Shown here piece by piece: positions 1-45,263 of a stretch of 45,263 nucleotides of DNA. Made by a program: the position numbers and the translations under genes. This DNA comes from Candidatus Bipolaricaulota bacterium (GTDB lineage: Bacteria; Bipolaricaulota; Bipolaricaulia; UBA7950; UBA9294): the NCBI GenBank assembly GCA_041302485.1, contig JBFYRA010000030.1, positions 1 to 45,263 of the forward strand, in the 5' to 3' direction. Below the pieces are notes generated by a model that saw only the letters and a list, made by a program, of their open reading frames with translations, was not told where the DNA came from and did no database searches. How positions within the stretch are numbered: position 1 is the stretch's first letter; each line of letters opens with the position of its first letter.

Positions 1-1394
1 TGCGCCGGGAGACGCAGACCATCGAGACGAAGAACGGCGTCGTGGAGAACCTGTCACTCGCCGACGGCTGCGGGTTTGGCGTCCGCGTCGTCGCCGACGG
101 CGCGTGGGGATTCGCCAGTTCGAGTCGGTTGGAGAAGGCCGAGATCGACCGCGTGGCGGCGCTGGCGGTAGCCATCGCCAAAGCGAGTGCGATCAGCAAG
201 CGAGCCGACGTCGACCTCGGCCCGGCCGAAGTCCACGTCGACACGTACCGTACTCCGGTCAAGATCGACCCCTTCGAGGTGTCGCTCGAGACGAAGATCG
301 ACTACCTCATGCGCGCCGACAAGGAGGCGAGAGCCGTTCCCGGCATTCGCGTCGTCGAGGGGACCCTCGGGTTTCAGCGAGAGACCAAGACGTTCGCTTC
401 GACGGAGGGAAGCTACATCGAGCAGGTGCTGGTCGAGAGCGGCGCGGGGAACGTCGTGATGGCGGTGTCCGAGGGCGAGATGCAGCAGCGGTCGTATCCG
501 AACTCGTTTGGACGCCACCAGGGAACCGGCGGATATGAGTTCATCGAGACGTGGGACCTGCCCGGGAACGCACGCCGCATCGCCGAGGAAGCGGTGGCCC
601 TTCTGGCTGCGCCCCAGTGTCCGAGCGGCGTGAAGACCATCATCCTCGACGGGCCGCAGCTCGGACTGCAGATTCACGAGTCGTGCGGCCATCCGTCCGA
701 GCTCGACCGCGTGTTCGGGACGGAAGCAGCGTTCGCCGGGACGAGTTTCCTGACCCCGGACAAGTACCGCACCCTGCGCTATGGATCCGATCTTGTGAAC
801 ATCGTTTCCGACGCTGTCACGCCGAGCGGTCTCGGCACGTACGGTTACGACGACGAGGGCGTGCCGGCCCAGCGGACGGACATCGTCAAGAAGGGGCAGT
901 TCGTCGGGTACCTGACGTCGCGCGAGTCGGCGCAGCAGCTCCGGAAGATCCATCCGGACGCTCCGGCCCGCTCGAACGGCACGATGCGTGCCGACGGATG
1001 GAATCGCACGCCGATCATCCGCATGAACAACGTGAGCCTGCTCCCGGGCGAGTGGACGCTTGACGATCTCATCGCCGACACCGACGACGGAATCTACATG
1101 GTCACCAACAAGAGCTGGTCGATCGACGACAAGCGGCTGAACTTCCAGTTTGGAACGGAGTTGGCTTACGAGATCAAGGGCGGCAAACTCGGCAAGGTAT
1201 TGAAGAACGCGACGTATACCGGCATCACACCTCAGTTCTGGGCCGGGTGCGACGCGATCTGCAATCAGGATCACTGGCACGTTTGGGGAACGCCGAACTG
1301 CGGCAAGGGTCAGCCCGGGCAGGTCGCTCACACGGGGCACGGCGCGGCACCGACGCGATTCCGCGACGTCCAGGTCGGCGTGATGAAGGGATAG
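1..1394 (+). CDS. tldD: TldD-family metalloprotease (TldD/PmbA fold), 5' end outside the window
   Basis: The frame is open from nt 3 (RRETQTIETKNGVVENLSL...), so the listed GTG at 42 is internal. The translation has the HExxxH-type block HESCGHPSELDRV and the conserved C-terminal GQPGQVAHTGHGAAPTRF block. Stop TAG is at 1392-1394. Confidence 0.85.
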   Translation, partial: RRETQTIETKNGVVENLSLADGCGFGVRVVADGAWGFASSSRLEKAEIDRVAALAVAIAKASAISKRADVDLGPAEVHVDTYRTPVKIDPFEVSLETKIDYLMRADKEARAVPGIRVVEGTLGFQRETKTFASTEGSYIEQVLVESGAGNVVMAVSEGEMQQRSYPNSFGRHQGTGGYEFIETWDLPGNARRIAEEAVALLAAPQCPSGVKTIILDGPQLGLQIHESCGHPSELDRVFGTEAAFAGTSFLTPDKYRTLRYGSDLVNIVSDAVTPSGLGTYGYDDEGVPAQRTDIVKKGQFVGYLTSRESAQQLRKIHPDAPARSNGTMRADGWNRTPIIRMNNVSLLPGEWTLDDLIADTDDGIYMVTNKSWSIDDKRLNFQFGTELAYEIKGGKLGKVLKNATYTGITPQFWAGCDAICNQDHWHVWGTPNCGKGQPGQVAHTGHGAAPTRFRDVQVGVMKG

Positions 1395-1437
1395 ACGCCG
1401 TGTGCTTCCCGCAATCTGTATGGGAACCTTGTCGGAG

Positions 1438-1462
1438 AGAGGGCGCCTTCGCGGCGCCCTCT
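1438..1462 (+). terminator. GC-rich hairpin downstream of tldD (possible terminator, no U-tract)
   Basis: Perfect 10-bp inverted repeat AGAGGGCGCC / GGCGCCCTCT with a 5-nt loop, about 44 nt after the tldD stop. Confidence 0.35.
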
Positions 1463-1532
1463 GCACGGTAACGGAACGCCGATTCGCTCGCGCGGGATCG
1501 TCGGATATGCTGGGGGGGATGGAGGGGTGGGT

Positions 1533-1694
1533 ATGGAAGGCATCGCAAAGCTGATCTCCGCGTCGGCGTGGGCGCTCGTGGCGCTGATGTTGGCGGCGGG
1601 AATCCCGTTCGCTTGGCGGAAGGTGCTTGCCTGGATCGAGGCGAAGTCGCAGGTCGCCATGGCGGAAGCAGTCCGTCGCATGATCGAGGAATAG
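1533..1694 (+). CDS. Small (53 aa) single-pass membrane protein, below the ORF-track length cutoff
   Basis: Hand translation: MEGIAKLISASAWALVALMLAAGIPFAWRKVLAWIEAKSQVAMAEAVRRMIEE*. GGAGGGG lies 8 nt before the ATG. Third codon positions are strongly G/C. One hydrophobic helix is followed by an amphipathic tail. The last 8 codons are the first copy of the 36-bp repeat. Confidence 0.5.
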   Translation: MEGIAKLISASAWALVALMLAAGIPFAWRKVLAWIEAKSQVAMAEAVRRMIEE

Positions 1695-1822
1695 CGACGG
1701 ATCCGAGTCCGCCGCATGATCGGGGAACAGCGACGGATCCGAGTCCGCCGCATGATCGAGGAATAGCGACGGATCCGAGTCCGCCGCATGATCGAGGAAC
1801 AGCGACGGATCCGAGTCCGCCC
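1671..1822. repeat. Four complete tandem copies plus one partial copy of a 36-bp unit GTCCGYCGCATGATCGRGGAAYAGCGACGGATCCGA
   Basis: Copies lie at 1671-1706, 1707-1742, 1743-1778 and 1779-1814, with a partial copy from 1815. Only 3 positions vary among the copies. The unit is 12 codons long, so all frames stay open across it. Confidence 0.95.
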
Positions 1823-1883
1823 GGTGGTCGAAGAAGCGGCGCCGGCTTCGCGTATCTGCGCCTCGTGCTTGTGGACCGTGACG

Positions 1884-1920
1884 GAGGCCCCACTCGCCTT
1901 CAATGGGCGAGTGGGGCCTC
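1884..1920. terminator. Bidirectional terminator-like hairpin between convergent genes
   Basis: Perfect 15-bp stem GAGGCCCCACTCGCC / GGCGAGTGGGGCCTC with a 7-nt loop. It lies between the small + strand ORF/repeat and the - strand RHH gene. Confidence 0.55.
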
Positions 1921-1943
1921 TCCTCTCGTGAGCGGCGCGGCGG

Positions 1944-2117
1944 TTACTGCTTGCGCTCTTCCTTGTCCAGGTACTGCAAGATCGCCTCGACGACGAGGTA
2001 GTTGATCGAGCGATCCTTCTTCTCTCCGATCTTCATCAGGCGCTCGACGGGCTGCTGTGCCGACTTGGACTTCGGCACGTAGATGCTCAACTTATCAACC
2101 AGTTCCTTCTTGGGCAT
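1944..2117 (-). CDS. Ribbon-helix-helix (CopG/Arc-like) small DNA-binding protein, 57 aa
   Basis: Hand translation: [57 protein letters not shown]. It has a beta-strand (KLSIYVP) followed by two helices. GGAGGGGA lies directly upstream of the ATG. The ORF is shorter than the track cutoff. Confidence 0.6.
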
Positions 2118-2292
2118 GTCCCCTCCTCTCCCTCAGTGTCGCACTTGTCCTTACACCTCACGTCATCAATGGTTTCCTCTCCTTGTGCGGCTCGTGTGTG
2201 GAGAACGTCAATGTTTCGTGGAGCGCCTGATTCACCCTGCGCGTCCGGGCGTGCTCCACGCGCCGCGCCGTCGAGGGCCGGCGTCTCGGCGT

Positions 2293-2321
2293 TTGACTTC
2301 GCAAGAGCTCTTTCGTACGCT
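2293..2321 (+). promoter_or_regulatory. Sigma70-like promoter upstream of EF-G
   Basis: TTGACT-N17-TACGCT. The first 13 nt (TTGACTTCGCAAG) are identical to the candidate rpsF promoter at 26361-26389 on the minus strand. Confidence 0.4.
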
Positions 2322-2469
2322 CAGCGTCTACATTCCTGATCGTCTCCTGCTGGTCGGCATGTCGAATTCGCGCGCTCCCAAGAGATTGGGCTCCTGCGGA
2401 TCGATCTTGTCGACGGGGTCCCCAGGGAAACAGTGCTCTGCAGACGGACGGGGAACGGGGAGGACGCAC

Positions 2470-4557
<2,088 letters not shown>

Positions 4558-4642
4558 CAGCGGCCGGTCGACGCTCGCGGCTCTTCTCGTTTCTTCCTGC
4601 GGTCTGTGCGCCGTACACTGGAGGCAGACAGAGGAGGATCGC

Positions 4643-5194
4643 ATGGCATTCAGGAGTCTCTTCCTTGTGGCGGCCGGGATCACACTCTGCGCCGCGTGCG
4701 TGCACGCCGGGCCCGCACAGGATGTGTTGTCGGATCTCGCCGACTCCGCGCGCGGCGAGCGCATCGCGGCGGGCATCGTGACGATCGGCACGGGGGTGGC
4801 GCTCGGCGTGGCGAGCGCGCTCTTCCTTGGCCCCGACCTTGCCGTGTACGGGCTCATCGCTGCCGGAGTCGTCACGTTATCCGGCGTCGTTCCGCTGGTC
4901 GTTCCTTCGATGGCGGAGGTCGAGTTCGAGCAGGCCGGCGGGTCCGAGACCGAGGCGGCGCTTGCCCTCGCGCGGCTGGCGGATGAGGGGCGCAGAGCGC
5001 GCGTTCTCTCGGGGATCAGCAACCTCGCTGCCGGTGTCGCCACGCTCGTCTATCCGATCGACCTGTTCACGCCGTACGACTCCCTTGTTTCGGCGGTGAG
5101 CAGCTTCGGTATGGCCGTCTACGACTTCCTCGTTCCGTCGCCGGAAGAAGCCGCACTCGAACGATACGAGGTTCTCGCGGCCCAAGGGGCGTGA
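4643..5194 (+). CDS. Hypothetical membrane protein with signal peptide (183 aa)
   Basis: ATG preceded by GAGGAGGA. The N terminus MAFRSLFLVAAGITLCAACVHAGPAQ looks like a signal peptide, and several hydrophobic helices follow. I recognise no family. Confidence 0.55.
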   Translation: MAFRSLFLVAAGITLCAACVHAGPAQDVLSDLADSARGERIAAGIVTIGTGVALGVASALFLGPDLAVYGLIAAGVVTLSGVVPLVVPSMAEVEFEQAGGSETEAALALARLADEGRRARVLSGISNLAAGVATLVYPIDLFTPYDSLVSAVSSFGMAVYDFLVPSPEEAALERYEVLAAQGA

Positions 5195-5200
5195 CGCGGC

Positions 5201-5479
5201 TCAGCCGCTCGTCTTCCCCGGGATTGGCCGAGACGGCGAACGCGCCGAGCGTCGCTTCGATGGCGGGGCCTCATCGAAGCAGCCCTCGTGCCAGGCATAG
5301 ATGGAGACAGCGCTCGGGCCGTCGCTGTGCGGCCCACGGCTCGGAGAGCCGGCTCTCGACGACGCGCGGGGTCGTTCGGCGCTTCGCGGCCTTCGCGGCA
5401 CCGCGCCGAAGTGCGAGTCGCCGAACGGGCGCTCGTCGAAGTCGGCATCGCGCTGCGCCGCCTCAATCCTCCGTGCCAT
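5201..5479 (-). CDS. Hypothetical small protein (weak call)
   Basis: Good GAGGAGGAAGCAG-ATG start, and the first ~28 codons have good G/C third positions (MARRIEAAQRDADFDERPFGDSHFGAVP). The rest is R/S/P-rich and may be out of frame. Confidence 0.3.
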   Translation of the reverse strand: MARRIEAAQRDADFDERPFGDSHFGAVPRRPRSAERPRASSRAGSPSRGPHSDGPSAVSIYAWHEGCFDEAPPSKRRSARSPSRPIPGKTSG

Positions 5480-5659
5480 CTGCTTCCTCCTCGCTGTCTC
5501 ATGGATACGCTATATCGGCGTGCCGGCGCGGCGAGGGCGCGCGCCGGGCCACGACGCCCGCTCGGTCATTAGGAGAGGTGCCGCATGACGCGGCCGGCGC
5601 ATGCGGCCCGCGGGCGCTCTCCGTATACTGCTCGTCCAGAACCGGGTATGGAGGATGTC

Positions 5660-5944
5660 ATGACGCTCAGAGTGAACGAGTACTTCGGGGGGAATGTCAG
5701 GTCCATCGGATTCGAGGGAGAACGCGGCCGGGCGACGGTCGGCGTCATGAGCCCGGGGACGTATGAGTTCTCGACGTCGACGGTCGAGGTGATGACCGTG
5801 ATCGATGGCGTGCTTGAGGTGCGGCTTCCCAGGGAGGCGGCGCCGACCGTCTACCGAGTTGGGGACTCCTTCAGGGTCGGTGCGGGGGCGACCTTCCATC
5901 TCGACGTTTCGACGCCGACGGCCTACCACTGCCTGTATGCCTGA
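5660..5944 (+). CDS. ppnP: Pyrimidine/purine nucleoside phosphorylase PpnP (DUF1255/YaiE family), 94 aa
   Basis: MTLRVNEYFGGNVRSIGFEGERGRATVGVMSPGTYEFSTSTVEVMTVIDG... is collinear with E. coli PpnP (MLQSNEYFSGKVKSIGF...). GGAGGA lies 4 nt upstream. An alternative ATG at 5585 has an AGGAGAGG site, but the extra codons have low G/C third positions. Confidence 0.85.
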   Translation: MTLRVNEYFGGNVRSIGFEGERGRATVGVMSPGTYEFSTSTVEVMTVIDGVLEVRLPREAAPTVYRVGDSFRVGAGATFHLDVSTPTAYHCLYA

Positions 5945-5995
5945 TGATCGAGCCCGCACGATGGGGCCTCGAGATGCGGAGGGTCGCAGCGACCC

Positions 5996-6048
5996 TTGAC
6001 ACCCGAGGGTCGGGCGACGTATATATTAGATAACGCGTCGCCCTCGGG
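5996..6048 (+). promoter_or_regulatory. Promoter (TTGACA-N18-TATATA) embedded in an imperfect inverted repeat; candidate operator
   Basis: TTGACA lies at 5996-6001. An AT-rich 14-mer TATATATTAGATAA (about 6020-6033) is flanked by CCCGAGGGTCGGGCGACG and CGCGTCGCCCTCGGG. It lies about 80 nt upstream of the NifU-like gene. Confidence 0.4.
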
Positions 6049-6130
6049 CGGCGCGTTTCGCTTTCCATCGATCGACGCAGCGGGTACCCTTTCGGAGACG
6101 CGCCGTGGCGCGAAAGGAGTGGCTGTGACC

Positions 6131-6352
6131 ATGTACGACAAGGTCTTGGAGGCGCTTGAGGCGGTCAGGCCCATGCTGGTCGCGGACGGGGGCGACGTCG
6201 AGCTCGTCGAAGTCACCGAGCAGGGAGTCGTGCGCGTTCGGTTGCAGGGATCGTGTCACGGCTGCCCGATGTCGATGATGACGCTCAAGAACGGCATCGA
6301 GCGCATCGTCAGGGAACAGGTCCCCGGGGTCACGGCGGTCGAGGCCGTCTAG
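6131..6352 (+). CDS. NifU-like (Nfu C-terminal domain) Fe-S cluster carrier, 73 aa
   Basis: MYDKVLEALEAVRPMLVADGGDVELVEV...LQGSCHGCPMSMMTLKNGIERIV has the CxxC motif typical of the NifU C-terminal domain. AAAGGAG lies upstream, and an alternative GTG start is at 6125. Confidence 0.85.
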   Translation: MYDKVLEALEAVRPMLVADGGDVELVEVTEQGVVRVRLQGSCHGCPMSMMTLKNGIERIVREQVPGVTAVEAV

Positions 6353-6360
6353 GAGCGCGC

Positions 6361-6894
6361 GTGGAGGTTGTGGTCAATCGCGCGCCGTTCCTGACGCTCT
6401 GGGCGAGCGTCGTCGCGCGTCGTCTCGGCTACGACGCAGACGAGGCGCTGACCCTGGGGCGTGCGGTCGCGGGACAGACCGCCGCCGCAAAAGGGAAACG
6501 ACTCGGTCTCCTCGCGTCGCGTCCGGCCGAGGAGCGCGAACGACTGGAGCAACGTCGCCGGGAGGCGGGGGCGCAGACTATCGCATACATGGACAGAGAG
6601 ATCGCGTGCGTACGGACGCCAGCCGGGTTGCGCGCTCTTGCCGATGCGCGCCCGATCGACCCAGAGAGCGTGCGCCGGTACCTTGAAGACAAGTTCAAAG
6701 ACGCACTCCACCCGGTGGAGGAGAAGCTCTTGGCGGTCGCAAGAACCTTTCCCCCTGAGGAAATCTCGGCCTGCGCGATGGACCTGTACGTGGAGATGCG
6801 CCCGGCCGTAGCGTCCGGCCCCGCGGGTTGGGGGCAGGCGGGACGTCTCGACGTTGCGGCCATGGATCGCATCCTCGCCCGCCAGACGGAGTGA
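6361..6894 (+). CDS. Conserved hypothetical protein (177 aa)
   Basis: GTG lies 6 nt after GGAG, which overlaps the NifU stop. The protein-like sequence is VEVVVNRAPFLTLWASVVARRLGYDADEALTLGRAVAG... . I could not name a family. Confidence 0.6.
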   Translation: MEVVVNRAPFLTLWASVVARRLGYDADEALTLGRAVAGQTAAAKGKRLGLLASRPAEERERLEQRRREAGAQTIAYMDREIACVRTPAGLRALADARPIDPESVRRYLEDKFKDALHPVEEKLLAVARTFPPEEISACAMDLYVEMRPAVASGPAGWGQAGRLDVAAMDRILARQTE

Positions 6895-6988
6895 GTCCTG
6901 CGGCGAAGATATCTGCGCGGGTGGGTCGAAGGGGCAGCCGGCGCAAGCCCAGTGTGCGGGCTGGTCGCACCGGCCAAGGAGGAAGACC

Positions 6989-7879
6989 ATGAGCCAGGCG
7001 CCTTCTGGCGTCATCCTGATCACGGGGGCGTCGTCCGGCATCGGCCGCGCGTGCGCCGTGCACCTGGCGGGGCGTGGGTTCATCGTCTACGCGACGTCGC
7101 GGCGGAATGCCGCGGATCTCTCCCGCGATCTTCGGAGCGACCTCCCTCCGGGGGTACGCCTCGAAGCGCTCACGGCCGACGTGAATGACGATGCATCGGT
7201 GCGAGCAGCGGTGTCTCGCCTTCTCGAGGCAGAGCGGCGCATCGACGCCGTCGTTCACTGCGCCGGATTCGGGATCGGCGGCGCGGTCGAGGATGCCGAC
7301 GATGGCGAGACCAGGGCCATCCTGGAGACGAACGTCCTCGGAGCACTGCGCGTGTGCCGAGCGGTCCTGCCGACCATGCGGCGTCAGGGCGCCGGCCGAT
7401 TGCTCATCGTATCGTCGATCAGCGGACGCATCGCGCTTCCGTTCCAGGGGCTCTACAGCGCGACGAAGTACGCACTCGAGGGGCTGTTCGAGTCCATGAG
7501 CATGGAAGTGCGCTCTCACGGCGTGCGCGTCGTGCTGATCGAGCCGGGCGACTTCCGCACAGGGTTCACCGATCGCCGCCTTCGTTCGCGCAGTGCCGAC
7601 GAGCACAGCGCGTACCGCGAAGCCTTCGAGACAACGCTCCAGGTGATCGAGACCGACGAACGAGGCGCCTCAACGCCTGAGCCTGTCGCCCGATTGGTCG
7701 AGCGGGTCCTCGGCGTGCGGCGTCCGAGGCTCCGCTACACGATCGGGCCGTTGCCGCAACGGCTCGCCGTGCATGTGAAGAAGGTGCTCCCCGGCCGCGC
7801 GTTTGAGTGGATTCTGTCCCGCACCTATCGGCTGCCCCGGGGCGGGAGGCAGGGGGCTCAAGGAGGGCGACGTGGTTGA
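6989..7879 (+). CDS. Short-chain dehydrogenase/reductase (SDR), 296 aa
   Basis: AAGGAGGAAGACC-ATG start. TGASSGIGRA Rossmann motif, an NVLG block and the YSATK catalytic motif are present. Confidence 0.85.
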   Translation: MSQAPSGVILITGASSGIGRACAVHLAGRGFIVYATSRRNAADLSRDLRSDLPPGVRLEALTADVNDDASVRAAVSRLLEAERRIDAVVHCAGFGIGGAVEDADDGETRAILETNVLGALRVCRAVLPTMRRQGAGRLLIVSSISGRIALPFQGLYSATKYALEGLFESMSMEVRSHGVRVVLIEPGDFRTGFTDRRLRSRSADEHSAYREAFETTLQVIETDERGASTPEPVARLVERVLGVRRPRLRYTIGPLPQRLAVHVKKVLPGRAFEWILSRTYRLPRGGRQGAQGGRRG

Positions 7880-9095
7880 CCTGTTCGAGAAGTGCAGGGG
7901 ATTCCTCTCCGATCCGGCCGTGGCGGAGAGCATGGGGTATCCTGCGAGCCCGAGTCGAGCGAAGGAGCTCGGCATCTATCCGTTCTTCATTCCGCTTGAC
8001 GAGACTGAGGGGACGGAGGTCTCGATCGAGGGCCGTCGGCTCGTCATGCTGGGGTCGAACAACTACCTCGGGCTGACGACGCACCCTCTCGTCCGCGAGG
8101 CGGCGGCCGACGCGCTGCGGGAGTTCGGGACGAGTTGCACAGGATCTCGCTTCCTGAACGGAACCCTCGCCATTCACGGCGAGCTCGAGCGACGGCTCGC
8201 CCGGTTCGTCGGCAAGGAGAAGGCGCTCGTATTCAGCACGGGGTATCAGGCGAATCTCGGCGTCCTGTCCTCACTGATCGGGCGAAGCGACATCGTCGTC
8301 TGCGACAAAGAGGACCACGCGAGCATCATTGATGGGTGCCGTCTTGCGCTCGGGCGCATGGCTCGGTTTCGCCACAACCATCCGCAGGATCTGGACCGCG
8401 TGCTCGCCGCGTGTCCGCCCGGAGCCGGAAAACTGGTCGCGGTCGACGGCGTCTTCAGCATGGGCGGCGAGATCGTCCCCTTGCCCGAGATCGCGCCGGT
8501 GTGTCGCAAGCACGGCGCGCGGCTCCTCGTCGACGACGCTCATGCGATGGGCGTCCTTGGCGGCGGCCGCGGTACGGCCGTGCACTTCGGCATGGTCGAC
8601 GAGGTTGATCTGATCGTCGGCACGTTCAGCAAGTCGTTCGCCTCGATCGGCGGCTTCGTCGCCGGAGACGAGGCGGCCATCCACTGGATCCAGCACCTCG
8701 CGAGGTCGCTCATCTTCAGCGCTAGCCTGCCGGCGCCGAACGTCGCGGCGGCTCTTGCAGCTCTCGACGTGATGGAGCGGGAGCCGCAGCGAGTCGATCG
8801 CGTCAACGCCATTGCCGATCGCATGCGTCGCGGGTTCGTCGACCTCGGATTCGATGTCGGCAAGAGCCAGACGCCGATCATCCCCATCTTCATTGGGGAC
8901 TCCCTCGCCACGATGAAGGCGTGGCGCGCGCTGTTCGATGCGGGCGTCTACGTCAACGTGGCCATCCCGCCCGCCGTGCCTCCAGGCAAGGCACTGCTGC
9001 GCACAAGCTACATGGCGACGCACACCGAAGAGCAGATGGACCGCGTGCTTGACACCTTCTCCGCAGTCGGACGCTCGCTCGGCCTCGTCTCGTAG
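7872..9095 (+). CDS. PLP-dependent alpha-oxoamine synthase, serine-palmitoyltransferase-like (407 aa)
   Basis: GTG start after GGAGGG, overlapping the SDR stop by 8 nt. GIYPFFIPLD...GSNNYLGL, STGYQANLG, DDAHAMG and the PLP-lysine block GTFSKSFASIGGF are present. Overall collinearity with bacterial SPT sequences is from memory. Confidence 0.85.
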   Translation: MVDLFEKCRGFLSDPAVAESMGYPASPSRAKELGIYPFFIPLDETEGTEVSIEGRRLVMLGSNNYLGLTTHPLVREAAADALREFGTSCTGSRFLNGTLAIHGELERRLARFVGKEKALVFSTGYQANLGVLSSLIGRSDIVVCDKEDHASIIDGCRLALGRMARFRHNHPQDLDRVLAACPPGAGKLVAVDGVFSMGGEIVPLPEIAPVCRKHGARLLVDDAHAMGVLGGGRGTAVHFGMVDEVDLIVGTFSKSFASIGGFVAGDEAAIHWIQHLARSLIFSASLPAPNVAAALAALDVMEREPQRVDRVNAIADRMRRGFVDLGFDVGKSQTPIIPIFIGDSLATMKAWRALFDAGVYVNVAIPPAVPPGKALLRTSYMATHTEEQMDRVLDTFSAVGRSLGLVS

Positions 9096-9099
9096 ACTG

Positions 9100-10083
9100 C
9101 TAGACGGCGTCCGCCGGGAGGGTGATCGCGAACCGGCACCACGGGTCCCCGGCGAGTATGGTCTCCAGAACCTCGCTTTCGAGCGATCGACCGAAGATGA
9201 CCTCGTAGGGCTTGCGGTGAAAGGCGGCGCTGCAGTTGCAGAACGTCTTCGAGACCGGCCTCTCGCCCTTCTGGAGCGACTCGCGAGCCCACGGACAATG
9301 GCAGTACAGGTAGGACCGGCGCTCCGGGTCACTCTCGCGGAGGACCTCGGCGGCCATGTACGGGATCTTCGCCTCGTACAGGACATCGCCCACGCGCACG
9401 CCCTGCCGGATCTCAGGATGAGCCTCAACGTAGGCGATCACCTCGTCGGTGATTGGCTGCGAGAAGTAGAGCGTTCCTTCGTCCCTGATCTCCTCCAGTT
9501 GGGCGACGAAGCGATCTCCCTTGCGGCGAAGGTACTCGTCGATTCCTCCGGCTTCTTCGTAGAACGCGCGTTCTCCTGCATATCCCTCATCGGGGAGGTC
9601 CCTCAGCCCTTGTCGGACGATCCACGACGTGCGCTCGCGCCCGAGCAGTCTTTCCAGGCGCTCGACGACCGCGCCCATGCGGCGCGCTCGCTCGAGGTTC
9701 GGAGTGCCAAGCTCGGGGGTCTCAATCCCAGCGAACGCTTCGTCGCGGATGGGCCGGCCGGCCTCCTCTTCCACCCTGCGGACCAGGTTTGCGAACGCCT
9801 CGTTCCCGTCGAGGATCTCGAGCAGCGCGACGTACGCCTCGCGGTTGCCCAGATAGCGGCCGAAGCGAGCCAGGGCAAGGATCGCGTCGTAGCTGGACTC
9901 CCCGCTTGCCGAGAGCTCGTGGACGAAGGCGCGTGCGGCGCCGGCAGACGCCCCCTGGGCCGTGCCGCCCGACGTTTCGCGAACGTAGTGCTCAAACCGT
10001 TCGGCAAGAGCGAACGAACGGCCGATGGTCTCTTCCGTGGCGTGACGGCTCTCGATGTAGGCGCGAAACCCCGTCTCGTCCAT
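9100..10083 (-). CDS. Hypothetical Cys-rich protein (327 aa)
   Basis: GGGAGGACAC-ATG start. The C-terminal part carries YLYCHCPW...FCNCSAAFHRKPYE...GDPWCRF, which looks like a metal-binding cysteine pattern. The N-terminal half is helical. Confidence 0.7.
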   Translation of the reverse strand: MDETGFRAYIESRHATEETIGRSFALAERFEHYVRETSGGTAQGASAGAARAFVHELSASGESSYDAILALARFGRYLGNREAYVALLEILDGNEAFANLVRRVEEEAGRPIRDEAFAGIETPELGTPNLERARRMGAVVERLERLLGRERTSWIVRQGLRDLPDEGYAGERAFYEEAGGIDEYLRRKGDRFVAQLEEIRDEGTLYFSQPITDEVIAYVEAHPEIRQGVRVGDVLYEAKIPYMAAEVLRESDPERRSYLYCHCPWARESLQKGERPVSKTFCNCSAAFHRKPYEVIFGRSLESEVLETILAGDPWCRFAITLPADAV

Positions 10084-10161
10084 GTGTCCTCCCGTTCGAG
10101 AGGATCGCCCGGCCGCGTCTCGCGAGCGTCCCTATCCGTCGAGCTCGAGTACACTTCCGTC

Positions 10162-10905
10162 ATGTGTCGGATGATGGCCGCACCCACAGGCATTCCCGGG
10201 CACCTCGTCGCGGACCCATTCCTTCGGATGGCGCGAGGCGAGAACGCGCTGAACGAGCGGAACACGAGGCGCGGTCTCGTACGCCACGGAGACGGGTGGG
10301 GCGCCGTCATCGTGAGAGATGGAGAGACGAGCCGCGTGCGCGGCTCGCTTGCGTGCTGGGACGACGAGGGGTTCTCGACCGTCCGCTCCTCGGTCGTGCA
10401 ACTCCTGCACGCCCGCCTCGCATCGAGCGCCGGGCGCGGCGTGGACAACGCGCATCCGTTTGTGGCCGAGGTCCGTGGCGAGACCTGGTACTTCAGTCAC
10501 AACGGAACGCTCAACGACGAGCCCGACGACGGCACGGGCGCCACGGACTCCGAGCGGTTCTTCCGCCGCATGACGCCCGTCCTCGATCAGAGCGACCCCA
10601 TCGACGCGTTCGAGGCGACGGCCGGCGCGCTCTCCAGCATCACGGCGCTCAACGCGCTGCTTCTCTCTCCCCGAGGGTTGTGGGCGTTTTGCGTCTGGGC
10701 CGACTCAGAGTATGCCGCCTACTATACGCTCGCCTGGGCCAAGGCGGCGGACGGCGTGGTCGTCGCTTCGGAGCCGCTCGGCGACGTCGCGTCTCGGTGG
10801 ACTCCAATGGAGAATAGAACTGCATTGTGGGTCCCGGCAGGGACTGCGGATGCCCGCGTCGTTCGCCTTCGCCTTCCCAACGCGATCATGCGCGCGGCGG
10901 CGTGA
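10162..10905 (+). CDS. Class II (Ntn-type) glutamine amidotransferase, YafJ-like (247 aa)
   Basis: It starts MCRMMAAPTG, with Cys2 as the nucleophile. HGDGWG and NAHPF...HNG blocks are present. The rest of the listed 655-aa ORF upstream is antisense to 9100..10083. Confidence 0.75.
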   Translation: MCRMMAAPTGIPGHLVADPFLRMARGENALNERNTRRGLVRHGDGWGAVIVRDGETSRVRGSLACWDDEGFSTVRSSVVQLLHARLASSAGRGVDNAHPFVAEVRGETWYFSHNGTLNDEPDDGTGATDSERFFRRMTPVLDQSDPIDAFEATAGALSSITALNALLLSPRGLWAFCVWADSEYAAYYTLAWAKAADGVVVASEPLGDVASRWTPMENRTALWVPAGTADARVVRLRLPNAIMRAAA

Positions 10906-11959
10906 AGCGGATGATGACGATATCTCCGTCCCCTACCTCGTACTCCCGTCCCTCGAGGCGGCGTTTGCCGGCTCGGGCGACGGCGTCCTCGGACCCGAGG
11001 GCCACGAGATCGGCGTAGGGGATAACTTCCATGCGCACGAATCCGCGCTCCATGTCGCTGTGAATCTTCCCCGCTGCGATCGGCGCCTGGTCCCCTCTGT
11101 GGCACGTCCAGACGTGGACTTCGCGCTCGCCGGCGGTGAAGAAGTCGACGAGCCCGAGTTCGCGGTACGCGGCGTGGATGACTCTCTCGATCGACATCTC
11201 GGCGAGACCCAGCTCGACGAGGAACGGCGCCCGTTCATCGTCGTCGAGTTCGCTTAGGTCCGCCTCGTCGCGGCCGCAGATCGCCACGACTTCCGCGTCC
11301 TCGCTTCGCGCCCACGTCCGGAGTTCGTCCACGAGAGGTCCTTCGAGATCGCCGGGCGACATGACGTTGGCCACGTACAAGACCGGCTTCTGCGACAGGA
11401 GGTTGCAGTCGAACACGCTCGAGCGCTCGCGCTCCGACAGCGCTTGGCGCCTTGCGGGAAGGCCGTCGTGCAGGTGCTCGAACACGCGCTCGCAGTCTTC
11501 AAGCTCCTGCGCCGCATCCTTGTCGCCGGTCCGAGCGCGTTTCACGATCCGATCGCGCTTCCTCTGCAGAGTGGCCGCGTCGGCGGCCATCAGCTCAAGG
11601 TCGACAAGCTCGACGTCGTGGATCGGCTGAGCCGCGCCCTCGGCGGACGAGAACATCCGCACGACGTGGATCAGGACGTCGGCTTCTTTGATGTGCGTGA
11701 GAAGGCGCGATGCGCGTCCGCCTGCCGTGACGTCGCCGGCCGCGAGGCCGGGAATGTCGGCGATCTCGACCGACGCGCGCACGATCTTCTTTGGCTGATA
11801 GAGCCGGACGAGCTCGTCGATGCGCGGGTCGGGCACCTCGACGGTGGCACGGTGAAGTTCGGCGGCGTCGAACGACGAGGCGCCCGCAGCCGTGATCGCA
11901 TTGAATACTGTGGTCTTGCCGCAGCCGGGGCGGCCCACAAGACCGCAACGAAGCGCCAT
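10886..11959 (-). CDS. ychF: Redox-regulated ATPase YchF (357 aa)
   Basis: GGAGGGATCTCTC-ATG start. MALRCGLVGRPGCGKTTVFNAIT P-loop, DIPGL and a C-terminal TGS-like domain are present. The listed ORF is over-extended by 190 codons. Confidence 0.9.
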   Translation of the reverse strand: MALRCGLVGRPGCGKTTVFNAITAAGASSFDAAELHRATVEVPDPRIDELVRLYQPKKIVRASVEIADIPGLAAGDVTAGGRASRLLTHIKEADVLIHVVRMFSSAEGAAQPIHDVELVDLELMAADAATLQRKRDRIVKRARTGDKDAAQELEDCERVFEHLHDGLPARRQALSERERSSVFDCNLLSQKPVLYVANVMSPGDLEGPLVDELRTWARSEDAEVVAICGRDEADLSELDDDERAPFLVELGLAEMSIERVIHAAYRELGLVDFFTAGEREVHVWTCHRGDQAPIAAGKIHSDMERGFVRMEVIPYADLVALGSEDAVARAGKRRLEGREYEVGDGDIVIIRFTPPRA

Positions 11960-12042
11960 GAGAGATCCCTCCAAGGAGACGGACGACCCGAAGGGCCGTC
12001 GCCAGGCCCATTCTAGCGAATCGCAGAGTCTGTCTCCAGAGG

Positions 12043-12711
12043 CTAGCCGCGCGGCAGGAGGTAGAGGAGGATCGCGACGTAGTGGCAGACGCTTCCGCCG
12101 AGCACGAAGAGGTGCCAGATGGCGTGGTTGTAGGGCAACCGCTTCCAGGCGTAGAAGCCGACACCGGCCGTGTAGGACAGGCCGCCGGCCGCTACGTAGC
12201 CGATCGCCGCGTGGGGGATGCGCAGCCAGGCCTCGCGTGCCGCGACGACGATCATCCAGCCCATCAGGATGTACACGACGACCGACAGTCGCTTCAGACG
12301 CCCGATGAACAGGCTCTTGAAGACGACGCCGAGGATCGCGAGAGTCCAGATGGCCACGAGGAGCGTGAGCCCCCACAGGCCCCACAGCGAGAGGAGCAAG
12401 AAAGGCGTGTACGTCCCCGCAATCAAGAGGTAGATCGAGCAGTGATCGAAGATGCGGAAGACTCGTTTCGCTCTTGGCGGGCGCAGGGCGTGATACAGGG
12501 TCGACGAAAGGTGGAGGAGGAACAGGCACGAGCCGTAGATGGCAAAGCTCACCACGTGGAGCGTCGTGCCGGAGCAGGCGGCGCGATAGAGCAGGAGGGC
12601 TGTCCCGAGAAGGCTCAGCAGTGCGCCGACGCCGTGCGTGATGCTGTTGGCGACCTCCTCGCCGATCGTGTACTCCGGCAAGTGGTGATTCGCGGACTTC
12701 GCTTCCTTCAT
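12043..12711 (-). CDS. Hemolysin III / PAQR family membrane protein (222 aa)
   Basis: EEVANSITHGVGALLS, LYHA, FDHCSIYLLIAGTYTP and HLFVLGGSVCH motifs are present, with seven predicted TM helices. The start ATG overlaps the upstream stop as ATGA. Confidence 0.9.
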   Translation of the reverse strand: MKEAKSANHHLPEYTIGEEVANSITHGVGALLSLLGTALLLYRAACSGTTLHVVSFAIYGSCLFLLHLSSTLYHALRPPRAKRVFRIFDHCSIYLLIAGTYTPFLLLSLWGLWGLTLLVAIWTLAILGVVFKSLFIGRLKRLSVVVYILMGWMIVVAAREAWLRIPHAAIGYVAAGGLSYTAGVGFYAWKRLPYNHAIWHLFVLGGSVCHYVAILLYLLPRG

Positions 12712-13448
12712 GTGCTGATCGTACCCGGATCGTCCCCGTCGCTCAGACCCGAGCCGCGCCTGTAGAGGAAAGCATTCCCTGCCTTCCCGACAACCCGGAC
12801 GACGCCGATCGTCCGCAGCACATAGGCGATCTTCTGCGCCATCCAGCGGGGCTGGCGAAGGGACGTAGCGAGGTCCGCCGTCGTGAAGTCGTCCCTGAGC
12901 GCGGAGGGAAGGATCCCGAGGTAGTCGGCGGGATGATCGAGGGAAACGCAATCCTGAACAGCGACGAGGCGACGCTCTCCGACAACGAACCCTTTGCGGC
13001 GCGCCGACTCGTGGCGCACTTCTTCTTCATGCACGAGGACGATGTCGACCGCGAGGTTCGAGTCCCCGAGGAGGTCCCCGAGGCCGACGAGCTCGCGAAA
13101 CGCGTCCAGCGCAGTCGCGCGGCGGCGCGAGTCCCGTCGCGATTGCTCGACTCCATGCTCGTCCACGCGCACGATCGTCTTGCGAGCGGCGACCGGCAGG
13201 ACGAGTCGGACCTTGTGTCGCCTGACGAGCGCGGAGATCTTTCGCCGGAGTCTGGACGCTGACGTGGTCTGAATCTCGATCAGCGCGCCGTCGCGGACGA
13301 TGTCGGCGACGAACCCCTCGACCGGGACCTCGAACCGGTCGCCATCTTCTGCGTACCAGAGTTTCAGCGCCGCGTGAAGTGGCTTCTCGTTCAGCAGGCC
13401 GACTCGCGCGGTCGCTCGTCCGTCTTCGGTTGTCGCGTCCCGCGCCAT
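12708..13448 (-). CDS. PD-(D/E)XK nuclease-like protein with C-terminal winged-helix-like domain (246 aa)
   Basis: MARDATT... is followed by FVADIVRDGALIEIQT, which fits a D...E-x-Q/K nuclease core pattern. The C-terminal part, RQPRWMAQKIAYVLRTIGVVRVVGKAGNAFLY, looks like a wHTH. The listed ORF is over-extended upstream. Confidence 0.6.
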   Translation of the reverse strand: MARDATTEDGRATARVGLLNEKPLHAALKLWYAEDGDRFEVPVEGFVADIVRDGALIEIQTTSASRLRRKISALVRRHKVRLVLPVAARKTIVRVDEHGVEQSRRDSRRRATALDAFRELVGLGDLLGDSNLAVDIVLVHEEEVRHESARRKGFVVGERRLVAVQDCVSLDHPADYLGILPSALRDDFTTADLATSLRQPRWMAQKIAYVLRTIGVVRVVGKAGNAFLYRRGSGLSDGDDPGTIST

Positions 13449-13471
13449 GCGTTGTCCCTTCCGTTCCGCAG

Positions 13472-13909
13472 TCAGCGGACGACGAGCCAGGTGCCGATGA
13501 GGAGCACGACGAGCCCCAGCGCGCGCGTCGCGCTGAACGGGTGCGGCCCGGCTCCGAGCCAGCCGAAGTGGTCGAGGACCGCGCCGACGACGAGCTGAGC
13601 GACGATCGTCAAGACGAGCGTCGTTGCCAGCCCAAGACGGGGCACCGCGAAGCTCACCGCGGCGACGATCCCCACCCCGACGAACCCGGCGGCGTACGCG
13701 TGCCAAGGAACCGACCGCCACGCGGCGAGATGGCCGCCGCGCAGGCCGATCATCAGGGCGGCGGCGAGGGCGAGGCCGACGAGGTGGATGACGAACGCTG
13801 CCTCGAGGACCCCCAGTCGACGGCCGATCACTCCCGACAGAGAAGACTGGATCGAGATGGCGATTCCCGCCGCGATGGCGAGAGACGCAGCTCCGAAGCC
13901 TGTGATCAT
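13472..13909 (-). CDS. DMT-superfamily small transporter (DUF606/YdcZ-like), 145 aa
   Basis: Five hydrophobic helices. ISIQSSLSGVIGRRLG and TLVLTIVAQLVVGAVLDHFGWLG are typical of the YdcZ family. Confidence 0.8.
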   Translation of the reverse strand: MITGFGAASLAIAAGIAISIQSSLSGVIGRRLGVLEAAFVIHLVGLALAAALMIGLRGGHLAAWRSVPWHAYAAGFVGVGIVAAVSFAVPRLGLATTLVLTIVAQLVVGAVLDHFGWLGAGPHPFSATRALGLVVLLIGTWLVVR

Positions 13910-13948
13910 GGTGCCCCTTTCCTGTTCCGAGAGAGTCCGCGGCTCCCG

Positions 13949-14599
13949 CTACGCATCCGCCCGCCGTCCGGCGATCAGAGTGTAGGCGGCACGGCACTGC
14001 TCAGGGAACACGAGCAGCCTCCCAAGAGAGGAGTCGCGGTCGGCTGACGGGAGCGCGATCTCCTCCGCGTGCCTATGCGCGAGGTGAACCAGCGCCTCGA
14101 GTTCGGCCAGGACGGGCTGCGCGGCGCCGCGGGGGCCTGCGGGCCCGGGGTCGGCTGCCCGGACTTCGCGGAGGAGTTCCTTCGCCGCACGAGACAACAG
14201 CACGAGAGAGGCGCGAAACAGTCCTCGATGAAACGCCAACAGGGCATCGCGCAGGGTCTCGAGGATGGCCTCGGACACGGCGTCGTTCGTGAGATCGCGC
14301 ACCCGCGAGATCATTCCATCCGGGTCGTAGGCCGCGATGGCTCCCTCATCGAGACACCGAGCGCCATATTCCGTCACATGGACGAACGGCAGGTGCAGGT
14401 TGAGGGAGTTCTTGCCCGGCGCGAGAACGCCCTGGAGCAGGAGATCCCACACCACTTCCTGCACGGCGAGTGCGTCCGCTCGCTCGTACCCGTCGGCCTT
14501 CTGGCGGATCTCGCTCTCGATCGCGTGGACGTGCGTCTGCGGCGTGCGTCGCAGGATCTCGAACACGAGCGGCCGAAGTAGCGTCCTGTCCATAGGCAT
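13949..14599 (-). CDS. Hypothetical protein (216 aa), N-terminal winged-helix-like
   Basis: Protein-like composition, and first gene of a minus-strand run (13949..14599, DMT, nuclease-like, HlyIII, YchF). I recognise no family. Confidence 0.55.
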   Translation of the reverse strand: MPMDRTLLRPLVFEILRRTPQTHVHAIESEIRQKADGYERADALAVQEVVWDLLLQGVLAPGKNSLNLHLPFVHVTEYGARCLDEGAIAAYDPDGMISRVRDLTNDAVSEAILETLRDALLAFHRGLFRASLVLLSRAAKELLREVRAADPGPAGPRGAAQPVLAELEALVHLAHRHAEEIALPSADRDSSLGRLLVFPEQCRAAYTLIAGRRADA

Positions 14600-14700
14600 C
14601 CCCGCGCGGCGGGGTCGAGCAAGGGTACTGCGCTGCCCCGGCGCGGCACAAGCGGCTTGCCCGGTGCGTGGAGTCCGCGTACCGTCTCGCGGGAGGCATC

Positions 14701-15762
14701 ATGGCAAAGTTGGTGCGGTCGGCGCGAACGACTCTCGGGCAACCGCCCGGCAGTCTCGTTCATGTCGGCCACGTCTACACGTCGTCGACGACGCTGTCGC
14801 GCATAGAGTACAACGCGGACCGGGTCGTGGAGAGTCGTCCCGACCCGGCGAACGCTCTCGTTCACGAATTGCCGGACAGCGTCCTGTGGCTCGATGTCGA
14901 CGGAGTCCACGACGCGTCCGCGATCGAGGCGATCGGCTCCTCGGCCGGGATTCACTCGTTGATCCTCGAAGACGTCATGCACACCGGCGAGAGGCCGAAG
15001 ATCGAGGAATCCGCATCCTCGCTGTTTGTGTCTCTGCGCATGCTGCGCATCGCCGCGTCGACGCGACAGATTGAAGACGAGCAGGTCAGCCTGGTCCTGG
15101 CCCCATCGGGAGTCATCTCCTTCCAGGAGAGGCAGGGAGACGTGTTCGATCCGGTGCGCGACCGGATCCGCTCGGGATTTGGGCACACCCGATCGGCGGG
15201 GCCCGATTACCTCTTCTGTTCGCTGCTCGACGCCGTCGTCGACCACTACTTCGTCGTGCTCGAGGATGTCGGTGATCGCGTCGAGGAGATCTACGAACGC
15301 GTGACGCGGAACCCGAGCAGAATAGAACTCGACTCCTTGCGCCTATTGAAGCGGGAACTCCTGTACATGCGGAAGGCCGTCTGGCCGCTGCGCGAGGTCC
15401 TCAGCCACCTAGAGCACGGCGCCACGTCGCTGTTGGCTTCCGACACGCTGCCCTACTTCCGCGACGTCTACGATCACGCGATCCAGATCCTCGACACGAT
15501 CGAGACCTATCGCGAGATGCTGACGAGCCTCATGGACGTCTACCTTTCAAGCATTGCGAACCGCACCAACGAGGTCATGAAGGTGCTCACGATGATCACG
15601 ACCCTGTTCATCCCGCTGTCTTTCCTTGCCGGGCTCTACGGGATGAACTTCCGCTTCATGCCCGAACTTGAGTGGCGCTACGGCTACTACGCACTGCTCG
15701 GCCTCATGGGGAGCGTGACGGTCGGGATGCTCGTCTACTTCCGCCGCAAGCGCTGGCTGTAA
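14701..15762 (+). CDS. corA: Magnesium/cobalt transporter CorA (353 aa)
   Basis: GGGAGGCATC-ATG start. The C-terminal two TM helices carry the YGMNF signature (LAGLYGMNFRFMPELEW). Confidence 0.9.
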   Translation: MAKLVRSARTTLGQPPGSLVHVGHVYTSSTTLSRIEYNADRVVESRPDPANALVHELPDSVLWLDVDGVHDASAIEAIGSSAGIHSLILEDVMHTGERPKIEESASSLFVSLRMLRIAASTRQIEDEQVSLVLAPSGVISFQERQGDVFDPVRDRIRSGFGHTRSAGPDYLFCSLLDAVVDHYFVVLEDVGDRVEEIYERVTRNPSRIELDSLRLLKRELLYMRKAVWPLREVLSHLEHGATSLLASDTLPYFRDVYDHAIQILDTIETYREMLTSLMDVYLSSIANRTNEVMKVLTMITTLFIPLSFLAGLYGMNFRFMPELEWRYGYYALLGLMGSVTVGMLVYFRRKRWL

Positions 15763-15768
15763 TGAGAA

Positions 15769-15796
15769 CGGGAGGACGGGCGTGTCCGTCCTCCCG
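15769..15796. terminator. Bidirectional hairpin between convergent corA and the zinc-ribbon gene
   Basis: Perfect 11-bp stem CGGGAGGACGG / CCGTCCTCCCG with a 6-nt loop, 7 nt after the corA stop. Confidence 0.5.
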
Positions 15797-15836
15797 CAGC
15801 GCCGCGCGGGCGGCGCCAGCTCACCGATGCCAGGAG

Positions 15837-16190
15837 CTAGAAGTCGTCGTCGTCCTCGTCGTCCTCGTCGGCGTCGAGATCCTCGTCGTCCTCGAAATCG
15901 TCGTCCTCCTCGATCCACTCGAGACGGATCGGATCTTCATCGACGACCTCGAGCAAGGCTTCGCACTCCTCACAGCGAAGGCGATTCCACAGACTGAGCT
16001 CATCCTTGTCCAGATCGAGTGCCGCATCGCATACAGGACACACGATCTTGCCCCCGGTCCCCTCCTTGGCCTTCTGCCTCTCCGCGGAGCCGGCGCTTCG
16101 ACCCTTCTGCGGCACGGCAGCCGCGGCGTCCCTCGACCCGCCGCGAGGGGCGCTTTCCTGTCCCCGTCGCTTCTTCGCCCCATCAGCCAT
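15837..16190 (-). CDS. LysW-like zinc-ribbon protein with basic N-terminus and poly-acidic C-terminal tail (117 aa)
   Basis: GGAGGAGAAGGAGAGTCCAG-ATG start. MADGAKKRRGQ... is followed by CPVC-N18-CEEC and LLEVVDEDPIRLE, which resembles Thermus LysW from memory. The tail is DDDFEDDEDLDADEDDEDDDDF*. Confidence 0.7.
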   Translation of the reverse strand: MADGAKKRRGQESAPRGGSRDAAAAVPQKGRSAGSAERQKAKEGTGGKIVCPVCDAALDLDKDELSLWNRLRCEECEALLEVVDEDPIRLEWIEEDDDFEDDEDLDADEDDEDDDDF

Positions 16191-16336
16191 CTGGACTCTC
16201 CTTCTCCTCCGGAATGTCGTCGGCTCGCCTTCGCCCATCCGGGCGCCCATCCACCCCGCTGCGCACCCTGCCCCCACACCCCACGGGGCCGCAGCGTACT
16301 GAGTCTGCATGGCAGGAGTCAATACCCCGTTCGTGC

Positions 16337-17776
16337 CTATTTGTCCAGCCCCGTTGGTCCGTCGCCGCCACCGCCCGTTTCCCGAGCAACCGCCTGGCCG
16401 TGCACTCCGCGCGTCAGTGGATCCGTAGCGAGATCGACCACGAGATGTGACAGGAGCCGAACTCCGACGCTCAGCGCCGCCTCATCGAAGTCGAACGTCG
16501 CGCTGTGTGCTGCGAGAACGCGGCTGCGATCGGGATCCTCGCGCCGAATCCCGTACGCATCGGCGCCGATCCCGATGTTCGCGGCAAGGCCGCCTCGCGC
16601 TTGCACCGCGCGCATCATCTCGGTGAAGTCCTCGCTTCCTCCGACGCTCTCCACCTTGTGAAACGCGAACCCTCCTATCGCGCGCGCGACGGCCTCGATT
16701 CGGCCCGCAAGCACCGGATCGCTTGCCGCGGTGTCCGCTTGCCCCATCGGGAGAATCTGGACTTCGCACCCATACATGGCCGCGGCGCCCTCGATCACGC
16801 GAGCGGCGCGCTCGGCCATCGATTCGCAGAGGGCGCTTGTGGCTCCGCGAACTTCCGCGACGAGGAGAGCCCGATCGGGGATCACGTTCCGCCCGGTCCC
16901 CGCCTCCATTCGCCCCACATGGACGCGCGTGAATCCCGCATGGTGCCGCGGGAGCGCGTGGAGGTGAAGCGCGGCGGCGGCGGCCGCGAGGAGGGCGTTC
17001 TTCCCTCCTTCGGGTCTTCCTCCGGCGTGGGCTGCCTCTCCAACGAATGAAACGTCGAACTTCCGCGTCGCCGCGTATCCGCCCAATCCGCACGCCATCT
17101 CCCCTGTCGCCCAGCCGGCGAAGACGTGACAACCGACGACGGTGTCCACGTCCGCCAAGTGTCCGGCGGCGACGATCGATTGCGCTCCGCGCACGCCCTC
17201 CTCCGCCGGCTGGAAGATGAGTCGCAACGTCCCAGGAAGAGGGCAAGGGAGACGGGCGATCGTTTCGGCGACGCCGAGCCCGATGGCCACGTGCCCGTCA
17301 TGGCCGCATGCGTGCGCGGCGCCTCGGTTCATGGATGCGAATCCATCGCGCGCCGGGCGGTGGCTCGCCGCGTCGCTTTCGATGAGGTCGAGCGCGTCGA
17401 TGTCGAACCGCAGCGCGATCACGGGTCCGCTGCCGCAGGAGCGGGAAGCGACGGCACCGGTGAACCCACCGCGCATGGCCTCGAGAAGCTCCGGATCCGC
17501 TCCTTGGCTTGCAGCGCGTCGCAGGTGGCCGTCGAGGAGATCGGCCGGCGGGACACCCATGCGCGCGTCGGCGGCACAAACCTGTTGGCCAAGCTCCGGT
17601 TTGTACCCCAAGTCGAGTAATCGTCTGGCGATGAACGCCGTCGTCCAGAATTCCGTCCATCCCGACTCGGCGTGGCGATGGACCTCGCGGCGGTCGCTTG
17701 TCAACCGCATGGCCATGCCGGCGACGGATTCGTCGATCGCGCGGTGGGAAGAGTCCATGTTCCGTCGACTCGGCAT
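16337..17776 (-). CDS. M20-family amidohydrolase/peptidase (M20D-like), 479 aa
   Basis: HACGHDGH metal-binding block, FQPAEEG and a dimerisation insert are present. ATG at 17776 lies 7 nt after GAGGAG. Alternative starts are at 17758 and 17818. Confidence 0.85.
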   Translation of the reverse strand: MPSRRNMDSSHRAIDESVAGMAMRLTSDRREVHRHAESGWTEFWTTAFIARRLLDLGYKPELGQQVCAADARMGVPPADLLDGHLRRAASQGADPELLEAMRGGFTGAVASRSCGSGPVIALRFDIDALDLIESDAASHRPARDGFASMNRGAAHACGHDGHVAIGLGVAETIARLPCPLPGTLRLIFQPAEEGVRGAQSIVAAGHLADVDTVVGCHVFAGWATGEMACGLGGYAATRKFDVSFVGEAAHAGGRPEGGKNALLAAAAAALHLHALPRHHAGFTRVHVGRMEAGTGRNVIPDRALLVAEVRGATSALCESMAERAARVIEGAAAMYGCEVQILPMGQADTAASDPVLAGRIEAVARAIGGFAFHKVESVGGSEDFTEMMRAVQARGGLAANIGIGADAYGIRREDPDRSRVLAAHSATFDFDEAALSVGVRLLSHLVVDLATDPLTRGVHGQAVARETGGGGDGPTGLDK

Positions 17777-17795
17777 CGTCATGCTCCTCATGTGG

Positions 17796-18905
17796 CTACG
17801 CGCCGACTCGGAAAGCACCGTTCTCGTAGAAGAGCTCGTCGTCGACCCAGATGCGCCCCCCGTTCATGAGGTCGCAAACGAGATCCCAGTGGATGCCCGA
17901 TTCGTTGCGGCTGCCCGTCTCGGGCATTCCCGCTCCGAGCGCCATGTGGAAGCTGCCGGCGATCTTCTCATCGTAGAGAGTGTTCCCGGTTGCGCGAGTG
18001 ACTCCCTTGTTCGTCCCGATGGCGAACTCCCCCACGCAGCGGGCGCCGGCGTCCACGTCGAGCGTCTTCTGGAGGAACTCGTCGCCCTTCTCCGCCCTGG
18101 CACGCGCGACCCTGCCCTTCTCGAACCACAGTTCGACGTTGTCGCACCGCCTGCCGTCGTAGACCGTGGGATAGGAGAACTTGACGTGCCCCTCGACGGA
18201 GTCCTCGACGGGACCTGTGAAGATCTCACCGTCGGGCATGTTTCGCTTGCCGTCGCAGTTCACGAACGTCCGACCGGCAATGCTCATCTGCAGGTCGACG
18301 TCGGGGGCCTCGACGCGCAGAGTCTTCTTCCCCTTCAGCCAATCGACGAGCTTCGCCTGGCGCGCCGAAACCTCACGCCAGTGGCGGACCGGGTCCTCCG
18401 GATCGGGAAGACATGCGCCGAACACGAAGTCCTCGTACTCGACAAGCCCCATTTCGGCGTCCTGCGCGAGCGCTGCGGTCGGGTACAGCGTTCCGACCCA
18501 GCGCAACTCGCCCGACGCGGCGCGCCGCATAAACGTCGTGAACAGCTCGCGCGACGCCTGTTTCGACGCTGTGAGCTTTCCCGGATCGACCTGGGTGAGT
18601 TCCTTCGTGTTCGCCGGTGCCGAGAGCGAGATCATCACGTCGTACGTCTCGTACAGGAGCCGCGACGGGGGCGCGACGTGCCGCAGTTGCTCGTCCGACG
18701 CGTGTCGGTAGAAGAGTTCGTCCACTCCCGGCAGTTGTGCACGAACGAACGGGAATCCTCCGGCCTTGAGCGTCTCGACGAAGACCGCTTTCAGAAGAGG
18801 CTCGGCGAGCGAGCTCCCTTGGATGTAGACCTTGTCGTCAGGACGGACCGCTACCGAGTACTGCACCAGGACTTGCGCCAACTTCGCGACGCGCGCATCG
18901 AGCAT
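17796..18905 (-). CDS. M29-family aminopeptidase (AmpS/PepS-like), 369 aa
   Basis: AAGGAGATCCCG-ATG start. MLDARVAKLAQVLVQYSVAVRPDDKVYIQG... and the C-terminal GTNKGVTRATGNTLYDEKIAGSFHMALG...HWDLV are typical of M29. Confidence 0.85.
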   Translation of the reverse strand: MLDARVAKLAQVLVQYSVAVRPDDKVYIQGSSLAEPLLKAVFVETLKAGGFPFVRAQLPGVDELFYRHASDEQLRHVAPPSRLLYETYDVMISLSAPANTKELTQVDPGKLTASKQASRELFTTFMRRAASGELRWVGTLYPTAALAQDAEMGLVEYEDFVFGACLPDPEDPVRHWREVSARQAKLVDWLKGKKTLRVEAPDVDLQMSIAGRTFVNCDGKRNMPDGEIFTGPVEDSVEGHVKFSYPTVYDGRRCDNVELWFEKGRVARARAEKGDEFLQKTLDVDAGARCVGEFAIGTNKGVTRATGNTLYDEKIAGSFHMALGAGMPETGSRNESGIHWDLVCDLMNGGRIWVDDELFYENGAFRVGA

Positions 18906-18988
18906 CGGGATCTCCTTTGCATGAACACGATGGGACACTCTGCCGCCGTCCGACGATAGCGACTGCGGACACGGTCGGCAAGGGGCGC

Positions 18989-19756
18989 CTAGATCTCGCG
19001 CAATTCGAGATCTAGCGCGGAGTCGGCGCGCTTCTTCGGCTGGAGAACGGCGACTCGGCGCGGTCCGCCGTAGGCGCACGACGTGAACAGCGTGAGACAG
19101 CGGTTCTCGAATAGATAGGTCGGAGCGTCCGGCTGATGTGAACGGACGAGGACGCGGACCCCGAGTCGGGCGCTGCGCGCTGCGAACGTCTCCGGCCCGT
19201 AGACGGGCCTTGATGCGCTGGTCTGAATCGGCTCTTGCTCAGAGCTCCAGTCCCCCCACGCGATGTCGCGCCACGCCGCTGTGCCCGCAGTCACGGTCGC
19301 GATGTCGTCGATCGCGCCCAGATCGGGCAGCGCACCGTGCAGAGCCAACACGCCGGACGGATGCCAGGCCGCGAACGGAAGGCAGAGGAGTGCCGATGCC
19401 AGTCCCTCCGCTTCTCCAGCAGGGAGGGGTTGCCAGAAGTCTGCGGGCCGGAATCTCGCGACGCCCCAGGCCTCGTGATTGCCCATCAGGAGATGGATGG
19501 ATGACGGGTCTTCCAGTTTCGCCGAGAGGATCCGTTCAAGGCACTCGCGCGAGGCCGGCCCTCGGTCGACGACGTCTCCGAGGAAGACGAGAGCGTCTTC
19601 GGGACGTCGAATGTCCGCCATGACGCGCTCGACGGCGTCGAGGTCCCCGTGAATGTCCCCGATGAAGACTGTGCGCGTGCCGCGGTCGAGACGGACGAGG
19701 CGGTTCTTCGGGTCCAGCGCTCGCGCAACGTCGCGGGCAATCTCGAGAAGAGCCAT
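18989..19756 (-). CDS. PPP-family metallophosphoesterase (Ser/Thr phosphatase-like), 255 aa
   Basis: GDIHGD, GDVVDRG and GNHE motifs are present in canonical order. Confidence 0.85.
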   Translation of the reverse strand: MALLEIARDVARALDPKNRLVRLDRGTRTVFIGDIHGDLDAVERVMADIRRPEDALVFLGDVVDRGPASRECLERILSAKLEDPSSIHLLMGNHEAWGVARFRPADFWQPLPAGEAEGLASALLCLPFAAWHPSGVLALHGALPDLGAIDDIATVTAGTAAWRDIAWGDWSSEQEPIQTSASRPVYGPETFAARSARLGVRVLVRSHQPDAPTYLFENRCLTLFTSCAYGGPRRVAVLQPKKRADSALDLELREI

Positions 19757-19806
19757 GACGCGAGACTATCGCGTTGCCCCGTCAGGCGCCAGCTGGACCT
19801 CGGCCA

Positions 19807-19835
19807 TTGACGAGACGGTCGTTTCGGTGTAGGGT
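19807..19835 (+). promoter_or_regulatory. Sigma70-like promoter TTGACG-N17-TAGGGT
   Basis: Exact 17-nt spacer. It is the only + strand promoter-like element in the 660-nt gap and lies about 135 nt upstream of a strong intrinsic terminator. Confidence 0.45.
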
Positions 19836-19841
19836 CGCTCG

Positions 19842-20002
19842 CCATGAGAGGAAACAAGGTCTGGGCGGATCGCGCGTACTGCAGGTCGGGACTCCGACCC
19901 CGACTCGTTTCCTTCTCCACGACGATGTAGCCCGGCCGCCGGCCGACAGCCGGACGATCCGGGCGTGTGGACTCCAGGCGCGGCCTGGGTCCTTTTCTTT
20001 TT
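19842..20002 (+). ncRNA. Candidate structured small RNA or cis-regulatory leader (class unknown)
   Basis: It is bounded by the promoter above and the terminator below. Nested helices are visible by eye: GAGAGGAAAC...GUUUCCUUCUC, GGUCGG-GACU-CCGACC, and GCCCGG[CCG]CCGGC-CGACA-GCCGG[ACGAU]CCGGGC. The 5' end is only inferred. Confidence 0.4.
19969..20002 (+). terminator. Rho-independent terminator
   Basis: The stem is GGAC-U-CCAGGC / GCCUGG-GUCC (10 bp, one bulge, 3-nt loop), followed by UUUUCUUUUU. Such a T-run is rare in this G+C-rich window. Confidence 0.7.
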
Positions 20003-20043
20003 CGCGGAAGGAGGAGGATGTGGACAGGCGATCTTCGTCGGGA

Positions 20044-20322
20044 ATGAGTGCCGATCTCGCCGCGTCGTTTCGCCACGGGCGGGCGGCCGCGCAGAAGTCA
20101 GAGGAGGGGCTGGCAACGACGCCGAGCGGCGCGGCCGACCTTGATCTGCTGAGGCTTGCTTGCGTCTGTCGTACGGACGCTCTCCTCCTCGGGACGCCCG
20201 AGCGGACCGTCGTGCTGGCGAGGATCCATCGGTTCTTCGATCACGCGCCGCGAGGAGCCGCGCTCGGCGATCTCCTGCTGTCGGCGCTCGTCGTGCCGGC
20301 ATGCGACGCGCGCGAGTCTTGA
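20044..20322 (+). CDS. Hypothetical small protein (92 aa; alternative GTG start at 20020)
   Basis: GGAAGGAGGAGG lies immediately after the terminator. Third codon positions are mostly G/C. The sequence is MSADLAASFRHGRAAAQKSEEGLATTPSGAADLDLLRLACVCRTDALLLGTPERTVVLARIHRFFDH... . I recognise no family. Confidence 0.35.
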   Translation: MSADLAASFRHGRAAAQKSEEGLATTPSGAADLDLLRLACVCRTDALLLGTPERTVVLARIHRFFDHAPRGAALGDLLLSALVVPACDARES

Positions 20323-20417
20323 CGCGCCCGCCTCCTGGCCGGAACGACGCCGGACAGCTTGCAGCAAGGGTTTCCCGCATCACACGATGCGCGGGACCTT
20401 TTGCGTATAATGGGCGC

Positions 20418-20852
20418 ATGGTGACGTTGGACGAAGTGGCGAGGTTCCTCGGCCTGTCCAAGCGTGCAGTGCGGCTGCGCGTCGATGCACTCGGCGACAT
20501 GATTCAGGCCTATCTTGCGCGCGGCGATCGCAACCGTTTGATCTTCCGCGGCGAAGCCGTTGCGATCCTGCGCCGGCTCGAGGAGCTTCGACGGCAAGAG
20601 AAGCTTCCGATTCGCGAGGCAGCCGACCGGCTGCGGGACGAGCTTGGAGACGGCGAGACGACTTCCGGCGTGTTCATCGTCATTCGCCCCGAGGTCGAAA
20701 TCGCCCTCGTTCAGGAACTCCTGCAGGACGTCACGCGGGAACGCGACCAGTGGCGCGAGTATGCGCTCGCGCTGCAGTCCGTGCTCCCCCCGGAGCTCAA
20801 GTGGCTGCACTCGGTGGCGCCGGCGTCGGGCGGCGACCGCCGTCTGAACTAG
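20418..20852 (+). CDS. Helix-turn-helix (MerR/excisionase-like) DNA-binding protein with coiled-coil C-terminus (144 aa)
   Basis: MVTLDEVARFLGLSKRAVRLRV is a typical HTH opening. TATAAT at 20406-20411 lies 6 nt before the ATG and there is no SD, so the transcript is likely leaderless. Confidence 0.65.
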   Translation: MVTLDEVARFLGLSKRAVRLRVDALGDMIQAYLARGDRNRLIFRGEAVAILRRLEELRRQEKLPIREAADRLRDELGDGETTSGVFIVIRPEVEIALVQELLQDVTRERDQWREYALALQSVLPPELKWLHSVAPASGGDRRLN

Positions 20853-20880
20853 GCCGCAAGCGCTCTCGTCGCCCTTTCCG

Positions 20881-23800
20881 TCACTCCGCTTCGCTCTCCG
20901 GCGGCTGGCTCTTCGCCAAGAACCGCGGCGCGATCTTCCCGGGGCTTGCGACAGGGAACCGAGTTTCCGTGCCGTCCGCGGTGTTGGGTCGCGGAGCGGG
21001 CATGAGGAGGATCGGCATGCCGACCGGAAGACCGCGGCGATCGACAAGCGCCAGCCCGGTCTGGCTGTCTCCCAGGCTGACACAGCTCGTCACGCGGCCG
21101 ATCGCGCTCCCGTTTCGATCGAGGACGAGAGCGCTGTCGCGCACTGGGCGCGCTCCGGCGTCGACCTCGAACCTCACGATCTCACGCGTTTGGGTGAGAT
21201 AGGCGGCGACGCACGCCGGACGGCCGACGAAGAAGCTCTTGTGGAGCTTCACGTAGGGCCCGAAGCCCGCTTCATACGGGTTCACGGCATGCGGTCCGGC
21301 GATCTCGTGTCCGTAGAGAGGGAGCCCGGCTTCCGTGCGCGTCGAGTCGCGCGATGCGAGGCCGCACGGCAGGAGGCCCAACGGGCGGCCGACCTCAAGG
21401 AGGCGGTTCCACAGCCACAAGGCATCGGCGGCAGCGGAGTAGATCTCGTAACCGAGAGGCTCTCCGGTGTATCCGGTTCGGGCGACGAGGAACTGGCGCC
21501 CCTCGGCGGAGATCTCCGCGAACTCCGTCCGCTCAAGCCCTGCCACCGTGCGTCGCTCGGCGGGCGCAAGCACGCGCCCGAGCGCGGCGCCGCTCTTTGG
21601 ACCCTGCAGCGCGATGTCCATCACGCCGCGCTCGCGCTTGAGATCGCGCAGCACGACCGGAAGAACCAGCTGACGCGCCGCGTGCTCGGAGTCGACCGCG
21701 TATCGGCCCTCGTTGACTCCAACGAGCCAGGCCCAATCCTTCTGCTCGTTGGAGGCGTTGACGACCACCAGGTAGCGATTCCACGCGCGGCGATAGACCC
21801 AGATGTCGTCGATCACGCTCCCGTCGGGGGCGAAGAGGTAGGCGTAGTGCGACTGCCCATTCTCGAGCCATCCTTCGTAGTTCGACGTCACCGCGTTGAG
21901 GAAGTCCGTCGCATGCTCGCCTTCGACTTGAAAGACCCCCATGTGCCCAAGATCGAACACGCCGGCCGCATGACGAACGGCTCGATGCTCCTCGAGCGCC
22001 GACGTGTACCACACGGGCATCTCCCACCCGGCAAACGGCACGAGCCTGGCGCCGAGCGCAACGTGTGCCTCGTGAAGCGCGGTGGTGCGCAGCGGCGATT
22101 CCTCCCCTTTCCACTCGAACGGCGGCCTCGCCGTCTCGCCGGTCTTCGCTTCGACGCCGTGCCGCCCGACGAAGTACGGCTTGTCCATCGCAAAGCGCTG
22201 CGGGTTGCGGGCCGCGATCTCGGCGCTCGGTCGGCCGACCGCCGCTTCGGCATCTTCGATCTCGAGCTTCAGCCAGGGCAGGGCTGTGGGCGGAAGCGTC
22301 GCCGGGTCGGCCTCCTCGATGACGGCGGGCCCCTGGACCTTCCGGAAGAGATCCTGCGGATCGAACAGCGTGTAGCCCTCTGCGAGTCCCTCGAGCCAGG
22401 CGCAGACGTCGCGAGACCGATCGCGCGGAACGAGTACGACGTAGTCCTCCTGTCCGAGGCGGCCGATGACGGCGCCCGAAATCACTCGGCTCTCGGCGTC
22501 GAGGAAGTACGCGCGACATGTGCCCGACTCTGCAAGCTGACGAACATCGCCGGTCGAGGCCTCCTGCAGCAGCGCCCCGGCGCGCCCGCTGCGGACGCGC
22601 ACGGCAGCCCATGGCGTCGAGCCCACACGCCCGACCTCTACGCCGGGTCGCCCGCTCAGGCGGGGCTCCAGACGCGAGATGATGTCGCGCACGTCCTGCT
22701 TCGCCTTCTCCAGGACGCCGACAGGCAGCTTGCCGCGGGACAGCTCGCCGCGCAGTCCCTGATACGAGAACGGCCGGATCGAGCGGAGCACATCGGCGAC
22801 GATGCGGCCGATGGCCTCCATCTCCTGTTTGCCCATGCCGCGTTGCGTCGCCCACGGGGTTCCGAGCCGGATCCCGTGCGCGTCGGCAGCGCTCGTGTCG
22901 CCCGGAAGCGTGTTCTTGTTGCACACGATGCCGGCGAGATCCAGGATGCGCGACGCGACCTCGCCCATCATCACGAATCCGGTGTCACTCTTGATCTCCC
23001 GCAGATCGACGAGCAGGAGGTGCGTGTCCGTCCCGCCGTATGCGATCGTGAGGCCGTTCTCGGCGAGCGCGCGAGTCAGATGCTGCGCGTTCTCGACGAT
23101 TCGCCGCTGCAGTGCCGCGAATGCAGGCTCCTTAGCCAGTTTCATCGCGACGGCCAGCGCGGCGAACTTGTTCACGTGCGGGCCGCCCTGCTGGCCGGGG
23201 AAGATCGACGAGTCGATCCGCGATGCGATCTGCGGATTCGTCGCGAGGATCACGGCGCCGCGCCCGCCGCAAAGCGTCTTGTGTGTCGTGAACGACACGA
23301 CGTGGGCATGCCCGATCGGGTTCGGGTAGACCTTTCCGATGATCAGGCCGGCCGTGTGAGCGACGTCGGCCAGCAGGATCGCGCCGACTTCGTCGGCGAT
23401 GTCACGGAATGCGACCCAGTCAGGCTGCCACGGATACGACGTGAACCCGCCGATGATCATTCGCGGGCGGCTTTCGCGAGCCAGGGCGCGGATCTGATCG
23501 TAGTCGAGCTTGCCCGTCGTGCGATCGACGGCGTACGAGACGATGCGATAGCGACGTCCCGTGACGTTGAACTCCGACCCGTGCGTGAGGTGTCCGCCCT
23601 CGGTCAGGGCCATGCCCATCACCGTCTCGCCGGGTTTCACGAAGGCGTCGTACACGGCGAGGTTCGCTGCCGCGCCCGAGAGAGGCTGAACGTTGGCGAA
23701 GATCTTCTCTGCAGGGATCTCGGGGGTCGCGAAGCACTCGCAGGTGCGGCGAGCAGCCAGCGATTCCAGAATGTCGGCGATCTCGGCTCCCTTGTAGAAA

Positions 23801-24072
23801 CGGCGGTCCGAGTAGCGGCGGTAGCCGGCGAGCTGGGCGTCGACATCGGCGAGCTCCTCTTCTGTCTGCCGCATCATCGCCTTGCGGGGGTATCCCTCGG
23901 CGTACACGCTCGTGAACGCCGACCCGAGGGCCTCCCGCACAGGCAGCGGAGTCAGGCTCTCCGACGGGATGAGGATGATCTTCTCCCGCTGCCTCCGCTC
24001 CTCCGCGGCCATCAGGGCCGCGGTTTGAGCATCGACATCGAGTACGTGCAGGGGAGAACGTCCGCTACTCAT
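20881..24072 (-). CDS. Fusion protein: serine hydroxymethyltransferase-like domain + aminomethyltransferase (GcvT-like) domain (1063 aa)
   Basis: AAAGGAGCGACC-ATG at 24072. The listed GTG at 24090 is less likely. The N-terminal ~450 aa is SHMT-like (LIPSESLTP, GGHLTHGS, SFTTHKTLCGGRG). The C-terminal ~430 aa is GcvT-like (LVPFAGWEMPVWY, GVFDLGHMGVFQVEG, VVVNASN). A ~170-aa linker resembles a partial GcvT N-domain. Confidence 0.85.
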   Translation of the reverse strand: MSSGRSPLHVLDVDAQTAALMAAEERRQREKIILIPSESLTPLPVREALGSAFTSVYAEGYPRKAMMRQTEEELADVDAQLAGYRRYSDRRFYKGAEIADILESLAARRTCECFATPEIPAEKIFANVQPLSGAAANLAVYDAFVKPGETVMGMALTEGGHLTHGSEFNVTGRRYRIVSYAVDRTTGKLDYDQIRALARESRPRMIIGGFTSYPWQPDWVAFRDIADEVGAILLADVAHTAGLIIGKVYPNPIGHAHVVSFTTHKTLCGGRGAVILATNPQIASRIDSSIFPGQQGGPHVNKFAALAVAMKLAKEPAFAALQRRIVENAQHLTRALAENGLTIAYGGTDTHLLLVDLREIKSDTGFVMMGEVASRILDLAGIVCNKNTLPGDTSAADAHGIRLGTPWATQRGMGKQEMEAIGRIVADVLRSIRPFSYQGLRGELSRGKLPVGVLEKAKQDVRDIISRLEPRLSGRPGVEVGRVGSTPWAAVRVRSGRAGALLQEASTGDVRQLAESGTCRAYFLDAESRVISGAVIGRLGQEDYVVLVPRDRSRDVCAWLEGLAEGYTLFDPQDLFRKVQGPAVIEEADPATLPPTALPWLKLEIEDAEAAVGRPSAEIAARNPQRFAMDKPYFVGRHGVEAKTGETARPPFEWKGEESPLRTTALHEAHVALGARLVPFAGWEMPVWYTSALEEHRAVRHAAGVFDLGHMGVFQVEGEHATDFLNAVTSNYEGWLENGQSHYAYLFAPDGSVIDDIWVYRRAWNRYLVVVNASNEQKDWAWLVGVNEGRYAVDSEHAARQLVLPVVLRDLKRERGVMDIALQGPKSGAALGRVLAPAERRTVAGLERTEFAEISAEGRQFLVARTGYTGEPLGYEIYSAAADALWLWNRLLEVGRPLGLLPCGLASRDSTRTEAGLPLYGHEIAGPHAVNPYEAGFGPYVKLHKSFFVGRPACVAAYLTQTREIVRFEVDAGARPVRDSALVLDRNGSAIGRVTSCVSLGDSQTGLALVDRRGLPVGMPILLMPAPRPNTADGTETRFPVASPGKIAPRFLAKSQPPESEAE

Positions 24073-24086
24073 GGTCGCTCCTTTGC

Positions 24087-25208
24087 TCACACGAAGGGTT
24101 CCGGGTGAAGTCTACGAGCTAGGTTTCGCCCTTTCCAGCAGGCCTCCGCCGCGAGGTACAGGCCGCCGCTCACGAGGCTGTGTCCGCCCAAGACGACCGG
24201 AACCTTGGCGCGGAGCGCCGCCTCGGTGAACGTTCGCCAGTGGCGGTCGTCGATCTGGTCGACGCGGAAGAGATCGCTGGAGAATCGCGCGCGCGGAGAA
24301 GGAATGTCGTCAGCTGCTCCAAGCAGCGGGCGAGAGTCGATCCATGCCGCGTCGCACGATCTCGCGAGCCGATCGAAGAACGCCTCGGCGCCGTCGTCGG
24401 CGACGACCTGGCGCAGCCAGGGAACATGGCGGCCGGCTCCCGCTCGCATTCCGCGTCCCTCGACGAGAGCGCTCGTACGGCAAGCGACTTGGGTCTCGAC
24501 GTGGCTCCATGTGACCGGACTCAGGCGCCCGACAAGGCACGCGACCGCGGAACGCTCCGTGAAGACGGCGAGAGCGCGATCGAGGGTCGGGTGACGCCGA
24601 TCCATTGCGCGGAAGAACTCGTGCAGTTCCGGTATGCCATGGTCGCTGCGTTCGAGGAGCAAGAGGTCCGTCGGCGTGTCGATGTCGAATTGCGTCGCGG
24701 CGCTGCGAGGGAGCGCGAGGCAAGAGTATCCGGCGTCGGCCAGCACGAACCCGAGAGGGTTGTCGAGCTCGGGGAGGTCGACGGCGAGAAGCTCCTGGGC
24801 GCCTGCGATCGCGCAAAAATCGCACGAGTAGAAGTTGTTGAATAGAGCACGAGGAGCCGGGCCGTGCGCGAAGTCAACAAGTTGCGCGAGGCCGTCATTC
24901 GGCAACAGACAGCCGGATCCGCTGCCGAAGTACACGACGCCGTCGGGGCCGAGCCGCCGGATGAGGTCTTGAAACACGTGTCCGAAGCGAAAGGGCTCCG
25001 AGCCGCCAGAGGTGACGAATTCGACCTCGCCGGGAGCGCCCGGACAGCGCGCAGGATCCGGCGTCACGACGCAGAGCGCGTCAAGCCCGACTGCGGACAG
25101 CCGCTCCAGCAAGCTGAGAGTTGCCGCCCACCGGCCTCGTTCGACGAGTTGCTCCTCGTCACTCGGGCCGAGCGCGGCGTGAAAGACGAGTCCTACGATC
25201 CGCTTCAT
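24087..25208 (-). CDS. Hypothetical protein, N-terminal MobA/CofC-like nucleotidyltransferase fold suspected (373 aa)
   Basis: GGAGGAGCCG-ATG start. MKRIVGLVF..., FGSGSGCLLP and FDIDTPTDLLLL resemble NTP-transferase-fold proteins. The stop lies 14 nt before the SHMT-GcvT start. Confidence 0.55.
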   Translation of the reverse strand: MKRIVGLVFHAALGPSDEEQLVERGRWAATLSLLERLSAVGLDALCVVTPDPARCPGAPGEVEFVTSGGSEPFRFGHVFQDLIRRLGPDGVVYFGSGSGCLLPNDGLAQLVDFAHGPAPRALFNNFYSCDFCAIAGAQELLAVDLPELDNPLGFVLADAGYSCLALPRSAATQFDIDTPTDLLLLERSDHGIPELHEFFRAMDRRHPTLDRALAVFTERSAVACLVGRLSPVTWSHVETQVACRTSALVEGRGMRAGAGRHVPWLRQVVADDGAEAFFDRLARSCDAAWIDSRPLLGAADDIPSPRARFSSDLFRVDQIDDRHWRTFTEAALRAKVPVVLGGHSLVSGGLYLAAEACWKGRNLARRLHPEPFV

Positions 25209-25371
25209 CGGCTCCTCCGAACCTGTTTCCGGACGTTGCTGCATCGACCGGTCCGGACTCCGCGTCTCGGCGAGGCCACGAAACGCAAAACGGCCTCCTC
25301 GATCCCACCTGATGGATCGAGGAGGCCGGCCCCTCCTCTCGAGCGAGGAAGGCACGTTGCGTCGATAGCGG

Positions 25372-25608
25372 CTACCGCCGTACCCTCATCGCTTCTCTCT
25401 CCCCGACGTAGGGGAGGAGAGCCAGTTTGCGGGCGCGGTTGATCTCGATGGCGAGTCTCCGCTGGTGCTTTGCACACAGCCGGGTGGCCCTCTTCGGTAG
25501 GATCTTGCCGAGGCGGTTCATGTACTGCTTCAGCTCGTCCACCTTCTTGTAGTCAAGAAGGAACGCGTTTTCGCACGCGCGACACTTACGCTTTCTCTTA
25601 TGGAACAT
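25372..25608 (-). CDS. rpsR: 30S ribosomal protein S18
   Basis: MFHKRKRKCRACENAFLLDYKKVDELKQYMNRLGKILPKRATRLCAKHQRRLAIEINRARKLALLPY matches the S18 pattern. Confidence 0.95.
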   Translation of the reverse strand: MFHKRKRKCRACENAFLLDYKKVDELKQYMNRLGKILPKRATRLCAKHQRRLAIEINRARKLALLPYVGEREAMRVRR

Positions 25609-25611
25609 GGC

Positions 25612-26037
25612 CTAGAAAGGGACCTCCTCCTCTGGGAGTGGACTTTCATCGCCCGGAGGAGCAGCCTCCGGGGTTCCAGCGGGTTCTTCCGCCGCCCTCT
25701 GGGGTCCGCCCCCGAGGAACTGCACGCTCAACGCCACAACCTCCGTCACGCGGACCTTCTCTCCGTCGGCGTTCGCGAACGAGTCGATGCGCAGACGGCC
25801 CTCCACGGCGATCGATCGCCCCTTGCGAAGGTAGTTGGCGCAATTCTCCGCTTGCGTGCCCCAAACAACGATCGGCACGAACGTGACTTCTTCCTGGAAC
25901 TTCCCCGAGGCATCCTTGAACTGGCGGTTGACGGCGATCGAGAAGCGGACGCGCGCCGTCCCGCCCGGCGTGTACCGAAGCTCAGGGTCGGCTGTGAGAT
26001 TCCCGATCAGGATGACGCGGTTCAGGCTCGCAGACAT
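25612..26037 (-). CDS. ssb: Single-stranded DNA-binding protein
   Basis: SLNRVILIGNLTADPELRYTPGG OB-fold opening, and an acidic C-terminal tip ...PLPEEEVPF. Confidence 0.95.
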   Translation of the reverse strand: MSASLNRVILIGNLTADPELRYTPGGTARVRFSIAVNRQFKDASGKFQEEVTFVPIVVWGTQAENCANYLRKGRSIAVEGRLRIDSFANADGEKVRVTEVVALSVQFLGGGPQRAAEEPAGTPEAAPPGDESPLPEEEVPF

Positions 26038-26043
26038 GGTCTC

Positions 26044-26331
26044 CTACGACTCCCGCACGACGATCTGGTACCGCAAGAGCTCTTCATCTAGGTTGAGACG
26101 TGCCTCCACGAGGCTCACGGAGCTCGGAGGCATGCGGAACTCAGTGAAGCGGTAGTACCCTTCGGTGAAGTGCCGGATCTCGTACGCGAGAACGCGCTTT
26201 CCCCAGTCTTCCACCTTGCCGATCTCGCCGCCGTTCTCCGTGACAAGCGAGTGGACCCGCTCGACCTTGGCAACCCGTGCCTCGTCGGAAAGGTCTGGAC
26301 GAATCACATACACAATCTCGTAGTCTCGCAC
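26044..26331 (-). CDS. rpsF: 30S ribosomal protein S6 (95 aa)
   Basis: GTG at 26331 lies 7 nt after GAGAGG and gives (M)RDYEIVYVIRPDLSDE..., the canonical S6 N-terminus. The listed TTG at 26346 is probably too far upstream. Confidence 0.9.
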   Translation of the reverse strand: MRDYEIVYVIRPDLSDEARVAKVERVHSLVTENGGEIGKVEDWGKRVLAYEIRHFTEGYYRFTEFRMPPSSVSLVEARLNLDEELLRYQIVVRES

Positions 26332-26360
26332 TCTGGCACCTCTCAATCGATCGTCCGTAG

Positions 26361-26389
26361 AGGGTATCCGTGGCCCCTTGCGAAGTCAA
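26361..26389 (-). promoter_or_regulatory. Sigma70-like promoter of the rpsF-ssb-rpsR operon
   Basis: On the minus strand it reads TTGACT-N17-TACCCT. It shares TTGACTTCGCAAG with the EF-G promoter candidate. Confidence 0.4.
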
Positions 26390-26581
26390 ACCTCAGGCGC
26401 GGCGGGCCTTGCGGCCCCCTGAAGATGGAATGGCGGCAGGAACCGAAGCGCGCGTCCTTGAAAAGCGGAGGTTTGGCGCGTATGTATGATGCAAGTTTGA
26501 TGGAGGAATGGTGGAGGGGGTATTCTGGCGAAGCCCGAGACAACGCTCGGAGACAGTTCGCAAGCACGGAGGAGGTAGTCC

Positions 26582-26719
26582 ATGAAGTGGGGCGGATTCA
26601 ATCGCGAAGGAGAGAAGAAGATGAAGAAGCTGTTCAGTGGGAAGGCGCTTACGGTGTTGTTGGCGATCGCGGCGCTCGGACTCTTGATGAGCGAGACGTT
26701 GAAGTGGAGACCGTTCTAG
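26582..26719 (+). CDS. 45-aa peptide, copy 1 of 3 (hydrophobic core, C-terminal ETLKWRPF)
   Basis: MKWGGFNREGEKKMKKLFSGKALTVLLAIAALGLLMSETLKWRPF*. GGAGGAGG lies upstream. An internal ATG at 26621 has its own GGAGAG site. The ORF is below the track cutoff. Confidence 0.7.
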   Translation: MKWGGFNREGEKKMKKLFSGKALTVLLAIAALGLLMSETLKWRPF

Positions 26720-26742
26720 TCGAGCGGCAAGGAGCGAATTCC

Positions 26743-26880
26743 ATGAAGTGGGGCGGGTTCAATCGCGAAGGGGAGAAGAAGATGAAGAAGCTGTTCAGCG
26801 GGAAGGCACTTACGGTGTTGTTGGCGATCGCGGCGCTGGGGCTGCTGATGAGCGAGACGTTGAAGTGGAGACCGTTCTAG
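26743..26880 (+). CDS. 45-aa peptide, copy 2 of 3
   Basis: Identical protein to copy 1. AAGGAG lies 8 nt before the ATG. Copy 2 differs from copy 1 at 8 sites and from copy 3 at 4 sites, all synonymous. Confidence 0.7.
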   Translation: MKWGGFNREGEKKMKKLFSGKALTVLLAIAALGLLMSETLKWRPF

Positions 26881-26903
26881 TCGAGCGGCAAGGAGCGAAT
26901 TCC

Positions 26904-27041
26904 ATGAAGTGGGGCGGATTCAATCGCGAAGGGGAGAAGAAGATGAAGAAGCTGTTCAGCGGGAAGGCGCTTACGGTGTTGTTGGCGATCGCGGCGCTGG
27001 GGCTGTTGATGAGCGAGACGTTGAAGTGGAGGCCGTTCTAG
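26904..27041 (+). CDS. 45-aa peptide, copy 3 of 3
   Basis: Identical protein to copies 1 and 2, with the same 23-nt spacer TCGAGCGGCAAGGAGCGAATTCC upstream. Confidence 0.7.
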   Translation: MKWGGFNREGEKKMKKLFSGKALTVLLAIAALGLLMSETLKWRPF

Positions 27042-27135
27042 TCTGGATCGGCAGTTCGCTGGGCGGGCGTACGGAGTTCTAGTAAGATCCGGGTGACGCG
27101 CGGGATGAGCACAACGGCGACGGCCAGGAGGGTTC

Positions 27136-28443
27136 ATGCAGCTCCCGTTTCGGGCTATGGCTTTTGTAGTCTCACTGGCCCTCCTTGCGCTGGCGTCCCT
27201 GGGCTGGGGAGCGGCGCACCTCCATGCGCCGACAACCGCTGATCTCGTCTTATTCTTCGTCTTCGCAGCCCTGGCGGTGTTCGCCGAGGTCTACGCGACG
27301 TGGATCCCCGCCTACAAGTGGGAGATCTCGAGTTCGATCGCGATCTACCTCGCAGGGCTGTTCATCCTCGGCCCCGATCTGGTTCTTCCGCTCGTCTTCT
27401 TTTCTTCTGTCGTCTCGGAGCTCCTCCTGCGCTGGGGCGCGCGACGTGACACGTGGGCGACGGCCCTCGTACCGATCATATTCAATGTCGGGCAAGCAGT
27501 TGTTGCTGTCACCTGTGCCGGCATTCTCTTGCGCGTGCTCGGCTATGCGACGATCGAGATGCGCGAGGCGAGAGACTTCGCCGTGGCGGTCGGCGCTTTT
27601 CTCGTCTATTTCGCGCTCAACGTGTCCCTTGTGGTCGGGATCATCTCCGCCACCCAGCCGCGCCGGTTCTGGCACCTTCTGTTCGAGAACCTGCGCGCTT
27701 TCTTCGTCCAGTACGCCGTCCTGTGTGTCTCCGCGATCCTTCTTGCCGTCCTGCGTTCGATCTCGATGTGGCACGTCTTTCTCGCCCTCTTCCCTCTGAC
27801 GCTCGTTCACATCTCGTTCCGCAGCTACCTCAAATTGCAGACGCAAGCGCGCAGCACGTTCGAGAGGATGTCGCAGCTGCTCGACGCCCGCGATCACTAC
27901 ACGGCCGTCCACTCGAGCGAGGTCGCAGATCTGGCTCTGGCGGTCGGCCGGGAGATGGGCATGCCGCAGAGCGACCTCGAGCAGATCGACATTGCGGCCC
28001 GCGTGCACGACATCGGCAAAGTCGCGATCCCGGACAAGATCCTTCTCAAGCCCGGCCCGCTCGACGACGCGGAGTGGAAGATCATGAAGACGCACCCCGT
28101 GGTCAGCGCGCAGTTGATCGAAGGGCTCGAGATCTACTCCTCGGTTGCCGAGGCCGTGCGGCATGAGCACGAGCGGTGGGACGGGTCAGGCTACCCCGAC
28201 GGACTGAAGGGCGAGGAAATCCCGCTTATCGCGCGAATCATTGCGACGGCCGACATCTACAACGCGCTGTCGACCGATCGGCCGTACCGGAAGGCCTTCT
28301 CACACGAGGAAACAACTCGCATGATCCGCGAGATGCGGGGAGCGGACATCGATCCGCGGCTGGCGGACGCTCTGCTGCGAGTCATCGACCGACGAGCAGC
28401 CGAGCGTGCCGCGCCCCCTCAATCCGCGGAAGCCCAAGGATGA
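27136..28443 (+). CDS. Multi-TM sensor with cytoplasmic HD-GYP domain (c-di-GMP phosphodiesterase family), 435 aa
   Basis: AGGAGGGTTC-ATG start. The N-terminal ~230 aa is polytopic. HDIGK and [12 protein letters not shown] motifs are present. Confidence 0.9.
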
Positions 28444-29000
28444 TCTTCCTCTACGCGGTGGCCATCGGAGTGCTTATGGGGTACGCATTCCGCGGCCGGC
28501 TCGCACACCTCGCCGGACTTCCCCTGCGAGGCTTGTGGCTCGTCCTGTTGGCGCTCGTGATCCAACTCCTGATCTTCCCGCTGTTTACACGGGAGCCCCT
28601 TCTTCCGTACGGCACGGCAATTCTGCATGGCGTCTCCTATGGGATCCTGCTTCTCTGGCTCCTCCTCAACCTTCGAAATCGATCGCTGCTCGTCGTCGGA
28701 GCGGGAGCGCTCCTGAATCTCATCGTCGTCTTCGCGAACGGAGGCTACATGCCGGCGTCGTCTACGGCGCTTCGCGTTGCCGGACTTGCGGCAACCGCCG
28801 ACATCGCGGCGCGGGGGGAGACCTATGGGAACATCATCGGGATGAGCGCGGCGACGCGGCTCAACTTCCTCGGCGACTGGATCCCCATGCCCGCCGCGCT
28901 CCCATTCGCACGAGCCATGAGCGTTGGCGACGTCTTGATCATGGCCGGGCTCTTGTGGCTGCTTGTGAACGGGATGAGGCCGCGTGTCGAGAACTCTTGA
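28440..29000 (+). CDS. DUF5317-like polytopic membrane protein (186 aa)
   Basis: ATGA start/stop overlap with the HD-GYP gene. [19 protein letters not shown]... and FANGGYMP resemble the DUF5317 family, which I recall as a frequent HD-GYP neighbour. Confidence 0.7.
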
Positions 29001-31077
29001 GCGGCTCCTCGCTCCTCGCTCGGTTGCCGTGGTGGGGGCAAGCCCGAAGGCGGGGTCGGTTGGAGGGGAGATCCTGCGGAACCTCCTACGCTGCGGCTTC
29101 TCGGGGCGCATCCACGCCGTCAACCCGAACTACGAGACGATCGACGGGGCCCGTTGCGTCCGCTCTGTGGCAGACCTCAGCGAGCCCGTCGACCTCGCAA
29201 TCCTTGCCATCCACCGCGGCATCGTGCTGGCGGAGGTCGAGCAATGCGCGGAGCGCGGAATCCGCAACCTGGTCATTATCACGGCGGGATTCAAAGAGGC
29301 CGGGAGCGAGGGAGTCGCGCGCGAACAGGCGCTGCGTGACGCGATCACGCGCCACACGCTGAACGTTGTTGGGCCGAACTGCATGGGCATCATCAACAGC
29401 TCGGCGCCGGTCCGGCTCAACGCCTCGTTCTCCCGCTGGTTTCCGAAGCCGGGCGGGATCGCGTTCGTGTCGCAGAGCGGATCGCTTGGGGAGACGCTGC
29501 TCGAATGTTTCGGCGATGCCGGGCTCGGCGTGTCGCTATTCGTCAACCTCGGCAACCGCGCCGGTCTGTCGGAGAACGACTTTCTCGACCATCTCGGGGA
29601 CGATCCGGCGTGCTCGGCGATCTTCCTCTACCTGGAGAGTTTCGCCGAGCCGCGAGGGTTCCGCGAGCACGTCGAACGGATCTCCCGAACGAAACCCGTC
29701 GTTGTGCTCAAGGCAGGGCGAACAGAAGCCGGGGCGGCTGCTGTGGCTTCCCACACAGGCTCGCTTGCGAGCCCCGACGCGATCGTCGAGGCCTTCCTGC
29801 ACCAATCCGGCGCGCTGCGCGTGACGACCATCCAAGAGGCGCTGACCGCCCTCCGGGCAATGGAGCGCGGCGTCGTGCCCCACGGAAACCGAACTCTCAT
29901 CCTGACGAACGCCGGCGGCGCCGGGATCATCGCCGCCGATGCCTGCGAGCGGGTCGGAATTGACGTCCCGGGGTTCGGCGACGAGACCCGGCGTGAGCTT
30001 GCGAGGTTCCTTCCCGCCGAAGCCGGGCTCGGAAATCCGATTGACATGATCGCGACGGCCGGCGCGGACGCGTACGGGCGAAGTCTCGAGGTTGGGCTCT
30101 CGGAGGTCGACTCGGCGATCGTCATCTTCCGCCCGCCGCTCGTCCTCAAGGACTCCCCCGAGGCGGTCGCAGCGCAGATCGTCGCAGGAGCGGCGACGGC
30201 GCCGGACAAGCCCGTTCTCGTGTGCACGTTGAGCGAGCAGTCCACGCCCGCCGTGGAGCGCCTGCGCGCGGCGCGGCTGCCGGTCTACGCCATGCCGGAG
30301 ACCGCGGTGGAGGCTCTGGCCGCGCTCGACCGCGCTCGCCAGATCCGAGAGAGCCGGCACACACCGGAGACGCCGCGATCGTTCGACACGGCGCGAGCCC
30401 GGGCGACACTGGATCGAGCTCGGAGCGAAGGGCGCAACGGACTCTTCTTCGACGAGGGGGCCGAGCTGCTCTCGTCGTACGGCATTCCCGTGTGCGCGTT
30501 CTGCTATGCTACAGACGCGGACGAGGCCGTGGCTGTCGCGCAGGCCCTCGGCACCCCGATCGTCGCCAAGATCGACTCGCCGAAGCTATTCCATCGCTTC
30601 GAGAGCGGTGCCGTCGTGACTGGGCTTTCCGAGGCGAGGGAACTGCGCTCGGCCGTAGCGCGCCTGCTCGAGATCGCGCGAAGGAGCGGTCTCGACGACG
30701 CGCGTATCCTGCTGCAGGAGACGCGGCGCGGGCGCGAACTCATCTACGGCGTCGAGCGAGATCCCGCGTTCGGCCCGGTGGCGATGTTTGGGCTGGGCGG
30801 CACGCTGGTCGAGGCGCTGCACGACGTCGCGTTCGCTGTCGCGCCGATCAGCTCGTATCAAGCGATGACCGCCGTTCGGTCGATCCGCTCGTTCCGCCTC
30901 CTTGAGGCGTTCCGTGGCGAGGAAGCGGTCGACCTCGCTCCGCTGGTCGACCTCCTGACGTCGCTCGGCCAGCTGGCTCTCGACCTGCCCGAGATCGAAG
31001 AGATCGACCTCAACCCCGTCATCGCCAAGGCGGGCTCTGCTGCGGCTGTCGACATCCTGGTCAAGCTCGCGGCTTAG
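28984..31077 (+). CDS. ADP-forming acyl-/acetyl-CoA synthetase, fused alpha-beta (CoA-binding + ATP-grasp), 697 aa
   Basis: PRSVAVVGASPK...NPNY CoA-binding opening, ITAGF, GPNCMG, and a C-terminal ATP-grasp domain. There is no GNAT domain, so it is not Pat. Confidence 0.85.
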   Translation: MSRTLERLLAPRSVAVVGASPKAGSVGGEILRNLLRCGFSGRIHAVNPNYETIDGARCVRSVADLSEPVDLAILAIHRGIVLAEVEQCAERGIRNLVIITAGFKEAGSEGVAREQALRDAITRHTLNVVGPNCMGIINSSAPVRLNASFSRWFPKPGGIAFVSQSGSLGETLLECFGDAGLGVSLFVNLGNRAGLSENDFLDHLGDDPACSAIFLYLESFAEPRGFREHVERISRTKPVVVLKAGRTEAGAAAVASHTGSLASPDAIVEAFLHQSGALRVTTIQEALTALRAMERGVVPHGNRTLILTNAGGAGIIAADACERVGIDVPGFGDETRRELARFLPAEAGLGNPIDMIATAGADAYGRSLEVGLSEVDSAIVIFRPPLVLKDSPEAVAAQIVAGAATAPDKPVLVCTLSEQSTPAVERLRAARLPVYAMPETAVEALAALDRARQIRESRHTPETPRSFDTARARATLDRARSEGRNGLFFDEGAELLSSYGIPVCAFCYATDADEAVAVAQALGTPIVAKIDSPKLFHRFESGAVVTGLSEARELRSAVARLLEIARRSGLDDARILLQETRRGRELIYGVERDPAFGPVAMFGLGGTLVEALHDVAFAVAPISSYQAMTAVRSIRSFRLLEAFRGEEAVDLAPLVDLLTSLGQLALDLPEIEEIDLNPVIAKAGSAAAVDILVKLAA

Positions 31078-31078
31078 G

Positions 31079-32374
31079 CTACGGATAGAGCCGGTGGATC
31101 TGTCGCGGGAACGGGATGACTTCCCGGATATGTGCCGCGCCGCAAATCCACGTGATGACGCGCTCGAGGCCCATGCCGAACCCCGAGTGCGGCACCGATC
31201 CGTATCTCCGCAGATCGATGTACCACTCGTACGCGGCGCGCGGGAGCTTGTTCTCTTCGAGCTGCGCAATGAGCTCGGCTTCGGTGTCGACGCGTTGACT
31301 GCCGCCGATGATCTCGCCGTAGCCCTCCGGCGCAATCAGATCCGCCGCGAGCACGCGTGTCGGGTCTTTGGGGTCGCGCTTCATGTAGAACGGCTTCATC
31401 GAGACGGGGAAGCGCTCGATGAACACGGGGCGTCCGAAGTGGGCGCCAAGCGTTTCCTCCTCGGGTGCGCCGAAGTCGTCGCCGAACTGGACATCGTGGT
31501 CCTTCCCCTTGAGAAGATCGATCGCGTCGCCGTAGTCGATGCGCGCGAACGGTTGGCGCACCACGGCGAGCAGTGCGTCGGCGTCGCGTTCCAGCGCGAC
31601 GAGTTCAGCCCGGCGCTCGGCGACGACGGCCTCGACGAGTGTGCGCACAAGATCTTCCTGCAGACGGAGGTTGGCGTCGTGGTCGCAGAAGGCCATCTCG
31701 GCCTCGGCAATCCAAAACTCCGTGACGTGCTTGCGCGTCTTCGACTTCTCGGCGCGAAACGCCGGCCCGATCCAGTAGACCCGCCCGAGGGCCATCGCCG
31801 TCGCCTCGAGGTACAGCTGGCCGCTCTGGCTCAGATATGCCTTGTCGCCGAAGTAGTCGAGCTCGAAGAGGGTCGTGGTTCCCTCGACCGACGCGCCGGT
31901 CAAGATTGGCGCTTCCGTCGCGACGAATCCTCGCTCGTGGAAGAAGGCGCGAAAGGCGCGGAATGCCGAGTCGCGGACGCGCAGGATAGGAACCTGACGC
32001 CCGGTACGAATCCACAGATGGCGATGATCGAGAAGGAAGCCTGGCGTCTGCTCCTTGAGCTCGATCGGGAAATCGATCGTCGGCTCGTGAAGGACGTCGA
32101 GCGCGGTGAGCTGCATCTCGCAGCCGCTTGGAGCGCGACGATCCCCGCGCAACGTTCCGCTGACGACGACCGAGGTCTCGCGCGGCAGGCGCACGGCGAG
32201 CGCAAACAGGTCGGGGTTGTCGGACTCCGAGAGCACGGCCTGCAGAACCCCCGTTCCATCCCGCAGTTGCAGGAAGAGGATCTTCCCGCTCGACCGTTTG
32301 TTGTAGAGCCAGCCCTTGAGGATGACCGCCTCTCCCAGATGGCTGAGAGCCTCGGAGACTGTGATCGATACCAT
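31079..32374 (-). CDS. asnS: Asparagine--tRNA ligase (431 aa)
   Basis: GGAGGGGCGGCG-ATG start. It is collinear with Thermus-type AsnRS from memory: GWLYNKRSSGKILFLQLRDGTG, DHRHLW, FRAEKSKTRKHVTEFW, GYGEIIGGSQR, GSVPHSGFGMGLERV...IPFPR. Confidence 0.9.
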   Translation of the reverse strand: MVSITVSEALSHLGEAVILKGWLYNKRSSGKILFLQLRDGTGVLQAVLSESDNPDLFALAVRLPRETSVVVSGTLRGDRRAPSGCEMQLTALDVLHEPTIDFPIELKEQTPGFLLDHRHLWIRTGRQVPILRVRDSAFRAFRAFFHERGFVATEAPILTGASVEGTTTLFELDYFGDKAYLSQSGQLYLEATAMALGRVYWIGPAFRAEKSKTRKHVTEFWIAEAEMAFCDHDANLRLQEDLVRTLVEAVVAERRAELVALERDADALLAVVRQPFARIDYGDAIDLLKGKDHDVQFGDDFGAPEEETLGAHFGRPVFIERFPVSMKPFYMKRDPKDPTRVLAADLIAPEGYGEIIGGSQRVDTEAELIAQLEENKLPRAAYEWYIDLRRYGSVPHSGFGMGLERVITWICGAAHIREVIPFPRQIHRLYP

Positions 32375-32460
32375 CGCCGCCCCTCCGTTGTTTCGGTCTG
32401 GAGAGGGTAGGAGAGCGAGACCCCATTTGCAAGACTCCGTCGCCATGGAGATGTTGACAA

Positions 32461-33186
32461 ATGACAACACCGTCCGTAGACTCGCCCGCCGTGAGCAAGA
32501 AGGAGTTCGGAGACCTCATCCACGCCGCACGATCGGAGAAGAGCCTCAGTCTGCGGCGATTGGCCAGCCTGACCGGCGTCGACTACAGCCGCCTGGCGCG
32601 CATCGAACGCGGGACCCGTCCGGCTCCCGACCTCGCGTCGATCCGAACCCTCGCGGGGGCTCTCGATCTTGACCTTGGGGAGCTGCTGGTCGCCGCGGGC
32701 ACATCGCGCTCCGTGATGGAGGATCTCGTGTGGTCCGAGCGCATGCGCCTCGGGCGGGCGGTTCCCGATCTGGGCGCCTATCGGCCCGGACTGTCTCAGC
32801 TTCGTGAGAGGAACACGTTTGACGGGCCAGTCACGGCGCGGCACGGCGCCCTGTGCAGCGTGCGCGTTGGCAGCATTCCCATCCGAGTCCTTTCGTTCTC
32901 GCCTGCCGCTCGGCTTCGCCTGGTGATCCCGCCGGAGACGGTGGGAGTGTCAGCCGCTGCTCCGACGGAAGCAGGCGGGGCATCGACCACCCTCTTCTCC
33001 GCCCGGGTTGCGAAGGTCCGCGCCATCGGGCAACTCGTCAATCTCGTCCTTGCGGCGGATGGCTTCGAGGTGAACGCGCTCTACGCCGCAGACCCGAGCG
33101 AGTCGGTTCCCGCACGCGGGGACTCCATCTTTGTCACGCTCTTGACCGCAGCGATGTACACAACACCGATAAAGGAGCAAGCATGA
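32461..33186 (+). CDS. XRE-family HTH regulator with C-terminal TOBE-like (Mop-like OB) domain(s)
   Basis: EFGDLIHAARSEKSLSLRRLASLTGVDYSRLARIERG is an HTH_3-type motif. The C-terminal part, FSARVAKVRAIGQLVNLVLAADGFEVNALYAAD...GDSIFVTL, looks like TOBE. An alternative in-frame GTG at 32491 would be leaderless behind TTGACA-N17-TAGACT (32454-32482). Confidence 0.75.
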   Translation: MTTPSVDSPAVSKKEFGDLIHAARSEKSLSLRRLASLTGVDYSRLARIERGTRPAPDLASIRTLAGALDLDLGELLVAAGTSRSVMEDLVWSERMRLGRAVPDLGAYRPGLSQLRERNTFDGPVTARHGALCSVRVGSIPIRVLSFSPAARLRLVIPPETVGVSAAAPTEAGGASTTLFSARVAKVRAIGQLVNLVLAADGFEVNALYAADPSESVPARGDSIFVTLLTAAMYTTPIKEQA

Positions 33187-34676
33187 GAACAAGAGGGGTC
33201 GGAGGGCTGAGCATCGTCATCGCTCTTGTCGGACTCTCAACGATCGCCATGGGGGCGGACTCGTGGAGCGTCACTGTTCAGAATGGAGATCGCGTCGTGA
33301 AGGTGGACCTGCCGCTTCTCGAGATCAGCGCCGGTGGGACGGTCGCCTATGAGGGGCCCGCGATGAGCGACGGCGCCGAGAACTGGAAGTCCACAAAGAC
33401 GTACCATGGCATCCCGGTGGCGGCGATCCTGTCGGACGTCGGCGGCATGGGACCGGATGACGTTCTATCCGTCATCGCCGGAGATGGGTACACGAAAGAA
33501 CTTCCCTACTCCGCCCTCTCCGGCAACACGCCTGCCGGGACGCCGATCCTCGGGCTCGAAGTCGGATCGGACGGAGAGGATGGACCGACCCTCGTTTTCC
33601 TTGCGCCCGATGAGAGACTCTCGAATGCGGACATGCTGGCGGCACTCGGGCCGGAGTACTCCCACTACTACGGAGACAAGCCATCGACGACCGGCCTGCT
33701 CGTGAAGGGCGTTGCCTACCTGATCGTCAACTACGACGGGTCGGCTCTCCCCCCGGCAGCCGAGACGGCGACCGTCGCCTCGGGACCCGCGGACGGCGTG
33801 GTTCTCGCGGTCACGAGCGGCGGAGAGACGCGGTCGTACACGATGGCCGACCTCGGTTTGCTGGAGTCTGTTACGGCGCCGGGCACGTTCACTACGTCGG
33901 CCGGCGTTGACTACACCGCAACGTACACCGGGGTCCCGTTCTCGGCGCTCCTCGGGAACGCTCCAAGCGACGGCACGGTGCGAGTCACGGCGTCCGACGG
34001 CTACTCGATGAACTACCCCGTCTCCCAGTTGCTCGATCGCTCGACGGCGGCGTGGATTCTCGCCTACTTGGAGAATGACTGGTGGATGCCGCTCGATCCG
34101 GGCTACCTGCGAGTCGTCCAGGTTGGAAGCGAGAACCCGCACTTCACGAGCTCGCTCTCGGCACGGATGGTGACCCAGATTGAGGTTCTTGGGACGTACA
34201 CGGAGTACACGCTCACACTGACCGGTGAGACGACGCGCGTCTTCACGCGCGGCGAACTGGAGGCTGGGATTGGCTGCCCGTGCCATACGAAGACGGTCAC
34301 GACCACGATGAAGGGCGTGACGGCCTCGTACTCGGGACTTCCTTTGTGGCGCCTTCTCGCCTACGTGGACGGCGGGTCGGCACCGGCGCCCGAACAGGGC
34401 ATCCACTACGATGAAGTGGACTTCAACGACGCGCTGGCTGCCGAAGGCTACATGGTCGCTCTCACCGCGTCGGACGGATACACCCAGAGTGTGCCTGCGA
34501 GCGTCATCGCGCACGACGACCGCTTCATTGTCGCGTTCAAGAAGGACGGCAAGTTCCTCGATCCGGCGTCCGAGGGGGCGATGCGCTTCGTCTTCGATGA
34601 CTCCGTCGTCTTTCCCGATGGCGTTTCGCTGAAGTCGGTCAAGTTCCTGGTGTCGATCTCGATCGGTCCGAAGTAG
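33183..34676 (+). CDS. Secreted protein with three tandem sulfite-oxidase/YedY-like (Oxidored_molyb-like) modules (497 aa)
   Basis: AAAGGAGCAAGC-ATG start with an ATGA overlap on the regulator stop. The signal peptide is MRTRGVGGLSIVIALVGLSTIAMGAD. Three modules each carry Y-x-G-[IVL]-P-[VFL]-x-x-[IL]-L ... [GS]DGY[TS], and each ends in a beta-strand like RMVTQIEVLG or LKSVKFLVSISI. Confidence 0.7.
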   Translation: MRTRGVGGLSIVIALVGLSTIAMGADSWSVTVQNGDRVVKVDLPLLEISAGGTVAYEGPAMSDGAENWKSTKTYHGIPVAAILSDVGGMGPDDVLSVIAGDGYTKELPYSALSGNTPAGTPILGLEVGSDGEDGPTLVFLAPDERLSNADMLAALGPEYSHYYGDKPSTTGLLVKGVAYLIVNYDGSALPPAAETATVASGPADGVVLAVTSGGETRSYTMADLGLLESVTAPGTFTTSAGVDYTATYTGVPFSALLGNAPSDGTVRVTASDGYSMNYPVSQLLDRSTAAWILAYLENDWWMPLDPGYLRVVQVGSENPHFTSSLSARMVTQIEVLGTYTEYTLTLTGETTRVFTRGELEAGIGCPCHTKTVTTTMKGVTASYSGLPLWRLLAYVDGGSAPAPEQGIHYDEVDFNDALAAEGYMVALTASDGYTQSVPASVIAHDDRFIVAFKKDGKFLDPASEGAMRFVFDDSVVFPDGVSLKSVKFLVSISIGPK

Positions 34677-34683
34677 GTTCGAC

Positions 34684-35727
34684 GTGCACACGGCTGCGGA
34701 GCAGAGGCGCTACCGGTTCGGTGTCCGTGACATCGTTCTCATCGCGCTCTTCTCCGCGGCCGGTGGCGTCCTCTCGACCTACATCGGGTACCTCGGAAAC
34801 CTCGTCAACCGTCTGTTTGGAGTGCCGTTCGGTGCCGGACAACTCATCTCCGGCCTGCACATCGTTTGGCCCCTCTTGGCGCGCGCCCTCGTCGGGCGGT
34901 TCGGCTCGGGGACGCTGACGGGACTCACCAAGGGTGTCGTCGAGCTGTTCAGCGGGGGAACGCACGGCGTCGTCATCGTCCTTGTCTCGGGGATCGAAGG
35001 CCTGTTCGTCGACTTCTGTCTCGGCCTCTCGCGCCGACGCTCTCTCGCGCTCACGATGACGGCCGGAGCATTGGCCAGCGCCTCCAACGTCGTCGTGTTC
35101 CAGGCGATCTACTTCTCCGGCGTGCCAGCCGGCTTCTTCGCGGTGATGATCGGGCTTGCGCTCGTCTCCGGCGCTGCGTTTGGCGGCTACCTCGCGTGGG
35201 ACATCGAACGGCTCCTCGTCTCCGCTCACGTCGTGCGGCCGCCCGAAGCCGCGTCCGCGCCGCGGCCGACCTCTCCCTGGCGTCGGGTCGCCATCCTGGC
35301 GATCGTGTTCGCGTTCCTTGCGGGCGCCGTCTACTACGCGATCGGGATCCTCCGTCCGTTTGCCACGCCCGGGACGGCGTCCGTCGGTGGCTCCGTCGAT
35401 GCGCCCTACACGTTCGTCTACTCCGACTTGGCGACCGAGGAACGCACCGTGCATGCCGAGTTGCGCGGCAGCGCAACCTACGTTCCCCCCGCCGACTACA
35501 CCGGGATTCCCCTCAGCATCATCCTCGCGCGCGCCGCGCCGGCCCCGGCGGCGACGAGAGCGCGCATCATCGCGAGCGACGGCTACGAAGCCTCGCTCGC
35601 TCTGGCGGATATCGCCGGCAGAGCAGACATCGTCCTCGAGCGGGTTGGCGACTCCTTGCGCCTGGTCGCCCCGGGCTACGATGGCGCCTTCTGGGTTGCG
35701 CAGGTGGTGCGATTTGTCGTCGAATAG
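34684..35727 (+). CDS. ECF-transporter S-component-like membrane domain fused to a C-terminal extracytoplasmic Oxidored_molyb-like module (347 aa)
   Basis: The N-terminal ~190 aa has about 6 TM helices (VRDIVLIALFSAAGGVLSTYIG...). An extra TM helix (WRRVAILAIVFAFLAGAVYYAIGIL) follows. The C-terminal module is ADYTGIPLSIILARA...IIASDGYEASL...GAFWVAQVVRFVVE. Confidence 0.65.
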   Translation: MHTAAEQRRYRFGVRDIVLIALFSAAGGVLSTYIGYLGNLVNRLFGVPFGAGQLISGLHIVWPLLARALVGRFGSGTLTGLTKGVVELFSGGTHGVVIVLVSGIEGLFVDFCLGLSRRRSLALTMTAGALASASNVVVFQAIYFSGVPAGFFAVMIGLALVSGAAFGGYLAWDIERLLVSAHVVRPPEAASAPRPTSPWRRVAILAIVFAFLAGAVYYAIGILRPFATPGTASVGGSVDAPYTFVYSDLATEERTVHAELRGSATYVPPADYTGIPLSIILARAAPAPAATRARIIASDGYEASLALADIAGRADIVLERVGDSLRLVAPGYDGAFWVAQVVRFVVE

Positions 35728-37153
35728 CCGATTGGATGTCGAGTTCCGCGACCTCACGGTCCGCTATGCGGATCGCGAGATCGATGCGCTCTCGGCGGTG
35801 AGCGAGCGCATTGCCGACGGCGATGTCGTGGCGGTCGCCGGACCTTCCGGGTGTGGGAAGACGACGCTGTGCCGCACGCTGGCCGGGTTCGTCCCGACGA
35901 TGATTCCCGCACGGGTCTCCGGAGATGTTTTCGTGGGCGGCGAACGGACGCTCGGCGTGCCTCCAGAGTCCCTGGCGACACGGATCGGACTCGTCCAGCA
36001 GGACCCCGATGCTCAGGTCTGCACGCTCCGCGTCGGGCAGGAGGTGGCCTTCGGCCCCGAGAACCTCTGTCTTCCCGTTGAGGAGGTTCGTGCCCGCGTT
36101 GAGCGATCGCTCGATGCCGTCGGAATCGCGGCGCTCCGCGATCGGACGACCGCGACGCTGTCCGGCGGCGAGAAGCAGCGCCTCGCCATTGCATCGATCC
36201 TGGCGATGGAGCCTCGTCTTCTGCTCCTCGACGAGCCGACAGCGAACCTCGATCCACGCGGGGTCCGCAGTCTGTTCGCACTCTTGTCAGAACAGAACAG
36301 GGAGCGACAGAGGACGCTCGTGATCGTCGAGCACCGCATCGACGCGCTGCGCGTTCTTGCGCCGCGCCTGATCCTTCTCGACCGCGGCCGATTGGTGGAT
36401 CGGTACCCGGCGCGCGAGCGCCTCGACTACGCTCGTCTCGGACTTCGCGGCGATTGGGCGGTGGAGCCGTCGGGAGCGGCAGGGAGCGCGGATCTCGTCA
36501 GCGTGAGAGACGTCTCGTTCGGCTACGCGGGGCCGCTCTTGCGCGACCTCTCGCTCTCCCTTCGTGCCGGACAGGTGCTGGCGATCATCGGGCCGAACGG
36601 CGGAGGGAAGACGACATTTCTCCGGCTCGTGGCCGGGCTGGAGGTGCCGCAGTCGGGCAGGATCGACCGCGCGCGCGGGACCGAGATCGGCTTCGTCTTC
36701 CAGCATCCGCACCATCAGATCTTCGAGCGTACCGTGCGCCGGGAGATGGAACTCGAGCACCCCGGGCCGCCAAGCTCCATCGGCGAAGAGTTGCGCGCGG
36801 CTCGGCTCGGCGAGCTGGAGAGCGCAGCGCCGCTGTCGCTGAGTCTCGGCGAGCAGCGCCGCCTCACGGTCGCCACGACGCTCGCCCGTCGGCCGAACGT
36901 GCTCTTGCTCGACGAGCCGTTTATCGGGCAAGACCGGCGCAATGTCCTATGGATGATCGAACGAATCCGCGACGTTGCGGGCGGCGGAGGCGCCGTGGCG
37001 CTCGTCACGCACGACATACCGCTTGCGCGAGCTCTGGCCGACAGGGTCCTGTACCTCGAGGGGGACACGGCGTGGATAGGTCCTCCCGACGAGGTTTTCG
37101 CGCGGCTGCGTGAGCGCGGGGACATCGATTTCACGCCGGAGGCGTGGACATGA
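35714..37153 (+). CDS. Duplicated ABC ATPase of ECF transporters (EcfA-EcfA' fusion, CbiO-like)
   Basis: There are two complete ABC cassettes: GPSGCGKTT / LSGGEKQR / LLLDEPT, and GPNGGGKTT / LSLGEQRR / LLLDEPF. The start is uncertain. TTG at 35714 lies 6 nt after AGGTGG. Alternatives are TTG at 35732 and 35696. Confidence 0.85.
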   Translation: MSSNSRLDVEFRDLTVRYADREIDALSAVSERIADGDVVAVAGPSGCGKTTLCRTLAGFVPTMIPARVSGDVFVGGERTLGVPPESLATRIGLVQQDPDAQVCTLRVGQEVAFGPENLCLPVEEVRARVERSLDAVGIAALRDRTTATLSGGEKQRLAIASILAMEPRLLLLDEPTANLDPRGVRSLFALLSEQNRERQRTLVIVEHRIDALRVLAPRLILLDRGRLVDRYPARERLDYARLGLRGDWAVEPSGAAGSADLVSVRDVSFGYAGPLLRDLSLSLRAGQVLAIIGPNGGGKTTFLRLVAGLEVPQSGRIDRARGTEIGFVFQHPHHQIFERTVRREMELEHPGPPSSIGEELRAARLGELESAAPLSLSLGEQRRLTVATTLARRPNVLLLDEPFIGQDRRNVLWMIERIRDVAGGGGAVALVTHDIPLARALADRVLYLEGDTAWIGPPDEVFARLRERGDIDFTPEAWT

Positions 37154-37902
37154 CCGGGCGGGGGCTCCATCGGGCGGCGCCGCTGGCGAACGCGTTTCTT
37201 CTCCTCTGCATGGTCGGGGCGGTGCTTGCAGTCCCCTGTGTCTGGGTGGGCGCGGCGGCACTGGTTGCGATCGTCTCTCTGGCTGTCGCGTCAGGTGAGC
37301 GGCCAGCGCGCCTCTTGCCCTGGCGCAGGTTCGTCCTCTTGTTCGTCGTGCTGTTGTTCGTTGCTCAGGCACTCTCCGTACGCACCGGCGTGACCGTCCT
37401 CGCGTCCCCCATCCGGCTGACGGATGAAGGACTCTTCTCCGGCGCCCGGATGGCCCTTCGCTTTCTCGTCATCATCAGCGCGAGCGCGCTCTTCGTGCGC
37501 ACGACCGATCCCGACCGGCTCGCGGGCTCGTTCATCCGCCTGCGGGTTCCCTACCGCTATGCATACCTCATCATCCTCTCGCTGCGGTTTGTCCCGTTCT
37601 TTCAGGACGAGTTGCGCGCGGTGCGGGACGCGCAGAAGGTTCGCGGGATCACCTTTTCGGTTCGCAGTCCCCGGCGGGTTCTGCGTGCCGTGAGGTACAC
37701 GTTCGTGCCCGTGCTCGTCTCGGGGCTCTACCGCGTTGACGCCATCGCCATCTCGATGCGGGGACGATGTTTCGGTTTATCGGAGACGCGGACGACGAGC
37801 CGCCAAGAGCTGCGAAGCGGTTGGAGTCCGGCCGCCCTGGCGATCGGGCTTCTGCTCGTCGGACTAGCCGTCGTGGCCTCCGTCGGAAGGTGGAGAGGAT
37901 GA
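37150..37902 (+). CDS. ECF transporter T component (EcfT/CbiQ family), 250 aa
   Basis: GGAGG lies 7 nt upstream, with an ATGA overlap on the ATPase stop. It is polytopic, with the CbiQ-type block AR-x-LRF...DPD and RAVRDAQKVRG coupling-helix motifs. Confidence 0.85.
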   Translation: MTGRGLHRAAPLANAFLLLCMVGAVLAVPCVWVGAAALVAIVSLAVASGERPARLLPWRRFVLLFVVLLFVAQALSVRTGVTVLASPIRLTDEGLFSGARMALRFLVIISASALFVRTTDPDRLAGSFIRLRVPYRYAYLIILSLRFVPFFQDELRAVRDAQKVRGITFSVRSPRRVLRAVRYTFVPVLVSGLYRVDAIAISMRGRCFGLSETRTTSRQELRSGWSPAALAIGLLLVGLAVVASVGRWRG

Positions 37903-38489
37903 AGAACCTGCGACGCGGAATGGTCCTCGGCCTCGTCTTGCTGACCCTCGCCGTGGTGACGCCGCTTGCGGTCCGCTGGGCGACCGCGCCGGCAGGTCCG
38001 TCGTTGTGGATCGAGCTTCCGAACGGAGTGGAGAAGAGGGTCGGCCTCGCGGACCTGAGGCGGCTCGCGCAGATCTCGCGCCGCGGCGAGGTCCAGAACC
38101 AGTTCGGCAACTGGCGCGACGGAGGAACGTACACGGGCGCCCTGCTGGCGGATGTACTGAGGGGAATTTCCTACGCGTCGATCGACGTCGTGGCCGCGGA
38201 CGGCTACCGCATGGCGGTCGATCGTGCGCGCGTCGAAAGCGAGGAGTACCCGATGGTGGTTGCGTACGCTCTCGATGGACTTCTCGTCCCGACGTGGGTC
38301 GATGGCTTTCGGATCGTCGTCCTGCCCGACCACGGTCGGGTCAGCAACGAGGACTACGGCGTCCTATCGGCAGGCAGCTTCTGGGTGAAGAACGTCGTGC
38401 GCATCGTGCCTCTCCCCGCGGCTACCACAGGGTCCGAAGACGAGCCGTCAGGAGCCAGTTCGGACTCGTCGGCCGGAACTCCACCGTGA
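37899..38489 (+). CDS. Secreted/anchored single Oxidored_molyb-like module protein (196 aa)
   Basis: ATGA overlap with the ecfT stop. The signal/anchor is MKNLRRGMVLGLVLLTLAVVTPLAV. The module is GTYTGALLADVLRG...VVAADGYRMAV...GSFWVKNVVRIVPL, followed by a low-complexity S/D/E/P tail. Confidence 0.65.
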   Translation: MKNLRRGMVLGLVLLTLAVVTPLAVRWATAPAGPSLWIELPNGVEKRVGLADLRRLAQISRRGEVQNQFGNWRDGGTYTGALLADVLRGISYASIDVVAADGYRMAVDRARVESEEYPMVVAYALDGLLVPTWVDGFRIVVLPDHGRVSNEDYGVLSAGSFWVKNVVRIVPLPAATTGSEDEPSGASSDSSAGTPP

Positions 38490-40074
38490 GCGCAGCGAAG
38501 ACGTGCCGACTGAACTGGAGTTCGGCGAGGCCCTCCACGAGGCCGACGCCGAACAGGCCGCCCGACGGAGCGGGAGATCGCTCGAAGTAGACGGCCCCCT
38601 TGATTCGGCCGGGCGATCCGCAGCATGCAGCGAGGGCGGTCTCGATGCTGAACGACTCGAAGAACGCCGCCTTTCCGGTGATCGCCGCGTTCTTGTCGTC
38701 GCCGAACGAGTCGGCGACGCGGAAGATGACGTCGCCCACGGGGACCTCGACCTTGGCGCCGTAGATGCGGATCCCGCTCATCCCGGGACCCGGCGCCGTG
38801 AGGAGAATCTCGCCAAGAAAGACGATCTCCGGGCAGATGATCCAGTCCGGGGCGTACCGAAGCGTGGGAGTCAAGGCCTTCTCTTCGAGCGTGAAGACGA
38901 GCGTGACGTCGAGCGTCGCTCCCGGGCCGAGAACCTTCTCAAGGAGTGGAATGTCGCGCGCGACGAGCTCGAGCGACGTGAACCCGTTCGTGCCGCTGAA
39001 CGTGATGCATGCGCTGAGCGGCGTTTGGCAGACGTCCCACTGCCAGTCGACGCACACGGTCGTGTCCCAGAACTCCGGCGGGCAGACGCCAACGCGGACG
39101 ACGGCCTCGAGGTTGAACGCTTCCAGCGCGCCGGAGACCCTGACGAGGTTGTACGACGATGAGGGAACGGCCGCGATGTAGAGCGTGTCGGAGAGTCCGA
39201 CTTCGAACGCGTCGAGTGCAATCGAGGTCTGCCACGAGGTGAACGAGAGCGTCGACGGGTTGAATGCCAGCGTGGACTGGGTCGACAGCCCGCCGATCGG
39301 CCCGGACGCCGCGAACGTGAGCAAGTCGAAGATCGTGTTCGTCAACTTGGCGTCCAGTCGCGCCGAGAAGCTGTCGATCCGGACCGAGGTATTGAACAGC
39401 AACGACGTCACATCGATGTCGAGCGGGAGCGCGCCAACGTGGATCGTCGTCTCAGCGAATCCGGTGAGGCTCGTCGACGCGAGGAGGATCTCGGTCGCAC
39501 GGCTGTCGTCCGTGGGGTCGCCGTTCCCGTCGGCGTCCGGCTCGACTCCGACAGTCGAGAAATCCGTCACCACAGCGCCGTCGGGGTCTGTAGCAAAGGC
39601 AAGCGCGCGGGTCTCGAACCACGCGCCGCCGCCGTTGAGCGCCAGGCGAAGCTTGAGCGTGATGGTGCCACGCTCTCCGGGAGCGAGAGTGTCCGTGCCG
39701 GCCAGGAGGTGGGGTTGCGCTGCGCCGTCGTAGTCGGGATTCACGGCGAGATCGGCGCTGTAGACCTCGACGACGCTCACCTGGACCGGGGGAGGGAAGG
39801 CGGGCACTAGATGATGCCGAACGTTCACGGCTTCGAGCACTGTCTCGCCGCAGTTCGCGACGATGAGCGACAGTGCCACGTCGTACTCCCGCGGGGCGGC
39901 TTCGGCCAGCGACGTGACGCGGAGCGCCGCGCCGATACACGACGTCGTCGCTGCGGCGATCGGCGCGGGGACGTCTTGCGCCGTGCCGGCGACCGAGATC
40001 GCGGCGAGCAGCGCCGCCAGCGCGATGGGCCCGATGGCTGCCCTGTGTTGTTCTCGTGCTCTGTCTGTGCGCAT
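38422..40074 (-). CDS. Secreted beta-rich protein with N-terminal DUF11-like domain; possible outer-membrane/surface protein (550 aa)
   Basis: The signal peptide is ...IGPIALAALLAAISVAGTAQD. A DUF11-like Ig fold (LSLIVANCGETVLEAV...LAPGERGTITLKL) and a DADGNGDPTDD calcium-site-like loop are present. The C-terminal ~350 aa has alternating-pattern strands and ends ...TARLRTLW*. Confidence 0.7.
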   Translation of the reverse strand: MRTDRAREQHRAAIGPIALAALLAAISVAGTAQDVPAPIAAATTSCIGAALRVTSLAEAAPREYDVALSLIVANCGETVLEAVNVRHHLVPAFPPPVQVSVVEVYSADLAVNPDYDGAAQPHLLAGTDTLAPGERGTITLKLRLALNGGGAWFETRALAFATDPDGAVVTDFSTVGVEPDADGNGDPTDDSRATEILLASTSLTGFAETTIHVGALPLDIDVTSLLFNTSVRIDSFSARLDAKLTNTIFDLLTFAASGPIGGLSTQSTLAFNPSTLSFTSWQTSIALDAFEVGLSDTLYIAAVPSSSYNLVRVSGALEAFNLEAVVRVGVCPPEFWDTTVCVDWQWDVCQTPLSACITFSGTNGFTSLELVARDIPLLEKVLGPGATLDVTLVFTLEEKALTPTLRYAPDWIICPEIVFLGEILLTAPGPGMSGIRIYGAKVEVPVGDVIFRVADSFGDDKNAAITGKAAFFESFSIETALAACCGSPGRIKGAVYFERSPAPSGGLFGVGLVEGLAELQFSRHVFAALTVEFRPTSPNWLLTARLRTLW

Positions 40075-40185
40075 CCGCAGACAGTGTCAGGTCTGCATGG
40101 CGGGCACAGGAGGTCCGCCTGCCGCGCGGAGCAAGACATCGGTGCGTGATGCGCATGACGTCGGCGCCGCAGCAGGGATCCCGCG

Positions 40186-43100
40186 CTACGGCCGACGGAG
40201 CGTCCCGATGGGCTCGCTCTGCGGCGGTCCCGGACGGATCGCGAAGACCGGCGCGGCGTCGAAGCACGGTAGACCGACGTGATCGCGCCAGTAGCCAAGC
40301 GGCGTCCACAGTTGGACGCGGTCTGCCAAGAGGTCACTCCGGACGAGATCTGCCGCGCCCGCAGCAGCGTCGGCTGCGAGACTCGGGTCGGCTGCAGCGA
40401 CCTCAGCGAGTGTTTCGAGTGCCAGCGCGATCTCGGCGGGGGAGAGGCGCCAACCGATGCGAGCCGCGGCGGTGAACGCCAGGCGGCCGTCGCGGTCTCG
40501 CGCCGTGGCGGCCCAGGCCTTCCAGGCGGCGAGTCCCTCCTGCTGCAGCGCGCGGTCTCCGAGACTGCGCGCTGCGATGAGTAGGATGTTGATCCGCGCC
40601 AGCTCCTCCTGCGGCAGGGACGCTGCCGCGGCGCGCGCCGGGCCGACGACGGCCGAGATGAGTCCACGTGCCAGAGACGACTCGCGAGGGATGTTGTCGG
40701 CGGCGTCGGATAGCGCTCCGACCGCCACGACCACGTCGGTCCAGCGCGCCGTGCCGCTCCCTGCATCGAGTGCGGACGCAGTGGCTCCGTCGACCTGGAT
40801 GTGCCGGGCGAGATCGGAGAGGACGTAGATCGCGAGGTTCGTCGCGACCCGGACCGCGTCAGCGCTTACCCCACGACTTCCGACGACGCGGGCGAGGCCG
40901 GCGAGAAGCGACGCTTGATCGTAGATGAGGCTGCGTGCGTCGGTGATCGCAACCTCTGCCGCGCCGTCGACCGTCCGAACCTCCACGCCGTGCACGAAGT
41001 GCGTGGCCGCCCCGGAAGAGCCGGCGACGTCATTGAGCCAGGCAAGCTGGCCGCCGAGCGCGATCTCGACGAACCCCGCCAGATACCCGTCCAAGCCATC
41101 TCTCGCGCCGCCCGACGCGTCTAAGAACTGCGCCTCCCGCGCGAGGGTCCATCCGACAGATGCTGGGGTGATCTCGGCGTCTCTGGCAACGAATCCCGTG
41201 CCGCGTTCGAGGACTGGGACGCCGCGCGCCGCGGGCAGGAAGATCGGAAGCGCGAGCCCCGGTGTGCCTGGCAGCCCCGCTTCGCTCGCCAGCAGCGCGA
41301 GGGTGTCCGCCGCCTGCTCGGGCGTCGTCCAGACCGGCGCCAGAGAGAAGGGGATTCCGAGTCCGGACTCGCCGAGCAAGACGCCGAGGTTGGACCGTGA
41401 CGCCGCACGGGCCTCGGCGGCGACCGCGCCGAGCAAGCCTCGGTCGGCGAGGTCCTCCAGCGCTGCAGCCAGTCGCATCGCCTCGTCCGTCCGGTACGCG
41501 AGAGGGGCGTTCTCGAGACCGCCGAGGCGAGCGCCGTCGGCGCTGCCGAGCGTGACGCTGGCGCACGCTTCGCGCTGGGGCCCCGCGACGCCGGCTGCAT
41601 CCGTATAGGCCAGCGTGGCGCAGTTCGTGAGTGTCTCGCCGAGCTCGGCCGACGGATCAACGCGCACGTCGATCTGCCACGTCAGCTTGGATCCTGGATC
41701 GAGCCGCGCCGACGTCCAGCGCAGCGATCGCCCGTCGCTCGTCGCCCCAGGGCTCGCGGCGACGAGCGTAACGCCCTCCGGCAAGAGGTCATCGAGAACC
41801 AGTGCGAAGAAGGTCTCTGGCGATGGGTTCTCGCCCTCGATCGTGTACCGAATCAGGTCACCCGGCCGCGTCCATGCAAGTCCGCCGAGCGGCGACCTTG
41901 GCTCGATACAGACGCGGCGGTCGAACACGGGGGCGTAGGCTTGCTCCTGACCTTCCTCGTCCAATGAGCGGGCTGGAATCTGCAGATCGGCTGCATCGAG
42001 GACGCGATCAACGTGGCGCTCGAGACGCGACGCGATGGCCTCTGCATCGATCGGGTCCACGTACGCGCACGCCTGCGGGAGGACCGCGACGGCGAGCGCG
42101 AGGTCGAGCGGCGTCATGCACCAAGAGAGATGGTCGAGTCGGCCCACGTAGATCTCCGCGTCGGAGTCCCAGAACCTCGCATCGAACGCGAGGAGCGCCG
42201 ATCGGATTCCCGGTGCGCCGCCGCCAGCACGTCGGTCGGCGACGAGCAGTCCGCTCAGGGCGCCGAGTTGCCCGCTCAGAGTTGGTGTCTCGCAGAACGC
42301 CGCCATGTCGTGGTCGACGCTCCACGTCTCGCGGAACCCGCCGCTTCCGTCCCACAGTGACGAGTTCACGAAGGCGGCTTGTTCCACGAGCAGGATGCGC
42401 GAGCGCTCGGCGAGATCGTCGAACGTCTCGCCGGTCCGTTCAAGCGCCATCATGATGAGACCGAGATGTCGCGCGGAGACGCTGTCGCCGGGGGTCCAGC
42501 CGGAGGTGTCGGGGGCGGCGAGATCGGCGAGCACCTGCTCCAGTGGGCGACGGTGTGCGGACTCGAGCGTCCCCAGGGCGACGTCGGCGAGCGATGCGCA
42601 ACGAGCCTCAACATCCGCTGGAATCGCCGCGACGGCGGCGAGCGAACCGGCCGCGGCTGGGTCGCGGGCCAGACGCACGAGCTCGGTCAGTCCGAACAGG
42701 AGCGATGCCTGATCGAAGAGACCGCTCGTCCGATCGATGACGTCCATGCGGACGTCCCCGGCCTCTGGGATTGCCGAGTAGGCGTGGGCGACATAGCGAG
42801 TCTCGCCCGGTCCCGCGAGAACGAGGCCCTCGAGGGTCGAGAGCTTGCTGATCGCCGACGCGGCAAGGACGCGCGCCGTCAGTCTGTCTTCCGGCGTGAG
42901 ATCTGCGTCGCCCCGTGCGGCCAGCTCGCGCACCTCCTGCGCCTCGCGCAGGAGCGTCATTCCGATGGCGGAAGGGACGATGCGCGTGTCGAACGTGAGG
43001 GGATTCCACGTGAGGCCCGCATCGGGCCCGGTGCCGAGGTGCGGGTCGCCGGCGAAGAACGGGACGACGATCGGCTCGAGCGACGCAGTCGACCCGACAT

Positions 43101-45263
43101 CGTCTGCAAACCTCTCCGGGGCGCCGGCGAGTGACGAGTACGCCGTGAACGGGACGCCGAGACCTGAATGGAAGTCGACGGCGATAAGGTTCGCGTCGGC
43201 GTCGTCCGCGCGGCCAAGGTCCGAGTTCTGCAGCACGTAGGACGCCATCATCGCGATGTCGGTCTGATACCACGGGTCGTCGGGCAGGATGCGCAGACCG
43301 CCGCAGGCCGCTGTCGACGCCGCGTCGACGAGACAGAGCGAGCGTTGCAGAACTGGTGCGAGGACGCTCGCGTCCTCCACTGCGATCCCGAGCAACCTGT
43401 CACGGCCGGAGCCCGCAGAGAGACGGGCGGCGGATTCGTCGCCCGCGTTGTCGAGCTGCAACGCCGCGTCGTCGAGGACACTGCGCGCGAACGCGGCGAG
43501 TCTCTGAAGTGCGAGCGCAGATCGGTCTGCGTCGCCACGTGCGGCCAACTCGCGGAGTGCGCCAACGGCGAGCCCGATGTCGAGCGCCGTGTAGCAGAGC
43601 GGCGTGTCGTCGGCCTCCGGTAGCCGGTAGAGACCGAAGCCCTTCCAGTCATCCCATGCGTGTCGCTCGAGGAAGTCGAACGTTCGCTCCGCCGCCGGCA
43701 TCCGCCCGGCGATGAGAAGCGCGTAGAGGCCGGCGAACTGCGACGCGAGTTCCGTATCGACATTCGCGGTGGGCGAGACCGAGGCGAATCTGCCGTCGAC
43801 GCCCTGGCGGCTCAACAGGAGAGCGATCGCGGCCGCCTGGATCGCGCGAAGGGTGTCGGCCGCGTCGTCACCCGCGCCGAGGGCCGCGTCGGTTGCAAGG
43901 ACGAGGAGTGCGACATCGACCGTTGAGGCGTCGATCCAAGTTCCGTCCGGGGATCCGGGCGATCGCGCGACGATTCGTCCGTCGGCGGCGATGTGGTACG
44001 CGGCCACGGCATCTGCCGCGCGAACGAGCATCGCGCGAGCCCCGGCCTCAAGAGCAGTCGCGAGGCCCAGCTCCGATGCCGGCCAGTCCGGCGCAGTGCT
44101 CCGCAGGAATTCGAGCGTCCTCGCGGCACCCCAGACGAGCGATGCCTGATCGAACAGCACGCTCGCGCTGTCCGAGATTGCGAACTGACCCGGAACGTTG
44201 AGGGCGTGGGCAACGTGCGGGATGTAGGCGGGCCCGTTCGTCGGTCGGACGGTCAGGTCCCTGTCGAGCGCAATGAGTTTGTTGGCCATTGCTTCCGCGA
44301 GGATCCAGCCGACGTAGCGCTCACCGGCGTCAACGGAGGCGATTAGGGTCTCGGCGGCCTGTGCCTGGCGCAACAGGCTCATCCCGAGGCTGCTTGCGAC
44401 CACGTCGCCATCGACGAACGTCCACTCCCCGGTCGGTCCCCACGGGGTGTCCTGGCTTGATCGGAAGACAGGCTCTCCTGCCTCCGCTTCGAGGTAGGTC
44501 CAGCGTCCATCCGGAACCACATCGTCGGCCGTCACTCCGGCGCGCTGTGCCAGAACAGTCAAGCGTTCGGCGAGGGCGGCCTCGTTGGACACGCGCGCTC
44601 TGGCGGCGGCGTCGACGATCCTCGGTCCGTCCGCCAGTTCCACGCCGAGCGAGGACAGGACCTCGACCTGCAGGAGGTTTCCAAGAGCGTACCGGTCGAA
44701 CTCGTCGCGTACGGTACGGGTCCAGATGGGAAGCAGCGTGTCGGGGAAGACGTCGCCCGTGCGCCCGTCGCGGGCGAAGGAGGCGAACTCCGTTGCGGCA
44801 AACATCGCAATGTCGGTCTGGAACCAGACGCGGTCCACGACGGCCGCCGCGCCGAGGCAGGCGCTCGCTTCCAGCGTCTCCGCCGTCTTGCGCAAGACGG
44901 GCGCGTTGATCAAGCCGCCGGCGCCTTCGAGAATCCAGGAGCGCCCGCGAATGGACACCGAAGAGGCGTCGTCGGAGTCCGTGTCTGCCGAGACGGTCGA
45001 TTGCTGATCGGCGGGAATCGGAGTGCCAGCGGCGTCGGTTCCGACGGCGACCATGACGTTGACGTAGTTGCGGCCGTCCACAATGGGCTCCGACACCGTC
45101 GCGTCGAACTGGACGACCGCGCGCTCGCCGCGCTCGAGCGTTGCCTGGAGGTTGAACTCGAGCGACCCCGCGGCGAACCCGGGGTCGGCGGTTGAGAAGA
45201 AGGCGGGAGCGGTGGCGACCGTCGAACCGCGGACATAGGCGAACTGCGGTGGCAGCGTGTCGC
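40186..45263 (-). CDS. Giant (>1690 aa) secreted/surface-type protein, 5' end outside the window: DUF11-like domains alternating with three large alpha-helical repeat modules
   Basis: The frame stays open to the window edge (DTLPPQFAYVRGSTVATAPAFF...QFDATVSEPIVDG...), so the listed GTG at 45096 is internal. Motifs recur three times (see finding). There is an internal DUF11-like domain (LIRYTIEGENPS...LLPEGVTLV...TNCATLAYTD). Confidence 0.8.
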   Translation of the reverse strand, partial: DTLPPQFAYVRGSTVATAPAFFSTADPGFAAGSLEFNLQATLERGERAVVQFDATVSEPIVDGRNYVNVMVAVGTDAAGTPIPADQQSTVSADTDSDDASSVSIRGRSWILEGAGGLINAPVLRKTAETLEASACLGAAAVVDRVWFQTDIAMFAATEFASFARDGRTGDVFPDTLLPIWTRTVRDEFDRYALGNLLQVEVLSSLGVELADGPRIVDAAARARVSNEAALAERLTVLAQRAGVTADDVVPDGRWTYLEAEAGEPVFRSSQDTPWGPTGEWTFVDGDVVASSLGMSLLRQAQAAETLIASVDAGERYVGWILAEAMANKLIALDRDLTVRPTNGPAYIPHVAHALNVPGQFAISDSASVLFDQASLVWGAARTLEFLRSTAPDWPASELGLATALEAGARAMLVRAADAVAAYHIAADGRIVARSPGSPDGTWIDASTVDVALLVLATDAALGAGDDAADTLRAIQAAAIALLLSRQGVDGRFASVSPTANVDTELASQFAGLYALLIAGRMPAAERTFDFLERHAWDDWKGFGLYRLPEADDTPLCYTALDIGLAVGALRELAARGDADRSALALQRLAAFARSVLDDAALQLDNAGDESAARLSAGSGRDRLLGIAVEDASVLAPVLQRSLCLVDAASTAACGGLRILPDDPWYQTDIAMMASYVLQNSDLGRADDADANLIAVDFHSGLGVPFTAYSSLAGAPERFADDVGSTASLEPIVVPFFAGDPHLGTGPDAGLTWNPLTFDTRIVPSAIGMTLLREAQEVRELAARGDADLTPEDRLTARVLAASAISKLSTLEGLVLAGPGETRYVAHAYSAIPEAGDVRMDVIDRTSGLFDQASLLFGLTELVRLARDPAAAGSLAAVAAIPADVEARCASLADVALGTLESAHRRPLEQVLADLAAPDTSGWTPGDSVSARHLGLIMMALERTGETFDDLAERSRILLVEQAAFVNSSLWDGSGGFRETWSVDHDMAAFCETPTLSGQLGALSGLLVADRRAGGGAPGIRSALLAFDARFWDSDAEIYVGRLDHLSWCMTPLDLALAVAVLPQACAYVDPIDAEAIASRLERHVDRVLDAADLQIPARSLDEEGQEQAYAPVFDRRVCIEPRSPLGGLAWTRPGDLIRYTIEGENPSPETFFALVLDDLLPEGVTLVAASPGATSDGRSLRWTSARLDPGSKLTWQIDVRVDPSAELGETLTNCATLAYTDAAGVAGPQREACASVTLGSADGARLGGLENAPLAYRTDEAMRLAAALEDLADRGLLGAVAAEARAASRSNLGVLLGESGLGIPFSLAPVWTTPEQAADTLALLASEAGLPGTPGLALPIFLPAARGVPVLERGTGFVARDAEITPASVGWTLAREAQFLDASGGARDGLDGYLAGFVEIALGGQLAWLNDVAGSSGAATHFVHGVEVRTVDGAAEVAITDARSLIYDQASLLAGLARVVGSRGVSADAVRVATNLAIYVLSDLARHIQVDGATASALDAGSGTARWTDVVVAVGALSDAADNIPRESSLARGLISAVVGPARAAAASLPQEELARINILLIAARSLGDRALQQEGLAAWKAWAATARDRDGRLAFTAAARIGWRLSPAEIALALETLAEVAAADPSLAADAAAGAADLVRSDLLADRVQLWTPLGYWRDHVGLPCFDAAPVFAIRPGPPQSEPIGTLRRP

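Follow-up and report, generated by a model that had tools for sequence, protein, structure and literature searches.

A tandemly repeated small-peptide gene family linked to a predicted HD-GYP sensor gene in uncultured Bipolaricaulota

Background

Between rpsF and a gene for a membrane HD-GYP protein, contig JBFYRA010000030.1 of a Candidatus Bipolaricaulota bacterium carries three near-identical copies of a 161-bp unit. Are these units genuine genes, and if so, what would several copies of the same 45-residue peptide do immediately in front of a predicted second-messenger enzyme? An earlier inspection without database searches (the sequence-only reading) had proposed a selected peptide gene with a link to HD-GYP signalling. 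We followed this proposal in the window, meaning the whole analysed stretch of 45,263 nt, and in related loci from public genomes and metagenomes. The features discussed are collected in Table 1.

Table 1. Features of the peptide array and its surroundings, in window coordinates
Feature	Position	Strand	Remarks
Promoter-like TTGAAA-17-TATGTA	26458..26486	+	Upstream of the array; candidate read from the sequence
Second promoter-like TTGATG-18-TATTCT	26497..26526	+	Conserved block in an 8-species alignment; putative function
Shine-Dalgarno GGAGGAGG of copy 1	26568..26575	+	6 nt 5' of the ATG at 26582
Peptide gene copy 1	26582..26719	+	138-nt ORF, 45 aa
Spacer 1	26720..26742	+	23 nt, AAGGAG at 26729-26734
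Peptide gene copy 2	26743..26880	+	138-nt ORF, 45 aa, product same as copy 1
Spacer 2	26881..26903	+	23 nt, AAGGAG at 26890-26895
Peptide gene copy 3	26904..27041	+	138-nt ORF, 45 aa, product same as copy 1
Array-HD-GYP gap	27042..27135	+	94 nt; modest structure; GTAAGAT; AGGAGG before the ATG
Membrane sensor	27136..28443	+	435 aa; 8-TM N-terminal domain and HD-GYP phosphodiesterase domain
DUF5317 membrane protein	28440..29000	+	186 aa; Pfam PF17248, 2.9e-33

Results

Three peptide genes that differ only at synonymous sites

Tandem Repeats Finder identified one array at 26579-27043 (period 161, 2.9 copies, 96% matches, no indels), and all three ORFs within it translate to MKWGGFNREGEKKMKKLFSGKALTVLLAIAALGLLMSETLKWRPF. 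Both analyses agree exactly with the three tandem, protein-identical copies and the unit length proposed earlier, and the identical AAGGAG-bearing spacer is likewise true of both inter-copy spacers (TCGAGCGGCAAGGAGCGAATTCC). The 23 nt 5' of copy 1 are unlike the spacers, yet they have a Shine-Dalgarno (SD) sequence of their own. The exact 45-aa peptide has already been called as a gene on 11 public contigs.

Nine nucleotide positions vary among the three copies, in codons 5, 10, 19, 22, 32, 33, 34, 35 and 43, eight of them at third codon positions and one at the first position of a Leu codon (TTG/CTG). As had been listed in the sequence-only reading, all nine are synonymous. Given that only 20-28% of random substitutions in the peptide ORF would be synonymous, the probability of nine out of nine is 6e-7 to 1e-5, a range set by transition bias. 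Pairwise among the copies, pS is 0.14-0.28 and pN is 0. Same-species assemblies add three variable sites, again all synonymous, and GC3 is 0.83 in the peptide genes versus 0.80 in the adjoining HD-GYP gene. Judged by these substitutions, it is strongly supported that the units are genuine, separately translated peptide genes under purifying selection, and the original argument for selection, against recent duplication or a non-coding repeat, is borne out both in the window and in ~130 related loci.

The opposing view holds that the repeats are non-coding, or that they are regulatory upstream ORFs in which the encoded peptide is of no consequence; it draws on the location of the array in the 5' region of an operon and on the lack of proteomic evidence. 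However, the substitutions are all synonymous, and 59-100% amino-acid identity is kept across species despite nucleotide divergence. An RNA element was also rejected, as Rfam gave no match at E <= 1 in 26000-27400. We consider this view of almost negligible probability, and on the substitution pattern it is already effectively refuted.

A small-protein family with selection concentrated on the tail

The peptide has 20 close homologs of ~45 aa, and a profile search of 1.84 billion representative proteins returned only 24 clusters. No Pfam (E <= 0.01), NCBIfam (E <= 1), PHROG or PADLOC model matches it. Genome matches are titled Bipolaricaulota or come from bins labelled Thermotogae, Atribacteria or 'uncultured bacterium'. 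This is an undescribed small-protein family, seen only in the uncultured phylum Bipolaricaulota, where it is inherited vertically at one fixed locus. Arrays of 1-6 copies occur in the ~130 related loci; among 29 fully flanked metagenome arrays, 26 have 2-6 copies and three have one, with the reservation that copy number from short-read assemblies is unreliable. All copies, whatever the species, are preceded by a correctly spaced SD, and inter-unit spacers measure 15-45 nt across the family loci.

Constraint is uneven along the peptide. Within arrays, pooled pN/pS (counted from non-independent pairs) is 0.019 for the tail, compared with 0.30 for the head and 0.30 for the hydrophobic segment. 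The tails are all identical in 49 of 67 multi-copy arrays and the heads in 10 of 67, and the five diverged copies of one array (L036) retain LGLLLGASVKWHG via synonymous changes. Between genomes the tail (xxxKWxP...) differs, with 70 distinct tails among 103 arrays, while paralogs of one genome are near-identical in it. K41 and W42 are invariant in the profile-derived alignments, and no Cys is conserved in the family. By these counts, selection is concentrated on the C-terminal tail of the peptide.

The peptide has the layout described earlier, from a charged head through a hydrophobic core to a short polar tail, and can be divided into four parts: a basic head, MKWGGFNREGEKKMKKLFSGK, predicted to be cytoplasmic; a hydrophobic segment of 15-16 residues; a small-residue junction (S37 here, A/G/S in relatives); and the 8-residue tail ETLKWRPF, for which the positive-inside rule predicts a location outside the cytoplasm (N-in/C-out; the external tail is 7-13 residues long in the family). 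It resembles either a signal peptide or a single-span, N-in anchor, with topology, export and cleavage predicted from its composition. The n- and h-regions follow the Sec type, with basic MKKLFSGK followed by ALTVLLAIAALGLLM as the h-region, and the 172 unique members of the family are built likewise. Of these, 164 have A, G or S immediately ahead of the tail. Cleavage before E38 would thus place A/G/S at -1 in these 164, but Leu at -3; cleavage two residues later would place A/G/S at -3, but Asn at -1 in 58/172.

Relatives also have stand-alone short forms of 32-35 aa that consist of a basic n-region, a hydrophobic stretch and the tail, with their own SD. Among 157 long forms, 142 have ATG at codon 14. 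On the basis of these two observations, the internal MKK start with its own SD suggested by the sequence-only reading is plausible. The MKWGG head is invariant in the long forms, and the only GG of the peptide is at residues 4-5. Members without Glu have an uncharged span of 19 residues, enough for a TM helix, and residue conservation along the hydrophobic segment does not follow a helical face (permutation p = 0.82).

Strict linkage to the HD-GYP gene

The array lies between rpsF and the HD-GYP gene in 29/29 species-representative loci, and the HD-GYP gene is next downstream in 49/49 informative metagenome loci, that is, those with at least 700 nt downstream. Linkage is kept without rpsF, DUF5317 and ACS in L045-47, and in L041, where HU is inserted and an MFS gene replaces DUF5317. 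At L049, ABC permeases lie upstream, and a downstream fragment aligns in register with the sensor TM-domain HMM (15 bits, high compositional bias); by BLASTP the gene that follows the L049 peptide has no similarity to the sensor, and the profile alignment is suggestive of a sensor TM domain. A sensor-first look-up found arrays on all three contigs with enough upstream DNA; L135 and L136, whose starts lie too near the sensor gene, were left out. In most loci synteny extends from rpsR-ssb-rpsF through ACS, so independent support for the linkage is limited to three or four divergent contexts.

The array and the sensor gene are strictly linked. The earlier proposal of an HD-GYP connection is supported, with the array directly upstream even where rpsF and DUF5317 are missing; of the two partners it named for co-occurrence, HD-GYP held in all 49 loci and DUF5317 proved dispensable. 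A literature search found no paper that mentions DUF5317 and nothing that links Bipolaricaulota/Acetothermia small proteins or peptide signals to HD-GYP.

The sensor falls in the HD-GYP class (Pfam HD_5, 1.3e-38; PDB 4mcw, 6e-44), with a TM domain at aa 1-about 235 and an HD-GYP domain at aa 245-409 in which the HD and GYP motifs (HDIGK, GSGYP) are intact, in agreement with the HD...HHExxDGxGYP signature of the class. Its fold matches are the HD-GYP structures 4mcw, 4r8z and 9rbz, and we predict it to be a c-di-GMP-degrading enzyme. The AF2 model has eight TM helices with short external loops. No Pfam match to the TM domain was found even at E = 10, and a word-indexed search with it returned only Bipolaricaulota relatives and was saturated on hydrophobic words. 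A fold search gave a weak resemblance of this domain to vitamin-binding ECF S-components, which would favour a small-molecule ligand.

The start of the DUF5317 gene overlaps the HD-GYP stop (ATGA), and the gene is found in most, not all, related loci. The protein has invariant LGD and SxGD motifs; its AF2 model (pLDDT 91.9) had no fold match in the PDB by Foldseek (best E = 3.1). A role as a GxGD/prepilin-type intramembrane peptidase cutting between MKWGG and F was rejected, since there is no PDB match and the gene is missing from some array loci.

What the neighbouring genes say about toxins and RiPPs

Two possible functions can be weighed from the layout of the array and its neighbours. The peptides could be membrane-active toxins, either type I toxin-antitoxin-like or bacteriocin/PSM-like: small size, hydrophobicity, positive charge and tandem repetition are features that they share with the products of Ldr/Ibs/Hok loci and the psm-alpha operon. 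Yet an ORF plus a 15-45 nt spacer is too short for a per-unit promoter or antitoxin RNA, the SDs are strong and exposed, and inheritance is vertical at a single locus fixed phylum-wide, which also speaks against type I toxin-antitoxin membership. Immunity and export genes are absent, PADLOC has no match, and the opposite strand is not conserved (ORFs on it across the unit junctions show no conservation between units). We regard a toxin as improbable.

RiPP precursors with multiple identical structural genes, in the style of thiocillin tclE-H, would also give multi-copy identical short precursors, and the invariant Lys-Trp pair recalls streptide-type RiPPs, which are Lys-Trp cross-linked. Against this, Pfam annotation of the neighbours in the window and four divergent contexts revealed no radical-SAM, YcaO, lanthipeptide synthetase, peptidase-ABC exporter or other maturase. 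The core is conserved and the leader relaxed, the reverse of many multi-copy RiPP families, and the hydrophobic segment is more like a signal for the membrane or for secretion than like a recognition leader. The RiPP or bacteriocin-type precursor floated in the sequence-only reading thus found no support, with maturase and exporter absent from every context examined, and a RiPP is most improbable.

Several known precursor classes likewise found no support. A double-glycine leader (ComC/class II bacteriocin) is contradicted by the position of the GG at residues 4-5 and by the contexts, which have no peptidase-domain ABC exporter. AgrD-type precursors were dismissed as there is no conserved Cys and DUF5317 has no AgrB Pfam match or PDB fold match. 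MKWGG followed by F is reminiscent of a type IV pilin/Flp leader, but 15 charged residues stand between it and the hydrophobic segment, the DUF5317 model is unlike FlaK/presenilin-type peptidases, and the short forms do without the motif. Membership of the MgrB/KdpF family was rejected on the lack of a Pfam or NCBIfam match at the thresholds given above.

Expression signals and the gap before the sensor gene

The consensus promoter scan of the window region flagged no site; the candidates came from conservation. TTGAAA-17-TATGTA, previously proposed as a weak promoter, went unflagged because its -10 ends in A, yet it lies within the most conserved block of the rpsF-array intergenic region in eight species. 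The second candidate has 8/12 consensus matches, under the scan threshold.

Between the array and the sensor gene, GTAAGAT is a -10-like motif conserved in the close clade, and the gap has an MFE of -27.7 kcal/mol. The terminator scan found none in the gap; its sole candidate, at 27140-27156, lies a few nucleotides into the HD-GYP gene and does not exceed what shuffled sequence yields. Many related lineages have hairpins between array and sensor gene, with canonical terminators in L041 and L042. Co-transcription, which the sequence-only reading had thought plausible, agrees with the terminator-free gap here and is made uncertain by low-GC relatives, in which a canonical terminator separates the array from the HD-GYP gene.

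These observations bear on whether the peptide could be an abundant small membrane or envelope protein with a function unrelated to c-di-GMP, its adjacency to the sensor gene reflecting conserved gene order or shared expression signals. The broad synteny of most loci, the terminators that part array and sensor gene in some lineages, and tandem amplification, which is typical of high-abundance structural proteins (gvpA is an example of tandem copies of a structural gene), would all fit. Sensor adjacency, however, outlasts change of every other neighbour, and arrays are recovered by sensor-first look-ups too, and we consider such a protein quite unlikely.

Discussion

The tail as a candidate ligand or modulator of the sensor

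The reading that we favour, to which we give somewhat less than an even chance, holds that the 8-TM HD-GYP sensor next to the array has the tail, whether released or tethered, as its cognate ligand or modulator. The peptide would be exported or membrane-inserted with the tail outside the cytoplasm, and the tail would be freed by signal-peptidase-type cleavage after the small residue or kept tethered by the hydrophobic segment. It would then act on the 8-TM domain of the enzyme encoded immediately downstream, and peptide output, raised by gene dosage and a strong SD per copy, would set c-di-GMP hydrolysis. Such a design would amount to an autocrine or quorum-type loop, as in comC-comD and agrD-agrC, with a second-messenger output. 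We infer both the interaction with the sensor and the effect on phosphodiesterase activity.

The high output relative to the sensor that is implied by multiple copies in 26/29 arrays, together with hairpins or terminators before the sensor gene, counts for a ligand. Counting against it, no dedicated exporter or protease is linked, the A/G/S site is compatible with the -1/-3 rule at most, the invariant MKWGG head is unexpected for a mere signal-peptide n-region, and the phylum-wide invariant K-W core is unlike strain-specific pheromones. A comparison of tail variants with the external sensor loops for covariation was uninformative, being confounded by phylogeny.

The principal alternative is an obligate membrane-resident subunit or regulator (MgrB/SafA/KdpF-like), which would stay uncleaved and, rather than signal, would pack on the HD-GYP TM domain, or on DUF5317, in a structural or inhibitory role. 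It would account equally well for the strict linkage and for the absence of an exporter or maturase nearby, and the conserved MKWGG cytoplasmic head of the long forms and the 19-residue uncharged span in members without Glu also speak for it. The 45-aa N-in single-span design with a Trp-containing external tail is also that of MgrB. A packed helix, however, would sit poorly with the lack of helical-face periodicity and with a hydrophobic segment as relaxed among paralogs as the head, next to a frozen tail. The 2-6 copies, strong SDs and terminators imply that the peptide far outnumbers the sensor, which would be unusual for a stoichiometric subunit, and natural short forms do without the head. 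We judge a subunit unlikely, albeit the most serious competitor.

The boldest form of the ligand reading is a peptide-gated c-di-GMP phosphodiesterase, in which a self-made extracellular signal (ETLKWRPF here, with lineage variants around the invariant K-W) is sensed directly by the 8-TM domain. We put this forward tentatively, as possible and on balance rather doubtful. If true, a kinase-free quorum or autocrine peptide circuit would feed straight into a second messenger, in a deep-branching phylum with no cultured members; were the tail released, this peptide-to-c-di-GMP circuit would be a design not described before. The ligand question is open for most transmembrane HD-GYP enzymes, and the fixed place of the array before such an enzyme offers a testable idea of what its sensor domain detects.

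The family also matters for annotation. Although it is conserved, amplified and very strongly selected across a candidate phylum, neither Pfam nor NCBIfam has a model for it, an instance of how annotation systematically misses small proteins. The repeat breaks or collapses in short-read assemblies of Bipolaricaulota, so copy number, and even gene presence, is under-reported in MAGs.

Comparison with known systems

Head-to-tail copies with their own SDs and the same or nearly the same short product, read as dosage amplification, are also found in tclE-H, psm-alpha1-4 and the gvpA repeats; unlike these, the present locus has no maturases, amphipathic PSM helix or gas-vesicle genes. The 32-35-aa short forms share with Phr/Rap, PapR/PlcR and SHP/Rgg the layout of a signal peptide plus few residues; the known peptides are active through their extreme C-terminus. 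Those peptides are re-imported to cytoplasmic RRNPP receptors, whereas the linked partner here is a membrane sensor and no Opp or RRNPP gene is linked.

MgrB-PhoQ, SafA-PhoQ and KdpF offer peptides of ~30-65 aa with an N-in single span and a short external tail, which act on a polytopic membrane sensor or enzyme. They are single-copy, unlike the array, the MgrB and SafA genes are not adjacent to the sensor gene, and selection here is on the tail rather than the helix.

The comC-comD, agrD-agrC and blpC-blpH cassettes have no detected sequence similarity to the array peptide, and their output is a histidine kinase where the output here would be an HD-GYP c-di-GMP phosphodiesterase. The array also differs from them in having no double-glycine leader, thiolactone Cys, ComAB or AgrB gene, and in its 1-6 tandem precursor copies with a K-W core invariant phylum-wide. 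What it shares with them is a precursor gene of ~40-50 aa that immediately precedes a co-directional gene for a polytopic membrane protein, and a signal part, putative here, that is most constrained within a strain and variable between lineages. It is this gene arrangement that creates an autoinduction loop in the known cassettes.

Peptide gene array

Repeat finding (Tandem Repeats Finder: a single array of period 161, 2.9 copies, 96% matches, no indels) and translation bear out the sequence-only reading of three tandem, protein-identical copies of a 45-aa peptide gene. Base-by-base comparison returned the same nine variable positions that it had listed, in codons 5, 10, 19, 22, 32, 33, 34, 35 and 43, all synonymous. 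The expected synonymous share of random substitutions in this ORF is 20–28%, giving nine of nine a P of 6e-7 to 1e-5. Pairwise pS among the three copies was 0.14–0.28 with pN = 0, so they are not a very recent duplication, as had been argued. With every difference between copies synonymous, a non-coding repeat, already set aside in that reading, is unlikely. Opposite-strand ORFs were not alike from unit to unit, and the peptide-gene GC3 (0.83) is like that of neighbouring genes. The two inter-copy spacers have the same sequence, with AAGGAG 8 nt 5' of the ATG; the sequence upstream of copy 1 is unlike the spacers, yet has GGAGGAGG. Gene calls for exactly this peptide exist on 11 public contigs from its species, where three more variable sites occur, all synonymous.

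Positions of the peptide array and other features of the window
Feature	Position	Strand	Remarks
SHMT–GCV_T ORF	20881-24090	-	1069 aa; SHMT fused to glycine-cleavage T-protein domain (GCV_T)
ORF in no Pfam or NCBIfam family	24087-25355	-	373–422 aa
TTGACT-17-TACCCT	26361-26389	-	conserved block just upstream of rpsF
TTGAAA-17-TATGTA		+	conserved block
TTGATG-18-TATTCT		+	conserved block
Tandem repeat array	26579-27043
Peptide ORF copy 1	26582-26719	+	138 nt, 45 aa
Peptide ORF copy 2	26743-26880	+	138 nt, product same as copy 1
Peptide ORF copy 3	26904-27041	+	138 nt, product same as copies 1 and 2
HD-GYP sensor gene	27136-28443	+	TM domain encoded by 27136-27840
Terminator-like site	27140-27156		just inside HD-GYP gene
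DUF5317 gene	28440-29000	+	start overlaps HD-GYP stop as ATGA
YkoE/YkoD-like ECF module	34684-37153	+	ABC_cobalt and double ABC ATPase
DUF11 ORF	40186-45096	-	1636 aa; DUF11 the sole recognisable domain; taken as surface protein

Family and genomic context

The peptide has no family model in Pfam, NCBIfam, PHROGs or PADLOC. Among 5.8 billion proteins, a word-indexed search picked up 20 homologs (44–71 aa, 59–100% identity), none annotated beyond 'hypothetical protein'. A profile run against the full set of 1.84 billion cluster representatives returned just 24 clusters (E <= 1e-3; 34–80 aa throughout). Scanning one genome per GTDB species found 29 loci, the majority titled Candidatus Bipolaricaulota, Bipolaricaulia or Bipolaricaulis and the rest 'uncultured bacterium' bins or depositor labels Thermotogae, Thermotogota and Atribacteria. 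A metagenome scan added 80 loci, and the collection used for comparisons comprises 172 distinct peptides in total. K41 and W42 never vary in the profile-derived alignments, and M1, K2, L26 and P44 hardly do; MKWGG, G10, L17, G20 and A30 are invariant too in the family's closer half. K-W with small residues occurs at both peptide ends (residues 2–5, MKWGG..., and 41–45), and many relatives (e.g. loci L020, L022 and L132) end in ...KWRPGG(R), an internal echo for which we have no explanation.

The window's gene order, rpsR-ssb-rpsF (minus strand), peptide array, 8-TM HD-GYP sensor, DUF5317 and ADP-forming acetyl-CoA synthetase (ACS), is kept in 29/29 species-representative loci. The HD-GYP gene is next downstream in all 49 metagenome loci having at least 700 nt downstream, rpsF lies upstream in all 50 having at least 900 nt upstream, and DUF5317 is present in 30/30 with sufficient downstream DNA. 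Because the clade is broadly syntenic, the exceptional contexts are the informative cases for linkage. In L045-47, five 48-aa copies lie immediately 5' of an HD-GYP gene with 57% identity to the window's HD-GYP gene, flanked by acetyltransferases, PNP_UDP_1 and a methyltransferase, without rpsF, DUF5317 or ACS. L041 has an HU gene inserted upstream and an MFS transporter in DUF5317's place, with the array still 5' of the sensor. In L049-51, ABC permeases precede the peptide; the gene downstream, which is truncated, lines up in register with the sensor TM-domain profile, weakly (15 bits, high compositional bias), and BLASTP found no match between it and the sensor. Starting from the sensor, arrays were found at three of three homologs with enough upstream sequence on the contig. 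These divergent contexts and sensor-first look-ups argue that the constant partner is the sensor, not DUF5317 or rpsF; the suggested co-occurrence with HD-GYP/DUF5317 genes thus held for HD-GYP and failed for DUF5317 in L045-47 and L041. A role unrelated to the sensor seems, given this linkage, quite improbable, and ranks after the membrane-subunit reading considered below. One copy in an unrelated context (L015:2965-3102, from a co-assembled bin) follows a 327-aa minus-strand ORF on a 3.6-kb contig without rpsF or HD-GYP and a second start after it has decayed (GCGAAGCAGGG instead of ATGAAGTGGGG); the copy may have been relocated as an orphan or may reflect chimeric co-assembly.

On the other side of the array, the SHMT–GCV_T fusion is called in relatives too (1063 aa) and is in two pieces in the probable long-read contig L001. 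The family-less ORF beside it shows 37–65% identity across the phylum and adjoins rpsR in most related loci, lying about 3 kb away in several.

Selection and array evolution

Peptides were split at the K-W anchor into a head (to K21, window numbering), a 16-residue hydrophobic segment and a tail, which runs from three residues before K-W through the end. Nei-Gojobori counts pooled over every within-array pair from 19 non-redundant loci gave pN/pS of 0.30 in the head (222.7 synonymous and 268.2 non-synonymous differences), 0.30 in the hydrophobic segment (282.5 and 203.5) and 0.019 in the tail (145 and 10); the pairs are non-independent, so these figures are descriptive rather than formal tests, yet the contrast between the tail and the other two regions is large. 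The five copies of L036 have heavily diverged heads and keep LGLLLGASVKWHG via synonymous changes. Among 67 distinct multi-copy arrays, tails are identical within 49, hydrophobic segments within 25 and heads within 10. Across 103 arrays there are 70 distinct tails, such as ETLKWRPF (the window's), ESIKWRPGGR, ENFKWHPG, ASVKWHG, QSIKWSP and ASAKWNP. Conservation in the hydrophobic segment followed no helical-face periodicity (permutation p = 0.82).

The 29 metagenome arrays with both flanks hold one copy in 3 cases, two in 13, three in 8, four in 2, five in 2 and six in 1. Many contigs end, or have runs of N, inside the array, which indicates that the repeat breaks short-read assemblies. Near-identical assemblies of the window's species have 1, 2, 3 or 4 copies, and where there is one copy, the 5' part of copy 1 is joined to the 3' part of copy 3. 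Such chimeras are expected from assembly collapse and unequal crossing-over alike, so copy-number differences within the species are not established. Genome-specific amino-acid substitutions are common to all copies of that genome, and pS is lower within arrays (0.03–0.29) than between species (0.24–0.56; window vs L011, 0.45–0.56), which points to concerted evolution or lineage-by-lineage amplification, followed by drift at silent sites only. A few degenerate or truncated copies in relatives (L028, L029, L037, L022) indicate that copy birth and death also occurs.

Peptide topology and start site

The window peptide's head has seven Lys/Arg against two Glu and its tail is nearly neutral, which by the positive-inside rule suggests an N-in, C-out orientation. 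Its uncharged stretch of 15–16 residues (up to 19 in Glu-less relatives) is intermediate between typical signal-peptide h-regions and TM helices. In 164/172 peptides the tail is preceded by A, G or S, compatible with signal peptidase I cleavage that would release ETLKWRPF, although position -3 is Leu. The main rival to a signalling role, a non-signalling membrane subunit, we consider rather unlikely; toxin and RiPP readings, the latter raised earlier as a RiPP/bacteriocin precursor, are also judged unlikely.

The internal start proposed at M14 is plausible, with codon 14 being ATG in 142/157 long forms and stand-alone short forms (32–35 aa, with their own strong SD) starting exactly there in L041, L042 and L134. 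In L133, a decayed long form supplies, with its K-G-E codons, the SD of the short form. These natural short forms indicate that the MKWGG head is dispensable for core function. The Gly10 codon is GGA, creating AAGGAG, in 100/157 long forms, against ~20% of Gly codons in the window's neighbouring genes, but equally strong codon preferences at G4 and G5 make this bias not decisive.

Neighbouring proteins and transcription signals

The sensor matches Pfam HD_5 (1.3e-38), retains HDIGK and a further 12-letter motif, and is closest among crystallised enzymes to the HD-GYP proteins 4mcw, 5z7c and 4r8z. Even at E = 10, its N-terminal 235 residues have no Pfam match; the AF2 model places eight TM helices there (pLDDT mostly 80–95), with short external loops, and basic loops at 101–105 and 173–176 put both ends in the cytoplasm. 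By Foldseek this domain resembles RibU and ThiT, which are ECF S-components, weakly and without significance (E 0.24–1.8). An ECF module lies ~7.5 kb downstream of the sensor domain, and the pairing may be coincidence. DUF5317 has a confident AF2 fold (pLDDT 92), with H63, N100, D146 and D164 invariant, and no match to its model was found among solved structures in the PDB. The DUF5317 gene also shares its last 17 nt with the beginning of the ACS gene; together with the ATGA overlap, this suggests that translation of the sensor, DUF5317 and acetyl-CoA synthetase is coupled. At L001:10233-12098 a single 621-aa call joins HD-GYP and DUF5317, probably through an assembly indel, since tblastn shows the frame changing near residue 408.

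Three conserved promoter-like blocks lie between rpsF and the array, all below the consensus threshold of the promoter scan. The weak candidate promoter of the sequence-only reading, TTGAAA-17-TATGTA, is one of these. The minus-strand block probably serves as promoter for the rpsF-ssb-rpsR operon and is divergent from the two plus-strand blocks. In agreement with the earlier view, the window scan shows no terminator between copy 3 and the sensor gene; the only terminator-like site scored no more than chance. The low-GC loci L041 and L042 have a canonical hairpin and T-run between array and sensor gene, and several other lineages have strong hairpins there. In L041 (6283-6340) and L042, the loop of the terminator hairpin holds TATGATAT or TATAAT, so that a -10 element of the sensor gene may be embedded in the terminator. 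Peptide mRNA is likely abundant, with the sensor transcribed by partial read-through or a separate weak promoter.

Proposed role and known systems

Strict linkage, tail-focused selection, tails uniform within and varied between genomes, and high dosage relative to the sensor together suggest an external tail recognised by a co-evolving partner. The 8-TM sensor, the sole constant candidate, is the proposed recogniser. We tentatively favour the possibility, drawn from comparative sequence evidence, that the peptide, released or tethered, is a ligand or modulator of the HD-GYP sensor, its tail acting outside the cell on the 8-TM domain. Our search of the literature found no description of the peptide family or of DUF5317. 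At the level of the module, the arrangement would resemble comC-comD or agrD-agrC, with c-di-GMP as its output. A small peptide gene beside its membrane sensor is already known; new here are its tandem amplification, an HD-GYP output and the phylum.

Follow-up and report, generated by a model that had tools for sequence, protein, structure and literature searches.

The window, by which we mean the whole 45,263-nucleotide stretch that was analysed, holds at 32461-38489 an operon of six ORFs, all on the + strand, in the order XRE-HTH regulator, three-module protein, S-component/module fusion, EcfAA', EcfT and single-module protein. A first-pass annotation of this DNA had described six co-directional genes linked by ATGA start/stop overlaps at 33183, 37150 and 37899; all six ORFs and all three overlaps were found as described, and its observation overall is real and confirmed.

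32454..32482, + strand: candidate sigma-70-like promoter, TTGACA-17-TAGACT, a consensus match only, which precedes and overlaps the regulator start
32461..33186, + strand: regulator (alternative start GTG 32491), in which a helical linker joins an XRE-type HTH (residues ~15-78) to a TOBE/di-Mop-like beta domain at the C terminus (residues ~117-237)
33183..34676, + strand: secreted three-module protein of 497 aa, which has a signal peptide at its N terminus and a PF00174 (Oxidored_molyb) match at 2.3e-12
33255..33752, + strand: module 1, of the P6-like type by alignment and HMM matches (ENW...YxG...DGY...SNxDM)
33795..34193, + strand: module 2, the best Pfam Oxidored_molyb match of the modules (residues 237-336)
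34194..34673, + strand: module 3, in which an invariant Cys-Pro-Cys-His precedes YSGLPLW; it also has an insertion of ~20 residues (HY..FND)
34684..35238, + strand: YkoE-like S-component core of six TM helices (PF09819, 6e-16; 5EDL profile and Foldseek matches)
35275..35349, + strand: seventh TM helix (helix 198-222 of the AF2 model), preceded by an Arg-rich linker
35359..35727, + strand: module 4, SUOX/PruR fold, fused to the S component
35732..37153, + strand: fused EcfA-EcfA' ATPase, with a TTG start and two ABC_tran domains
37150..37902, + strand: EcfT, CbiQ family (PF02361, 1.2e-29), the transmembrane coupling component
37899..38489, + strand: module 5, the single-module protein P6, with an N-terminal signal-anchor (a conserved RR, then ~20 hydrophobic residues)

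The duplicated EcfA ATPase and the EcfT proposed at first reading both hold, i.e. two ABC_tran domains are present by Pfam/NCBIfam, the ATPase matches the TIGR04521/TIGR04520 profiles at 1e-80 and cbiO TIGR01166 with 239 bits (above cut-off), and EcfT gives a CbiQ match at 1e-29, its translation containing the Arg motifs AQKVRG and SMRGR. The start of the ATPase is corrected to TTG 35732, and P6, previously taken to be secreted, looks membrane-anchored, having a long, conserved hydrophobic N terminus. The three-module protein is conserved in the compared Bipolaricaulota loci L001-L003 and L005/L006, with 68-81% identity among the aligned ones, and is split into two genes at locus L015; the 67 homologues of P6 are all without annotation. 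The core of module protein(s), S-component fusion, EcfAA' and EcfT recurs in Bipolaricaulota, Atribacterota, Bacillota-type MAGs and archaea, including Asgard, and the expected linkage between module and ECF genes was seen in every related locus examined, bacterial and archaeal. No published description of this architecture was found; an S component that carries one presumably outward-facing copy of the sulfite-oxidase (SUOX) fold and has further copies at its side is a design undescribed in the searchable literature.

Homology and fold of the repeated module

The five modules are homologous to one another: Y, G, L, A and DGY are invariant in their alignment, and hhalign links the P6 family to module 4 (96.5% probability, E 1e-9) and to module 2 (94%, E 1.5e-7), as well as module 3 to module 4 (91.6%, E 8e-7). 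The terminal FWV, also ascribed to all of them at first reading, occurs in modules 4 and 5 alone. Assignment of the repeat to the SO/YedY fold is borne out by the PF00174 match of the three-module protein, by the P6 profile, which finds PruR, and by Foldseek, in which the AF2 model of the fusion protein matched SorA, YedY and nitrate reductase at E-values from 1e-6 to 1e-4 and PruR at 2e-4; the inter-domain arrangement of that model is uncertain (pTM 0.52). The fusion protein also has a weak PF00174 match (0.004), and for module 3 there was no direct sequence match to solved SUOX proteins.

The modules share with the SUOX molybdoenzymes (SorA, YedY/MsrP, sulfite oxidase, plant and fungal nitrate reductase) the core fold and the motifs aromatic-x-G-V-P-L, DG(Y) and WVK, but they are shorter than about half to two-thirds of the Moco domain, are without dimerization or heme domains and, in four cases out of five, lack the Mo-ligand-type Cys. 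The Cys...His of module 3, whose Cys may correspond to the Mo-ligand position, is kept across phyla, in the three aligned Bipolaricaulota orthologues and at loci L010, L012, L015 and L018. Together with the fold itself and the conserved RR of the P6 N terminus, it would accord with a catalytic role for the modules, as extracytoplasmic Moco-dependent reductases or oxidases like MsrP/YedY, with the ECF genes either adjacent by chance or supplying them. We consider this extremely improbable given the missing Cys residues, a length of 120-160 aa per module, well below a full Moco domain, the absence of a heme or electron-transfer partner gene, and the covalent fusion of one module to the S component, which is present in ~35 clusters at 50% identity.

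The suggestion that most of the modules are non-catalytic binders is supported, and it has a solved precedent, PruR, that the first-pass annotation did not cite. The closest functional analogues of the modules appear to be the PruR pterin-binding proteins (7kos, 7kou, 7rkb, 7kom, 7kp2), which are likewise small, exported, non-catalytic and truncated versions of the SUOX fold. In PruR, Y104 and W160 hold the pterin between them (Greenwich et al. 2024, PMC11194511), and N102 is replaced by Asp in some PruR groups (PMC13259868); pterins and Moco are the only characterised ligands of the fold (PMC11194511). Searched against the PDB, the P6 family profile matched only PruR-type entries (7kom, 7kos, 7rkb), though weakly, the sequence similarity being marginal (E 0.018). 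In this alignment P6 W72 falls on PruR W70, the residue that replaces the Mo-ligand Cys, a replacement also apparent by motif in module 1, and D101 and Y103 fall on PruR N102 and Y104; W72, D101, Y103 and W162 are invariant in the P6 family. The Asn/Asp-x-Tyr motif and the pterin-clamping C-terminal Trp of PruR are matched in modules 4 and 5, the C-terminal Trp being missing in three of the five modules. We read the Asp/Tyr/Trp triad of module 4, which is conserved in diverse fusions down to ~31% identity (D299 in 32/32, Y301 in 31/32, W337 in 29/32), as the probable counterpart of the pterin-clamping Asn/Tyr/Trp of PruR, with the equivalence of W337 and W162 to PruR W160 suggested by motif position, not by superposition. 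The contexts differ. In Proteobacteria PruR signals to DcpA, a GGDEF-EAL enzyme for which this operon has no counterpart; here the fold occurs in several copies, one of them joined to a transporter subunit, and its carriers are archaea and anaerobic lineages outside the Proteobacteria.

The S component and its relation to known ECF systems

The N-terminal half of the fusion protein (34684-35727) does have the ECF S-component fold proposed for it, the best Foldseek match of its core being YkoE (5EDL; TM 0.81, rmsd 1.8 Å; profile E 2.4e-9). YkoEDC, the thiamine/HMP importer of Bacillus subtilis and a member of ECF group I, is likewise ordered S-AA'-T, with the two ATPases fused and a T component of the CbiQ type, and JGI annotates homologues as thiamin/HMP permease. 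That the operon encodes a plain thiamine/HMP importer of the YkoEDC type, furnished with accessory domains that bind thiamine, nevertheless seems very unlikely: we know of no thiamine binding by the SUOX-type module fold, and a riboswitch search (TPP, preQ1, FMN and other classes) found none, a protein regulator standing here in place of a THI-box. YkoE E77, which hydrogen-bonds the aminopyrimidine, is retained as E87, but the thiazole contacts are lost, and among the YkoE contacts W49 has become an invariant His, Y46 is Ala/Ser, D131 is Gln and Q95 is variable (PMC5037267). Q53, H59, W62, K83 and E87 are invariant in the same 32 fusions, and H59, E87, H94 and D/E110 are conserved among the fusions.

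The seventh TM helix and the SUOX-fold domain are absent from YkoE, as are the four further modules in trans. Because the C terminus of S components is cytoplasmic, one extra TM helix would place the C-terminal module 4 outside the cell. There is precedent for extra TM helices and for accessory extracytoplasmic or membrane components that aid substrate loading in group I ECF systems, i.e. in CbiMNQO/NikMNQO with CbiN, NikN, NikK and NikL, although the S family there is different (CbiM/NikM, with an N-terminal metal-binding loop) and the accessory components are unrelated to the SUOX fold.

The regulator and the gene neighbourhoods

The regulator gene heads the operon in all cases, including that of a homologue with 44% identity. 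Its start may be GTG 32491 rather than ATG 32461, because orthologues begin at the equivalent position and the promoter-like site (1 found versus 0.3 expected) lies at 32454-32482. The protein matches HTH_3 in Pfam (8e-8). The TOBE-like character ascribed to it is supported by its orthologues, 13 of 42 of which match PF03459 (TOBE) and 12 of 42 PF08402 (TOBE_2), the window's own copy giving no match that reaches the Pfam TOBE threshold. A profile search of the PDB matches the MaModC regulatory domain, and the top Foldseek matches of the AF2 model (pLDDT 86) are MaModC, ModE and ModG (3d31 2.8e-9, ModE 2e-7, ModG TM 0.72), those to MalK, GlcV and PotA being nearly as good. TOBE domains are also present in ABC ATPases for sugars and polyamines, with comparable scores. 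As in ModE and the ModC regulatory domain, which are Mop/TOBE molybdate sensors, a di-Mop-like beta domain is predicted, following a DNA-binding domain that is of the XRE type rather than the winged helix of ModE; the likeness is one of architecture and predicted fold.

MaModC, ModE and ModG, the regulator's best relatives in structure and sequence and all molybdate/tungstate binders, raise the question of whether the operon imports molybdate, tungstate or another metal, with the acidic, His-rich S pocket and the Cys/His module coordinating metal and the Mop-like regulator sensing an oxyanion. Some regulator orthologues are named by JGI after molybdate or Mop proteins, a ModA-like SBP_bac_11 gene adjoins one locus, and the conserved H59, E87, H94 and D/E110 of the S core and Cys...His of module 3 could serve as ligands. 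We judge such an importer quite unlikely, however, since the S component belongs to the vitamin type, like YkoE, and not to the CbiM/NikM type, the MalK, GlcV and PotA matches are close to equal, and no ECF system or SUOX-fold protein is, to our knowledge, known to bind free oxyanions; the conserved aromatic clamp suggests, rather, a planar organic ligand.

At loci L010, L012, L014 and L017 a P6-type module is fused to a CpdA/GpdQ/SpdA-like phosphodiesterase (Metallophos) and adjoins the S-component fusion. In the neighbourhoods of the examined loci no pterin, folate or Moco biosynthesis genes were found, which counts against the uptake route proposed below. The fused phosphodiesterase is compatible with import of a non-pterin nutrient derived from a nucleotide or phosphodiester (a purine, a 7-deazapurine such as a queuosine precursor, a flavin/deazaflavin or another aromatic vitamin), for which the modules would have been re-used as generic aromatic-ring binders; many planar rings would fit a Tyr/Trp clamp, and the S pocket is unlike that of YkoE. 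Set against this are the restriction of the fold's characterised ligands to pterins and Moco, the conservation of residues that correspond, by alignment or by motif, to the PruR triad, and the absence of preQ1, FMN and other riboswitch classes, and we regard it as rather unlikely.

A proposed route of uptake

Taking architecture and mechanism as a whole, we think it reasonably probable that the operon encodes a dedicated, ATP-driven group I ECF importer of the vitamin type, in which a planar cofactor resembling a pterin, or a precursor of one, is captured by SUOX-fold modules, both tethered and secreted. The S component is a diverged YkoE homologue to which a seventh TM helix and a truncated, presumably extracytoplasmic SUOX-fold domain have been added, with four further module copies supplied in trans, three in the secreted protein and one in the membrane-anchored protein. 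The modules may serve as non-catalytic capture and hand-over domains with PruR-like pterin binding, the planar heterocycle being clamped between the DGY Tyr and the Trp and hydrogen-bonded by the Asp. They would then pass the ligand to an S-component pocket lined by Q53, H59, W62, K83 and E87, import being driven by EcfT and EcfAA', and the operon would be controlled by the XRE-HTH regulator through its di-Mop/TOBE ligand domain, an architecture like that of ModE. A substrate of the pterin class is a tentative assignment, to which we give somewhat less than even weight, and Mo/W-pterin itself is a doubtful candidate. If correct, the proposal points to a way in which anaerobes might take up cofactors of the pterin type. 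Against it, the extra TM helix and tethered domain might hinder the proposed toppling movement of the S component. In other phyla, the phosphodiesterase fused to the anchored module may trim a phosphodiester- or nucleotide-linked form of the ligand before uptake.

An ECF operon with predicted extracytoplasmic SUOX-fold modules

Six co-directional genes on the + strand occupy positions 32461-38489 of the window, as the first-pass annotation had read them, and the three ATGA start/stop overlaps that it reported are all present, at 33183, 37150 and 37899. Profile searches (Pfam/NCBIfam) likewise bear out its assignment of the ECF genes, with matches for an S component, two EcfA domains and EcfT. 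The operon encodes a complete group I ECF module.

Genes of the operon and their profile matches
32461-33186, +, regulator; HTH_3/HTH_31, 8e-8 (Pfam/NCBIfam)
33183-34676, +, P2, three-module protein (modules 1-3); PF00174 Oxidored_molyb, 2.3e-12, best on residues 237-336
34684-35727, +, P3, S component joined through a seventh TM helix to module 4; PF09819, 6e-16, residues 15-132, and weak PF00174, 0.004, residues 234-335
35732-37153, +, TTG start, EcfAA', fused double ATPase; two ABC_tran domains, ECF_ATPase models 1e-80
37150-37902, +, EcfT, coupling component; CbiQ PF02361, 1e-29
37899-38489, +, P6, single-module protein (module 5); no match in Pfam/NCBIfam

The ATPase also scores 239 bits against cbiO TIGR01166 (cut-off 212), and G+C content is ~65% throughout the window, the operon being without a compositional break. 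In the textbook view, ECF transporters are ABC importers that need no extracytoplasmic binding protein. That hallmark does not hold here: the operon encodes five predicted extracytoplasmic modules, small domains of the SUOX/YedY fold, of which one is fused to the S component, and it is in these modules that the operon departs from the definition of the ECF family. Accessory components have precedent in group I ECF systems, i.e. CbiN and NikK/NikL, although their folds are unrelated to the modules. We found no description of the architecture in the literature on ECF systems with SUOX, Moco or pterin proteins, on PF09819 with PF00174, or on the contexts of PruR, a non-catalytic periplasmic pterin-binding protein of the SUOX fold. 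Literature searches on how Bipolaricaulota make Moco were uninformative.

In an AF2 model of P3 (44 homologues as input; pLDDT 81), a seventh helix (residues 198-222) follows the six helices of the core, and the C-terminal domain is rich in beta structure. The ECF S-component fold claimed for the N-terminal half of P3 is upheld by the match to PF09819, the family of YkoE-type S components, by a Foldseek match in the PDB to 5EDL, the structure of YkoE from the Bacillus subtilis thiamine/HMP importer YkoEDC (E 1.7e-7, TM 0.81, rmsd 1.8 Å), and by a profile match of the S core to YkoE (E 2.4e-9). For the C-terminal domain, Foldseek against the PDB returned nitrate reductase, SorA, YedY and sulfite oxidase (E 1e-6 to 2e-4; 1e-6 to 1e-4 for the first three) and PruR (7rkb, 7kos and 7kou; E 2e-4, TM (target) 0.63), which, with the PF00174 match in P2, bears out the SO/YedY fold proposed for the module. 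An S component has its C-terminus in the cytoplasm, and an Arg-rich linker precedes the seventh helix; on these grounds this helix would put module 4 outside the cell.

The four further homologous modules carry predicted export signals. The N-terminus of P6 (37899-37990) has a twin arginine, RRGM[LV], in 32-36 of 41 homologues, followed by a hydrophobic stretch of ~20 residues that closes with R-W; a Tat-like signal is conceivable, but the length of this stretch and its conserved R-W end make a signal-anchor more likely.

The relatedness of the five modules, also claimed at first pass, is seen both in their alignment, in which Y, G, L, A and D-G-Y do not vary, and in profile-profile comparisons (E 1e-9 to 8e-7). 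The P6 family (profile of 41 sequences) matches the C-terminal domain of the P3 family at 96.5% probability (E 1e-9) and P2 module 2 at 94% (E 1.5e-7), and module 3 matches the P3 domain at 91.6% (E 8e-7) and P6 at 91.5%. The terminal FWV strand that had been ascribed to all five is, however, restricted to modules 4 and 5. Four module types can be distinguished: P6-like (P6 together with module 1 of P2; motifs (Q)N.FGNW / ENW and SN(E/D)(E/D)), the module 2 type, the module 3 type, which has an insertion (HY..FND) and conserves Cys...His, and the S-fused type.

As had been proposed, the Mo-ligand Cys is absent from modules 1, 2, 4 and 5. Module 3 has a conserved CPCH 18 residues ahead of YSGLPLW, and Cys...His of this type (CPCH, CPETPH, CPTTAH, CEDH) is kept in the Bipolaricaulota loci and in three other related loci (L010, L012 and L018). 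The module 3 Cys could not be placed on the SUOX enzymes, because the search of its profile against PDB sequences gave noise only. That the modules are catalytic extracytoplasmic Moco enzymes is highly improbable: they share the fold of the SUOX molybdoenzymes, and module 3 has its Cys, but at ~120-160 aa they are without the full domain size, four of the five lack the Mo ligand, and the operon contains no heme or cytochrome genes that might supply redox partners.

Distribution, gene neighbourhood and regulator

A single-sequence scan of contigs gave four loci; the wider distribution comes from an exhaustive search of 50%-identity representatives and from contig look-ups. P3 has 413 homologues at E<=1e-5, those that are named being from Candidatus Bipolaricaulota MAGs, from which it is almost certain that the window belongs to this phylum. 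The search of representatives gave 321 clusters at E<=1e-3, ~35 of them full-length fusions; it also returned S cores that are not fused, TM-plus-module proteins and proteins with several modules. Judged by cluster name or by locus, fusions occur in Bacillota and Bacteroidota MAGs, Atribacteria, Promethearchaeota and Kariarchaeaceae (Asgard) and other archaea. Database labels of the homologues are limited to 'ECF transporter S component', 'thiamin/HMP permease' or 'hypothetical'.

Gene order was taken from contig look-ups and an HMM scan. The S-fusion is followed by EcfAA' and then EcfT in all loci that are long enough, the order being S-T-A in L007, and one or more secreted module proteins lie beside it in all loci but L009; the linkage between ECF and module genes is thus conserved, which the first-pass annotation had made a condition of its claim. 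The full six-gene order is common to the Bipolaricaulota loci, with P2 split in two in L015. The fusion family breaks the "no binding protein" rule of ECF systems in a conserved way, with one binding-type domain joined to S via an added TM helix and further ones in trans, and how this design fits the toppling model of S components is a question of mechanism.

In four loci from relatives outside the Bipolaricaulota, two of bacterial and two of archaeal-type context, a P6-type module forms the C-terminal domain of a Metallophos protein of 437-550 aa beside the S-fusion. The catalytic domain is nearest to the SpdA/CpdA cyclic-nucleotide phosphodiesterases and GpdQ.

Metallophos-module fusions, each with a lipobox or signal-anchor
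L010, 5919-7232
L012, 7364-9016
L014, 38-1603
L017, 7436-9004

The genes flanking the core are unrelated housekeeping or surface proteins. Moco, folate and thiamine genes sought outside the core gave only scattered hints, i.e. FmdE-domain genes in L007 and a ModA-like SBP in L011, which are too sparse to use. L007, a 1-Mb metagenome scaffold, encodes FmdE-domain and zinc-ribbon proteins at 6500-7021 and 19373-20047, several FecCD/Peripla_BP_2 transporters around its S-fusion/EcfT pair, and three small SUOX-fold module genes on the opposite strand. Three S-component-module fusions, paralogous to one another, share the stretch 700-15400 of L011 with only one EcfT, a four-module protein of 1755 aa, a PKD-module protein and, adjacent, a ModA-like SBP_bac_11 gene; no ATPase gene was found there.

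The first gene had been called an HTH/TOBE-like regulator. The HTH is clear, but the TOBE part stands on homologues and on the model, the copy in the window having no Pfam TOBE match even when its C-terminal part was searched by itself at E<=10. Three orthologues in syntenic loci match TOBE_2 (8e-5 to 3e-3), and among aligned homologues PF03459 TOBE is found in 13 of 42 (best 5.6e-7) and PF08402 in 12 of 42. The profile of the C-terminal domain, which begins with an R/K-N motif, has a single PDB match, aligned over its whole length, to the regulatory domain of Methanosarcina ModC (3d31, E 0.015). The best Foldseek matches of the AF2 model (pLDDT 86) are 3d31 (2.8e-9), GlcV, ModE (2e-7) and ModG (TM 0.72, rmsd 2.6 Å), with the MalK and PotA regulatory domains close behind. 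From the orthologue, profile and fold matches together, the protein is an XRE-HTH + di-Mop/TOBE regulator, analogous in layout to ModE; the operon thus has a dedicated regulator with a small-molecule-sensing domain. Import of molybdate, tungstate or a metal, on which this molybdenum-associated fold and the ModA-like gene of L011 might be thought to bear, is nonetheless distinctly unlikely.

The regulator has 61 homologues, all alike over their full length, and the one distant homologue that was looked up (44% identity) is again the first gene of this operon, with other chromosomal surroundings. A promoter-like site, TTGACA-17-TAGACT, at 32454-32482 overlaps the annotated ATG at 32461, and orthologues begin at the equivalent of GTG 32491, ~8 nt past the -10 element; the true start may thus be GTG 32491, which suggests a near-leaderless or leaderless transcript. 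An inverted-repeat search upstream of the regulator revealed no operator, only a trivial 9-nt palindrome.

Candidate ligands and a proposed transport mechanism

The thiamine-binding residues of YkoE are W49, Y46, E77, Q95 and D131 (PMC5037267). In P3 they align with H59, A56, E87, E105 and Q140, respectively, and across the fusions position 56 is A/S and position 105 is E/Q/A, so that of the thiamine contacts only E77 is retained, the Glu that reads the aminopyrimidine ring. In an alignment of 32 fusions from bacteria and archaea, down to ~31% identity, Q53, H59, W62, K83 and E87 are invariant in the S core and residue 110 is always acidic. With core residues invariant and YkoE contacts mostly replaced, the aligned sequences indicate that the family has one common pocket, which is not the thiamine pocket. 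The operon is an ECF-class relative of YkoEDC, and some homologues are labelled accordingly, but it departs from YkoE at the ligand site, with W49, Y46, Q95 and D131 not kept. Rfam searches revealed no riboswitch, including TPP (THI-box), at gathering threshold in the window and four loci, nor at E<=1 across 32000-34800. Thiamine was rejected on the pocket residues and the missing THI-box, and a transporter for thiamine or HMP is very unlikely.

The modules lead instead to PruR, a small exported SUOX fold in which Trp70 replaces the Mo-ligand Cys and the pterin lies in a shortened cleft, its ring sandwiched by Tyr104 and Trp160 and hydrogen-bonded by Asn102 (PMC11194511); in some PruR groups Asn102 is Asp (PMC13259868). 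Against all PDB sequences, the P6 family profile matched only PruR-type entries (7kom, 7kos and 7rkb; E 0.018 for 7kom and 7kos). In the HMMER alignment the invariant W72 of P6 pairs with PruR W70 and D101-G-Y103 with N102-D-Y104, whereas the invariant W162 lies three residues past the position aligned to W160. Of the putative counterparts of the PruR clamp, the D and Y occur without exception in the five modules and the Trp is found only in modules 4 and 5; in the fused module D299 is conserved in 32/32, Y272 and Y301 each in 31/32 and W337 in 29/32, G274 also being conserved. The residues aligned or matched to the pterin clamp are conserved family-wide, the equivalence of W337/W162 to W160 being putative. 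The modules resemble PruR in form (small, exported, truncated, Cys to Trp) and in key residues, but sequence similarity is marginal, and the marginal PDB sequence E-values for both PruR and ModC gain weight only through agreement with the fold searches. No DcpA-type GGDEF-EAL partner of PruR was found in the window or in any related locus.

We infer that the substrate, or one of its precursors, is captured by the modules and handed on to the S pocket, from which EcfT and EcfAA' would import it; where a lineage has the Metallophos fusion, a form linked by a phosphodiester might first be trimmed at the surface. A pterin-type ligand is our best guess, tentatively held, since to our knowledge the only characterised ligands of the SUOX fold are pterins and Moco, the putative clamp residues are conserved, the S pocket retains the aminopyrimidine-reading Glu, and all host lineages are anaerobes, a setting where reduced pterins or MPT could remain intact outside the cell. 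A nutrient other than a pterin, whether aromatic or derived from nucleotides, is a rather unlikely substrate.

A Mo/W-pterin is a specific and attractive sub-hypothesis in which we place limited belief, the points that favor it not being decisive: a second molybdenum-associated fold is present in the Mop-like regulator, one module type keeps Cys...His, and SUOX enzymes bind the non-dinucleotide form of MPT, which a diesterase could obtain from MGD or MCD. There is some chance, though a low one, that the operon is the first dedicated pterin-cofactor uptake system, salvaging Mo/W-pterin in strictly anaerobic bacteria and archaea. The salvaged form could be MPT, Moco, Wco or a precursor (cPMP, or a dinucleotide form that the fused phosphodiesterase would trim), and surface SUOX-fold modules would protect the oxygen-labile cofactor and relay it to the S component.

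We know of no prokaryotic Moco or MPT importer. No system is known for pterin transport across bacterial or archaeal membranes (PMC13259868). A pterin/Moco-type fold physically wired to a vitamin-type importer offers a concrete, cloneable candidate. The system is found in uncultured anaerobes (Bipolaricaulota, Atribacterota, Bacillota-type MAGs and Asgard archaea), and cofactor cross-feeding may explain some of the resistance of these lineages to cultivation.

Other features of the window

A 161-bp tandem repeat at 26579-27043 (+; 2.9 copies, 96% identical), the copies of which all specify one 45-aa peptide, hydrophobic at its core (MKWGGFNREGEKKMKKLFSGKALTVLLAIAALGLLMSETLKWRPF), lies directly upstream of 27136-28443, a membrane HD_5/HD-domain protein; at the equivalent place in the Bipolaricaulota locus L005 (1889-2348) three 45-aa genes are called. 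A single 1069-aa ORF at 20884-24090 (-), with SHMT (residues 93-430) and a GCV_T folate-binding domain (672-944), looks like two folate-dependent enzymes of one-carbon metabolism, SHMT and aminomethyltransferase, fused into one. Convergent to the operon, 38425-45096 (-) encodes a 1636-aa surface-type protein with DUF11/CLIPPER repeats, the counterpart of which in L005 (13774-21044) is 4624 aa, and a 550-aa protein without a Pfam match; the two are syntenic in several Bipolaricaulota loci.
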